From positions 1 to 46,628 of the IMG/VR virus record IMGVR_UViG_3300014613_000008: a stretch of 46,628 nt of DNA; one strand, written 5' to 3'. This document shows, in pieces, positions 1-46,628 of this stretch. The first letter of the stretch is position 1, and every line of letters begins with the position of its first letter. The position numbers and the translations under genes are program-made. This stretch comes from a virus (taxonomy: Duplodnaviria > Caudoviricetes). The notes under the pieces are model-generated. The model ran no database searches and had not been told where the DNA came from. It worked only from the letters and a program-made list of their open reading frames with translations.

Positions 1-123
1 ATCCATCGCGGCTTGGTTAGCATAGTTCATCGAATCATCTAGGGGTATCTCGTCTGAGGAAACATAAGACGCGACTACGGTTGGGATGGTCGTTGGCGCA
101 GTAATCCCGATCTGGCGGACGTC
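1..123. repeat. Terminal direct repeat (assembly circularisation overlap), copy 1
   Basis: Bases 1-123 are identical to 46506-46628, and a reading frame runs straight through the junction. Confidence 0.95.
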
Positions 124-537
124 CCCGTTTGGCAAAATGACACGGGCGCCCTTTTCCGTGATTATAAACTGCTTGTCTTGGATCTCATGGACCTTGACCG
201 TGTGATCGATATTGGAGGTGAAGTCGAAGATGTTCGCCCACGCCCCGGCACCGACCTTCCGCTGGATCTCCGACTCGAGGACGGCGAGTTTGCAGAAAGC
301 GGGGGTGGAGTTGTAGTAGGTCGCCAGACCGTAGACGTCCTCTCCAAACGCCGTGTCCTCTTCCTGAAGGCCTGCGCGTTTCTGGATCCGCTTGCCGTTC
401 TTTGACAACCGCCAATTCGTCATCTTGACGGCATCTTCGACAAGAAGAGAATCGGAAGCGGACTCCTCGTCTACCCCCCCGTCCACCGGAATAGGGACGG
501 ACTTTATGTTCTCGAGTCTTTCTACGAGTGCGCCCAT
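1..537 (-). CDS. 5' part of origin-spanning tail nozzle/tubular protein B-like gene (joins 44295..46535; about 915 aa total)
   Basis: Manual translation from ATG 537 (GGAGG RBS upstream): MGALVELRELENIKSVPIPVDGGVDEESASDSLL..., open with no stop to base 31 and in frame with MNYANQAAMD. It follows the adaptor gene. Missed by the ORF track. Confidence 0.85.
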   Translation of the reverse strand, partial: MGALVERLENIKSVPIPVDGGVDEESASDSLLVEDAVKMTNWRLSKNGKRIQKRAGLQEEDTAFGEDVYGLATYYNSTPAFCKLAVLESEIQRKVGAGAWANIFDFTSNIDHTVKVHEIQDKQFIITEKGARVILPNGDVRQIGITAPTTIPTVVASYVSSDEIPLDDSMNYANQAAMD

Positions 538-549
538 AGAAGCCCTCCC

Positions 550-1257
550 TTACGGCCAATCTTTATCGAAGAAAGCACGCTCCCTTGTGTCCCTGGTGGT
601 CCGCTCAACTACGGACTCGCGCACAAAGCGGGGGGCCTGTTGGAATTTGGCCCGTTGGTTCTTCTGGATCATCTGCAACCGATTCTGATATAGGGTCAAG
701 TATGGAGTTGGTTTGGCCCCGACCATGACGGCGACAAGACTCGCGGCCCAGAACACGATCAGCCGGTGCGTCTCACGCGGAAGATAGGCCGGCCCGCCAG
801 TTGCCATGCTCGTCGCCGCCTCCGGCTGGATGCCCCAGACGCGGATGTAGTTCGTGATGTTCGCTGCCGGCGTAGGCATGACCCAGAGGACGCCGTTTAT
901 GATGTCGGCCGCGAACGGCTTGTCGATCGTCTGGCCGTGCGTCTCCACGTACTGCCTGGAGAGCGCATCGATATGGTCCATCTCGGTCGGATTCTCGCCT
1001 GTCACGGTCTTTTCGATCTTCAGGATCCTCCAGAACGTCTTGGTGAGTGTGTAGTCCTTATCGTTAGCGACCATACTCACGTCCTCATAGGTGAGCAGTT
1101 CGTTCGGGTAGGCATCGAGAAGGTCCAGCACGACCTGTTCTACGGCGTCATCGATGAACCCGATGAGGTTTCCCGTGTCATTCAGAAGAGCGCCGACATC
1201 GGTCGACTGTTCGTTGACCAAATTGCGGACGGCCGCAAGAATTTCGGCCCTAGTCAT
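550..1257 (-). CDS. Head-tail adaptor / tail tubular protein A-like
   Basis: 235 aa. N-terminal MTRAEILAAVRNLVNE helix and C-terminal LP..H..I...A pattern typical of podovirus adaptors; lies directly upstream of the nozzle gene; GGAGG RBS. Confidence 0.7.
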   Translation of the reverse strand: MTRAEILAAVRNLVNEQSTDVGALLNDTGNLIGFIDDAVEQVVLDLLDAYPNELLTYEDVSMVANDKDYTLTKTFWRILKIEKTVTGENPTEMDHIDALSRQYVETHGQTIDKPFAADIINGVLWVMPTPAANITNYIRVWGIQPEAATSMATGGPAYLPRETHRLIVFWAASLVAVMVGAKPTPYLTLYQNRLQMIQKNQRAKFQQAPRFVRESVVERTTRDTRERAFFDKDWP

Positions 1258-1266
1258 GGCGGCCTC

Positions 1267-1590
1267 CTATGCTGTGATTTTCGGGACTACTTTGTTGACG
1301 TAAACGTAGCAGGTTCCGCCGTCAATCGTGCCTACGACGAGACCATTGACCTCTTGTCCTTCCGGCCCGTAGTCTATCGTGATCCAATCCACGTCGGCGG
1401 CCCCGGCCTTCAGGACGCAGAAATCCTTGGCGGTCGACCCGTCTGCGGCATACTCTTGCAGGACGAGGTCGTCTGCGGCCACGGCGGGGGCGTAGACGAT
1501 GCGAATGATGAACACCTTGTCCCCCGCGGCTTTGATTACTCCCGTATCGGTGAGTTTCCAAAGATGCGGACCCGTGATATCGTTTGCCAT
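1267..1590 (-). CDS. Small virion structural protein (putative)
   Basis: 107 aa beta-rich ORF with GGAGG RBS in the structural operon. Confidence 0.6.
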   Translation of the reverse strand: MANDITGPHLWKLTDTGVIKAAGDKVFIIRIVYAPAVAADDLVLQEYAADGSTAKDFCVLKAGAADVDWITIDYGPEGQEVNGLVVGTIDGGTCYVYVNKVVPKITA

Positions 1591-1599
1591 ATTATCCTC

Positions 1600-2664
1600 C
1601 TAAAGTTTCAGTTTCAGGTTCATCGGCTTCCCGCCACCAGCGGGTGTGGCCGTATGTTCTTCGCTTCCCCACGTCAGCCCGCCGTCGGCGGGGTTCATGT
1701 TGGCGTATTCGTAGGCTATCCATTCGGCGGAGCGACCAGTTGTGGCAACACGAATTTCATCCAAGAGACCATCGAAGGGCTGCGCCGCCCAATCTTCATA
1801 ATTTCCGATGTAAAGGTCGCCACTAAACGCAGCATTTAGCGTAAGGCTACCTCTGTTATTGCTTTTCGCTTCTGCCCCGTCTATGTATATTTTTTGATGT
1901 GTGCCGTCATATACGCACGAGAACCGATGCCACTCGTTTAACAAGCCCGCGATCGAGACAGAATTGCTTACCCTGACCGTCGTCCATAAATCCCAATACA
2001 GCACGTTGTCATGCAAATAAGCACCATAATTATTTACAAGACCTAAGCCCCGGCTCTTGCCAACCACAATTTTTACAGATGCCGGAGCAGAGTCTATGCG
2101 CGCCCAGAAATCTAGCGTTATTTGTCCGGCAATTTGTAGAGTGGCGTGGTTGGCTACCTTAATTCGGTCATCTGTCCCGTCGAAGTCCTGCCCCTTCCCG
2201 ATCTTTCCCGCCGCTTCTATCGGCTCGTTCGCCGCCTTCTTCGCCCCGTCGTTATTGTTCGCCGTCGAGTCGAGGGTGGTCGAGGTCGTCGCGTCCTTCA
2301 TGTGATAGACGGCCTTGAAATTGGCGTCCCAGACCGCCGTGGCGTTCTGCCCGTCCGCCGCCGCCGCGTTCCCGTAGTAGAGCCAGATATACGTCCCCGC
2401 CACCACAACGGCGGACTTGACCCAGAAAATCGCGTCTGCCAATCCGCCGGCCACAGCCCATGAATCGCGTTCGTAGGCGAGTTCGGTCACGCCGTCGGAG
2501 GCCACAAAGCGGATGTCCGTTCCGTCAGCCTTTGCTTGGCCTCCAATAAAGGCGTCTGCGATGATAGGAATCTTATGCGGGAAGCCAACTAGGTCTGCGG
2601 TAGGAATCGGCAGATATATCTGGCGTCTTGAAGACCAAGCGGCGAATGTTCCAAAGTCCGGCAT
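1600..2664 (-). CDS. DUF2341 + LamG/concanavalin-like lectin virion protein
   Basis: Start at ATG 2664 after GGGAGGG. DUF2341 motifs DGTDIRF, FWVK, IWLYYGN; LamG motifs GKIGKGQDFDGTDD, WHRFSCVYDG, IYIDG, FDGLLDEIRV. Confidence 0.85.
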   Translation of the reverse strand: MPDFGTFAAWSSRRQIYLPIPTADLVGFPHKIPIIADAFIGGQAKADGTDIRFVASDGVTELAYERDSWAVAGGLADAIFWVKSAVVVAGTYIWLYYGNAAAADGQNATAVWDANFKAVYHMKDATTSTTLDSTANNNDGAKKAANEPIEAAGKIGKGQDFDGTDDRIKVANHATLQIAGQITLDFWARIDSAPASVKIVVGKSRGLGLVNNYGAYLHDNVLYWDLWTTVRVSNSVSIAGLLNEWHRFSCVYDGTHQKIYIDGAEAKSNNRGSLTLNAAFSGDLYIGNYEDWAAQPFDGLLDEIRVATTGRSAEWIAYEYANMNPADGGLTWGSEEHTATPAGGGKPMNLKLKL

Positions 2665-2678
2665 GATGCCCTCCCGGG

Positions 2679-2996
2679 TCACATGACTTTTACGTTCAGC
2701 CTGTAATTGTGGAAAACGACCTTGCCCCTGATATAGACCGCCGCAGAACAGAGGCCAACTGCGCCATACCACGCCCCGATAGAAACCAGGACGTGCGAAG
2801 ACAGGACCGTCAACGAAGACACGGCCACCGTAATGATAGCCGCCCGCCAGTCCTTCGACATGAACCAGACCATGAGTTTGTTCCCCTCGATGATCTTCCC
2901 GCCCGACCGCTTAATGGCGTCCCTTGTGAGAAGGGTGTCGGCGCATACCAGCGCAACGACGAATCCCGCCAGAGCCATCGTTAAGTGTTCGATCAT
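2679..2996 (-). CDS. Small membrane protein, DUF5658-like
   Basis: Hydrophobic helices and a D..LT...I...G..EGN..M motif; ATG overlaps the upstream stop. Confidence 0.6.
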   Translation of the reverse strand: MIEHLTMALAGFVVALVCADTLLTRDAIKRSGGKIIEGNKLMVWFMSKDWRAAIITVAVSSLTVLSSHVLVSIGAWYGAVGLCSAAVYIRGKVVFHNYRLNVKVM

Positions 2997-3442
2997 TTCT
3001 GCGTCTCGCTTCCGCCGTAAGACCACGACTTCTTCCGTTCAAGCCGATGCTTCTCCATCAGCCCCTCAGAGATCATGTCCACGGCGACCTCAATCTTCTT
3101 CTTTTTTGCGTCCCGTTTCAACTTCTGGTAGTAGGCCAATTCGTTGGCGGGATTGTCGAAGATCCCCAACTCGATCCCCTTAAATTTCATCTGACGCAGT
3201 ACCTCGAGCCATTTTTCTCCAAAATCGGAGATCCAGAGCAGGGGCATAGGCCCGCGAACGCGAAGGGTCTTGACATCCTTGCCGATGATCGGCAACGATC
3301 GGCCACCGTCTGACTTCAGCGTCAAGTCGATGTCCTTGATGATGAAGTAGCCGTCGTGGTCCTCGGTGTCCTCGACCCGATAGGTCGGATCGATGACCTT
3401 GAGGGCCTTGGTGAACCCCTTCGGGACGTGCGGAGAAATCAT
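2993..3442 (-). CDS. Hypothetical protein (149 aa)
   Basis: Start MISPHVPKGF coupled to the upstream stop (TAATG). Confidence 0.65.
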   Translation of the reverse strand: MISPHVPKGFTKALKVIDPTYRVEDTEDHDGYFIIKDIDLTLKSDGGRSLPIIGKDVKTLRVRGPMPLLWISDFGEKWLEVLRQMKFKGIELGIFDNPANELAYYQKLKRDAKKKKIEVAVDMISEGLMEKHRLERKKSWSYGGSETQK

Positions 3443-3843
3443 TACATCCCCTTGATCTTCGTGGCGACCTCTGCGGTGTCCATCGTGAACCCGCGTTCTC
3501 CCGGGATGGCGGAACGATTGATCCTCTCGACCTGATCCTTGAGGAATTGCGCCTCGACTTGGCTGAAGGTGATCTTGATGATCTTGGCCTTTTTCTCGTC
3601 CCAGGCCCATCGAGCGGTCTGATTCGGTCCCTGGACGACGCGGAGATTGAGTTCCTTCCGTTCTGCCACGCCAATCTCGATCTTGGCCGCGATGTCCTTT
3701 GAGATCCATTGGTCGGTCAGGTTCGCTTTCTCCGGGAAGAAGTCTGCGAAGAGGATCCTGTCCTTCACCGTCAGTTCGATAGTTTTGCCCGCCTCCGGCT
3801 GGATCGTTTCCTTGGCCGTAAGGTTCACTTTGGACTTTGCCAC
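3442..3843 (-). CDS. Hypothetical protein (133 aa)
   Basis: AAGGAGG RBS, GTG start, coupled to the next gene. Confidence 0.7.
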   Translation of the reverse strand: MAKSKVNLTAKETIQPEAGKTIELTVKDRILFADFFPEKANLTDQWISKDIAAKIEIGVAERKELNLRVVQGPNQTARWAWDEKKAKIIKITFSQVEAQFLKDQVERINRSAIPGERGFTMDTAEVATKIKGM

Positions 3844-3856
3844 TTGTGGCCTCCTT

Positions 3857-3892
3857 AAAAAATTTAAAATAGGGGGATCCGTAGATCCCCCC
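3857..3892 (-). terminator. Intrinsic terminator
   Basis: GGGGGATC-TACG-GATCCCCC hairpin followed by a T-rich tract on the - strand. Confidence 0.75.
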
Positions 3893-3902
3893 GTGACCTT
3901 AC

Positions 3903-4670
3903 TTAACTCGGCACGGTATCGTAGCAGGGAATATAGAGAGTCTGTGCCGTGGCGACATCATAGACCTTGATGTAGCCATCGACGTTTCCCTGAACGCTCT
4001 TGTTGACAAGAGCCGTGAAACCTTCCTTCCCGGCAGCCGTCTGGAACGAGAAGGCATGTGTCCAGCCCGTGCCGGACCCGGTCGTTTCGAAGTGGAGACA
4101 GGTCGGCCTGATCCCCGTGGCGACCGGCTGGTTCGATTTGAACTTGACGAGGGCCGCTCCTGTGCAGGTGGAGACGCTAATCGACCCTTGCGAGTTGTCT
4201 TCGAAGACAGCGACATGAGCGTTCCCGCTACACACGCCGTTGATTCGAAGGGCCGCAAGGAGCGAGACGGCCACGGCAACTGTGGGACTGCCCCCGGAAC
4301 CGCGCTCGTCGAGCGAACACTCGATTCCGTACATGTTGGCGATTGTCCCTCCGCTATACTGCCGCGTATAGACCCGCAGACCCTTGATGCCTCCATAGGA
4401 AGAGGTGTTCAAGGCTCGGTTGTAGGCGCTGATCCGACAGGCCATGTCCTCGGCCCCACCCCAGAGCGCTGCCGTGAAGGGGTAGCCGTCTCTCCTGTCG
4501 ATCTCGACGTCTAGGACGCCCTGGACGATCTCTACCCCACTTCCGGGGTAAAGGGTCATCTTCATGATCTGATCGGAGTCTTTGGCGACACAACCCTCTC
4601 TTAGGAAGTAGGGGTATTGGGTGATGCGGACGTATCCGCCCTGGTCTCTGTTACCCTTGAGTAAAGGCAT
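3903..4670 (-). CDS. Putative virion structural protein (beta-rich, fibre/decoration-like)
   Basis: 255 aa, G/S/T/V-rich, GGAGG RBS, downstream of the capsid genes. Confidence 0.6.
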   Translation of the reverse strand: MPLLKGNRDQGGYVRITQYPYFLREGCVAKDSDQIMKMTLYPGSGVEIVQGVLDVEIDRRDGYPFTAALWGGAEDMACRISAYNRALNTSSYGGIKGLRVYTRQYSGGTIANMYGIECSLDERGSGGSPTVAVAVSLLAALRINGVCSGNAHVAVFEDNSQGSISVSTCTGAALVKFKSNQPVATGIRPTCLHFETTGSGTGWTHAFSFQTAAGKEGFTALVNKSVQGNVDGYIKVYDVATAQTLYIPCYDTVPS

Positions 4671-4697
4671 TTTTCGCGCCTCCTAAGCGCTTCGAGA

Positions 4698-4738
4698 GAA
4701 AAAGGGACCGGCCGGCGTTAGGAGAACCGACCGGTCCC
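4698..4738 (-). terminator. Intrinsic terminator after the capsid/decoration genes
   Basis: GGGACCGGTCGG...CCGGCCGGTCCC-TTTTT on the - strand. Confidence 0.75.
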
Positions 4739-4764
4739 GGTTGTCCATTCTATTCGCCCTTGGA

Positions 4765-5124
4765 CTAGGCGACGACCGCGTTGGCCCCAACACCCGTGGC
4801 GAGGGCGCCGAAGGTGTGCCATTCACCGGCATGGAAGATTCCCATCCAAGCGTCCCCGGCCGCGTTGAACGTGATCGTCGTGCCGTTGGCGAGGGCCGTG
4901 GGCGTGACGACTGTGTCGGCGGCGTAGGTCTTGTTGATGAGGATCTTGATTTGACCTTCGCGCCCGTTGGCCAGCCCCCGCGTTTCCGCAGCGCCGGCCT
5001 GGGTGATGAAGGTCACGGGTTTGTCGGCCGTGATGACTTCTGCGTCGACCGACGAAACGTCGGAATCGAGACAGAAGATTTCTGCGAAGAGTTCGGGGAA
5101 GATTGACCCTGCTGCATGAATCAT
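4765..5124 (-). CDS. Putative capsid decoration protein
   Basis: 119 aa, A/T/G-rich, directly after the major capsid gene and before a terminator. Confidence 0.6.
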   Translation of the reverse strand: MIHAAGSIFPELFAEIFCLDSDVSSVDAEVITADKPVTFITQAGAAETRGLANGREGQIKILINKTYAADTVVTPTALANGTTITFNAAGDAWMGIFHAGEWHTFGALATGVGANAVVA

Positions 5125-5134
5125 GATCTTCTCC

Positions 5135-6451
5135 TTAGGTACTCGAGTGCTTGACGTACCGCAGAACGCCGATGTTCCGCGGATTTCTGGCCGTCATGTT
5201 GTAATACCAGCGAAGATTCGCTGCGTACTCGTCCTTACCCTGGACGCGGGTCATGATGGCGCCGGTTTCGCCGGGTAGCCAATCGAGTCCCGCTTTGTCC
5301 GGAGCGACGATCTGGATGGCGTCACGACCCCAGAAGTACATCCGACCATCCGGACAATCCTCGTCGTAGACGATCGGGACGGACTTGGACTTCCCGCCGT
5401 AGAACTTGATCCCCGTGAGGCCTCCCCAATACCCGGGGTCGTTGGGCATGGTCTTGTCGGCCTTCAGGATCTCGAAGATCGCCCGCCAGATGGAGTCGTT
5501 CGTCATGATGACGTCGACCATCCCATAGCGTTCGACCTTCTGGATGACCTTGAGGATCTGCTTGTCGGTGACGACCGCGGGGGATCCGATGGCCGACCCC
5601 ATGTTGAACATCTGAGCCTGTGCCCAGGTGTTGGTGGATCGGGTGATGCCTTGGAAGGCGGTCGCAGCCGTGATCCCAATGTAGGGAGCGGCACTCTCGC
5701 AGATTCCATAGAGGCCCATCGGAACGCCCACGCCGGCCGCTTCGGACGAAGCGTACGTGTCGTGATCGAAGATGAGAGAGTTGTCGGAACAGGTGACGGC
5801 CGATGCCATGGTGAGCGTGTCGGTCCCTGCCCCGCCCAGCGCGATGCTGGAGATCTCGACGTCGGACGCTTCGAGAACGCCGGCGCTCGAGTAGATGTCG
5901 ACGGACATGCCATCGAAGAGGTACTGCGATGGGTTCGTGTACTCGTTAGAGTCGATCCCGAAGCGGCCCCAATTCGTGGTGTCCCCGTCGACGTAGACGG
6001 TGGTTGATGCGGCGGCTGCCGCACTAGTGATGGCGAGGCGCCCCGACCCATCCCCCCAGAACTGCTTGTTGAGTTTCGAGGGGATATAGAGCATGAGCGC
6101 GTCGATCTCCGCCCTGACGAGTTCCTTGACGGCCCCGGCGCCCTTACCGCACGCCATGGCCAGACCATCGAACTGCAACGTGCCGTACCCACCACGTTTC
6201 ATGTAGTAGGTGAACTCGTTGTAGTATCCCTGGTCGGCCGTGGGGAAGGTGGACGTCGAAGAAGCGCGGAAGGACTTGGGGGTCGCGGTCAGAACTTTCG
6301 TAATGCCGTATTTTCCCTTACAGTCCTCCACGTTCGTCTTGAACCGGTCGTAGACGGAGGTGTTTTCGTAGATGGCGACTTCCAACCCCGGCTTGATGTA
6401 CTCGAGGAAGAGTTTGTTTAAGCCGGTGGTGGAGAGTTGTGCGACTGACAT
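5135..6451 (-). CDS. Major capsid protein
   Basis: 438 aa following the scaffold; HK97-type C-terminal pattern (VPIVYDEDCPDG...W...Y...N...RNP); GGAGG RBS. Confidence 0.85.
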   Translation of the reverse strand: MSVAQLSTTGLNKLFLEYIKPGLEVAIYENTSVYDRFKTNVEDCKGKYGITKVLTATPKSFRASSTSTFPTADQGYYNEFTYYMKRGGYGTLQFDGLAMACGKGAGAVKELVRAEIDALMLYIPSKLNKQFWGDGSGRLAITSAAAAASTTVYVDGDTTNWGRFGIDSNEYTNPSQYLFDGMSVDIYSSAGVLEASDVEISSIALGGAGTDTLTMASAVTCSDNSLIFDHDTYASSEAAGVGVPMGLYGICESAAPYIGITAATAFQGITRSTNTWAQAQMFNMGSAIGSPAVVTDKQILKVIQKVERYGMVDVIMTNDSIWRAIFEILKADKTMPNDPGYWGGLTGIKFYGGKSKSVPIVYDEDCPDGRMYFWGRDAIQIVAPDKAGLDWLPGETGAIMTRVQGKDEYAANLRWYYNMTARNPRNIGVLRYVKHSST

Positions 6452-6465
6452 TGATTACCCTCCGG

Positions 6466-7617
6466 TTAAAAACCTAGTGCTTTTATGACGTCGGGATCCT
6501 CGAATCCCGCGTCCAACTGCTCGGACATCGATTTTGCTTCCCCTGGCCGTGCCGCCTTCGGCTTGGTTGTCGCCACCGTCGTTCGGGCCGAAGGAAGAGC
6601 GGGCGGGATCTTGTCCTTGTGCGGTTCGGTTTTCACCTCTCCGTACTTGGCCTTGATCTTCTCCGCGAGTATCGGATTCTTCGCCAGGATCGTCTCGAGA
6701 TCCATCTCTTCCGTTATGGCCGAAGGAGCCAATGTCTCCTTGACCTTTTTCTGGGCGAGATGAACTTCTTGGACGGCTTCCTTGATCCAACGCTCCGCGG
6801 ATTCCGGGTTCGGCTTTTCGCCGGCCCGTTCCGCCGCTTGCCTCTTGGCCGTGACGATGGAGGCCAACTGCTGTTGGGTTAGGTTTTGGCCTTGGTCATC
6901 GATGATTTCTTCGTAGGGATGCGTCTCCCGTTCCTTCGTGATGATCGTGTTGACGCGGGTGTTGGCCCGCTCTCTTGCGATGTCCTGGGTGAACTCTTTG
7001 ATCTCGCCCAACTCTTTCCGCTGACGCGCGATCTCCTTCACGGCTTTAATCTCGAAGGGTTGGGCGTACTTGGGATCGATCTCGAACTCCTTGTACACCG
7101 CTTCCTCGTCGTCCGTGCCGGTCGTTCCCCCAGCCTCCTTGATGGCCTCGGCGGTCTTCGCCAGCATTTCCTTCGGTAGAGCCTTTGCCTTGATCAACTC
7201 ATCGAGCCGATCATTGAACTTCTTGGCCTCGTCTGCAAGGCGCTTGGACTCTTCCTTCAGTTCGCTTTCCCCCACGCGACGGTCATCCGCCAACTGCTGG
7301 GTCTTTTTCGTGTAGTCCGCGCCTTTGCTGGCCATGGCATCGTACTCTTCCTCGGTCATAACCGGGTAGTCCTTGCCTTGGACCTTCAGGATCTTGAAGG
7401 GTTTCTTCTCCAGGGTCGACTTATCCTCGAGCGGTTCCTTTTTCTCGGCTGGCTTATCGGCCGTCGCCTTAGCCTTGGCCGCGGACTCTCCCCCCCCGCC
7501 TTCGGTGAGGTCGAGTTCATCGAACGCCTTGCCCCACCGCTCATCGGACAGGCGCTTCTCGTCTCTAGACTCCTTCCCCGGGTCATCCGGCTTGGGTTGG
7601 TCTTTTGGGTCTTGCAT
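6466..7617 (-). CDS. Capsid scaffolding protein
   Basis: Charged coiled-coil protein with KVQGK...GADYTKKTQQLA scaffold motif, between portal and capsid. Confidence 0.8.
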   Translation of the reverse strand: MQDPKDQPKPDDPGKESRDEKRLSDERWGKAFDELDLTEGGGGESAAKAKATADKPAEKKEPLEDKSTLEKKPFKILKVQGKDYPVMTEEEYDAMASKGADYTKKTQQLADDRRVGESELKEESKRLADEAKKFNDRLDELIKAKALPKEMLAKTAEAIKEAGGTTGTDDEEAVYKEFEIDPKYAQPFEIKAVKEIARQRKELGEIKEFTQDIARERANTRVNTIITKERETHPYEEIIDDQGQNLTQQQLASIVTAKRQAAERAGEKPNPESAERWIKEAVQEVHLAQKKVKETLAPSAITEEMDLETILAKNPILAEKIKAKYGEVKTEPHKDKIPPALPSARTTVATTKPKAARPGEAKSMSEQLDAGFEDPDVIKALGF

Positions 7618-7638
7618 AGTGTTTAGATCCTCCTGTTT

Positions 7639-8022
7639 CTAAATTATGGGTTTCGTTTCCTGTTTTTCGTATCTCTTGATCCAATTGCAATTGGCACAAA
7701 GGACCTGATATTTCTTCGGGTTTTTTCTAATATCAGCATAGAATTTGACTATGTTTCTATATAACTCTCGGTGGTGTTTGACGCCACCTCCGTTAACGTG
7801 GTCTATCTGGAGAGCCCGCCAGTCGCTGAATCCGCAATGACATTTACCTCCCAGGAAATCTAGGATCTCGATCCGCCTTCTGTGCGCGACCGTTCTTTCC
7901 TCTGCCCGAATCCTCGACCCGTTTTCCATGTTCCATTTTCTCTGATATGCGCGCGCGTATTCGATATTATTGGCCCTCCATCTTTTTTTCTGTAAGCGCA
8001 TATATTCTTTCGTCTTTTTCAT
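7639..8022 (-). CDS. HNH homing endonuclease
   Basis: CHCG...LQIDHVNGGG...YQVLCANCNWIK; visibly AT-richer than its neighbours. Confidence 0.85.
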   Translation of the reverse strand: MKKTKEYMRLQKKRWRANNIEYARAYQRKWNMENGSRIRAEERTVAHRRRIEILDFLGGKCHCGFSDWRALQIDHVNGGGVKHHRELYRNIVKFYADIRKNPKKYQVLCANCNWIKRYEKQETKPII

Positions 8023-8025
8023 GGC

Positions 8026-9999
8026 TTAAAGTGGCAAGGCATCTTCCATGACCTGCGTACTATCGCCAACGGCCGGCTCCATGGCCGGCTGTGCTGGTTT
8101 CGGCTGCGTCCCGCCGCCCGTGGCCCCGCCAAGGATCGTCTGGACGGCATCGGGCTGTGCCGCCTCCTTGCCCTGCTGAAGGATGTAGGCCATGATCGCC
8201 ATGTGCTTGAAGATGTGCTGATTGTACCCATCCCACGTTTCGTCGTCCCACCTCTGGGCCTCTTCCGTCTTGCCCGTATTCGAGTGCGAGTTGAGGTGAA
8301 CCTCATGATCGTCGTGGAAGAGGACTTGGACCCCGCCTTTCTCGAACGGCTTGTTCCACGTCCCATTGAGGAACGCCTGATCTTCCCGGGACGCCCTTTC
8401 CTTGTCCGCGTAGGATGCGCGGATCTCCTGAGAGATGTCGCCCTCCCAGATGAGTTTCATAATGGTGTCCCATTCGATCGGAGCGCCAGCCGCTTTGAGA
8501 TCCAGCATCATCCGTTGCTGAATGGTCTTTGACTGATGGATGTTCACTCCGATGATGAGTTTCACGTCAAAGTTTCCGTGGAGATCGGACCCCTTGAAAT
8601 AATCGACCAGGGTCCGCTCATTCTTGCCGACGATCTTCACCAACCGCTCCTTCTCGTAGTATTCGTCCATCATCTCAAGCCGGAACTTGGCCTCTAACTT
8701 TAGCGCGTGATTGATCGCTTTGATCATCGGGTCGATCTTGAGATTTTCCTGTTCGAGCATCATGGAGTAGAGAGAAGCCGGCGCCCTCTGCGCATATTGC
8801 GGCAACTGCGAGTACGAAACCTCATGGACGTTGGAGACGAGATCCTTCGCGGCCAGGAGAAAGTCGCGGTGATTAAGGACTTGGGCCGAGAGTTCCGGCA
8901 TCTGGAGCGGCTTCGGTTCGCCTTTCGTAAGGTCGACTTCCAGCAACTCGAAGGAGTCGGTCGTAAAGGCGCCTTCCTTCAGGATTGATCCCTGGGGAAC
9001 GATCATCTTCGCCCGCCACCCCTCGACGTGTTCGGAGATGATCGAGATCATGCGGTTGAAATCCCGCTGGATGTCTTGGACGTGATAAAGCGGGCCGGTA
9101 TACCAGAACGAATCCCCGTACCGCTTGTAGCCGTACTTGAAGAACGGGATCCTGCCCAGGGCGGGGTTTTCCTTGGCCCAGAGGACCAGGCCAGGGATCG
9201 AAAGAATCAGCCGGCCGTTCAGGAACTTGCTGCTCTTCTTCTCCCAATACCAAGCGACGATATACGTCAGTTCTTCCTTGTCGACTTCCTTTTCCTTGAC
9301 GTACATCCCCCTGTGTTTTTCTGCGGGAGAAGGGTCGCCAGCGGCTTCAAGGGCCTCTTGCGTAACTTCCGGAAAATTTTCAAGGATGGCATCTTGAGTG
9401 ACCTCTTGATACTCGATAAACCAGCGGCATTGTTCGATCGTCGTGGCCGTAGGATCAGGCCGGATATTAAAGATCGACGGAACGCATCCGATCAGTTCGC
9501 CCCCGTCTTTCTTGTTCTCCTTTTCGCCCTTGATCCATCCGAACTGACTCTTGTCCCACGTCCATCTCCGGACGGCGTTCCCGGTTCGGATGAGCCAATA
9601 CTTGATCTCCTCGTTGAGATATTCGACGTCGTTGGTGTAGTCGCTGTGAGCCAGGAGCCTCGTAGCAACCTTGGCCCCCTCGATATCGTTAAGTTCGCTC
9701 GAGTTCGGGACGCCCTGAAAAGTCGAGATGAAGTTGATCTTCCCCTCGATCGCTTCGGCCAGGGGCTTCATGAGGTTGATGACGACCCTTTTCTTCCTCC
9801 GGTTGAGTTTGACGGCCACCATCTTGTTGGCGATGTCGTCCCACTCGGAGAACTGATCTCCATTTTCCCACTCGATGAGTTCTTTCCACCGGGGGTGATG
9901 GATCTTGACGACTGGATGGCTGAGATACTGCCTCTGAATAAACTCTAGATGCTTGGTGTCGTCCGTCTCCGAAAGGATTGAGCGATCTATGTCTGACAT
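8026..9999 (-). CDS. Portal protein (P22/podovirus-like)
   Basis: 657 aa after terminase; G.QF/VINL N-terminal pattern, RIPFF, QRDFN and a Q/P-rich tail. Confidence 0.85.
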   Translation of the reverse strand: MSDIDRSILSETDDTKHLEFIQRQYLSHPVVKIHHPRWKELIEWENGDQFSEWDDIANKMVAVKLNRRKKRVVINLMKPLAEAIEGKINFISTFQGVPNSSELNDIEGAKVATRLLAHSDYTNDVEYLNEEIKYWLIRTGNAVRRWTWDKSQFGWIKGEKENKKDGGELIGCVPSIFNIRPDPTATTIEQCRWFIEYQEVTQDAILENFPEVTQEALEAAGDPSPAEKHRGMYVKEKEVDKEELTYIVAWYWEKKSSKFLNGRLILSIPGLVLWAKENPALGRIPFFKYGYKRYGDSFWYTGPLYHVQDIQRDFNRMISIISEHVEGWRAKMIVPQGSILKEGAFTTDSFELLEVDLTKGEPKPLQMPELSAQVLNHRDFLLAAKDLVSNVHEVSYSQLPQYAQRAPASLYSMMLEQENLKIDPMIKAINHALKLEAKFRLEMMDEYYEKERLVKIVGKNERTLVDYFKGSDLHGNFDVKLIIGVNIHQSKTIQQRMMLDLKAAGAPIEWDTIMKLIWEGDISQEIRASYADKERASREDQAFLNGTWNKPFEKGGVQVLFHDDHEVHLNSHSNTGKTEEAQRWDDETWDGYNQHIFKHMAIMAYILQQGKEAAQPDAVQTILGGATGGGTQPKPAQPAMEPAVGDSTQVMEDALPL

Positions 10000-10007
10000 C
10001 TTGGTTC

Positions 10008-10301
10008 TCAGTAGCGGAAGTCATCCTTGGTCGGTTCGAGTTCCTTCTCCCTGGCCGCTTTCTTCTTGATCTCCTCGAGTTTCAGATTATGTTCGCTGGC
10101 GAAGAAGTGTCGGATGACCTCGATGAACTCCTTGTTCACCGCGACCATCTCGGAAGTCTTGTTGTGCAGATCCGACAGAAGGAGATTGGTCTTGTGCTGC
10201 TCTTTGGTGTTTGCTTCGATAGCGTCGACAAGCAGGATGGCCCGGGCGAGAAGCGCCGTTTCCTGTTCAGCCCTGCGGTTTCTCTTAGTAAATAGAATCA
10301 T
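10008..10301 (-). CDS. Hypothetical helical protein
   Basis: 97 aa between TerL and portal, overlapping the TerL stop. Confidence 0.65.
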   Translation of the reverse strand: MILFTKRNRRAEQETALLARAILLVDAIEANTKEQHKTNLLLSDLHNKTSEMVAVNKEFIEVIRHFFASEHNLKLEEIKKKAAREKELEPTKDDFRY

Positions 10302-12615
10302 TGATCCGAACCTCCTCGCGCCCTAATCTCCTGGTCAATCTCTCGTCGATCTCCTTCTCGAACGTCTCTTCGATGTTCGGAACCCACTCCCTTCCGGATG
10401 GTAGGATCAGTCTTGATTTTCTCTTAGGAATACGACGAATGTCAAGCTGATATGCAAGGGAATCGATCATGTCGTCCCTTCCGGTGGTCGGTTGGGGGAA
10501 CGAAAGAAGTTGGTCGATGAAGGATTTTTGGTTCTTGTGGACGAGAATCCGCTTGGACTCGAACCATTGTTTGAGTCTCCAGATCCGGGTGTTGATCTGG
10601 TCCTTTTTGTTGCCCTTCCCGCGACCCTTGTGTTCTACGAAACTGACGTTGAACAGCGGGTAGCGATGGCGGAACAGGTCCGCGACCGTGATCGCGAATT
10701 TCTCTTTTTCAATCCGGCAATCGTCGACATCAAATTCATTCTTCAGCCTCACAACCAGATCGCAGAAACCCATGGGAGTCACGAAGTATTCCTCTGCATG
10801 GACGACGAAGATGTTGCCGTTCTCGTCGGTATCGCAGATCGTGACTCCCGTCGCGTCTGACGTCCCCGGGTCTGCTCCGCCAGGGTCCACGACCATTGTC
10901 CTCCACCGGACATCTGGGAGTTCGGTCCAATACTTGAGCCAATGTTCTGGGCAGAGCGCGTCCTCTTCGGAGATCGGCTGGAGGAGATACTGCGCACTAT
11001 TGCTACTCAAAAATCCCCAGGCGATATAGTTCCCGGTTTCTGTCTCAAGGCCGTAGACATCGCGGAAGAGACCCCGCTCGAGACTTATGGTCTTGTCTTT
11101 TCTCGTCGTCAGGGTTGGGTGTCTGTATATTTTATCTACGAGTTGCTGCTTCTTCCCAAGTGCCGAATAGCGCATGAGATTGAAATATAACTGACGGCCA
11201 CCTCGGAGATAGAAATAACTTGATTCCGTTGAGTCTATTTGGTGTCCATCCGGAGCCTTGTGCGAACCGTGTCTCGGCCGATTGTGGATCTTGTAGTCGA
11301 TACCAAGGAAATCGAGGGTATCTTTGATCTTCCGCCAGACCTCGGGATTCGCGGTCGGAGATTGGGATATGAAAATCCCCGCGTGCTTACAGCCTCCTTC
11401 TCCGTCGATGATGCCCCCTAGATAGGCCCAGGATTTTAGTTTTTCGTGGTCGTGTTCTTCTGTGAGATCGATGCCCATGATGAGGTTCGTATTCTCGCGG
11501 ATTTTCTTATAGATTTTGTGGAACGAGGTTTTCTTGGCCTTGAGTTCTTCGAGCCGCCCGGAGTACCACTTGTGGTCCTTCGTACACTTGACGGTTCGGC
11601 CAGAGTCCATCTTAACGTCGTAGACATAATCCTGGCCCTTGTAGACGCTGAGAACTTTGGTTTTAACGTAGTGCGTCTTGCGACCATCGTTGAAAACGAA
11701 TCCGACGACTTCATCCCCGGCCTTGACCTCAGAGATCGGCTTAGTCGACCAGTCGCCCATGAGGATCGGCGTCTCCCCTGGAGTACAGAAGATCGAAGAT
11801 CCCATCTGCTCCCTCTTCTCCTCGAAGTCCTCCACCTCGTAGAGTTCCTTGTACCAGACTCCTTGATTCTTGTCCCTGTTGACGTAACATGGAATCTCGA
11901 TCCTCGAATATCTGGGCATGTTCCTGATCGTCCACGTCAATCCGGTGTGATGATACGGCGTCCCGACCTCGATCTCGACACCGACGTTCCTCTTCCGGAT
12001 CTTGGTCAAAATGGCTTTCTGGTATTTCCACGTTTTATTCAATTCGCCTCGACTGTAATCCGTCCTGGCGTTCTCGTTGTTCTCCAAGTCGTCATTGAGC
12101 CACTTGGGATAATGGCGGGAAACCAGGGTCGTCTCGAGAGAGGCAAAATCGAGTTTTACATGCCGGCACCGGACCCTGTTCTTCGTGAAATCATCCCACT
12201 CGTTCTCTCGGCGGGGCAACTCTGGGAAGATCCAATGCAGGAACTCGTTCTCGAGCATGGTGTGGCGAACATCCGCGCTCATGTTCCAGGCGTTTTCCTT
12301 GGTCGCGGTGTTATAGATCATCGCATCCGTGATCTTCTTGACGATCGACCACGACAGCCACCAGCACTCGAAGCCCATGAGTTGGGTCGTCTTTCCCGAC
12401 CCCCGATGGGCAGACAGGTAGATCTGGCTGTTCTTCTGGTAGGAAGGGTCTAGATGATGGCACATCATGGCGTGAATCCGGCCAAAATCGTGAAACTTTT
12501 CGTCCCACGCAAAGGGCATGATCTGGGAATTAAAGAAAGCCAGATCGGTGGCCTGATACCGCCACCATTGGCGATCCTTAATCGCTGGCGTCTCTAACTG
12601 TAACGGCTTCGACAT
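10285..12615 (-). CDS. terL: Terminase large subunit, intein-containing
   Basis: Start MSKPLQLE (ATG 12615, AAGGA RBS). Walker A AHRGSGKTT, Walker B WLNDDLE, VGTP coupling motif, nuclease residues VVDPG and DDMIDSLAY. Confidence 0.92.
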   Translation of the reverse strand: MSKPLQLETPAIKDRQWWRYQATDLAFFNSQIMPFAWDEKFHDFGRIHAMMCHHLDPSYQKNSQIYLSAHRGSGKTTQLMGFECWWLSWSIVKKITDAMIYNTATKENAWNMSADVRHTMLENEFLHWIFPELPRRENEWDDFTKNRVRCRHVKLDFASLETTLVSRHYPKWLNDDLENNENARTDYSRGELNKTWKYQKAILTKIRKRNVGVEIEVGTPYHHTGLTWTIRNMPRYSRIEIPCYVNRDKNQGVWYKELYEVEDFEEKREQMGSSIFCTPGETPILMGDWSTKPISEVKAGDEVVGFVFNDGRKTHYVKTKVLSVYKGQDYVYDVKMDSGRTVKCTKDHKWYSGRLEELKAKKTSFHKIYKKIRENTNLIMGIDLTEEHDHEKLKSWAYLGGIIDGEGGCKHAGIFISQSPTANPEVWRKIKDTLDFLGIDYKIHNRPRHGSHKAPDGHQIDSTESSYFYLRGGRQLYFNLMRYSALGKKQQLVDKIYRHPTLTTRKDKTISLERGLFRDVYGLETETGNYIAWGFLSSNSAQYLLQPISEEDALCPEHWLKYWTELPDVRWRTMVVDPGGADPGTSDATGVTICDTDENGNIFVVHAEEYFVTPMGFCDLVVRLKNEFDVDDCRIEKEKFAITVADLFRHRYPLFNVSFVEHKGRGKGNKKDQINTRIWRLKQWFESKRILVHKNQKSFIDQLLSFPQPTTGRDDMIDSLAYQLDIRRIPKRKSRLILPSGREWVPNIEETFEKEIDERLTRRLGREEVRINDSIY
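10999..11787 (-). mobile_element. Intein (263 aa) with a LAGLIDADG motif in TerL
   Basis: SSIF|CTPGETPILMGD, block B VKCTKDHKW, YLGGIIDGEG, block F VYGLETETGNYIA, C-terminal SSN|S. Confidence 0.92.
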
Positions 12616-13099
12616 CGATATCCTTGAACGATTGGAACCTTTCGAGGCGCTGGATGACCTCTCCGGACACGACGATCTCCTTCCGCTCCGTCTTGTCGAC
12701 GTCGACCTTGGTCGGGGGGAAGGCATCTTTCACGCGAAGGGACATTTCTACCGCCTTGAGTTGGGCCATGTTGTCCGATCGGCCTTCGAAAGCGGGATGC
12801 TCACAGTCGAGCAGTTCTTTTAGTTTCTGGGCCAACTTCTCGTTGTTGACACCCTCTTTTTTGAGGGCGCGTTGCATGGCCTTGTTGTTGACGAGCGCCT
12901 TGATAACCCTGCCGGCGTTTCCTCGGGCTACTCGCCCAGGTGGGAAACCGGCCGCGACCGCCAACTGCTCACGTTTGGCAAGATCAAAGCCGCTGGCCTG
13001 AAAAAGCTGGACGAATTTCACATCCCTTTCGGTCTGGATCTTCGTGTCTTTCTCTTCGGACCCGTCGATCGGTTCGGGATCCGGAAATTCGTCTGTCAT
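12578..13099 (-). CDS. terS: Terminase small subunit (putative)
   Basis: 173 aa helical protein immediately upstream of and overlapping terL; HTH-like AVAAGF segment and QLKAVEMSL helix. Confidence 0.65.
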   Translation of the reverse strand: MTDEFPDPEPIDGSEEKDTKIQTERDVKFVQLFQASGFDLAKREQLAVAAGFPPGRVARGNAGRVIKALVNNKAMQRALKKEGVNNEKLAQKLKELLDCEHPAFEGRSDNMAQLKAVEMSLRVKDAFPPTKVDVDKTERKEIVVSGEVIQRLERFQSFKDIDVEAVTVRDASD

Positions 13100-13440
13100 T
13101 TAGCTGCCCTTGCTCCTCTGGGGCCTCTCTGGGCTTTCTCCGGAGCCGGGGGAGGCACAGAAGGCGGAGAGTCCGCGGGGGTTTCCATGAAATCCCTGAA
13201 ACTCTCTGGGTCTGCGGCCTTGACGGGGTCCGGAGGGGCCTTCAGACCGAAATAAGCCACGATATCCTCGGCCTTGATCACGTACTTCTTGTCGCTACCG
13301 ACGAAAATCGTCCACGGAAGCGGACCCAACGGATCCTTGAAGCACCTCATGAGTTGGGTTTCGATGGAGTGCGCCAACGCACCGATCCGCGGTGCCACAG
13401 TCGCCAGGAAATCTTCGACGGTGATAAAAATCTGTTCCAT
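13096..13440 (-). CDS. Hypothetical protein with Pro-rich tail
   Basis: AGGAGAG RBS, coupled to terS. Confidence 0.65.
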   Translation of the reverse strand: MEQIFITVEDFLATVAPRIGALAHSIETQLMRCFKDPLGPLPWTIFVGSDKKYVIKAEDIVAYFGLKAPPDPVKAADPESFRDFMETPADSPPSVPPPAPEKAQRGPRGARAAK

Positions 13441-13448
13441 GATCTCTC

Positions 13449-13595
13449 CTATTTTCCGTGTTTCCGCCCCTCGGCGGCATAGAGGGCCTTTTGCTGTTCT
13501 CGGGCTTCTTTCTTTGTGGGGTGTGTTCCATAGACGTGGCCATCACGACCGGTGACAACCCATTTGTCGCCTTTCCGATGCACGTCGTAGGGCAT
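13449..13595 (-). CDS. Small phage protein (48 aa)
   Basis: MPYDVHRKGDKWVV...YGTHPTKKEAREQQKALYAAE, a pattern often seen near packaging genes; GGAGG RBS. Confidence 0.75.
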   Translation of the reverse strand: MPYDVHRKGDKWVVTGRDGHVYGTHPTKKEAREQQKALYAAEGRKHGK

Positions 13596-13626
13596 AAGGC
13601 CTCCCAAGCGGTGGTGTCTGGATGAA

Positions 13627-13655
13627 GAAATACGCCCTATTTGGTCGTCTGTCAA
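13627..13655 (-). promoter_or_regulatory. Sigma70-type promoter for the packaging/structural operon
   Basis: TTGACA-17 nt-TATTTC with AT-rich upstream DNA, just after a terminator and about 30 nt before the first ATG. Confidence 0.6.
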
Positions 13656-13676
13656 GTGTTTTTAATAAGGCGGGGA

Positions 13677-13720
13677 GAAAAAAGAGGGGGGCCAGCATGT
13701 AGCCACGTCCGCCGGCCCCG
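13677..13720 (-). terminator. Intrinsic terminator ending the leftward small-gene operon
   Basis: GGGGCCGGC...GCTGGCCCC followed by CTCTTTTTTT on the - strand. Confidence 0.65.
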
Positions 13721-13761
13721 ACAGAAGAACTAGTTTCGGTTGTCCCTCCGCCATGGACCTC

Positions 13762-14100
13762 TCAAGGTTTTTGTTCGACCGAGCGGTTTCGAAGCCAAAG
13801 GTACGCATAAAGGCCGGTTAGGATGGCGAGAAAGACGGCGCACCAGAACGGTCCGCCCGGATCCCTGACCACCGAGTTGTAAAACATGCCGGCGAGAATG
13901 ACCACGGCCCATCCGGAGATCACACAGGCCCAGGCGTAGGCGGCTGCAGAGAGTTTTTTCGCCAGAAACGCCGGGACCACGTGCCACGGTTTCAGCCCAA
14001 ACAGCGCCATGCGCCGCGCTTGGATGGACACGATCCCAAAGATCGTTGCGAAGGCCAGAATCAGGATTAAAACGATGAAAGACACGATAACCTCCATCAT
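13762..14100 (-). CDS. Membrane protein (about 3 TM helices)
   Basis: 112 aa, strongly hydrophobic, coupled to the upstream stop. Confidence 0.7.
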   Translation of the reverse strand: MMEVIVSFIVLILILAFATIFGIVSIQARRMALFGLKPWHVVPAFLAKKLSAAAYAWACVISGWAVVILAGMFYNSVVRDPGGPFWCAVFLAILTGLYAYLWLRNRSVEQKP

Positions 14101-14576
14101 TCAAACAAGTTAGAACGCCTTTTCAGACGATCGTAAAACGCTTTCGTATTCATCTTACGCGGGTCCTGGCCGTCACGCAAGAGTTTTTTCCACTCCTTCG
14201 ACTGACGGCACATTTTCCGCGCTTCGAGATATGACCACTTGGGGCTTCCGCCGAAATCTCGGTGGAGACCGTAGAGCGCCCAGAACGTGGAGTGTTTGGC
14301 CATCTCTTCACGAACGCGATCGGCGGCGTTATGGTATGGCTTCCAGATCGCGGCCCTTTCCTTTTTCTGCTTGAACGGCTTCGCCGGCTTGACCTCACGC
14401 ATGAGAAGCGAACCGACTAATCGCGTAGTGAACGGGTTCCTCCAAGTCCGGACGAGATATTCGCCGCTGATCATCTTCACGGCCCGCATACACCGATCGT
14501 AACGGCACGCATAGACTACGGGAGGGGTCAGATTGACAACCCGCTTGGTCAATGTCTGGACCCAATGTGTTCTCAT
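14097..14576 (-). CDS. Hypothetical basic protein (159 aa)
   Basis: Start MRTHWVQ after GAGGAGG. Confidence 0.65.
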   Translation of the reverse strand: MRTHWVQTLTKRVVNLTPPVVYACRYDRCMRAVKMISGEYLVRTWRNPFTTRLVGSLLMREVKPAKPFKQKKERAAIWKPYHNAADRVREEMAKHSTFWALYGLHRDFGGSPKWSYLEARKMCRQSKEWKKLLRDGQDPRKMNTKAFYDRLKRRSNLFE

Positions 14577-14731
14577 CGTTTCCTCCTCAGCCAATCCGTC
14601 CATTGTCGGTGGACCCAACACGGACACGGACAGGCGAAATACTGATCGATCACGCGCTTCTTGAGGGCACAGTAGACGCTCCCGCCTTTCCTGGGAACGC
14701 CCCAGCCGCAGTTGTCCCGGGAACGGATCAT
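14573..14731 (-). CDS. Small Cys-rich protein (52 aa, below the ORF-track cutoff)
   Basis: MIRSRDNCGWGVPRKGGSVYCALKKRVIDQYFACPCPCWVHRQWTDWLRRKR; ATGA overlaps at both ends fill the gap exactly. Confidence 0.6.
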   Translation of the reverse strand: MIRSRDNCGWGVPRKGGSVYCALKKRVIDQYFACPCPCWVHRQWTDWLRRKR

Positions 14732-14934
14732 TTTGGACCCATCCATGTCCAGACGCGGATCATCGTCCCGCTGTCCAGGCGCTTCAGGGCGCTCTTGACC
14801 AGACCCTTTCTCTCAAGTAGGCGGAGTTCTTTCCGGGTCAGGCCCCCGGCCCCCGTCGGGGCGTTCCCGCCCCACTTTCGGAACGTCGCCCGGGCCCGCT
14901 CCGCCAAGTCGGGGTCCATCCTCTTTCGGCTCAC
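14728..14934 (-). CDS. Small basic protein, winged-helix-like
   Basis: LTRKELRLLERKGLVKS helix-wing pattern. Confidence 0.55.
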   Translation of the reverse strand: MSRKRMDPDLAERARATFRKWGGNAPTGAGGLTRKELRLLERKGLVKSALKRLDSGTMIRVWTWMGPK

Positions 14935-15164
14935 CCCCTATCCTCCAGACCAATCTCGCCGTTCGGCATGATCTTCCAGGCCTTCTCGTTCGGGATGTTG
15001 TGGTGTTCGGCGATAGATTCTATCAATGTGCGATGTGCTTCCTGAATGAGTCTCATGGATTCTTGTAGGGACGTTAGGCAAACAAGCTCAGCTGTCGTGA
15101 GCCTCCCGGCCCTCTCGAGGTGGCGGACAATCGGTTCGTCTTTTTTGGCTGGCTTTTTTTTCAT
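14931..15164 (-). CDS. Hypothetical protein
   Basis: 77 aa, 4-bp overlaps with its neighbours. Confidence 0.65.
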   Translation of the reverse strand: MKKKPAKKDEPIVRHLERAGRLTTAELVCLTSLQESMRLIQEAHRTLIESIAEHHNIPNEKAWKIMPNGEIGLEDRG

Positions 15165-15484
15165 GGCGCTTTCTTCTCCTCGCTCTGGTCTTGGGCCATC
15201 GGGCCAGGGGCCTTGTTGCTGATTGCAATCGGCCTCGAAGGGACGGCCTCAGTCATCTTCACGCCAAGGCCAAGATAATTGAGAATTGCCTCGAGCTTCT
15301 CGTTCACGGTCAGGCTTGGGCGAAAGAGGAACAGGTTTCCGCCTGGGTCAACCTGGCTCCAGCCAATGTGCCTTTTAATCCGATCGAGCTCCCCTCCAAG
15401 GAGTCCGTTCATAATTTCCTGAGACAACACTTCCCTGACCTGGTCCCTGAACATCTTCTTGAATTCCTCGTTTTTGAATCTCAT
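15161..15484 (-). CDS. Hypothetical protein
   Basis: 107 aa, coupled to its neighbours. Confidence 0.65.
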   Translation of the reverse strand: MRFKNEEFKKMFRDQVREVLSQEIMNGLLGGELDRIKRHIGWSQVDPGGNLFLFRPSLTVNEKLEAILNYLGLGVKMTEAVPSRPIAISNKAPGPMAQDQSEEKKAP

Positions 15485-15696
15485 CAGAGCTTCCTCTTCG
15501 GCTTCCCCGGCTTGGCCGGATTATAGGCGAAAACGAGCCAGCCGGACCTCGTCTTGCCCGGGCTAGGCTTGAACCCCAGATAGACATGGGGCGGTTGCAG
15601 GAATAACTGGGTTTGCCGACCAGGAATGGAACTCTTTCCTAGGTCGACGCGGCCATCGTGCTTGATTGGCACGAACTTGATTTTCATGGTTGTCAT
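15484..15696 (-). CDS. Hypothetical basic protein
   Basis: 70 aa, ATGA overlap with the upstream gene. Confidence 0.6.
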   Translation of the reverse strand: MTTMKIKFVPIKHDGRVDLGKSSIPGRQTQLFLQPPHVYLGFKPSPGKTRSGWLVFAYNPAKPGKPKRKL

Positions 15697-16070
15697 TTTC
15701 CTCTCCTCTTCAGCTTCGTGACGACACCCTTGAGAGCCGCGATTCGGCGGCAGAGGTGTTTTACCCCAGCCTTCTGGAGCCTGAGTTTCCCATCAAGCCC
15801 ATCCCTCTCCACCACCAGCCGCTTGATCTCGGCCCCGTCCCTGGCCCGATCGTTCCTCATTTCCGTGACCTGGGCCATCAGCTGCAACTTGTCCTTCAGC
15901 ATAAGTTCTCTCTGCTCGACCGCCCGCTCCTGCGCCGCCGCCATCCTCTCCTGAGCCTCCGCGATCCGCTGCTGACACCCGCTCTGGATCTCCTTGTCTG
16001 TCGGAGAACCCTTCTTGTCCTCGCAGTCCCACGCCCCCCTCGAAACCTGCTTCAGATTCCTCTCGGCCAT
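15693..16070 (-). CDS. Coiled-coil protein, first gene of the leftward arm
   Basis: GGAGGAGG RBS; heptad pattern. Confidence 0.7.
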   Translation of the reverse strand: MAERNLKQVSRGAWDCEDKKGSPTDKEIQSGCQQRIAEAQERMAAAQERAVEQRELMLKDKLQLMAQVTEMRNDRARDGAEIKRLVVERDGLDGKLRLQKAGVKHLCRRIAALKGVVTKLKRRGK

Positions 16071-16198
16071 CCCTCGCCTCCTCCCGCCAGATTTTAGGCC
16101 CCCGGTCTATCTTCCCACGCTCCCCGGAGACATCCCTGGTGAGTTCGTCCGCCTCTTCAGGCCCGTGGGACCAGGGTCGAAACTAACTGATCATCCCC

Positions 16199-16216
16199 TT
16201 ATAACGCTACCGTCCG
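16199..16216 (-). promoter_or_regulatory. Phage-specific promoter motif, copy L2
   Basis: CGGACG GTA GC G TTATAA on the - strand. Confidence 0.75.
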
Positions 16217-16322
16217 GAAACATGCCGGCCTACCGAGTCCTCAGCCGGCCCGCTGGATGTAGCCCAACGACCAGAGGCGCATTGTCCCAAGTCGCCGTAC
16301 TCGCTCCAGGTTCTTCACCACG

Positions 16323-16340
16323 TCATAATGCTCCCGTCCG
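16323..16340 (-). promoter_or_regulatory. Phage-specific promoter motif, copy L1
   Basis: CGGACG GGA GC A TTATGA on the - strand. Confidence 0.72.
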
Positions 16341-16504
16341 ACCAAAACCCCCTCTCCCCCCTGCCCCTCCCCTTCACCCCCATACAAAAACCCCTCACAG
16401 CCCCTCCCAGGCCCCTCCCGGGCCATCCCTAGGCCAAACCACCAGGTAGAAAAAGCCCTTTATGTCATTTTTACCAGGAATATATCCCCGAACGTCACGA
16501 TGAT

Positions 16505-16830
16505 ACGCGCCCGCGCGCACGCGCCACGCCCCATACCCCCCCCCCTCGACCCCTTTCCGCTCATCCGCGCCCCTGAAACCCCGTCCGACCGGCCTATATA
16601 GATATATATATATATATCTAGTTAAAACTAGTTATACCCTGTTCAGCCTTTGTATGTATCTAAGAAGGCTTACCTAGGTATATACCTAGATAGGCCTACA
16701 TAGATATACCTAGATATATATATATAAGCCTATCTAGTTCTACAGATATACCTATTCCCCCTTGATATATATATATATAACGGGGGGTGTGGGGGGTGAA
16801 GATGACAACATCGGGGGGGGTCGGGGGTGA
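16505..16830. other. Divergence centre: C-rich / TA-palindrome / G-rich block, candidate physical terminus or origin
   Basis: Non-coding. C-runs on the left, G-runs on the right, three (TA)n tracts and several palindromes; gene strand switches here. Confidence 0.55.
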
Positions 16831-16834
16831 TCGG

Positions 16835-16852
16835 CGGACGACGGCTTTATGA
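16835..16852 (+). promoter_or_regulatory. Phage-specific promoter motif, copy R1
   Basis: CGGACG ACG GC T TTATGA upstream of GAGGTGA RBS and ATG 16906. Confidence 0.75.
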
Positions 16853-16905
16853 GGGGGCGACCAGTCAGGCCAGCCAAGGCGGGCGGTCAAGTGAGGTGAA
16901 TCACT

Positions 16906-17109
16906 ATGAGAAACTGTGTCATCAAGGTGGAAGGGGACAAGATGACGATCAGCGTTGACTTGTCCAAGAACCTGGGGCGGTCCAAGAGCGGGAAGAGCCT
17001 GTTGATCGCCAGCACGGACGGGGCGGTCAAGGCGGACACCAAGGCCGGGAGCGTGTCGATCGGCCTGAACGTGTACACCACGGACAAGGGCGCGTCGGTC
17101 GGGGCCTGA
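16906..17109 (+). CDS. Small beta-rich early protein
   Basis: 67 aa, VDLSK..G.SKSGK...IAST.G...IGLNVY pattern; has its own motif promoter and terminator. Confidence 0.85.
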   Translation: MRNCVIKVEGDKMTISVDLSKNLGRSKSGKSLLIASTDGAVKADTKAGSVSIGLNVYTTDKGASVGA

Positions 17110-17122
17110 CCGCCCAGGGGCG

Positions 17123-17152
17123 GGGCGGGGGCGGTCCCTCGCCCTTTTTTTT
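17123..17152 (+). terminator. Intrinsic terminator
   Basis: GGGCGGGGG-CGGT-CCCTCGCCC followed by T8. Confidence 0.8.
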
Positions 17153-17200
17153 GCTTGGGGCGGGCCTTGCGCCCTGTCATCCGCTCGGGATCAGGGGCGG

Positions 17201-17218
17201 CGGACGGTAGCATTACAA
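17201..17218 (+). promoter_or_regulatory. Phage-specific promoter motif, copy R2
   Basis: CGGACG GTA GC A TTACAA upstream of GAGGTGA and ATG 17241, right after a terminator. Confidence 0.8.
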
Positions 17219-17240
17219 GGGGACGAGAGGTGAAAACATC

Positions 17241-17543
17241 ATGAGCAGGTTTTACGCAAGTATCCACGGGAACAGGGGCGAAGGGACGCGCCAAGGGTCG
17301 GAGAGGAGCGGCATCCATGGCCACGTCCGCGGATGGAACATCGGGGCGCGGGTCCGGTGCTTTGTGGGGACGGACGGGACGGATCGCGTCAGCGTGTCGA
17401 TCACGGGCGGAAGCAACGGGAGCGGCAAGGAACGGTATCTCGGCACGTTCGCGCGGACCAAGGGCGGGCGCATGGTGCGGCTGGACGGTCCGGAGCGTGG
17501 GCGCAAGGTCCGGAAGGTCGAGGCCGTGGCGGAAGGGGTGTGA
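17241..17543 (+). CDS. Early phage protein
   Basis: MSRFYASIHGNRGEGTRQGS..SG....RGW.IG pattern resembling podovirus early genes; strong RBS. Confidence 0.8.
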   Translation: MSRFYASIHGNRGEGTRQGSERSGIHGHVRGWNIGARVRCFVGTDGTDRVSVSITGGSNGSGKERYLGTFARTKGGRMVRLDGPERGRKVRKVEAVAEGV

Positions 17544-17740
17544 CCGTGGACACTTACACCATGGCGGACGCCCTGATCGGTCTGGCACAAGAACAGCACG
17601 ACTTGGCCGATGCGCTCAGGGGGTCAACGGACGAGAACGACCAGGAAATATACGCCCTATTGACCCTTCGTGCCGATGCGCTTGATCAAGTCATTGAAGA
17701 GACGGGGCTTGACAGGGTGGAAGAGGCTGATCATGTATGA
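17540..17740 (+). CDS. Small acidic helical protein
   Basis: GTG overlapping the upstream stop; D/E-rich, 66 aa. Confidence 0.6.
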   Translation: MTVDTYTMADALIGLAQEQHDLADALRGSTDENDQEIYALLTLRADALDQVIEETGLDRVEEADHV

Positions 17741-17954
17741 CCCTGAGTATGACGACCAGGTGGAATACTTGATTGACGGGGTGGGGTTCGCGGACCCGGG
17801 CGGGCGGTCCGCCTTGAGGCGGGCCACGCGGCGCAACCCGCGGTCCTTCCCTTGCCCGACATGCGGGGAGCCTAACAGCCTCACCCGGATTGACGTGATG
17901 CGGCACTATCAATGCGACATCTGCGCTGACCGGGCGGAAGGGCGGCTGGACTAG
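17733..17954 (+). CDS. Zinc-ribbon early protein
   Basis: FADPGGRSALR...PCPTCG...LT..D....YQCDIC; GAGG RBS. Confidence 0.75.
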   Translation: MYDPEYDDQVEYLIDGVGFADPGGRSALRRATRRNPRSFPCPTCGEPNSLTRIDVMRHYQCDICADRAEGRLD

Positions 17955-17957
17955 GCC

Positions 17958-18164
17958 ATGAACACACAAGCGATTGTCCAGATCAGGCGGGATCCGTTCG
18001 CCCGGGGGTCACTCATGCGGATATATGCCGAGGGGCCGTGCCGCTGGTGCGGTCGACCTGGGCGGTTTGCCTGCGGCTGGGAAGAGGATCAGAGGCCCGG
18101 GCGTGTCCACTTTGAGGGGCCTTTCTGTTCCCTGTCCTGCTATATCACCTATCATGGGGGATGA
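17958..18164 (+). CDS. Small zinc-finger protein
   Basis: CRWCG...FCSLSC. Confidence 0.7.
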   Translation: MNTQAIVQIRRDPFARGSLMRIYAEGPCRWCGRPGRFACGWEEDQRPGRVHFEGPFCSLSCYITYHGG

Positions 18165-18165
18165 C

Positions 18166-18381
18166 ATGACCAGAGAATATATGGCGGTTGATCAGCACGG
18201 CCAGACCTACCATGCGCTTGGGCCTCACCCCAGGAAATCGTTGATGGTTCTCGCGGGGCGCAAGCGGGCGGCAAAGATGTACGTTGACGGGAAGGACGGG
18301 AAGGCCTACCACGTGGGCTATGTGATAGGCCGTCTTTGGTTCACCCTCTACCGCGTCACGCCCGTTAGGAAACCGGCATGA
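18166..18381 (+). CDS. Hypothetical early protein (71 aa)
   Basis: MTREYMAVDQHGQTY...KMYVDGKDGKAYHVGYVIG; coupled to the next gene. Confidence 0.7.
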   Translation: MTREYMAVDQHGQTYHALGPHPRKSLMVLAGRKRAAKMYVDGKDGKAYHVGYVIGRLWFTLYRVTPVRKPA

Positions 18382-18812
18382 CAGACTTTGTCCGGTGCTA
18401 TAACTGCGGGTTGATCGCGGCTCCGCTTGACGCGCTGGGCGGGCTGTGCCCGTCATGCCAGGGCGTGCCCGAGGTGCGCGGTCAATCCCAAGAAGACTAC
18501 TGCCGGGGGTGTGCCCATGAAGAGGCGGGCGGGTGTAACGTGATTCTCAAGGACGGGGAAGTGTGCGGCGACAGGATCGAACCCGACCCCCCGGATCATG
18601 ACGACTCCGACGCCATCTGCCCGTGTGACAACCCCGATTGTTCAAGACCCTGGGGCCACCTGCCGGACGAGGACCAAGGCCCGCTGTTCAGCGGTGTCCT
18701 TGAAACAGCGGTTGGGCCTATTTATTCGTTCCCGCCAGGGACAGGATCATACGCCGAGCGCAAGGCCAAGCGCATGAGGGAGGCCAAGCGCATGAGAGAG
18801 GCCAAGCCATGA
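18378..18812 (+). CDS. Cys-rich protein
   Basis: Multiple CxxC motifs; C-terminal AKRMRE tandem repeat. Confidence 0.65.
   Translation: MTDFVRCYNCGLIAAPLDALGGLCPSCQGVPEVRGQSQEDYCRGCAHEEAGGCNVILKDGEVCGDRIEPDPPDHDDSDAICPCDNPDCSRPWGHLPDEDQGPLFSGVLETAVGPIYSFPPGTGSYAERKAKRMREAKRMREAKP
18763..18812 (+). repeat. 18-bp tandem repeat (about 2.7 copies)
   Basis: aggccaagcgcatgaggg / aggccaagcgcatgagag / aggccaagccatga. Confidence 0.85.
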
Positions 18813-19054
18813 AACCCAAGACAAAGAAAGAAGCCCGGAAGGTGCGGAGATCTCAGCGGGAAGCAAAGGAAAGAATACGCCACGCCGCGCCTGATTTGCT
18901 TGTGGCCCTGCTTGACCTCACAGCACTTTACGCGGCCACGCCAGGGCATGACCCCTGTTTTGTCAAGAAAGGGCAAGCCGCCATCGCCAAGGCGCTGAGG
19001 GGCCGAGCGGACGCCAGCGTTATGAATCAAGGCGGAGGTGAAAAATGGAATTGA
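18809..19054 (+). CDS. Hypothetical protein with AAPDLL motif
   Basis: IRHAAPDLLVAL...AAIAKA, a common phage helical motif. Confidence 0.7.
   Translation: MKPKTKKEARKVRRSQREAKERIRHAAPDLLVALLDLTALYAATPGHDPCFVKKGQAAIAKALRGRADASVMNQGGGEKWN
19008..19025 (+). promoter_or_regulatory. Phage-specific promoter motif, copy R3
   Basis: CGGACG CCA GC G TTATGA upstream of GGAGGTGA and ATG 19045. Confidence 0.78.
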
Positions 19055-19347
19055 GCAAGCGGCAGATCAGAGAGTTGGTTCTGTCCAAGGGGATGAGCCG
19101 GGACAATTTCCAATCGGCCTTCTACTCCGACCGGGAAGAGTACATGGTCCACGTGTTCACGGAAAAAAGGGACGACAAAAATCATGTTCGCATCACCGTC
19201 ATGGACAGGAACACCGGCCAGACCGTGGCCCAGATCAACGAGGTGGGGAAGATCGAGAACCTTAAACCTCTGGACTATTTCGTGGCCTCAGAGATGGGAC
19301 ACGTCCGCCTCTACAAGTACCGGAACGACAATCCGGCGGGAGCGTGA
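19045..19347 (+). CDS. Hypothetical protein
   Basis: 100 aa, strong RBS. Confidence 0.75.
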   Translation: MELSKRQIRELVLSKGMSRDNFQSAFYSDREEYMVHVFTEKRDDKNHVRITVMDRNTGQTVAQINEVGKIENLKPLDYFVASEMGHVRLYKYRNDNPAGA

Positions 19348-19477
19348 GCGTGGCCTTGGTGATTTACAAAATCGCGCTGTTTTTCCTCATCCTCGGTGTG
19401 ATAGGATGGGCGTTCAGCAAGGCGTCAAGGTTCATGGCCAAGCATGACGCCGACATCAAGGGAAAGGAGAAAAACCC

Positions 19478-19696
19478 ATGGCGGTAGAAGTACTGTATGC
19501 GATGCTGGCCATTCTGATCATGGCGGGGTGCTATGCCCTGGGACACAAGTTCGGCATGCGCCGGGGGAAAGAGATCACCCTGGCCGTTCAAGCAGAGATG
19601 CGCCGGCGAGAGGCAGAGATGTTCTGTGCCGTGGATGAATACGTCCCGTCTCTCGAGGAAATCTTAGGGCGGGAACATGCCGTACGACAAGACTAG
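19478..19696 (+). CDS. Small membrane-anchored protein
   Basis: N-terminal TM helix; AAGGAG RBS. Confidence 0.65.
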   Translation: MAVEVLYAMLAILIMAGCYALGHKFGMRRGKEITLAVQAEMRRREAEMFCAVDEYVPSLEEILGREHAVRQD

Positions 19697-20018
19697 AACG
19701 GGCGGCAAGAAGTTCCGCGAACTAGAGAAGATCGGCGCTCTCTGGATGAAAACATCTGCCGCAGAGGGAAAGAAATATCAGAGCGGGGTTGTAGGCCTGT
19801 CACACAGCGATGACGACATTGTTCTCCACAAAGGCGACAAGATATTGATCTACGCCAATAAGCACCGGGCCAACGAGAACTCCCCCTGGTACTACCTGTT
19901 CAGGGAGAAGCCAGATGAGCCGGAAGAAGAGGAAGAGATGCCCCTTGGCGCCCAGGAAGACGACGCGCCCAGCGACGAGGAAGAGCCGAAAAAAGATGAC
20001 GATGACATCCAGTTCTAG
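19677..20018 (+). CDS. ssDNA-binding-like protein (DUF736-like) with acidic tail
   Basis: IGALW.K.S...KY.SG...N.....SP.Y and C-terminal DDDDIQF, like the SSB DDDIPF tail. Confidence 0.65.
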   Translation: MPYDKTRTGGKKFRELEKIGALWMKTSAAEGKKYQSGVVGLSHSDDDIVLHKGDKILIYANKHRANENSPWYYLFREKPDEPEEEEEMPLGAQEDDAPSDEEEPKKDDDDIQF

Positions 20019-20036
20019 CGGACGCTAGCGTTATAA
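20019..20036 (+). promoter_or_regulatory. Phage-specific promoter motif, copy R4
   Basis: CGGACG CTA GC G TTATAA(T), immediately after a stop codon and upstream of GAGGTGA and the recT ATG. Confidence 0.8.
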
Positions 20037-20054
20037 TTCTACGAGAGGTGAAAT

Positions 20055-21041
20055 ATGAGCGAAAAGAAAAACGCGGAGATGGTCGTCAGGAAACCGGATG
20101 CGATCATCTCGCCCATTCCGGACGCGAAAAACGTCCGCCTCTTGGCCACGGACCTGTTCAACTCCAGACTCTTCCGCGGGGTCGAGTCCATCCCCCACGC
20201 CATCGCCGCCATCCAATGCGGGGCGGAGTTGGGGATCCCCCCCGTGTCGGCCCTGAACCAGATCAAGATCATTAAGGGGCAGATGACGCTATCGGCGCGG
20301 CTGCTCCTAGCCCTGGCCGTGACAAAGGCTGGCGTGACGTGGAGGGCCGTTGAGTCCACCGACAAACGGTGCGAGATCGTGTTCTCGCGCCCGGGCTGGC
20401 AGGACGCGACAAGTATCTTCACGATTGAGGAGGCAAGGTTGGCCGGCCTCGTCAAGGACGACAGCGGGTGGCAGAAGTTCCCCGTCGACATGCTCTTTGC
20501 CCGCTGCTCCTCGCGCGGAGTGCGGAGGATTGCCCCGGACGCGACCATGGGGCTGTACGCGACCGAAGAGATCCAAGACGCCGACATCATCGAGGTCCAG
20601 GCAGAGGTCCAAGGTGCCGATGACATCTTCCCCCCGGCTGGCCCGGTCGAGCATCCGAAAGAGGCGCCGGCCAAGAAAGAGCCGGAGCCGGAGAAGCCGA
20701 AGGCTAAGGAGCCTGACCCGGGAGACGAGATCGCGGCCATGGCCGAGAGCGCCGAGGACGTTGAGGCCATGGAGGGCAAGGACGAAGAACTGGAAAAGGC
20801 CATCCAGAAGATCAAGGACCGGGTCCAGGCCGCGGGCGTAGACCTGACGGCCTTCAAGGAGTGGCTGTTCTCGTACCAGAACAAACTCCGACCGGTCAGG
20901 GCGATCCTGGGAAAGATCGGGAAGTCCTACCGCTTCCACCTGGGCAAGAAGAAAGACACCCTCCAACTCGCGGATAAGATCGACGACGCCATCACGACCT
21001 TCCGTACGGGCAGGACGAGTACGGGGAAGGAGGTCAAGTGA
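20055..21041 (+). CDS. recT: RecT/Redbeta-family single-strand annealing protein
   Basis: G.ELG.PP..AL..I.IIKG, FTIEEA..AGL, W.K.P..ML.AR...R...PD...GLY..EE. Confidence 0.85.
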   Translation: MSEKKNAEMVVRKPDAIISPIPDAKNVRLLATDLFNSRLFRGVESIPHAIAAIQCGAELGIPPVSALNQIKIIKGQMTLSARLLLALAVTKAGVTWRAVESTDKRCEIVFSRPGWQDATSIFTIEEARLAGLVKDDSGWQKFPVDMLFARCSSRGVRRIAPDATMGLYATEEIQDADIIEVQAEVQGADDIFPPAGPVEHPKEAPAKKEPEPEKPKAKEPDPGDEIAAMAESAEDVEAMEGKDEELEKAIQKIKDRVQAAGVDLTAFKEWLFSYQNKLRPVRAILGKIGKSYRFHLGKKKDTLQLADKIDDAITTFRTGRTSTGKEVK

Positions 21042-21373
21042 GAATCGCCGCCGACGGGAAGCCGTTCGACATCGATGGGGTGGGAGATGCCGGGATCGGT
21101 GATGTCGAGATCATTCAGTTCCTCAGACCGAACGCGAGGCGCCGCCGCATGTTGGCAGAGGTGGGCGAGGATCTAGCCAAGTCCGCGCAGGATCTCATCC
21201 TGTCAGCGGAGGATTTGGGGAACGGAACCGTGGCCGTCTACGTTAGGGCCAAGGGAGAAGATCCAGAAAAGGAACATTTCGAGATCGCGCAGAATGGTCC
21301 TGGCCCGGATAACCCGACCGCTGTTCTTCAGCGGATGATCAGAAAATACGCTGACGCAAAGAGGAGACCATGA
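21038..21373 (+). CDS. Hypothetical protein
   Basis: GTG start, GGAGG RBS, overlaps both neighbours. Confidence 0.7.
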   Translation: MRIAADGKPFDIDGVGDAGIGDVEIIQFLRPNARRRRMLAEVGEDLAKSAQDLILSAEDLGNGTVAVYVRAKGEDPEKEHFEIAQNGPGPDNPTAVLQRMIRKYADAKRRP

Positions 21374-22182
21374 AACTGACAAGAAACCCAAGGGGCTGGT
21401 ATGACATCGACGAAGTGCCGATGATCTCATCCACGACCGTCCTTAAAAAGTTGGAGAAGGAAGGCCTCCATCCGTGGATCGCCGCCACGACAGCGGAGCA
21501 GATCCGAGACTTCATCCTCCAGCCGATCATCCGCGGCGAGATGACCCCCGAGCAGTTGGGCGAGATGGACCTCGACGCCCTCATGAAAGAGGCCAAGCAA
21601 GCCCACCAGCGGGCCAAGAAAGAGGCCGGGGACATGGGGTCGCTGATCCACAAGGTCATCGAGGAATACTACGCCGGGGGCAAGCAGGACAGGGATCTCC
21701 TCGATGCGTACACGAAGAAGATGCCTGACCTGACGGCCCCTATCCTGGCGTTCATTGGGTGGGAAGACCTGTACAAGATCAAGCCCATCCGGTCGGAGCA
21801 GACGGTGTTCTCTTTCACGAACAAGTTCGCCGGCACGTTGGACCTAGAGTGCATGGCTGAACTCCCTGGGGCCGATGTCGGGCCGCTCCATATCGTCACA
21901 GACTTCAAGTCCTCAAACGGGATCTACGATGAGCATGTCCTTCAGATCGCGTCCTACGTGTTCGCGGCAGAGGAGATGCTGGGCGAAGATTTCGATGGCG
22001 GCATGATCGTCCGCCTGGACAAGGTCACGGGGATCTCAGAGCCGCACTTCTACCCCCGGTCGGACCTCGTCCTTCCGTACAAGGCGTTCCTGGCCGTCAA
22101 GTCCTACGTGGACCACGAACGGGCGTGGAAGGAAGAGGTCAAGAAGGCCAAGGCAGCGGCCAAAGCAGAGGCAAAGAAATGA
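21370..22182 (+). CDS. PD-(D/E)XK exonuclease (partner of RecT)
   Basis: SSTTVL, G.LIH, SEQTV, FAGTLDL, TDFKSS, QIASY. Confidence 0.85.
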   Translation: MKLTRNPRGWYDIDEVPMISSTTVLKKLEKEGLHPWIAATTAEQIRDFILQPIIRGEMTPEQLGEMDLDALMKEAKQAHQRAKKEAGDMGSLIHKVIEEYYAGGKQDRDLLDAYTKKMPDLTAPILAFIGWEDLYKIKPIRSEQTVFSFTNKFAGTLDLECMAELPGADVGPLHIVTDFKSSNGIYDEHVLQIASYVFAAEEMLGEDFDGGMIVRLDKVTGISEPHFYPRSDLVLPYKAFLAVKSYVDHERAWKEEVKKAKAAAKAEAKK

Positions 22183-22382
22183 TCGGATCTAGAATCGTTG
22201 ATCTGGACGACCTGTTTGCTTTAGCCCAAAGCCACCGATCAGTCGTGGTCCCAAAACTTTCCGTATGGAAGAAGCCGCGGCCGGCCGCTTTCATGATGAA
22301 TTTGACCGGCCAAGTGCTTCTCGAACTCATAACAGCCGGGATGTACGAGTACAAGAAAGAACCGAAGCAGGGGGTCCGTTGA
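22179..22382 (+). CDS. Hypothetical protein (67 aa)
   Basis: Start MIGSRIVDLDDL overlapping the upstream stop. Confidence 0.65.
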   Translation: MIGSRIVDLDDLFALAQSHRSVVVPKLSVWKKPRPAAFMMNLTGQVLLELITAGMYEYKKEPKQGVR

Positions 22383-22507
22383 GCGCCAATTTTTTAGTTT
22401 TCACCTCATTATCGCGAATCTCTGGTTCCCCACCGGAGATGGCCGTATTCCCCTGCGGCCCCGCTAAATGCCAGCGGGCCTCCTGCTTCTTTTATCCGGA
22501 GTAGATC

Positions 22508-23419
22508 ATGCCGAAACACATGTTCTCGAAATACTTCCGCTTGTGGGCCGAGGACTGTCTGGGCATGCCCGATACGGACGGGTTCAACATCGTCAAGAAC
22601 CTGACCGCAGAGGAACGGTGGTGCTACATGGGCCTCCTGGCCATGTGTGCGAACCGGAACCTCCAGCCGCTCGTCTGTATCAGCGCCCTGGTTGGCTACA
22701 CAGACACCCAAATCGCGGACACCCTGGGCGTGACTGTCACAAACGTGAAGCGGACGAAAGAGAAACTGATCGCCGGCAGGAAGATCGATGTCGACAGTTC
22801 CGGCGTGATCCAGATCCTCGATTGGCCGAGACATGCCGGGAAGTATTTCATCAACCGGAGATACCTGAGCGGGGAGGCCCGCATTTGGTCCCTAGAAGAG
22901 GAACTGAAGCGGAAGGAACTCGAGAAAAAGAAGCGGGAGATCTTCCTCGGTGTCATCAAGTTCCTGAATCTCCGGACGGAGATGAACTTTAGAGCGACCT
23001 GCGAGGCGTCATTCAAGCACGTGAGCGCCAGGATCACCGAGGGCGCCACGCTGGATGATTTCAAGCACGTGATCGAGGTCAAGGCCCAACAATGGCTGCA
23101 CAACCCCGACTACGAAAAGTTCCTCCGGCCGGCTACGCTCTTCAACAGCGAAAAGTTCTGGGGCTATCGACAGGAGCGGATTGTCGCACGCCGCATGCCC
23201 GCGGGGATGGCGCCGCCATCGATCGGGTGGCTCCCACAAGAGGAGGCCAAGTACGGGAAGATGGTCGCCGACGAGTACGAGGCCAAGAAGAAAGCATACA
23301 TGAAGAAAGAGGGGATCACAGACGAGGAGAAAATCGATTGGTTCAAGATCCCCACGCTCGATGAGTATAGACGCCTACGGATCAAGCAACTAAGGGCAAG
23401 TAAGGAATATTCCCTGTGA
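22508..23419 (+). CDS. Replication initiator (replisome-organizer HTH + Phg_2220_C-like domain)
   Basis: YTDTQIADTLG HTH; VIKFLN..T..NF...ARI.EG..LDDFK.VI..K...W......FLRP.TLF..EKF. Confidence 0.8.
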   Translation: MPKHMFSKYFRLWAEDCLGMPDTDGFNIVKNLTAEERWCYMGLLAMCANRNLQPLVCISALVGYTDTQIADTLGVTVTNVKRTKEKLIAGRKIDVDSSGVIQILDWPRHAGKYFINRRYLSGEARIWSLEEELKRKELEKKKREIFLGVIKFLNLRTEMNFRATCEASFKHVSARITEGATLDDFKHVIEVKAQQWLHNPDYEKFLRPATLFNSEKFWGYRQERIVARRMPAGMAPPSIGWLPQEEAKYGKMVADEYEAKKKAYMKKEGITDEEKIDWFKIPTLDEYRRLRIKQLRASKEYSL

Positions 23420-23441
23420 CCAAAAAAGAAAGGAGGATAAA

Positions 23442-23711
23442 ATGAGCAAAATAATCTGCGTTAAATGTGAAGTAGAATTTAGGCCCGAAGAGAACGGCGT
23501 TCACGTCCATGAACTCATGCGCGCGGATACCGCTATTTACAAAATTTGGGACGCCGACCTTTGGAAGTGTCCCCGTTGCGGGATACTAATCGTAGCCGGA
23601 TTCGGGCAAAAACCTTTCGCCGAACACTTCGAGGAGGACCAGATGCGGGCGGTTCTCGACTCCGAAAAAACGCATCACACGACAGTCTTTCTTGACAGGG
23701 AGTTGCCTTGA
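23442..23711 (+). CDS. Zinc-ribbon protein
   Basis: CVKC...ADLWKCPRCG; AAGGAGG RBS. Confidence 0.75.
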   Translation: MSKIICVKCEVEFRPEENGVHVHELMRADTAIYKIWDADLWKCPRCGILIVAGFGQKPFAEHFEEDQMRAVLDSEKTHHTTVFLDRELP

Positions 23712-23908
23712 GCAAGCACGACCCAGCGTACATCGATAAGTTCCAGCCTCGCACGTTCGAGCGGAGCGAGTGCTGCAAGGCCCCGATCGAATGGGGAGAA
23801 ACCAGGGCCGGGAGAACATCGCCGCCCGAACCGGTTCCCCTCTGCTCAAGTTGCGGGGCCAAGTGCGACAGGATGGAGATCCCCGAGGATGAAGAGGAGG
23901 GAAGATGA
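23708..23908 (+). CDS. Zinc-ribbon protein
   Basis: SECCKA...CSSCGAKC; TTG overlapping the upstream stop. Confidence 0.65.
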   Translation: MSKHDPAYIDKFQPRTFERSECCKAPIEWGETRAGRTSPPEPVPLCSSCGAKCDRMEIPEDEEEGR

Positions 23909-24192
23909 GCGTGCTACTGAAGGAATGGGTCATACAATGGGGGGAGCATAGGATCCCTATCACAGCCGACATGGTCGCGGACGCGCTCCAGAAAGCGGTC
24001 AGCATCATGATCAAGGAGTACACGAAGGCCAACCGGGTCATCATCGAGGATCCCCGCATGCGGGCGGAGTGGGAACAGGCCGCGATGATCGTGGATCTCG
24101 CGCGGCACAATTTCCTGGCCCTGGACTCCATGGAGAAGCGGGGCATGATCCGAGCGAAGATCCCGGGGAAGGACAAGGTAAAGCCAAATTGA
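23905..24192 (+). CDS. Hypothetical protein
   Basis: GAGGAGG RBS, ATGA overlap. Confidence 0.7.
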   Translation: MSVLLKEWVIQWGEHRIPITADMVADALQKAVSIMIKEYTKANRVIIEDPRMRAEWEQAAMIVDLARHNFLALDSMEKRGMIRAKIPGKDKVKPN

Positions 24193-24314
24193 CTCGAAAG
24201 GAAGGAGGAGGGGAGTGACTATTTATCTTATTCCATTTCGTGTTCCGCAGCTTTTCTATGCGTGGTCAGATTGGCTCAATAACAATCCGACGACAACGAA
24301 CAAAGGAGTCCCCG

Positions 24315-24719
24315 ATGACCAAGTCCAGCGAGCTTGATACGGCGATTGAGCTACTAGAGTGGCACATGTCTGAATACGCGGATGACAAGGATTGGATTGG
24401 GTGGAGAGATGCCGTCACCGCACTCAAGGACTACGAGAAGGTCAAGGCGGAAGAAGAAAAGTGGCGGGATGAATGGGGGAAACAATTGCGAAGGGGCGAC
24501 AGGCTTGCCGACGCTTGGGTTGGACTGAAACTTCAATGCGAGAAAGCCGAGGCCGAACTCGCCGCACTCAAGGCGGAGATGGAAAAAGATGAGGCGTTCT
24601 ACGCCAAGATGGAGCGCATAAAGTTCAAGGAAGACTCAGCCGAAGCCGCCCTTGCCTGTCAGTCTACCCCACAAACCGACCCGAAGGCCGGGGACGTGGG
24701 GCAAGAGGGAGAGAATTGA
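24315..24719 (+). CDS. Coiled-coil protein, paralog A
   Basis: MTKSSELDTAI...ALKDYEKVK; AAGGAG RBS. Confidence 0.7.
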   Translation: MTKSSELDTAIELLEWHMSEYADDKDWIGWRDAVTALKDYEKVKAEEEKWRDEWGKQLRRGDRLADAWVGLKLQCEKAEAELAALKAEMEKDEAFYAKMERIKFKEDSAEAALACQSTPQTDPKAGDVGQEGEN

Positions 24720-24988
24720 GCAAGCCGATTCAAATCGGACCCTGGAAACTCTGGCCCGGCAGAAAGGTCCGGGTGTTTTCTGCCATACGCCAGCGGGACA
24801 TGGGCGTCTGGTCCTTCATCCGCATAGTGTCAAATGACGAGTGCGCCATTGACACGCCGGAGTTTAGACAGGGCAAAAAAATCATCCGTGGCTGGTCGTG
24901 CTGGTGGATTCCAGAGTCAGAACACCAGGGCCTTCTGCGAGAGCGGAACCATCGAGCCGCCGAGAAGCAGGCGAAGGAGCCGAAATGA
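24716..24988 (+). CDS. Hypothetical protein
   Basis: 90 aa, overlaps both neighbours. Confidence 0.6.
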   Translation: MSKPIQIGPWKLWPGRKVRVFSAIRQRDMGVWSFIRIVSNDECAIDTPEFRQGKKIIRGWSCWWIPESEHQGLLRERNHRAAEKQAKEPK

Positions 24989-25395
24989 AACGCACGGCCC
25001 CCATGATGCCTTCTAAAACCTGCAACTGGCACACGCCCAAGGCCCTCTATGAGGACTTGGATTCTGAGTTCCACTTCACAGACGACCCCTGTCCCGAAGG
25101 CGGAATGTTCGGCCTGGACCGAACATGGGGCCTGAGCGTTTTCTGCAACCCGCCCTATGGCCGAGGGGTCGACCGCTGGATCTCAAAAGGGATCGCTGAG
25201 GCCCGGAGCGGGTCAATCGTCGTGGTCTTCTTGCTCCCCGCCCGGACAGATACGCGCTGGTTCCATGACCTCATCCTGCCGAACGCCTCGGACATCCGCT
25301 TCCTGCAAGGCCGCCAGCAATTCACGAAGAACGGAGTGCCGGGCCGATGTCCTTTCCCCTCGATGATCGTGATCTTCCGAGGAGACAAATCATGA
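24985..25395 (+). CDS. Phage DNA N6-adenine methyltransferase (Dam-like)
   Basis: W.TP, F..DPC, VFCNPPY, LLPARTDTRWFHD, IRFL.GR, PFPSM. Confidence 0.9.
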   Translation: MKRTAPMMPSKTCNWHTPKALYEDLDSEFHFTDDPCPEGGMFGLDRTWGLSVFCNPPYGRGVDRWISKGIAEARSGSIVVVFLLPARTDTRWFHDLILPNASDIRFLQGRQQFTKNGVPGRCPFPSMIVIFRGDKS

Positions 25396-25964
25396 ACCGC
25401 ACGAAGATCGAGTGGGCCGACTACCACCGAGGATATTTAGCCGGGATGACAGATGGCGACGGGACGTTCAAGATGCCCGTTCCCGGGAGGCGGTATCGTC
25501 ATAGTCAATGGTATTGGCGGGTCGCGCTGAGAGATGAATATATTTTGAGGCGATTGCGGCAAGTTCTCCGGAGGCTCGGGATTCGGATTCCCATAAGAGA
25601 GTTCTCTGTGCCGGGAATGGTCAAACTCGAAACGCGAAGAGCGGCCCTTCTGAAAAAGATATACGACGCCATCTATTCCAAACCGATAACACTATCCTAC
25701 GAACTCGGCTATTTGGCCGGGATCTTCGATGCCGAAGGAAATTGGCATAAGAGCAATCTCCGCATTTATAACTCAAAAGAAAGCATCCGGAAGCGGGTCG
25801 TGATCTATGGCTATGATCTGGGATTCACCTTCTCCATCGAAGATTATCCGTCCGAAAAGGCGAATGGAGCGAGGCTGGTCGGCGACCGCTATGAGGCAAT
25901 CAGATTTATAGCTTCTATTCGATCCGCCAAGTCCAAGAAATATCTCAAGGAGACGGGCCGATGA
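25392..25964 (+). CDS. Double-motif LAGLIDADG homing endonuclease carrying a DUF5131-type N-terminus
   Basis: GYLAGMTDGDG and GYLAGIFDAEG; begins MNRTKIEWADY. Confidence 0.88.
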   Translation: MNRTKIEWADYHRGYLAGMTDGDGTFKMPVPGRRYRHSQWYWRVALRDEYILRRLRQVLRRLGIRIPIREFSVPGMVKLETRRAALLKKIYDAIYSKPITLSYELGYLAGIFDAEGNWHKSNLRIYNSKESIRKRVVIYGYDLGFTFSIEDYPSEKANGARLVGDRYEAIRFIASIRSAKSKKYLKETGR

Positions 25965-26671
25965 ATAAATCAAAAATAGAGTGGTGCAATTTTTCGTGGA
26001 ACCCGGTCAAAGGATTATGTCCCGAAGACTGCAAGACCCCGGACGGCAAAAGCTACTGCTACGCCAGGGCGATGTATCGTCGGTTCGGGTGGGATGAGAA
26101 AATCAGTTATGACTACGCCCCACTCGAGGCCTATGGAAAAATCAAAAGCGGTTCCCGAGTCTTCGTCTGCTCGACCTTTGAGTTATTCAACGAACGAGTC
26201 GATCACTTCCGCCCTTCGATTTTCTCGACTATCGAATCTCGCCCCGACCTGACCTTCATCATCCTGACCAAGCGGCCCGAGAGGATCGACCGCCCCATGC
26301 CGGATAATGTCTGGCTTGGGGTGAGTTGCGACGGGTCTGACTGGGAAAGGGACGACGCGAGAATAGAGGCCCTTGAGCAGATGACCACGGCTAAGGTTAA
26401 GTTTATTTCCTACGAGCCACTACTTGGTTCGCCTCGATATTGGGGCCACTGGACGGATGACCGGATTGGCGGGGTGCAGTGGATTATCGCGGGGAAATTA
26501 ACGGGGAGGCGACCGAAGGACATCGGATGCTTCAAATCATACAACGATATGGTGCGGGGCCACATCGAAACCCTCATCGTCCTAGCCCGCCGCGACAAAA
26601 TCCCGCTTTTCCTCAAGGACAACCTCAAGGACATCTGGGGCGGGCCGCTGATTCAGGAATATCCGAAATGA
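25961..26671 (+). CDS. DUF5131 (phage gp37/gp68, radical-SAM-like) protein
   Basis: SKIEWC..SWNPVKG.C...C...CYA, VFVCS, ILTKRPER, NVWLGVS, FISYEPLL, WIIAG, IPLFLK, QEYP. Confidence 0.92.
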   Translation: MNKSKIEWCNFSWNPVKGLCPEDCKTPDGKSYCYARAMYRRFGWDEKISYDYAPLEAYGKIKSGSRVFVCSTFELFNERVDHFRPSIFSTIESRPDLTFIILTKRPERIDRPMPDNVWLGVSCDGSDWERDDARIEALEQMTTAKVKFISYEPLLGSPRYWGHWTDDRIGGVQWIIAGKLTGRRPKDIGCFKSYNDMVRGHIETLIVLARRDKIPLFLKDNLKDIWGGPLIQEYPK

Positions 26672-26880
26672 CAATTTTAGAAGCACTTGAGATCATCAGG
26701 GACGAACTCTTTGGCCTTGGCCAGATGAGCCACACGTATCTCGAAAGAGTTGACGCGATGAAGATCGTCCAGCCCATCCTCGAAGCCGCGGCGAAGATCA
26801 CGCCGTTCGACCTGGCCACGGAGGATTGGCCCTCAGGTGAATTACATGACGCCATCGATGTGGCGAAGGAGAAGCCATGA
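26668..26880 (+). CDS. Hypothetical protein (70 aa)
   Basis: Start MTILEALEII overlapping the upstream stop. Confidence 0.65.
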   Translation: MTILEALEIIRDELFGLGQMSHTYLERVDAMKIVQPILEAAAKITPFDLATEDWPSGELHDAIDVAKEKP

Positions 26881-27893
26881 TTGACGCCAAGCGAATCGCA
26901 TGGTTGAAGGACAAGTTGCAAAGTTGGCCCAAGACGATGGCCTTCACGTCCGAGGACGCCGCTGACCTTGTCGCCCTGCTCAATGAAAAGGCGGACGAAC
27001 AGGCCGAGCCGGAGACACCCGAGCGGACATCGGGGCCGAGAGAGCGGCTGCGACAGATTCACAGCGCATTGGACGTTGCGCTTGGAGACACGGACCCGAG
27101 TTTCCCCGAGGATATTACAGACGACGAGATTCGAGACCAAGACCCGCTGTTCTGGGCAACGAAAGAATTAGCTGGCCTCATCGAATCCTCGCCAAATGGC
27201 GATAAGTCCAGCGGGGAACGGCCCTGCGCAACCGTGCCGAAACTTTCAATAACACACGGGGACGATGGCTATTGGCTTTGTATTGATTCCCCAAGCGGCA
27301 AACACGCGGGCATACACATAGAAAAGCGGCCGGAGATGACGATAGTCAACGCCGTTCTTGCTGAGGTGGCGATTGAGTTGGCGGGCGGGGAACAGGCCGA
27401 GCCGGAGAAGCCCGCCCCGCCAGCCAAGCCGTTCCCCGACGCCGAATCGTTGGAGACGCTGAAAGAAACCGGCGTCTACTTCGCCCCGCTCACGCCGGGA
27501 GAGGAGGCGCTGACGCCGAAGGGGAAGAAACTGTGCAAAGACCTCGACCGTATCATCGACATCTTAGAGGAACCTGACGCCGCTTTCCCCGCCGCGAAGG
27601 TAGAGACCGCCTTTGATTATCTTATGCTCCCACACCAGCCTGCCCCGACCACGGAGGAACGGCGGGAGATGGTGGTATGGCTTGATGCTATTGTCGGCGA
27701 TTACTACGAAACCCTCGAAATGGGTGAGTCACAAAAGCGGCACTATGACCGTATCCGCGCCCTCATCCTCTCCCCGCCGGAACCCGTCAAGGTGACGAGG
27801 GAGTGGGTGATTAAGTTTATTCGCTCTAGGTTCTTCAATCAATGCGAGATGCTCCGCGAGAAGGGCATCGTCGTGGAGGAGGAGGTAAGATGA
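26877..27893 (+). CDS. Mosaic hypothetical protein
   Basis: 338 aa with an internal 19-bp direct repeat (EQAEPE). Confidence 0.65.
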   Translation: MIDAKRIAWLKDKLQSWPKTMAFTSEDAADLVALLNEKADEQAEPETPERTSGPRERLRQIHSALDVALGDTDPSFPEDITDDEIRDQDPLFWATKELAGLIESSPNGDKSSGERPCATVPKLSITHGDDGYWLCIDSPSGKHAGIHIEKRPEMTIVNAVLAEVAIELAGGEQAEPEKPAPPAKPFPDAESLETLKETGVYFAPLTPGEEALTPKGKKLCKDLDRIIDILEEPDAAFPAAKVETAFDYLMLPHQPAPTTEERREMVVWLDAIVGDYYETLEMGESQKRHYDRIRALILSPPEPVKVTREWVIKFIRSRFFNQCEMLREKGIVVEEEVR

Positions 27894-28096
27894 AAAATTC
27901 ATTCTGTGACAAGGACTATTGGGCTGTCGTTGCAGACGACAATGACATGGCTTGGAACATTCGCCGGACCAGAACAGAGGTCATCAAGGCTTTCTGTGGA
28001 CCTGAGGAGGGGTATCAAGAACGCTGGAGGCGAGTAAGGCGGTGGTCCACGAATCCCCGTATTGTCCGAGTGACCGTAAGTTGGAGGCCCCGATGA
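27890..28096 (+). CDS. Hypothetical protein (68 aa)
   Basis: GGAGGAGG RBS, ATGA overlaps. Confidence 0.65.
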   Translation: MKNSFCDKDYWAVVADDNDMAWNIRRTRTEVIKAFCGPEEGYQERWRRVRRWSTNPRIVRVTVSWRPR

Positions 28097-28542
28097 CCAA
28101 GCCAAGCGAGTTTGACGCGGCGATACGTATTCTGCGGAAATATATTGGCGGTGACCCCGACGGCCTGAACAGGGAACTAATGGCCGCCATCGCCGCGCTC
28201 AAGGACTACGAGAAGGTCAAGGAAAACCTAGATAAAGCAGAGACAGCTTTCGATATCGTAGCATCGGATTTACAGCGAAGAGAAGCAGAGCTAGAAGAAC
28301 TAAAAGATGACCTACTCGACGCTCAGGGTGACGCCGCGAGTAGTGCGGTACAAGCTGATTCATTCGCCAAGATAGCCAACGAGAAGGAGGCCAAGCTGGA
28401 GAAGTTCCGGCCCCTAATCGAGGCGGCGGAAGGCGTATCGAAGCAGGATTTGGAGGACGACATTCGGTTTATGGACCAACCCGCCCTATTTGAATCTGTT
28501 GCCATCCTCCGCGCCGCCCTCAAGTGCCAGGAGCCGAAATGA
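28093..28542 (+). CDS. Coiled-coil protein, paralog B
   Basis: MTKPSEFDAAI...ALKDYEKVK; GGAGG RBS. Confidence 0.7.
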   Translation: MTKPSEFDAAIRILRKYIGGDPDGLNRELMAAIAALKDYEKVKENLDKAETAFDIVASDLQRREAELEELKDDLLDAQGDAASSAVQADSFAKIANEKEAKLEKFRPLIEAAEGVSKQDLEDDIRFMDQPALFESVAILRAALKCQEPK

Positions 28543-28802
28543 AACGCATCGTCTTCGCACGATCGCTGGCCAGCGGAATCCTGGGCGTGATCCTCTTCCT
28601 CTTCCTGGTTGCAGTTGGAATCAACGTGTGCGACGATAGGTGCAGCAGAAACCTTGACGTGGACGAGATCTCCCCGGAGGACGGATTCCAGCAGGAGACC
28701 CCGCTACGAAAGGAGAGGTCCAATGCCCTGGTTCGAGATCGTGATGGGGTGGGCAGCCCTGATCTTGCTGATCATACTCTTTTTTGGGGGGGGGACAGAT
28801 GA
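28539..28802 (+). CDS. Membrane-anchored small protein
   Basis: N-terminal TM helix; ATGA overlap. Confidence 0.55.
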   Translation: MKRIVFARSLASGILGVILFLFLVAVGINVCDDRCSRNLDVDEISPEDGFQQETPLRKERSNALVRDRDGVGSPDLADHTLFWGGDR

Positions 28803-29242
28803 CGGAAAAGACGAAGAAGAGGAAGTCATCCTCGAGGACCGGAAATCAGTATCAAGATTGGTGTGTCGAGATCCTAAAGGAGTGGTATCCCCGGGCGGTG
28901 ATCCACAACCAGAAGGCGACATCCAAGTTCCTCCCGTATCTCGAGCGGTGGGTGAGCCAGAGGAACGATATCCTCGGGTGCATTGACATCGTCATCATCG
29001 ACCACGACAACCTCCCTGGTTTCATCCAATGTACGTGTCACAAGTCGTTCGCGGAGAAGTTCAAGGAACTCGAGAAAGTCCCCTGGCCGCTGGACCACGT
29101 CGCAGTACAGGTCTGGATGAAGCGGGCGCCGGGGCGAACTGAGATCCGGTCGCTGGAGAAGGATCCCGTGGCCGGCCTGACGCTGAAGAAACTAGGTGAG
29201 ATCAGGATGCGGAAATTCTATCCGGAGGCGGAAGGTGAGTGA
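28799..29242 (+). CDS. PD-(D/E)XK nuclease, Holliday junction resolvase-like
   Basis: GNQYQ......L, DILGCIDIV, FIQCT. Confidence 0.7.
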   Translation: MTEKTKKRKSSSRTGNQYQDWCVEILKEWYPRAVIHNQKATSKFLPYLERWVSQRNDILGCIDIVIIDHDNLPGFIQCTCHKSFAEKFKELEKVPWPLDHVAVQVWMKRAPGRTEIRSLEKDPVAGLTLKKLGEIRMRKFYPEAEGE

Positions 29243-29250
29243 TGAGGAGC

Positions 29251-29910
29251 CTAAAAAATCATCAGGGCCAACGCTACCGCCCCTGCTACTACGATCCCAC
29301 CGGTCTTCCAATTTGATAGTCTTTCAAGGCGCACCACCCTTTTATCCTGCAGATTCAATCTCAATTCCACTTTGGCCAACAGACCTTTTGCCGCTGTTAC
29401 TTGGCCCAGATACTCGGTGGAGATTCGTACCTGTGCTTCATATTTCTCTGTTAAACTGAAAATGATCTTCTGGTCGTTCGCCCGCTGTTGCTTTAGGGTA
29501 AAATTTTCGACCTTCAGGCTGGCAATCGCCTCATCCTTGGCAGCGAAAGCCTCTCTCACCGTTGGGTTGGCATCAAGAACGGGCTGGATCTCAGCCGTGA
29601 GCGCGGCTGCCCGGGCCTCCGCTTCTGAGGTGTGAGCCGCGGCCGCGCCAAGTTCCGTCTCGAGGTTCGCGTTGACGAACATGAGGCTATCGATGTTCCC
29701 TTGGAGTTCTCCGATCGACACGAGTAAGGCATCGATCTTCTGGTTGGACATCCTTTCATGCTGCTCCAGGCCCTCCGTCATGATGACGATCTCCGTCCTG
29801 AGACTTTCGTTTTGTTGCCGAAGTTCAGCGGTCCTCCACCTCGAATAGAAGTGACCGCCTAAGGACGCGACCAAGATCCCGATGATGGCTCCGGTCAGGT
29901 ACTTTTTCAT
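29251..29910 (-). CDS. Putative spanin-like protein (TM - coiled coil - TM)
   Basis: Last gene of the lysis cassette; hydrophobic N- and C-termini around a long coiled coil. Confidence 0.55.
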   Translation of the reverse strand: MKKYLTGAIIGILVASLGGHFYSRWRTAELRQQNESLRTEIVIMTEGLEQHERMSNQKIDALLVSIGELQGNIDSLMFVNANLETELGAAAAHTSEAEARAAALTAEIQPVLDANPTVREAFAAKDEAIASLKVENFTLKQQRANDQKIIFSLTEKYEAQVRISTEYLGQVTAAKGLLAKVELRLNLQDKRVVRLERLSNWKTGGIVVAGAVALALMIF

Positions 29911-30155
29911 GAGAGCGGATCTCCTGTCTTTCCGTTTGTGATCTCGACTCTCTTGGCCTCGAGGCCGATCTTGTTGTTGGCATTTCGTTTGAGCAGATAG
30001 CCGGAGAACGCGGCCGTCAGGCCCGTAAGAGCCACGGCGAAAATGCTCACCACCTTGTCAGAGCCAGCGGCGAGGAGAACGAGGCCAAAGAACGAGACGA
30101 CGAAGAGGATCAGGGCTGCCCCCGAGTTGATAGAAACGCTGATTTTTAATTTCAC
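29907..30155 (-). CDS. Putative holin
   Basis: 82 aa, two TM helices and a charged C-terminal tail, next to the endolysin. Confidence 0.65.
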   Translation of the reverse strand: MKLKISVSINSGAALILFVVSFFGLVLLAAGSDKVVSIFAVALTGLTAAFSGYLLKRNANNKIGLEAKRVEITNGKTGDPLS

Positions 30156-30715
30156 TTTGCCTCCTTCACTTTCAGGTCCGCGTACGCCCGCCAGACCTTG
30201 TCGACATATTTCTGTTCATCGAGGACACCCACGTCGTCGGGGTTCTTGTAGGATCCTCCGTTGTATCGGGCTAGGGCGATGTCCATGGCCGACAGGTTTT
30301 CCCACTTGTACGGGATCTGGTCTGCCCACACCTTGTTGAGAAGCGCCCTGATCAGTTGAGCCTCGAGGAAGACGTTGGTCTCTGGGTCGTAGAGCCGTTC
30401 CGCGAACGCCTGGAAAGAGGAGTGGCCCATGGTCTGCCAATTCGGTGGCCTCATGCCCAGCGCCCAGGCCGTGGTGAAGAGGATCTGGGCCAGTCCGTAT
30501 GATGCGCTGACGATCGACGGATCCTTGTCGGCCCAGAACACATCCTTGGCCTTGAGCCTCTTGAACAGCGCCGGTTCATAGCGGTACGCCCTGGGGTTCC
30601 AATGGGATTCGACTTGGACAATAGCCTTCAGGGTGAACGTGTGCCTCGGCCCGAAGCGGTTTTCCTTTCCGGCCCGTTGAAAGATGTCGTCATACTTCTT
30701 CGTGTCGATCGCCAT
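30152..30715 (-). CDS. Endolysin, SLT lytic transglycosylase
   Basis: AIVQVES, SYGLAQI, LYDPETN, ALARYNGG. Confidence 0.9.
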   Translation of the reverse strand: MAIDTKKYDDIFQRAGKENRFGPRHTFTLKAIVQVESHWNPRAYRYEPALFKRLKAKDVFWADKDPSIVSASYGLAQILFTTAWALGMRPPNWQTMGHSSFQAFAERLYDPETNVFLEAQLIRALLNKVWADQIPYKWENLSAMDIALARYNGGSYKNPDDVGVLDEQKYVDKVWRAYADLKVKEAK

Positions 30716-30723
30716 GAGGTCTC

Positions 30724-33700
30724 CTAGTATCTGGTGCGTTTGGCCAGGAAGCCGTCCTTCTCGAGTTCTTCAACGAGTTTGCCAATGGCCTCCATCTCTT
30801 TCCCGATCGCTTCCATCCTCTTGTTCCGAGCCTTGGCTTTTTCATCGACTTGCCATTGAGGGGCGGTCGAGTTCTTCTTGAGCCACATATCGAAATCCGC
30901 TTTGGCGTCCGACTTCTGCTGCATGCGATCCTTGACGGCGCCGGCCATCAGAGCCATGGGGTCGACGTCCCACGTCCGGATCCCGGTGAAGAAATTCTTG
31001 ATCTCCTCCGGAAGATGCCTGATCCGGCCGTAGCGATCGGGGTTCTGGTTGTAGGCGTCGATGATTGCCTTGATCTGCGGGCCGGTGAGGATCCCGGGGC
31101 GCACGTTCTCGCCCGGGCCAAGATGACCCTTGATGACCCCACTTAGGTCAGGGATGGGCATTGAAGCCGGCATGTAAAGGTAGGCGGCGACTGCCGACAA
31201 TCTCTGGAAGAAGGTGTTGTACTCTGTCCCCCATTGAGGATCCCTGCCGGCGATGAGCATCGACCAGACGTCAAAGAGAGGGTGAGAGAAGAAGTCCGCG
31301 GCGTCCTTCATGCTGACGATGTCGCCCGTGGCCAGGGCTTTCCCGAATCGTTCGAACTCCCCGAACGGGTTGATGTAACTGAGGTCGAACACCTTCAGGG
31401 GTCCGTCCTTGTGCATACGGAAATAGACAAACGTGCCGTTCCTGCGATAGTCGGGATAGTACGACTCGAGTTGCCTGACCTTCTCGTCGTCGACGTCGAA
31501 GATCCGCTTGGAGACTTCCGACATGATGGACGGGAGAGCCAGGACTGTTGCTGCGGTGATCAGCCGGCCGAAGCCCCGCCCGCGAGTTCTGGGATTGCTT
31601 GCCTCTTGATATCCGCGTTCCGCTTGTTTCAGGATGATCGTCGCGGCGTTCCACCGGAAAGAGATGAACGGGCCAAGGAACGGCCAGCGGCGGAGGAAGT
31701 CCGCGATGAGCGGCAGTTTCCGGTAGTTCGGCAGCGCATCGTTGACTTCTGCCACGGACTCAACCGCGGACATCCCGCGATCGAGGTTATGGAGATGCGC
31801 CGCGACCCTGTACCAACTATCCTCGAAATTGTAGAACTCGCCCAACTTGTCGATCGGCAGGGAGACAGCGGCATCCCAGAGTTTTTCGTACCACTCGGGA
31901 TCATCGAAATTCATAATTTTATCGTGCATCCTGGGGATCTCGGCACCGTAGAACTGCGTCTCCGTGACGCCATGCTTGATCATCTCGGCCCACTCCGCCC
32001 GGTGGGTCGTGGAGAGGCCCTTGATGATCTGAAAAGCCTTTCCGTAGTATTTCCAATTCAGAGGATTGAGCAGACTATTCCGCGCCAGGACGGAGAAGAC
32101 GATGTTGCCTTCGAGGTTCCGCATGTGGGTCGGGTAGGATCCGATCGTCTTGGTCCACTTGAACGGGTTCATGACAAACTTCTGGATGACCTGTTCCATC
32201 TCCGACCGAGCGTAATCGATTTCCCGCTTTACGTACTGAAACAGTTCGGGGGCAACGAAGGCACCGCGGAGTTCGCCGTACGCATGATCGTCGGGGAGCC
32301 GCGAGTGGATCCACGATTCTGCCTTGTCCGCAGATGTCCGGATCTTCCTGGCCCGCTCCGGATCTTTTGTCCAGAGTCCGCCCGGGTTCCGCGGCGTGTT
32401 CTCCCCGTAGGAGTTGGCCAGCCAGGACAGGAACTTGGCGTTGTAGGCCATGGTAGCCTGTTTGGTGACTGTTTTCATGAGAAGCCAGGGAAGCCTTTCG
32501 ATTTCGCCGGCAAACTCCCTCCAGGCCGGAGAGAGTTCTTTGCGATGGATGTAACTTTCTGTCGGGATCCTCTTGGTCTTCTGCTTCCTGACCGGTCGGA
32601 TCCCCTCGTCGTTTCTGGCGTATGCGAGTTCGCCCTGGACGAAGGCCTCGGCTTCGTCGTCGGTCATCTGATAGCGGGTCATAAGATCCCGCTTGAAGGC
32701 GGCTTTCTGGGCCGTGGTTGGACTCCAATGCTTGTCCTCGAAGAGTCGATACGCCTTCATGAGGTACTTGCTCATGTTCCGCTGGAACGTCTCTTCCGTC
32801 TCGGCAGGGAGAGCGCCGTAGGTGACGATCAGTTCCGAAAGCCGATCGCTTCTGCGGCGGAGCCGGAGGAGGTTGTCCTTGACGTCCTGCGGGAGATGGC
32901 TGTTCATGATATCATTGTAGCCATTCCCGGTGATGTCGCCCGCGTAGAGATCCATCAGATAGTCGTTGACCGCGGCCGGCTGCTTGTCGAGCCACTTCCT
33001 CAGATTGTTGACATCGACTGTCTGGTCGAAGATCTCCGCCATCTTGGACCCAAGGCGCTCGTCATTCTGTCTGTCGATCGCAACGGTAGCCCCGCGGGTC
33101 CGGAAGAAAAACTTCCGGATCCACTTGGCCAACCGCCGCAGATCCTCTTCGTTCGGGACCGGGCCAAGACCGAGTTTGATCATCCGATCCTTCATCATCT
33201 GCTTGATGGCATCGCTATCCGTAAGTTGGGCAAGGAGATTCTGGAACGTCTCATGAGCCACGGACTTGGACATCCCCAGGCGCTTGCCCAAGGACGCGAA
33301 CGATTCGGGGCTTTGCATAAGGCGAGATCTCAGGATCTCGTTGTATCTCTCCTCGAGGACAACGTCTCCCCGGGCCGCTCTCTGGGCGACGGTGCGGAGG
33401 ACGTTGATGACACGGATCTCTTCGGATCCGAACGCCTCTTCTCTCGCCTCGAGGCCCGCGTACTCCGGCTCGGCTGGCGGCTTGCCCACCGGCCCGGTCT
33501 CTTCACCGAAAACGCTGGCTGCTTCGGGGAAGTCCGGTTGCGCTGCCGTTGTCAGAGCCTCCGAAGGAAGGACTCCCCTGGACCTCAAGCCCGCCTCCGG
33601 CCATTGGACCTCGGCGTGCTGACGTTCGAACGCGACCGCTCTCTCGCCGGAAGGCATCTCGCCTTTGAGGAAGTGCCGCTTGATGCTGTTGACGTAGTTC

Positions 33701-36700
33701 TCGAGCGGGCCGGTCGAGGGGTTGTAATGCTCCATCGCATAGAGCAGGACGTTCTGGCGGTTGTCTTGGATCTCCTCCGGTGTGTTCCCGACCCATTGGG
33801 TGGGGAAGTTCTTGCCCGTGGTTAATTTCGTGACGGTGTTGGCGATCTCTTCCTTCGATGGGCCAACGACCGCAGCGCCTTCGTAGAGCGGGGCCGCTTC
33901 CGGCATGGGGAGGACGCCCTGGGGAAGACGTTCACCTTCCCGGGGGACGTAGGCCGGCTCCGGGCGGAGCGGCGGGGCCTTCTCTTCGGGCGGGGCGAGA
34001 GCGAACGGTTCCTCCGAGACTACCGCGCGGTCTTGGCGAACTCCCACACCTGGCGGCTGACCTTCAGGAGCGCCTGGTGGACGGGGCTGTTCAGCTGCGC
34101 CCCTAGGGAGAGGCAAGCCTGTCGTGCGATCGAGTTCAGGACGGTCTCGATCCGCTGGCCTTCTGGCACCTTGTGGCCCTTCAGGGAAGAGTCCAGGTTG
34201 CGCCACGTCCCTGACTCGCCGGATGGCGTACTCGGGGGGATCTTGGCTTTGCCCATCTGCTCCTGGGTTTTCGGTTGGGACGCCTCCCTCTTGGTAGATT
34301 GGATCGCTGACATCGTTGACCTCCATCATGTCGAGATTAAGTTGCATTTGCGGAGCCGTGAGATCTCGCGCTTGGTCTGCCGGGATCTCCCGCACCATTC
34401 CAGACGACGATCGTGTGCGGGTTTTCTTCGGGAGCCGAGTTATCTTGACTGGTTTCCCGGTCACAACCTCTGCTATCCCAAGGAGATCTCCGAAGCGGTG
34501 GGCGACCGAGTTTAGGATCTCGGTAAATTTCATGTCGAATTTCTCCCCGTGGGAGTAGTATTCGTGCGTGAACTCATGAGCCACATATTCCATGACGGCG
34601 ACCGCGTAATTCGAGGGATTGGTAGCCCGCTTGGAGTCGAAATTGTAGAGGTTGTGGTTCAAGCCCAGGCGCCCACGATTCTCCGGAAGCCGGGAACGGC
34701 TCCCAGAGTATTCGGATGCGACAACCTTGCCCATGAGTTCCCTCGAGAGGAGAGCGTAGAGTTCCTTATATGGAGCGTCGGCTGCCTGATGGAAGATTTT
34801 CGCGACCGCATCGTAGACAGTCAGGAAGATCGCATTTTCTTCGCTGCCGCCAAGTTCCTGCTCGTACCCCTCGTCGATCTTGATCTTCATCGTGTGAAGA
34901 TTGAGAGGAAGGATCGACTTTCCGTCATCCGTTTTCAGCATGCGGATCAACTGCCTTAACTTTATCATGACCGGGTTGTTGTGGACGTTATCGAGGGTCT
35001 GCTTCCATTCCCCGCGTCCGGCCAGAATCTCTTCATTCGACTTGATCGCGGCCCTCATCGAACTCTCGGGATCCTGGGAAAGGCTGCGGACGATGTCGAG
35101 GACTTGCGAGTTCAGTTCTCCCGACTTGAACGACTGACGGTTGTCCGCCAGGGGATACTGAGGATCCTCGGGTTTGATCTTGGTGAGAATGTCCACGACG
35201 AGGAGGCCGCTGTATCCTTCATTGTACTGCCGCGCGATGTTCTGGATCAACCGGACTTCCGGCATGGTGGGGTGAGCGATCCGATAGAGGACGTTTCTGC
35301 TGAGATATTTCGAAACATCCATCCATCCCATGAGCGAGGGGAGTTTCAGTTCATGTCGCCAATATGCGTCCAGCTTGTCCAGCTCGGGAAGAGGATAGTA
35401 CATGATCTCGAACGTGATACCCTCTGCTCCCGCCGCTTCCTTTTTCACTCCCTCAATTCGGTCAAGAAGGTTTTCCTGTGGCCGCTTCAGCAATTCCTGA
35501 TCCAAGGTCTTGTCGAACTTCTCCGGGGCTTGCGCTTTCTCCCAGGTGAACTTGATCTTATCCTTCGGGACGCTGTTCAAGAGAACGTAGAGTGGAGCAA
35601 CTTCTGTCATGACATCCTGGTAGTATTCCTTGTTCGTCTGCTTTTCAAAGGGCCACGTGACGGAGAGTTTGGTCCCCTGGCGCTTGGGGACAGCCCTCGC
35701 TCCACCAGCCCTCTTGACGATCGCGGAATCGACATAGTTGTCCCGCGTCTCCAGCGACCATATCGTCTGTTCATGAGGCCCCAGGATGACCGCCTTTCCG
35801 ATTCCGAAATTCCCGATCGCACCCTCGATTGTCTTCCCTGTTCCGTAAAGAGAGAGGAAAACATTTGCGACATCCTCGTCGCTCATGCCTATCCCGTTAT
35901 CCTCGATTTCGATCAATCCGTCTCTGAATTTCAGGTGGATCTTACCTTCGGAGATCTCGCCGGATTTCAAGGCCATGATGACGGCGTCGACCGCGTTCTG
36001 CTGCGCTTCCTGAAGGGCCTTGTCTCCCAGGGCGACGTCACCGTATTTCGTAACCGCGGCGTTGTTCCAGGCGCGGACGGCATCGACCCTCATCTGCATC
36101 GGGATGGCCTTCTCTATGCCCAGGGACGGCCCCGTGGATTCGCCAAGGACACCGATCTCGCTCGGCTTCAGTCTGGCTCGATCCTGCTCGGTCAGTTTAT
36201 TCAGATAGAACTCGATTCCACCGTTGATCATGCCGGGGGAAAGGTCAGGGGCCTGTTTGCCCTCGAGTAGTTCAAAGACAAAATCTGATCCTTTTCCCAA
36301 ACGCGCAGCTTCAGCCAACTCGTCGAGGATTTCTTGCGGCGGACTTTCCAATGGGATGACGCCTGTCGCCGTCCCGTATTTCTCTTCGCGGAGATCTTTG
36401 ACCTGGGCGAACACCTCTCGCGGAAGGCCAAGGGCTTCCCTGGCATCGCGACCGATCCGCCCAGCCTCGCTCCAGGGAGATTCGTTATAGACGCCGTCCC
36501 TGATGAACCCGCCTCCAATAACCCTCTCCGCTGGAAGCCCTAACTTCTCGACAAGGAGGTAATGATTCGGCTCCTTCCCAAAATAGATCCCACCGTCATC
36601 GGTCCTGACGGCGGTGTAAAGACCCTCTTCGGGAATCTTCGGCTGGACCGGAAGCGGACGAGGCTCTGCCCTGGCAACCTTGAACGCTGGACCCTCTTCT

Positions 36701-39700
36701 GTTCCGCCACCTCGACCAGAAAGTTTGTCCGTAAAACCCTTGAGCCGAACCTGGGTGTAGAAATAATCACCGACATCGTCACCGAACCCTGTCTCGCGGG
36801 TCTCTTTCTCCATCCTGGCCCAGAACTCGTCGTCGCCCTCGCCTTCTTTCTTCAGGAGGTTGATGTCGTCTTGGATCCTTTCCGCTGCCTGTTCCTGCTC
36901 TTCTTTGGATGGCCCCGCCCACTCTTCCCCGGCCTCGCCCAACTTAATCCCTTCGCCGGCTTGGTATTGAATGGCCGCTTGCTTGAGCAGCGAGTAGATG
37001 TCCTCGGTAACGAAACTGTAACCGTAATCTTTCTCCAGGGCGTCCTGTACTTCATCGAAAGAGAGGGCGTCAGGCGACTTGCTCACCATGAACTTGGGGA
37101 CGTTTTCCGTAAATTCTGACGACACCTTCCCCGTGGTGACGCTCTTGGCCGGCTTTATCCCGCGCCCACCCGTAACGGCAAAGATGTCGTCGTAGATCTT
37201 GACCTTGCCCTTGGGCCAGCCGACAATCCCGCGGGCCATGGACGCCTTCGCCCGAGACGCCATGATCTTCCGTGTCTTGTACGTCGTTGCCGCGGGGATC
37301 CGCAACGCCTTCCGGTTATAGACAAAGAAATCGTGCTTCCCGCTTCCGCCCGTGTAGGATTTATAAAGATCCTTGCTGCCGTACTTATCCGTTTTCCCAA
37401 AGTATTCCCATTCGCCGGGGGCATGCTTGACCTCGAGAACATCGTAGCCGGCCTTCTTCGCGGCCTTGATGAGCGCGGGAAGCGCGTCCCGGGTGTAGGT
37501 GGTTCGGACGAACTGCTGGGCTTTCTTCAGCGAGTCAATCGTCAGGATCCTAGCATCCGGTTTCAGGAAGGCCTCTATCGACTTGAGGGGCGTCTTTCTT
37601 AGGGCGTTCGGGACTTTGATATACGCCTGTTTCTCGTAGTCATAGTAGGAGTAGTCGAGGTCTCCCTTGCCTTCCCCGACGAAAATATCGGCAGAGGCCC
37701 ACCGCTCGGGATCCTTGGTGAAATAGAGTATCCCGCGGCCCATCTTCTGAGCAGGAGCATAGCCCTTTTTGCCCTTGGGGATGTCCACTTGCCCGATACC
37801 GAAAAGGGGCGGCAACTTTGTGTTGAATCCCGTGTCATAGATCTTCTCGATGTTCTCTTCTTTGGTCCAATGATAGATCGCTTCTTCCGCCCGCGCGGTC
37901 CCCACCGTCTCGGTTGGGCCGACCTTGCCCGCGTTCTTCGTGAGGTAGAAATTCTTGTCCGCTTCCTCAAGGGACGCCCCGAATCCGGCAACGAGTTCGA
38001 TCGGCTTCCCGTTGATGACGACGCCCTTCAGTTCTTCGTTCAGTTTATTAACGTCAGCCTGAAGTTCCTGTGGATCGTTTCCGCGGAGAGTGAACTCGTC
38101 CCCGCCGTATCGGGACGCCCTCCACGTGATCGGGTTGTCCCCCTCATTGAATCTCTCAAGCCGGTCTTGGATCTCGGAAAAGACCTGTTGGTCCGTTCCT
38201 TCGTGGGTCAGCATGTCGTTCCAGCCGCGGAGATCCTTGACGTCGAGCATCGCCACGTACTTGTAGACACCCTTTCGTTCTTGGATCTCGGATAGTTGGG
38301 CGTTCCCGATCCCCGCCATCTTCTCATGCTCGAGCATGCCTCGAGCGAATTCGAGATCTTCAGGTTTGGCTGGGATCTTGCCTTCGAAGTCAGCGATCGC
38401 GGTGTCGATGACGCGACGTTTGGCCAAGTTTTCCGGTCGACGCATACCCCGCGGGGCCTCCGGAAGGCCCAAAGGCTCCCCTGGGACGGCGGGTGGTTCA
38501 GCCACCGGAGGGGCCTCTCCGGGCCTAGGCGGGGCGATCTCCCCCGGAGGCAGCCCTCGGGTAGGGGAAGGGGTAGGTTGTGGCCCTGGGGCCGCTCCAG
38601 CGGGCGGAGCGGGCCTTCCTACGGCCTGTGTCTGGAAGGGTTCCCCCGGTTGGATCGCAAAAGGCTTTGGCGCTGGCTTGAAAATGTCCATCATCCCAGG
38701 TTTGCGGCCAAACCCCTTGACCATGCCCTCGTTGATCGCACGCCTCCACCCGGGACTCTGATTGAACAGGTCGATGATGGCGGTGTCGATCTCTGTCCAT
38801 GCTTCTGTGGTCCGGCCCGCGGCCTTCGCCTTCATCTTGTTGTAGAGGTTCTGGATGTCCTTCCCGGTGAACTCGAACCCGCCTCCCTCCGGAGTCGTGA
38901 CCTTGACGCCAGGGCCATACCCAGGTCTCCGGCCTCCGCCGCGGAACCGAAACCCGGTGTAATTCTTGTTCCAATTCAGAATCCTGGCGGCTTGGCCGAT
39001 CCCAAGCGCTCCAGACTCGAACACCGCGAAGAAGAGGAGTGCTGACGGGGTTTGCTCGAGTCGCTTCAGGAACGTATCCTTTCCTTCCGGCTTCCCGGCA
39101 ATCCCAAACGGAACACCCAGGGAGATGGTCCTGATCGCGGCCTGGAGGATCGGAACGGTTGTCGCACGAACGGCGATCCTGGTCCCGATACCGCCGCCGA
39201 CAAGTTTTCCGCCCACCATCCTTTGGGGTCCAGCAAGGCCTCTGAAAACCGGGAAAAGACCCACTATCCCAGCGATTGTCTGTGTTGCTTCCCGGCCAAG
39301 TTTGGGGTCATAGCCGAGAGCCTCAATCTGCTGCTGACGTTCTGTCTCGCGGAACTCCGCGGCGGATCCCGGCTCAATCGCTTCCATGACCGCATCGAAC
39401 GTGATATAACCGCCCGAAACGAATCTTGGGATCGCCTCGAGAACGGCCGCGGCCATGCCCTGGCCCTTGATCTTTCCTTGGAGATCGGCCTTGATGAGGT
39501 CTCCGACCTGCTTGAACGCGCTACGTACGGCCCTGGTCGGAGGATTGAATGTGATCTGCGGGAACTTCGGCCCGTCAGGAACTCCGACCTGCTCCGGGCC
39601 AACCGTGATGATCGGCTCTCTCCGGAGTGGATTCCATGCCGTCTTTTCCATCCACTCCTGCATCCCGGGCGGGACTGGCTCCGGTTCGGGCGGAGGCGCT

Positions 39701-40032
39701 TCGACCAAACCTTTCCCAACCATCCACGCGCCGACGTCTTTCTTCATCTCCTCGCGGAGGTTGATCGGCCTGTCGATGAGTTCGCCCTTGAGAACACCCT
39801 TCCCTGCTTTCCTGTGTTCCGCAGAAGCCTTCCGGTACTCTTCGGTAAAGAGTTCCGGCCTCTTGCGATCGACCGTCCTCATTTCGACGAGTCCGCGGTC
39901 CTGCATCCACGAAAGCACCTGCGGGTTGTAGGGGGTTTTTCCCGTGGCTATGCGCGGTGTGCCGCGGTACTTCGGCGGCTTATCCTCTTCTTCCCCAATC
40001 GGAGGAAGGATCTGCTCTTCAGGCGTGGCCAT
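30724..40032 (-). CDS. Giant polyvalent internal-virion/ejection protein (GGDEF, ART-like, GHKL ATPase, HEXXH peptidase, sigma-like r2+r4, helical C-terminal domain)
   Basis: 3102 aa; third and largest of three genes after the tail fibre, i.e. the T7 gp14-16 / P22 gp7-20-16 position. Motifs are detailed in the findings. Confidence 0.85.
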   Translation of the reverse strand: MATPEEQILPPIGEEEDKPPKYRGTPRIATGKTPYNPQVLSWMQDRGLVEMRTVDRKRPELFTEEYRKASAEHRKAGKGVLKGELIDRPINLREEMKKDVGAWMVGKGLVEAPPPEPEPVPPGMQEWMEKTAWNPLRREPIITVGPEQVGVPDGPKFPQITFNPPTRAVRSAFKQVGDLIKADLQGKIKGQGMAAAVLEAIPRFVSGGYITFDAVMEAIEPGSAAEFRETERQQQIEALGYDPKLGREATQTIAGIVGLFPVFRGLAGPQRMVGGKLVGGGIGTRIAVRATTVPILQAAIRTISLGVPFGIAGKPEGKDTFLKRLEQTPSALLFFAVFESGALGIGQAARILNWNKNYTGFRFRGGGRRPGYGPGVKVTTPEGGGFEFTGKDIQNLYNKMKAKAAGRTTEAWTEIDTAIIDLFNQSPGWRRAINEGMVKGFGRKPGMMDIFKPAPKPFAIQPGEPFQTQAVGRPAPPAGAAPGPQPTPSPTRGLPPGEIAPPRPGEAPPVAEPPAVPGEPLGLPEAPRGMRRPENLAKRRVIDTAIADFEGKIPAKPEDLEFARGMLEHEKMAGIGNAQLSEIQERKGVYKYVAMLDVKDLRGWNDMLTHEGTDQQVFSEIQDRLERFNEGDNPITWRASRYGGDEFTLRGNDPQELQADVNKLNEELKGVVINGKPIELVAGFGASLEEADKNFYLTKNAGKVGPTETVGTARAEEAIYHWTKEENIEKIYDTGFNTKLPPLFGIGQVDIPKGKKGYAPAQKMGRGILYFTKDPERWASADIFVGEGKGDLDYSYYDYEKQAYIKVPNALRKTPLKSIEAFLKPDARILTIDSLKKAQQFVRTTYTRDALPALIKAAKKAGYDVLEVKHAPGEWEYFGKTDKYGSKDLYKSYTGGSGKHDFFVYNRKALRIPAATTYKTRKIMASRAKASMARGIVGWPKGKVKIYDDIFAVTGGRGIKPAKSVTTGKVSSEFTENVPKFMVSKSPDALSFDEVQDALEKDYGYSFVTEDIYSLLKQAAIQYQAGEGIKLGEAGEEWAGPSKEEQEQAAERIQDDINLLKKEGEGDDEFWARMEKETRETGFGDDVGDYFYTQVRLKGFTDKLSGRGGGTEEGPAFKVARAEPRPLPVQPKIPEEGLYTAVRTDDGGIYFGKEPNHYLLVEKLGLPAERVIGGGFIRDGVYNESPWSEAGRIGRDAREALGLPREVFAQVKDLREEKYGTATGVIPLESPPQEILDELAEAARLGKGSDFVFELLEGKQAPDLSPGMINGGIEFYLNKLTEQDRARLKPSEIGVLGESTGPSLGIEKAIPMQMRVDAVRAWNNAAVTKYGDVALGDKALQEAQQNAVDAVIMALKSGEISEGKIHLKFRDGLIEIEDNGIGMSDEDVANVFLSLYGTGKTIEGAIGNFGIGKAVILGPHEQTIWSLETRDNYVDSAIVKRAGGARAVPKRQGTKLSVTWPFEKQTNKEYYQDVMTEVAPLYVLLNSVPKDKIKFTWEKAQAPEKFDKTLDQELLKRPQENLLDRIEGVKKEAAGAEGITFEIMYYPLPELDKLDAYWRHELKLPSLMGWMDVSKYLSRNVLYRIAHPTMPEVRLIQNIARQYNEGYSGLLVVDILTKIKPEDPQYPLADNRQSFKSGELNSQVLDIVRSLSQDPESSMRAAIKSNEEILAGRGEWKQTLDNVHNNPVMIKLRQLIRMLKTDDGKSILPLNLHTMKIKIDEGYEQELGGSEENAIFLTVYDAVAKIFHQAADAPYKELYALLSRELMGKVVASEYSGSRSRLPENRGRLGLNHNLYNFDSKRATNPSNYAVAVMEYVAHEFTHEYYSHGEKFDMKFTEILNSVAHRFGDLLGIAEVVTGKPVKITRLPKKTRTRSSSGMVREIPADQARDLTAPQMQLNLDMMEVNDVSDPIYQEGGVPTENPGADGQSQDPPEYAIRRVRDVAQPGLFPEGPQGARRPADRDRPELDRTTGLPLPRGAAEQPRPPGAPEGQPPGVGVRQDRAVVSEEPFALAPPEEKAPPLRPEPAYVPREGERLPQGVLPMPEAAPLYEGAAVVGPSKEEIANTVTKLTTGKNFPTQWVGNTPEEIQDNRQNVLLYAMEHYNPSTGPLENYVNSIKRHFLKGEMPSGERAVAFERQHAEVQWPEAGLRSRGVLPSEALTTAAQPDFPEAASVFGEETGPVGKPPAEPEYAGLEAREEAFGSEEIRVINVLRTVAQRAARGDVVLEERYNEILRSRLMQSPESFASLGKRLGMSKSVAHETFQNLLAQLTDSDAIKQMMKDRMIKLGLGPVPNEEDLRRLAKWIRKFFFRTRGATVAIDRQNDERLGSKMAEIFDQTVDVNNLRKWLDKQPAAVNDYLMDLYAGDITGNGYNDIMNSHLPQDVKDNLLRLRRRSDRLSELIVTYGALPAETEETFQRNMSKYLMKAYRLFEDKHWSPTTAQKAAFKRDLMTRYQMTDDEAEAFVQGELAYARNDEGIRPVRKQKTKRIPTESYIHRKELSPAWREFAGEIERLPWLLMKTVTKQATMAYNAKFLSWLANSYGENTPRNPGGLWTKDPERARKIRTSADKAESWIHSRLPDDHAYGELRGAFVAPELFQYVKREIDYARSEMEQVIQKFVMNPFKWTKTIGSYPTHMRNLEGNIVFSVLARNSLLNPLNWKYYGKAFQIIKGLSTTHRAEWAEMIKHGVTETQFYGAEIPRMHDKIMNFDDPEWYEKLWDAAVSLPIDKLGEFYNFEDSWYRVAAHLHNLDRGMSAVESVAEVNDALPNYRKLPLIADFLRRWPFLGPFISFRWNAATIILKQAERGYQEASNPRTRGRGFGRLITAATVLALPSIMSEVSKRIFDVDDEKVRQLESYYPDYRRNGTFVYFRMHKDGPLKVFDLSYINPFGEFERFGKALATGDIVSMKDAADFFSHPLFDVWSMLIAGRDPQWGTEYNTFFQRLSAVAAYLYMPASMPIPDLSGVIKGHLGPGENVRPGILTGPQIKAIIDAYNQNPDRYGRIRHLPEEIKNFFTGIRTWDVDPMALMAGAVKDRMQQKSDAKADFDMWLKKNSTAPQWQVDEKAKARNKRMEAIGKEMEAIGKLVEELEKDGFLAKRTRY

Positions 40033-40033
40033 G

Positions 40034-41281
40034 CTATCTCTTTATCGGTTCGGGTGGTCTTAGAACTTCCTCGTAATACTTGGTGGCTTCCTCCATGAGC
40101 CACGCGTCCTCCTCCGCTGTCGGAAGGTAATAAGCCCTGTCGAAAATCGTCCGCGCCCGTTGCTTTTCGTCCGGAGTGGCGGTAGCCCATCTCGCCTCGA
40201 CGTCCTTTGCGAAGGCCAACTCATTGGTCGTGACGGGCGGGTGCATTACGTCCTGCATCATCTTCTTGGCCATGCGGATCTGTGCCTCCCGGGATCCCCT
40301 TTCGGCTACTGCTTCATCGGTCTGTCGTTCTCCGGTATAGGGGTCCATCAGGTTTCCGTAGCCCGCGTCAGCGGCCGGCGCCCCGGGTACTCCTGCACGC
40401 GGCGGCACTCCCGCTTCTCCTTCGACGGGAGCCGCGGCCCCGCCTCTCAGTTGGTAGGCGTTGTAGGCCTCCGCGACGAACCTCTCTTGGAGTGGGGTCA
40501 TGACCATCCCTGGCTTCAAACTCTGCTTGATCTCCTGAAGGTACTGAAGGACTTGGCCCCTCAGCTTAGAGGGCAACGGATCCGGAGCCTTTCCCGTCAC
40601 CGCTTGGTACTGCGCCATGAGCCGCTGGAGCGCGGTGGTCGACGGCTGGGCGCCCTCGTTGGCGACGAACCCCTGGGCATCATCGATGTACTTGACCTGT
40701 TCTCTCCGGTACTTGTCTGCGATGTCAAACCCCCCCGCTCCGGCCGTCAAGCCGGCGATTCTGTTCCGTTCCTCCTCGATCTTCTGCTGTCTGCGGGCAT
40801 TGATATTCACGGATGTCCTCTCTGTGGCCCATTGAGCGGCCTGGGATCCGAAACCGTCGAGGAGGCTGTTGTAATTATCCGGTGTCGTCTCGCCTTTCTG
40901 GACCGCGAAAAGGGCATTGGTCAATTTCTCGAGCATCGGCTTCATTTCGCTTTGCGCCTCTTCCGCCAAATGCTCGGTCCCGGGCGGAAGTTCACCAACG
41001 CGGCCCAGGTGGATCATGGCGGTGATCTGATCGAACCTGGGATCTCGGGCGATGTCGAGGAGGACTTTCCTCTGTGCTTCCGCCATCCGTAGGCCGGACT
41101 TCTTCTCCTCGAGTCCTCCTTCGAGTTCTGCGCCTCTTTCCATCCGGCCCATGGCTAAGGTGTTCGCATATTCCTCCTGCCTCATCCTCCGCTGAGACGC
41201 CCGCTTATCGAGCATGTCGTACTGAAGGAACTGATTGAACCGCTGGATCGCTTTTCTTGATTCAGAGAAATCGAGTGGCAT
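40034..41281 (-). CDS. Internal virion/ejection protein (middle)
   Basis: 415 aa, helical, Q/A/E/R-rich; position in the ejection triad. Confidence 0.65.
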   Translation of the reverse strand: MPLDFSESRKAIQRFNQFLQYDMLDKRASQRRMRQEEYANTLAMGRMERGAELEGGLEEKKSGLRMAEAQRKVLLDIARDPRFDQITAMIHLGRVGELPPGTEHLAEEAQSEMKPMLEKLTNALFAVQKGETTPDNYNSLLDGFGSQAAQWATERTSVNINARRQQKIEEERNRIAGLTAGAGGFDIADKYRREQVKYIDDAQGFVANEGAQPSTTALQRLMAQYQAVTGKAPDPLPSKLRGQVLQYLQEIKQSLKPGMVMTPLQERFVAEAYNAYQLRGGAAAPVEGEAGVPPRAGVPGAPAADAGYGNLMDPYTGERQTDEAVAERGSREAQIRMAKKMMQDVMHPPVTTNELAFAKDVEARWATATPDEKQRARTIFDRAYYLPTAEEDAWLMEEATKYYEEVLRPPEPIKR

Positions 41282-41290
41282 AGTCGTCTC

Positions 41291-41932
41291 CTACCTTGCC
41301 GTCAGCCAATCATACGGAACGAGGCCAAACCCAGGGCCGGTCCGCTCTTGGGCCAAGGAGAACAGGTTCGGGTCATAGAGATCCTTGGACAACGTCATGA
41401 CGTCGTCTCCCAATGCTCCCGTTTTATCACCGCCTCCGTCGCCCATGCCCATAATCGCGAACATCGTGGCGATGTCCGTGAAGCCCGGTGCTTTATTCAC
41501 CCGGGAGACGTCCGCTCCAACTCCAGCGCCAAGGATCTGCGTGGCCAGGGAGAGATCCTGCTGCTTCTTTGCACCCTTGGCGATCGTCATGTCGCGGATC
41601 GCGTTCGCAACTAGGTTCTCGTTCGCCCAGGCACTCTTTCTCCCCGCTGAGAGTTCGGCTCCCGTCCCAAGCATCCCCGCCCTTCCGTACGCTTCGGTCG
41701 TCTGCTGGCGCACGTTTCTTCCTTGTGCGCGGATGTTCTCAAAGTCCTTCCCGAACAAGGCGGCGATCTCTTCCTCAGAGTAGCCAGGACTCTGAGCAAG
41801 CGACAACCCTTGCTGCCCGAGGACTTTCAGAAGAGCCTCGATCTCCGGTGGATATTTCTTTCCACGACCTGCCAGGAGAGCGTCCAACAGGGCGCTCCCC
41901 GCTACCGCTACCGCTGCCCATGGGAAAGCCAT
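41291..41932 (-). CDS. Internal virion/ejection protein (small)
   Basis: Hydrophobic G/A-rich N-terminus, YGRAGMLGTG motif; first of the triad. Confidence 0.65.
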   Translation of the reverse strand: MAFPWAAVAVAGSALLDALLAGRGKKYPPEIEALLKVLGQQGLSLAQSPGYSEEEIAALFGKDFENIRAQGRNVRQQTTEAYGRAGMLGTGAELSAGRKSAWANENLVANAIRDMTIAKGAKKQQDLSLATQILGAGVGADVSRVNKAPGFTDIATMFAIMGMGDGGGDKTGALGDDVMTLSKDLYDPNLFSLAQERTGPGFGLVPYDWLTAR

Positions 41933-41941
41933 GTTATCCTC

Positions 41942-42211
41942 CTACTTCAGAGTATTAAGCGTTCTCTTCATTTCGTCAACTGATTTTTCGAGGCCGCCGA
42001 TGGAAACTTTGATTCCGGCCACGTCGGTCGGGACTGTCTTTAGGCCTTCCATGCACGTCTCGAGAGTGGCCAGCCTCTTCTCCAGGGCGACGTCCTCCCC
42101 GGAGTTTTTTGCGATAGTCATAACTGCTCCGTAGGCCGCGAGGGCCAGGATGAGGACTACTTGGAGCAATCCCTTAGTCAGCCACGATGGGCCGTTCATT
42201 TTCAAGTCCAT
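41942..42211 (-). CDS. Small TM + coiled-coil protein
   Basis: N-terminal TM helix followed by heptads. Confidence 0.65.
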   Translation of the reverse strand: MDLKMNGPSWLTKGLLQVVLILALAAYGAVMTIAKNSGEDVALEKRLATLETCMEGLKTVPTDVAGIKVSIGGLEKSVDEMKRTLNTLK

Positions 42212-42425
42212 TCTCTTCTCCTCTTTCGTGCGCCCTCTGGAACTCCCCGACGAGACCGCATTTATAACACCGGATCGTTCCCTTGTCAGCCCAGATTACA
42301 AGGCACTTCTTGTTTCCGCACAACGGGCAGTCAGTCCCGAACATGAACCTCGACCCGAAGAGTTTCGTCATCGAAAGGTGGGTGACGACCCTCTCTGCGG
42401 AATCGCGGTCGATGTTCTTCTTCAT
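42174..42425 (-). CDS. Primase-type zinc-finger protein
   Basis: CPLCG...I......RCYKCG..G. Confidence 0.6.
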   Translation of the reverse strand: MKKNIDRDSAERVVTHLSMTKLFGSRFMFGTDCPLCGNKKCLVIWADKGTIRCYKCGLVGEFQRAHERGEENGLENERPIVAD

Positions 42426-42772
42426 GAACTGGTCTCTCCGGGCGGTCTGTCGTTGATGTCGTCATAACCGACAACGTCATAGACGGCGCCCTGGCCCTTT
42501 GCGAATCCGGCCATGTCGATCAGAAGCGTCACCGGGGCGTCCACCCCGTAGACGAACTGGTCGGACGAGAACGACCATTGACCCGCCATTCCAGCAAGGT
42601 CCAGATGGACGGTCTTTTCGTGCCCCGGATCCCGCTCGATGGTCACAGCAATTTCCGCAACCATCGATACGGAGCCGTAAGGAATCTCCACAAGATGCGG
42701 ATTAAGCCGTAGCCGAAACCAGGGCGCGTCTGTCGCCCTAACCTCCCCCGTCACTCTGACCATAAGTCCCAT
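42422..42772 (-). CDS. Beta-sandwich (Ig-like) small protein, putative
   Basis: 116 aa with alternating beta pattern; AGGAGG RBS. Confidence 0.5.
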   Translation of the reverse strand: MGLMVRVTGEVRATDAPWFRLRLNPHLVEIPYGSVSMVAEIAVTIERDPGHEKTVHLDLAGMAGQWSFSSDQFVYGVDAPVTLLIDMAGFAKGQGAVYDVVGYDDINDRPPGETSS

Positions 42773-42787
42773 GTTCTCCTCCTAAAT

Positions 42788-44305
42788 TTATGCCGCCGCC
42801 ATCAAGCCATGAGAAAGCACCGCGGCCTGGAGCGCGGCAATAATTCCATCCGTAGTCACGTCGCCGCTATTCGGGGTATCCGCGATCCGAGCGTCCACCA
42901 CTCGGTTCGACACCACTTGAACTCCGTCCACTTTATAGACCCCCGTGACATTTAAGTCAACGAACGCAGGGCTGGCCGCGACCTTGACGCTTTGGTCTAA
43001 ATAATCCGCGAACTGATACCCGTCCCACAGGTCCGCGTTCAGGTTCGTGACCAGCGTGGTCGAGGTTATCGTGAACGGTGCGGTCCCTATGGCTTGGGAG
43101 AGCGTGAGCGCAACGAAGGACGGGCTGGACGTCGCCCCAAGGGCCTGGCCGAAAGAAAGAACGCCCGCCGCGGAACAGGCGACGTGGGCGTCCCCCGCCG
43201 GAAGAGCGCCCGGGAGCGTTAATGTGAAACTCGCGCCAACCCCGAGCGTCGGGCCAAGGACGTTGACATAGGAGGCCGCTCCATCTAAAGACCTGAACCC
43301 TAAAATATCGGTATGTGCAACGGATCTCCCAATTACGAAATCTCCATAGTGTTGCCAATCCCCCGTCGATTGAATACTCGAGGCCTCAAGATACCCTTGA
43401 TAAGTTCCATACAGGAGCCAGCGGCCGCTTCCAGAATCATCTCCGGTATCCACTTGGACGTAAGCCAATGTTGATCCCAAATAATTCTTGGCCGAGATTT
43501 TGGAAAGGGTGCTGACGCCCTCCCCAGAGTAAAACGACGAATATATCGTTGTCATATAAGGAACGATCCTTAAGTGATCCCCGGTCGCTCCCGTATAGGC
43601 CACCCCAAGAGCACTTCCAACGGCTATTTTGAAACTGTCTGAATCGCTATCGTCTACGCCCATCGTGAACTTAACGGCTGGGCTGGCGCCAAGGGCCCAC
43701 TGGACGACGGGATCCCTTGCTGTCGCAGACGTGTTCGAGACGACAATCTTTGGGGCGGCAGAAGAATCAGAAAGCGTAAGCGTTCCGTCCTTGAGCTTCA
43801 GATAATCGTTTCCGGTAAGGCCATCAGCAGCCGCCAGGACAAAGGAATCTCCATCGCTGTCGTCTACGCCGAGGGTATATTTTACTGCGGGCGTAGCCCC
43901 AACGGAGAACTTTAAGACGGGGTCAAGTTCGGTGTCTGACCAATTCCGGATCTCGACGTAGGGCTGTTCGGAGATCCCCTCGACCAGGACATTCCCTCTT
44001 ACCTGAAAATCGTTATTGTGCGGGTGAACACCTACGCCGACATGACCATCGTAATAGACGAGATTCGAGCCTTCCTTGATCCAGTAGCACCAACCATCCC
44101 CGCCAGCCCCGCCCCCTCCGGTGACCAAAATGGTATTGTTAATCTCTTCCGTGATCTGGTCTCCGGTCTTAAACCCATAGCGGATGAGGTTCTGCTCAAA
44201 CCGTCGCTGGGTCTCGATGTCGTCGAAATGAACGGAGTGACGGCTTTGCATGAATCCCTTGATGGGATCCTCATCCGTCTTTCGTCTCCGTCTTTCAGTT
44301 GGCAT
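42788..44305 (-). CDS. Tail fibre / receptor-binding protein
   Basis: G/S/T/V-rich, internal repeat, GTAPFTITSTTLVTNLNADLWDG fibre motif; follows the nozzle gene. Confidence 0.75.
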   Translation of the reverse strand: MPTERRRRKTDEDPIKGFMQSRHSVHFDDIETQRRFEQNLIRYGFKTGDQITEEINNTILVTGGGGAGGDGWCYWIKEGSNLVYYDGHVGVGVHPHNNDFQVRGNVLVEGISEQPYVEIRNWSDTELDPVLKFSVGATPAVKYTLGVDDSDGDSFVLAAADGLTGNDYLKLKDGTLTLSDSSAAPKIVVSNTSATARDPVVQWALGASPAVKFTMGVDDSDSDSFKIAVGSALGVAYTGATGDHLRIVPYMTTIYSSFYSGEGVSTLSKISAKNYLGSTLAYVQVDTGDDSGSGRWLLYGTYQGYLEASSIQSTGDWQHYGDFVIGRSVAHTDILGFRSLDGAASYVNVLGPTLGVGASFTLTLPGALPAGDAHVACSAAGVLSFGQALGATSSPSFVALTLSQAIGTAPFTITSTTLVTNLNADLWDGYQFADYLDQSVKVAASPAFVDLNVTGVYKVDGVQVVSNRVVDARIADTPNSGDVTTDGIIAALQAAVLSHGLMAAA

Positions 44306-46628
44306 AGGTCTTGTTCTTTATAACCTTCGAGACCACGAACAGGGCGGCCTCATTGATCTTGCAGTCCCCTCCGCAATCTTCGGCGTTCACGTATTCCACA
44401 GAGAGCCACCGGTGGCGGGTTCCAAGTTCGGCTTTGTCCCCGACCACTTTTCGTAGATCGATGTCGGTTGCTCCTGGCGTTACTCCCGTAAGCGCCGCTG
44501 TCCGGAACACCGAACTCTGCATGTCTAGATAGACGTTCGCCGTGATCGTCTTGGTCGCCGGCAGTTCATACTTAGTCATGAGCAGCCGGCCGATACCGTG
44601 CGCCCACATGTCGATCCAGCCCTTCCGGTAGGTCGCCGTGATTGGCGTCGTGTGGTCCGCCGTCCCGTAATCACAGAGATCGATAAACCCATCTCTGGTT
44701 CCCATTTTCAGGACGCGCTTTCCGGTCGAATCCTTACAGGAGACAAGGCAGGACGGCACTTTGTAGAACTGAAAATAATAGAACTTGTTCCGGATGTAGT
44801 TCCAGACTGTCGTGATGGCCGCGGCTCCAGAAAGTCGGCTGGGGATGGAAAACCAAACCTCGTTGAACTCCTTGTCGTGAGCGATCGACATGTATTTGTA
44901 ACCGGTGGGGTCCGCCGTCAAGAACGTCTTGTTGATCGCAACGGAGAAAGTCGGGCTGAATGGCCTTACCCCATCATAAATCTCCAGACCGCGCTCAGAG
45001 GGAAACATGAGCATGTCGTTCACGCAGATAACCCCATTGTCCGCGATGCACCCGATGTCAGCATTTAGATGATAAGGAGCATATCCGAACGCCGTTTTCT
45101 GGATGATGAAGATGTCGTTCCGCTTGAACACGTAGAGCGCGTCCTTATAGGCGACCATGGCCGTAATGACATCATCCTGGTCGCCCTTGTTGACGGGGAC
45201 GAACCTTTCGTCCAGAGAGAACTCCTCCGGCACTCCTCCGCCTTCGCGCACCGCTGAATAGTAGATCACATTCTCTGAGTGGTCAGCGATCCAGAGCCGG
45301 TTGTCCCACCATTCGGAGAACTTCCCGATTGTAGAGGATGCGGCAGAGAAGAGATCCCGGTCCTCCTCCATCTCGTCGCCAAGCACCATATCTGGGATAT
45401 TATCCAAGAATGTCGTTGATATGTTCTCATAGAGCGTAGTGAGATAAAAAAACTTCGCCCCCTCGGAAGCCGTCCTATAAATCTTTCTTCCCGTTACCTG
45501 CCCGTCGGTCGACACAGGAATCGACGTCAACGTGATTTGTTGTTTGCCCGCTGCTGCAGAAATGGCAGACGCCGTGAACACCCAATAGTCAGTCGCCGTA
45601 TGTCCGGTGATCGACGCAAAAGCCAAGACTATTCCATAAGGCAAATAGATCCTAGCCCCAATCATCGTTTCGGCAGACCACGTCGTCCCGCTGTCCTCGC
45701 TCCATTGGATCGTGTCTTGTGGGCTTGCCGCCGTCTTTACTCTTACGCGAAAAGTCTTGGTCATAGGCCCCGTGTACTCGCTTTCCGCGTGGATCGTCAT
45801 GTCATTAACGCCGGTTCCCGTGAACGCGACGCTACCGATAATGCTTTTTATCGGGTTTGATTCACAACCAAAGTTTCCGCCCCTAAAATACGTGATGGCA
45901 TATCGATAAATTCCAGAGAGTTTTGCCGTCTCCGAAGATGTCGGCGAGATCTTGATGTTATCGATCCAGACGTAAGCGTCCGTGACCGACGAACAAGTCG
46001 TCGTCAGGGAGACGTGGTTGTAATAGGTCAGGTCGGGGTTGTAGCAAGAAAATGGTCCATATCCGCGGGTCTGGCCGTCATAGGTGGCATAGACCCAGAT
46101 CTTAACGTCACCCTGATCACTCCCGTCAACAAGAATTTTCCACGTGGACCATTTCATTACCGGAAGAGTATCGGTGACATTGATATTTATTCCGTTTGTA
46201 GGAAGTAACCAAACACCATCGGATCTGAATTGAAGTTCAACATAAAAACCATCGCTATAAACCTTGATTGTATGAGCGCCCCCTGCTCCGTATGCTCCTA
46301 GGATAAGGAAATAGGCCGAAAATTCAAGGCCATAGATGTTGGTTATTTTCTTAGTAAGTTGTCGGCTTCTTTTCGCATATAGGGAGAACGCTCCAATTCC
46401 AGAGGCAAATTTCATGTATTTAGCATCGTTGTCTGGGCCGGCGACCCCTGGTCCTGCGGTGTCTAACGTAGACGCCCCGGAAGTGTCGCCGTCTACCCAA
46501 ACCGCATCCATCGCGGCTTGGTTAGCATAGTTCATCGAATCATCTAGGGGTATCTCGTCTGAGGAAACATAAGACGCGACTACGGTTGGGATGGTCGTTG
46601 GCGCAGTAATCCCGATCTGGCGGACGTC
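44295..46628 (-). CDS. 3' part of tail nozzle/tubular protein B-like gene (begins at 537 across the origin)
   Basis: WDNRLWIA, IYYS...PE, ITAM, LYVFK, IGCIA beta-propeller pattern; FN3-like YRYAITY...ES...RKIYRT segment. Confidence 0.85.
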   Translation of the reverse strand, partial: DVRQIGITAPTTIPTVVASYVSSDEIPLDDSMNYANQAAMDAVWVDGDTSGASTLDTAGPGVAGPDNDAKYMKFASGIGAFSLYAKRSRQLTKKITNIYGLEFSAYFLILGAYGAGGAHTIKVYSDGFYVELQFRSDGVWLLPTNGININVTDTLPVMKWSTWKILVDGSDQGDVKIWVYATYDGQTRGYGPFSCYNPDLTYYNHVSLTTTCSSVTDAYVWIDNIKISPTSSETAKLSGIYRYAITYFRGGNFGCESNPIKSIIGSVAFTGTGVNDMTIHAESEYTGPMTKTFRVRVKTAASPQDTIQWSEDSGTTWSAETMIGARIYLPYGIVLAFASITGHTATDYWVFTASAISAAAGKQQITLTSIPVSTDGQVTGRKIYRTASEGAKFFYLTTLYENISTTFLDNIPDMVLGDEMEEDRDLFSAASSTIGKFSEWWDNRLWIADHSENVIYYSAVREGGGVPEEFSLDERFVPVNKGDQDDVITAMVAYKDALYVFKRNDIFIIQKTAFGYAPYHLNADIGCIADNGVICVNDMLMFPSERGLEIYDGVRPFSPTFSVAINKTFLTADPTGYKYMSIAHDKEFNEVWFSIPSRLSGAAAITTVWNYIRNKFYYFQFYKVPSCLVSCKDSTGKRVLKMGTRDGFIDLCDYGTADHTTPITATYRKGWIDMWAHGIGRLLMTKYELPATKTITANVYLDMQSSVFRTAALTGVTPGATDIDLRKVVGDKAELGTRHRWLSVEYVNAEDCGGDCKINEAALFVVSKVIKNKTYAN
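46506..46628. repeat. Terminal direct repeat, copy 2
   Basis: Identical to 1-123. Confidence 0.95.

Follow-up and report, generated by a model that had tools for sequence, protein, structure and literature searches.

The window, by which we mean the whole stretch of 46,628 nucleotides analysed, is a complete, podovirus-like genome of 46.5 kb with divergent arms, and it carries six copies of an 18-bp motif that are likely to be early promoters, as predicted from the sequence. The best reading of these sites, and one that we hold to be fairly probable, is that a sigma-like module delivered with the virion redirects the host polymerase to them, the sigma4-like part of the module reading the upstream box off the flap.

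The arms diverge at an AT-rich (TA)n block that contains inverted repeats (16594..16780), the likely replication origin. The sequence-only reading had described six copies of CGGACG-NNR-GC-N-TTAYRA, all pointing away from this central block, and had seen no other full match; its coordinates, strands and orientations were all correct, the exact copies number six, and none of 100 dinucleotide shuffles gave any exact match. On the minus strand the first copy of the leftward arm lies at 16323..16340 (predicted +1 near 16315) and is joined by another at 16199..16216 (predicted +1 near 16191). On the plus strand the copy at 16835..16852 heads the rightward arm (predicted +1 near 16860, gene at 16906); the one at 17201..17218 (predicted +1 near 17226, directly 5' of GAGGTGA and the gene at 17241) stands, as had been noted, just past a terminator, namely an intrinsic-terminator-like hairpin with a T run that follows the first gene of the rightward arm (17122..17153, plus strand); that at 19008..19025 precedes the gene at 19045; and that at 20019..20036 (predicted +1 near 20044) precedes the gene of a RecT-like annealing protein, the first of the recombination/replication block (20055..21041, plus strand; PHROG 4171, E 5e-23). 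The GAGGTGA ribosome-binding site that was said to follow all four plus-strand copies is close (7 nt past the -10 hexamer) at three of them, but 39 nt away at 16835. Neither minus-strand copy has a close ribosome-binding site: the first Shine-Dalgarno sequence with ATG comes 113 nt past 16216, and there is none within 240 nt of 16340.

The third position of the NNR element is A in five copies and G in one. CGGACG alone is indeed common (51 occurrences), and CGGACG-N6-TTA is confined to the six copies. Allowing two mismatches adds one site only, at 40234 within a late gene, and the loosened pattern GGAC-N8-TAYRA matches 7 times against 0.89 expected. After rough correction across all patterns of the same shape, the probability of the motif arising by chance is about 1e-5. 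The significance of the motif rests on this correction and on the shuffle test, and not on the raw two-block score, which (lnP -17.1) is no better than that of a chance match in the related genome G006 (-17.2). Flipped-orientation controls, in which the reverse strand yields identical words and which are therefore not independent, and a joint probability of location, circular for the relatives, were left out of account. In IMG/VR, the exact motif followed by GAGG occurs at 9 loci, in each case as a lone match whose surroundings (1.5 kb) hold no other copy; these were taken as chance.

The motif can be parsed as a -35-like hexamer CGGACG, separated by a 7-bp spacer from the -10 box TAYRAN, and a start at YGA. 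The earlier statement that the copies share no -35 stands in so far as the region 17 bp ahead of the -10 box shows no common hexamer; it is better worded as a -35-like box lying about 10 bp further downstream. Compared with a canonical sigma70 promoter (TTGACA, 17-bp spacer, TATAAT), the sites have a spacer of 7 and no -35 hexamer; their -10 box is an exact TATAAT at 20019, and T stands at -7 in one of the six copies only. A Y-G-R triplet begins 3-5 nt past the -10 hexamer in five window copies (background 0.22), the copy at 19008 being the sole exception, and is found at start-site distance in 11 of 12 sites in three relatives, i.e., in 16 of 18 sites over four genomes. In sigma54 promoters (-24/-12 type), too, the upstream element is nearer than -35 by about one turn; however, the GG-to-GC gap is here 6 nt and not the 10 nt of the GG-N10-GC consensus, for which reason the sequence-only reading had rightly dismissed them, and the candidate factor considered below belongs to the sigma70 family. 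A register in which CGGACG is the -35 element and the YGA 17 nt later an ECF-type -10 was rejected because the start would then lie beyond the ribosome-binding site at three sites, and an archaeal BRE/TATA reading was rejected by the bacterial-type terminators, the TTGACA-17 sites and the sigma module. Repeats that are asymmetric and oriented, and that lie close to a TA block resembling an origin, could also be repressor or initiator sites, the stoperators of mycobacteriophages being a precedent; yet we regard an operator, a stoperator or a replication-related binding site as very improbable, given the fixed -10-like TA box, the position of YGR, copies placed after a terminator or directly 5' of ribosome-binding sites up to 3.4 kb from the TA block, and the lack of integrase or repressor matches in Pfam, PHROG and NCBIfam.

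A near-consensus sigma70 promoter was sought between 12.9 and 29.3 kb and none was found, the early region containing only 5 weak sigma70-like sites against 6.1 expected. This supports, for the predicted promoters, the earlier proposal of a phage-specific early class that needs a dedicated factor from the onset of infection. A site of conventional spacing, TTGACA-N17-TATTTC (13627..13655, minus strand), lies 556 nt ahead of terS and is likely a host-sigma late promoter. No RNA polymerase gene or stand-alone sigma gene was detected in the genome. The candidate factor, which the sequence-only reading had not named, is a sigma-like module within a giant protein.

This protein of 3102 aa (30724..40032, minus strand) is encoded by a single open frame and is of the polyvalent ejection type: it combines a GGDEF-like domain (aa 584-700), a HATPase domain (aa 1339-1463), a HExxH motif (aa 1819-1823; 34564..34578, minus strand) of a candidate zincin protease and a C-terminal virion domain (PHROG 22602, 'virion structural protein', E 6.5e-5), i.e., the disparate effector domains, zincin HExxH among them, that characterize polyvalent proteins. 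An ART-like domain is seen by eye at aa about 718-910, and an ART-PolyVal domain was found in the relative G003. No polymerase domain was matched by Pfam, PHROG or NCBIfam, and there is no DxDGD motif. Two genes of 415 and 213 aa precede the giant gene (40034..41932, minus strand), an order that we take to be typical of podovirus ejection genes. Judging from the gene position and the PHROG 22602 match, the giant protein is probably packaged and ejected, and its candidate HExxH protease could release the sigma module, a theme treated in PMC5512222.

The module occupies aa ~2060-2286 and consists of a sigma2-like helical domain (aa 2060-2141; 33610..33855, minus strand) and a sigma4-like helix-turn-helix domain (aa 2195-2286; 33175..33450, minus strand). 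Rather than a stand-alone, dissociable subunit, it is part of the 3102-aa frame, and its 15 homologues (one unrelated match was dropped) all occur in large proteins or fragments thereof. The helix-turn-helix of sigma region 4 is recognizable in the family: Pfam Sigma70_r4 matches 6 of the 15 members (best 3e-9), the module of G309 exceeds the Pfam cut-off for r4 and that of G310 those for Sigma70_ECF and r4, and the family profile matches RpoH at 8.7e-6. The window's own module matched no sigma model of Pfam or NCBIfam, single-sequence Pfam and PDB searches with it were blank, and Sigma70_r2 was absent among the 25 Pfam families listed for the members. In the ESM Atlas the module scores 0.95 to Sigma70_r2/r4/ECF clusters, its neighbours there carrying Sigma70_r2, and structural alignments place module residues 9-235 onto sigma2-sigma4. 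The AlphaFold model comprises two confident helical domains; among the Foldseek matches listed, 48 of 48 are sigma chains of holoenzymes, although none reaches E 0.001, and the gp79/gp36 complex 9m7y is one of the fold matches. The sigma4 part superimposes on SigA with Z 8.6 and an rmsd of 3.0 A over 80 residues. For the sigma2-like part, modelled together with residues 215-345 of E. coli beta' as a stand-in partner, the predicted complex gave weak support, with a score of 0.46 (best control 0.00). At this score stood only 18 of 157 solved complexes and, of 215 mismatches, both of the 2 that passed falsely, and the score may reflect memory of, or likeness to, solved sigma-beta' complexes; the runs agreed in at least 97% of contacts, and the partner pLDDT was 70-74.

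Oriented private motifs, each confined to its own genome, are present in seven of eight genomes (the window and six of seven relatives), and their sequences differ while their places are equivalent to those in the window; this, too, argues for the dedicated factor that the sequence-only reading had proposed. A copy ahead of the RecT-like position occurs also in G001, G003 and G007, the last assembled from contigs C27, C150 and C67 by 127-nt overlaps, and AT-rich blocks similar to that of the window mark the divergence of G001, G003, G006 and contig C27. The spacer is 7-8 bp in four of the eight genomes (G001 has TTGACC-N8), and two genomes, one of them G310 with GTGACA-N14-GCGGTT, use normal spacing. 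The motifs of G002 (3 copies) and G007 (4 copies) are not significant alone after rough correction. The module of G006 is weak (E 0.002), and no multi-copy motif was found there. G003 has a motif, and its domain was matched to sigma profiles neither by HMM, HHalign (1.3%) nor the atlas; by fold it resembles sigma weakly (41 of the 50 matches listed, best E 0.09, model pLDDT 54). The 10-kb flanks of seven long metagenome relatives were read, and one of these, L093, has one G002-type site. No relatives were found with RecT as the query. Related contigs were binned in MAGs labelled Dehalococcoidia and Armatimonadota, labels that may reflect binning only.

Another possibility, to which we give little credence, is that a factor of the host reads the motif, be it an alternative sigma or the polymerase of a bacterial lineage using 7-bp-spacer promoters. 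G002, a close relative with a capsid 80% identical to that of the window, has a different motif, and of 301 genomes from the phylum to which MAG G007 belongs (one candidate phylum) 19 contain a single match, against 23 (25 matches) for the reversed control. The ordinary TTGACA-N17 site ahead of terS is kept across the family, so the promoter geometry of the host looks conventional.

The surface positions of the sigma4-like recognition helix are hypervariable across the family, and in two relatives the box fits the known sigma that the helix resembles. The helix of G007, EGRVSQI, is nearest to the WhiG/sigma28 type, and the box of this genome, YTAAAG, compares with TCTAAAG, the -35 element of sigma28 (PMC12784957). 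The helix of G309, TRQRAEQI, resembles TRERIRQI of SigA and the box is TTGACR (9 copies), TTGACA being the box of the host as well; a 7-bp spacer predicted in advance for this genome failed, its class being 17 bp. The window helix SKSVAHETF has no counterpart among sigmas whose specificity is known, so that only analogy ties it to CGGACG.

An unlikely, though not negligible, alternative is that the opening of the TATA-type -10 box is the work of host sigma70 and that CGGACG is bound by a small activator which the phage makes early, as at MotA- or CII-like middle promoters, and that the sigma module has another job, e.g., occupying the core for host shut-off. The likeness of the -10 box to TATAAT agrees with this, as do stand-alone sigma4-like genes in the early arms of G310 and G006, and helix-turn-helix candidates of the window, weak or seen by eye, exist at 19045 (Pfam E 0.018), 41291 (PHROG D5-like, E 0.008) and 14728, the latter conserved in G002, L093 and L086. 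On the other hand, in both arms even the first genes stand behind a copy, and a conventional promoter that could drive the initial synthesis of an activator was not found; early ORFs gave no sigma or transcription-factor family match (51 proteins against NCBIfam; 30 + 23 against Pfam); T at -7 is rare, as described; and in G007 the box tracks the helix of the giant protein.

Under the preferred reading of a virion-delivered sigma module, the events could be as follows. The giant protein would be packaged and ejected along with the DNA, and the module would work in place or be cut free by the candidate HExxH protease. Sigma2 would dock on the beta' clamp helices of the host core and open TAYRAN at -12..-7, with GC-N-T acting as an extended -10 and the A of YGA as the transcription start, while sigma4, on a long disordered linker, would bind CGGACG at -25..-20. 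CGGACG faces the side of the helix that a -35 box would face, at a distance shorter by one turn, which implies that sigma4 would be off the beta flap. Early products would then permit late transcription from the conventional site ahead of terS. The recognition helix and the box would change in concert, so that every phage would come to have a promoter code of its own. We suppose, more tentatively and at somewhat less than even odds, that the family as a whole begins infection with a virion-injected sigma fused in an ejection polyprotein, one branch having sigma4 off the flap, a 7-8-bp spacer, a new initiation complex and orthogonal helix-box pairs (CGGACG, TTGACC, TAAAG, GGACA) unreadable by host sigmas.

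The 17-bp spacer rule is usually explained by sigma4 being seated on the flap; if the above is true, this would be sigma70-family initiation with an upstream box some 10 bp closer than that rule. The family would further offer factor-promoter pairs of natural origin, in which the boxes differ and the spacers fall into two classes; these are possible parts for orthogonal expression.

In the literature searched, no system was found that unites an embedded injected sigma module with 7-bp-spacer early promoters. The MotA box of T4 lies at about -30, compared with -25..-20 for CGGACG. T4 middle promoters use host sigma70 and two early products, MotA and AsiA, and no MotA/AsiA-like match was found among the early ORFs in Pfam, PHROG or NCBIfam, small ORFs of no family remaining; the likeness is that a phage box replaces -35 recognition beside a sigma70-type -10 (PMC12276001, PMC6755090). 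The phage sigma factors phiEco32 gp36 (with gp79) and T4 gp55 are similar in that a divergent sigma70-family protein steers the host core to phage-specific promoters (PMC12276001, PMC7824862). They are stand-alone and made post-infection for middle or late genes, early genes being served by host sigma70, and the C-domain of gp36 sits on the flap tip; here, in contrast, the module lies within a virion-type polyprotein and the motifs, with their 7-bp spacer, head the earliest genes. The lambda Q-loading complex is a precedent for the geometry of our model, in that sigma4 comes off the flap-tip helix to bind a -35-like site near sigma2 (PMC9388147), but it is a paused elongation complex requiring Q, with the site immediately upstream of a -10-like element, and involves neither initiation nor 7 bp. 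Polyvalent proteins (Iyer et al. 2017, PMC5512222) are likewise large injected multi-domain proteins with GGDEF, ART and zincin HExxH domains; 'sigma' and 'promoter' have 0 occurrences in the main text of that paper, whose supplements may list such a domain. In N4 and the Schitoviridae, too, a giant ejection protein (about 3000-3500 aa) carries the early-transcription machinery (PMC13434306). N4, however, injects a whole polymerase, and the protein described here would bring only a specificity module needing the host core. If this is true, injection of a specificity factor alone would be a third route to transcription at entry, between host promoters and an injected whole polymerase.

The phage record that makes up the window is circular and complete, has an end repeat of 123 nt and is podovirus-like by its matches to P22-type portal and coat proteins; its two early arms diverge from a block rich in TA near 16.6 kb. 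The sequence-only reading took an 18-bp motif for a phage-specific early promoter class. All six copies of CGGACG-NNN-GC-N-TTAYRA were found where it had placed them (+ strand at 16835, 17201, 19008 and 20019; - strand at 16323-16340 and 16199-16216), and each, as claimed, points away from the block; 0 of 100 shuffles gave any match, and the chance of the motif is about 1e-5 after rough correction over all patterns of the same shape. The GAGGTGA ribosome-binding site (RBS) said to follow all four rightward copies is close (7 nt after the end of the -10 hexamer) at three of them and 39 nt away at one; neither leftward copy has an RBS nearby. That the motif is some site other than a promoter seems to us very improbable.

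With the register set by TAYRAN at -12..-7, GC-N-T falls at -16..-13 and CGGACG at -25..-20, and +1 coincides with the A of a conserved YGA. YGR stands at the start distance in 5/6 window sites and in 11/12 sites of three related genomes (G001, G002 and the MAG G007) against a background of 0.22, an enrichment which may be partly explained by the RBS downstream. The earlier view that no -35 is shared upstream was upheld, conservation being absent 17 bp upstream of the window's -10 boxes, the spacer of sigma70 promoters (PMC12276001). From the register and this unconserved zone it follows that the CGGACG box is -35-like in size but lies 7 bp from the -10, ten below the sigma70 spacer.

The window's early region contains no near-consensus sigma70 promoter; such promoters adjoin the divergence point in G002 (35304, +) and in the relative G003 (25577, -). 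A conventional TTGACA-N17-TATTTC site is present at 13627-13655 (-), after a T-rich stretch and 556 nt before terS, with a small gene between. TTGACA/TAGACA-N17-TA(T/G) with a weak -10 occurs 240-790 nt before terS in 9/15 relatives' sequences (G002, G006, contig C27 of G007, L093, L086, L089, L030, L024 and L145), and the window's site is likely an activator-dependent late promoter. Since near-consensus early sigma70 promoters are absent and a conventional N17 site precedes terS, host promoter geometry looks ordinary and the motif forms a separate class. Host sigma70 assisted by an early-made activator is an unlikely reader of the motif, and a factor of the host's own is less likely still: the motif shows no enrichment across the 301 genomes scanned from a single candidate phylum, 19 of which contain a match, compared with 23 for the control.

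As to neighbouring genes, the large terminase (10285-12726, -) carries an intein with a homing-endonuclease-like insert, while most relatives have no intein; an HNH-like gene, recognized by eye (7639-8022, -), lies between portal and scaffold. A Dam-type N6-adenine methyltransferase gene (24898-25395, +) and a free-standing LAGLIDADG gene (25347-25964, +), ahead of a DUF5131 gene, were also found.

Early regions were read in seven other genomes (G001, G002, G003, G006, G007:C27, G309 and G310). None of these genomes contains the window motif, and six of them have a motif of their own, restricted to that genome and oriented away from the divergence point: TTGACC-N5-GGATAT in G001 (5 copies), KKACA-N3-TGGATATAAG in G002 (3), TAAAG-N4-YGGATATA in G007 (4), GGGYGGTT-NN-GGGYTTGWTG in G003 (4), TTGACR-N17-TATWGR with TCT ahead of the -10 in G309 (9) and GTGACA-N14-GCGGTT in G310 (4). 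G006 yielded no multi-copy motif. The motifs head the arms, and those of G001, G003 and G007, like the window's, also stand directly 5' of the annealing-protein block. Location by itself is partly circular evidence, since the motifs were found in oriented early regions, but whole-genome scans detected no exact copies elsewhere. One G001 copy with a single mismatch lies at 34065 (+), just 5' of the lysin gene, at the giant gene's end. After rough correction the motifs of G001, G003, G309 and G310 remain at 1e-2 to 1e-4, and those of G002 and G007 are not significant alone. A 7-8 bp spacer with a TATA-type -10 is common to the window, G001, G002 and G007, the same four that have the longer N-terminal signature of the sigma-like module described below; spacing is near normal in G309 and G310, and the G003 layout is different, its motif being GC-rich and devoid of a TATA-type -10.

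Scans of window ORFs (30 and 23 against Pfam, 28 against PHROGs, 51 against NCBIfam) gave no match to polymerase, sigma or transcription-factor families, only weak HTH scores. The candidate factor is the giant protein of 3102 aa that closes the virion block (30724..40032, -), whose region aa 2060-2286 adjoins Sigma70_r2/r4/ECF clusters at 0.95 in the ESM Atlas. A profile search with this module retrieved 16 proteins. The region is present in 15 of these, all large phage-type proteins or fragments; an unrelated repeat protein and an N-terminally incomplete match were dropped, and 15 rows including the window were kept. Pfam Sigma70_r4 is matched by 6/15 rows (best 3e-9) and the family profile matches RpoH at 8.7e-6, the window's own module having no match in Pfam or NCBIfam. 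Its AlphaFold model consists of two confident helical domains with about 55 disordered residues between; all 48 Foldseek rows among the matches listed are sigma chains, none at E 0.001, and the C-terminal domain aligns with SigA region 4 (Z 8.6, 3.0 A, 80 residues). When the sigma2-like part was paired with residues 215-345 of E. coli beta', the complex prediction (contact agreement at least 97%, partner pLDDT 70-74) lent weak support. It scored 0.46 vs 0.00 for the best control, a level so low that only 18 of 157 solved complexes passed there, along with both false passes among 215 mismatches, and it is to be read in the light of existing solved complexes similar to this pair. The giant protein has further features of GGDEF-like, HATPase and HExxH type, and its C-terminal part matches a PHROG for a virion structural protein, a make-up that corresponds to the profile of polyvalent injected proteins (PMC5512222, where the word "sigma" is absent from the main text). 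By eye, aa ~718-910 (about 37300-37880, -) form an ADP-ribosyltransferase-like segment, and the giant protein of G003 has a Pfam ART-PolyVal match. T4 Alt modifies host polymerase, and by analogy this segment could do the same.

In the family's recognition helix, surface positions are hypervariable and buried ones kept. For G007, where contigs C27 (early region), C150 and C67 (giant gene) are chained via 127-nt overlaps, the helix EGRVSQI best matches WhiG/sigma28-type factors and the box is CTAAAG at 3/4 sites; the sigma28 -35, contacted by region 4.2, is TCTAAAG (PMC12784957). This one case is the strongest sign that the embedded sigma4 may read the upstream box at short distance. In the same MAG, labelled Dehalococcoidia, each of four contigs (C27, C60, C134 and C40) bears a related phage capsid gene, so that either the lineage has been infected repeatedly or the contigs are mis-binned. 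As for G309, its helix TRQRAEQI resembles TRERIRQI of SigA, and the advance prediction of a TTGACA box at 7-9 bp was correct for the box and wrong for the spacing (17 bp); the case discriminates little, since TTGACA is the host box too. The G310 giant protein scores above the Pfam thresholds of both Sigma70_ECF and r4. That genome also encodes a separate, stand-alone sigma4-like protein early on (34066-34365, +), and G006 seems by eye to have such a gene near 12298 (+), fused to an XRE-like HTH; each of the two genes opens the terminase-ward early arm, and they are candidates for a late activator or a rival specificity factor. In G003 the module's position is occupied by a conserved helical domain of 370 aa (aa 1278-1650; L046:8000-9120), which does not match the module family by HMM, HHalign or atlas and is weakly sigma-like by fold (41/50 rows sigma, best E 0.089).

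Most likely the giant protein is ejected together with the phage DNA; the sigma module, either still embedded in it or set free, would join host core and start both arms from the six sites, the late genes being transcribed afterwards from the conventional site. Because the box is one turn closer to the -10, sigma4 should be unable to sit on the flap as usual and would bind the motif off it; in the lambda-Q complex, sigma70 region 4 is off the flap on a nearer -35-like site (PMC9388147). Every element of this scheme, from packaging and release to core binding, the start sites and the off-flap pose, is an inference.

Neither a virion-borne sigma nor a one-turn-short promoter was found described in the literature within our scope, which took in few subscription papers, or in the accessible part of PMC7824862. 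What the window adds is a proposed link between a sigma-like domain in a giant virion-type protein and putative promoters with a 7-bp spacer, and a family of candidate factor-motif pairs. The known phage sigma factors phiEco32 gp36 and T4 gp55, in contrast, are made after entry, and N4-like phages inject a whole polymerase.
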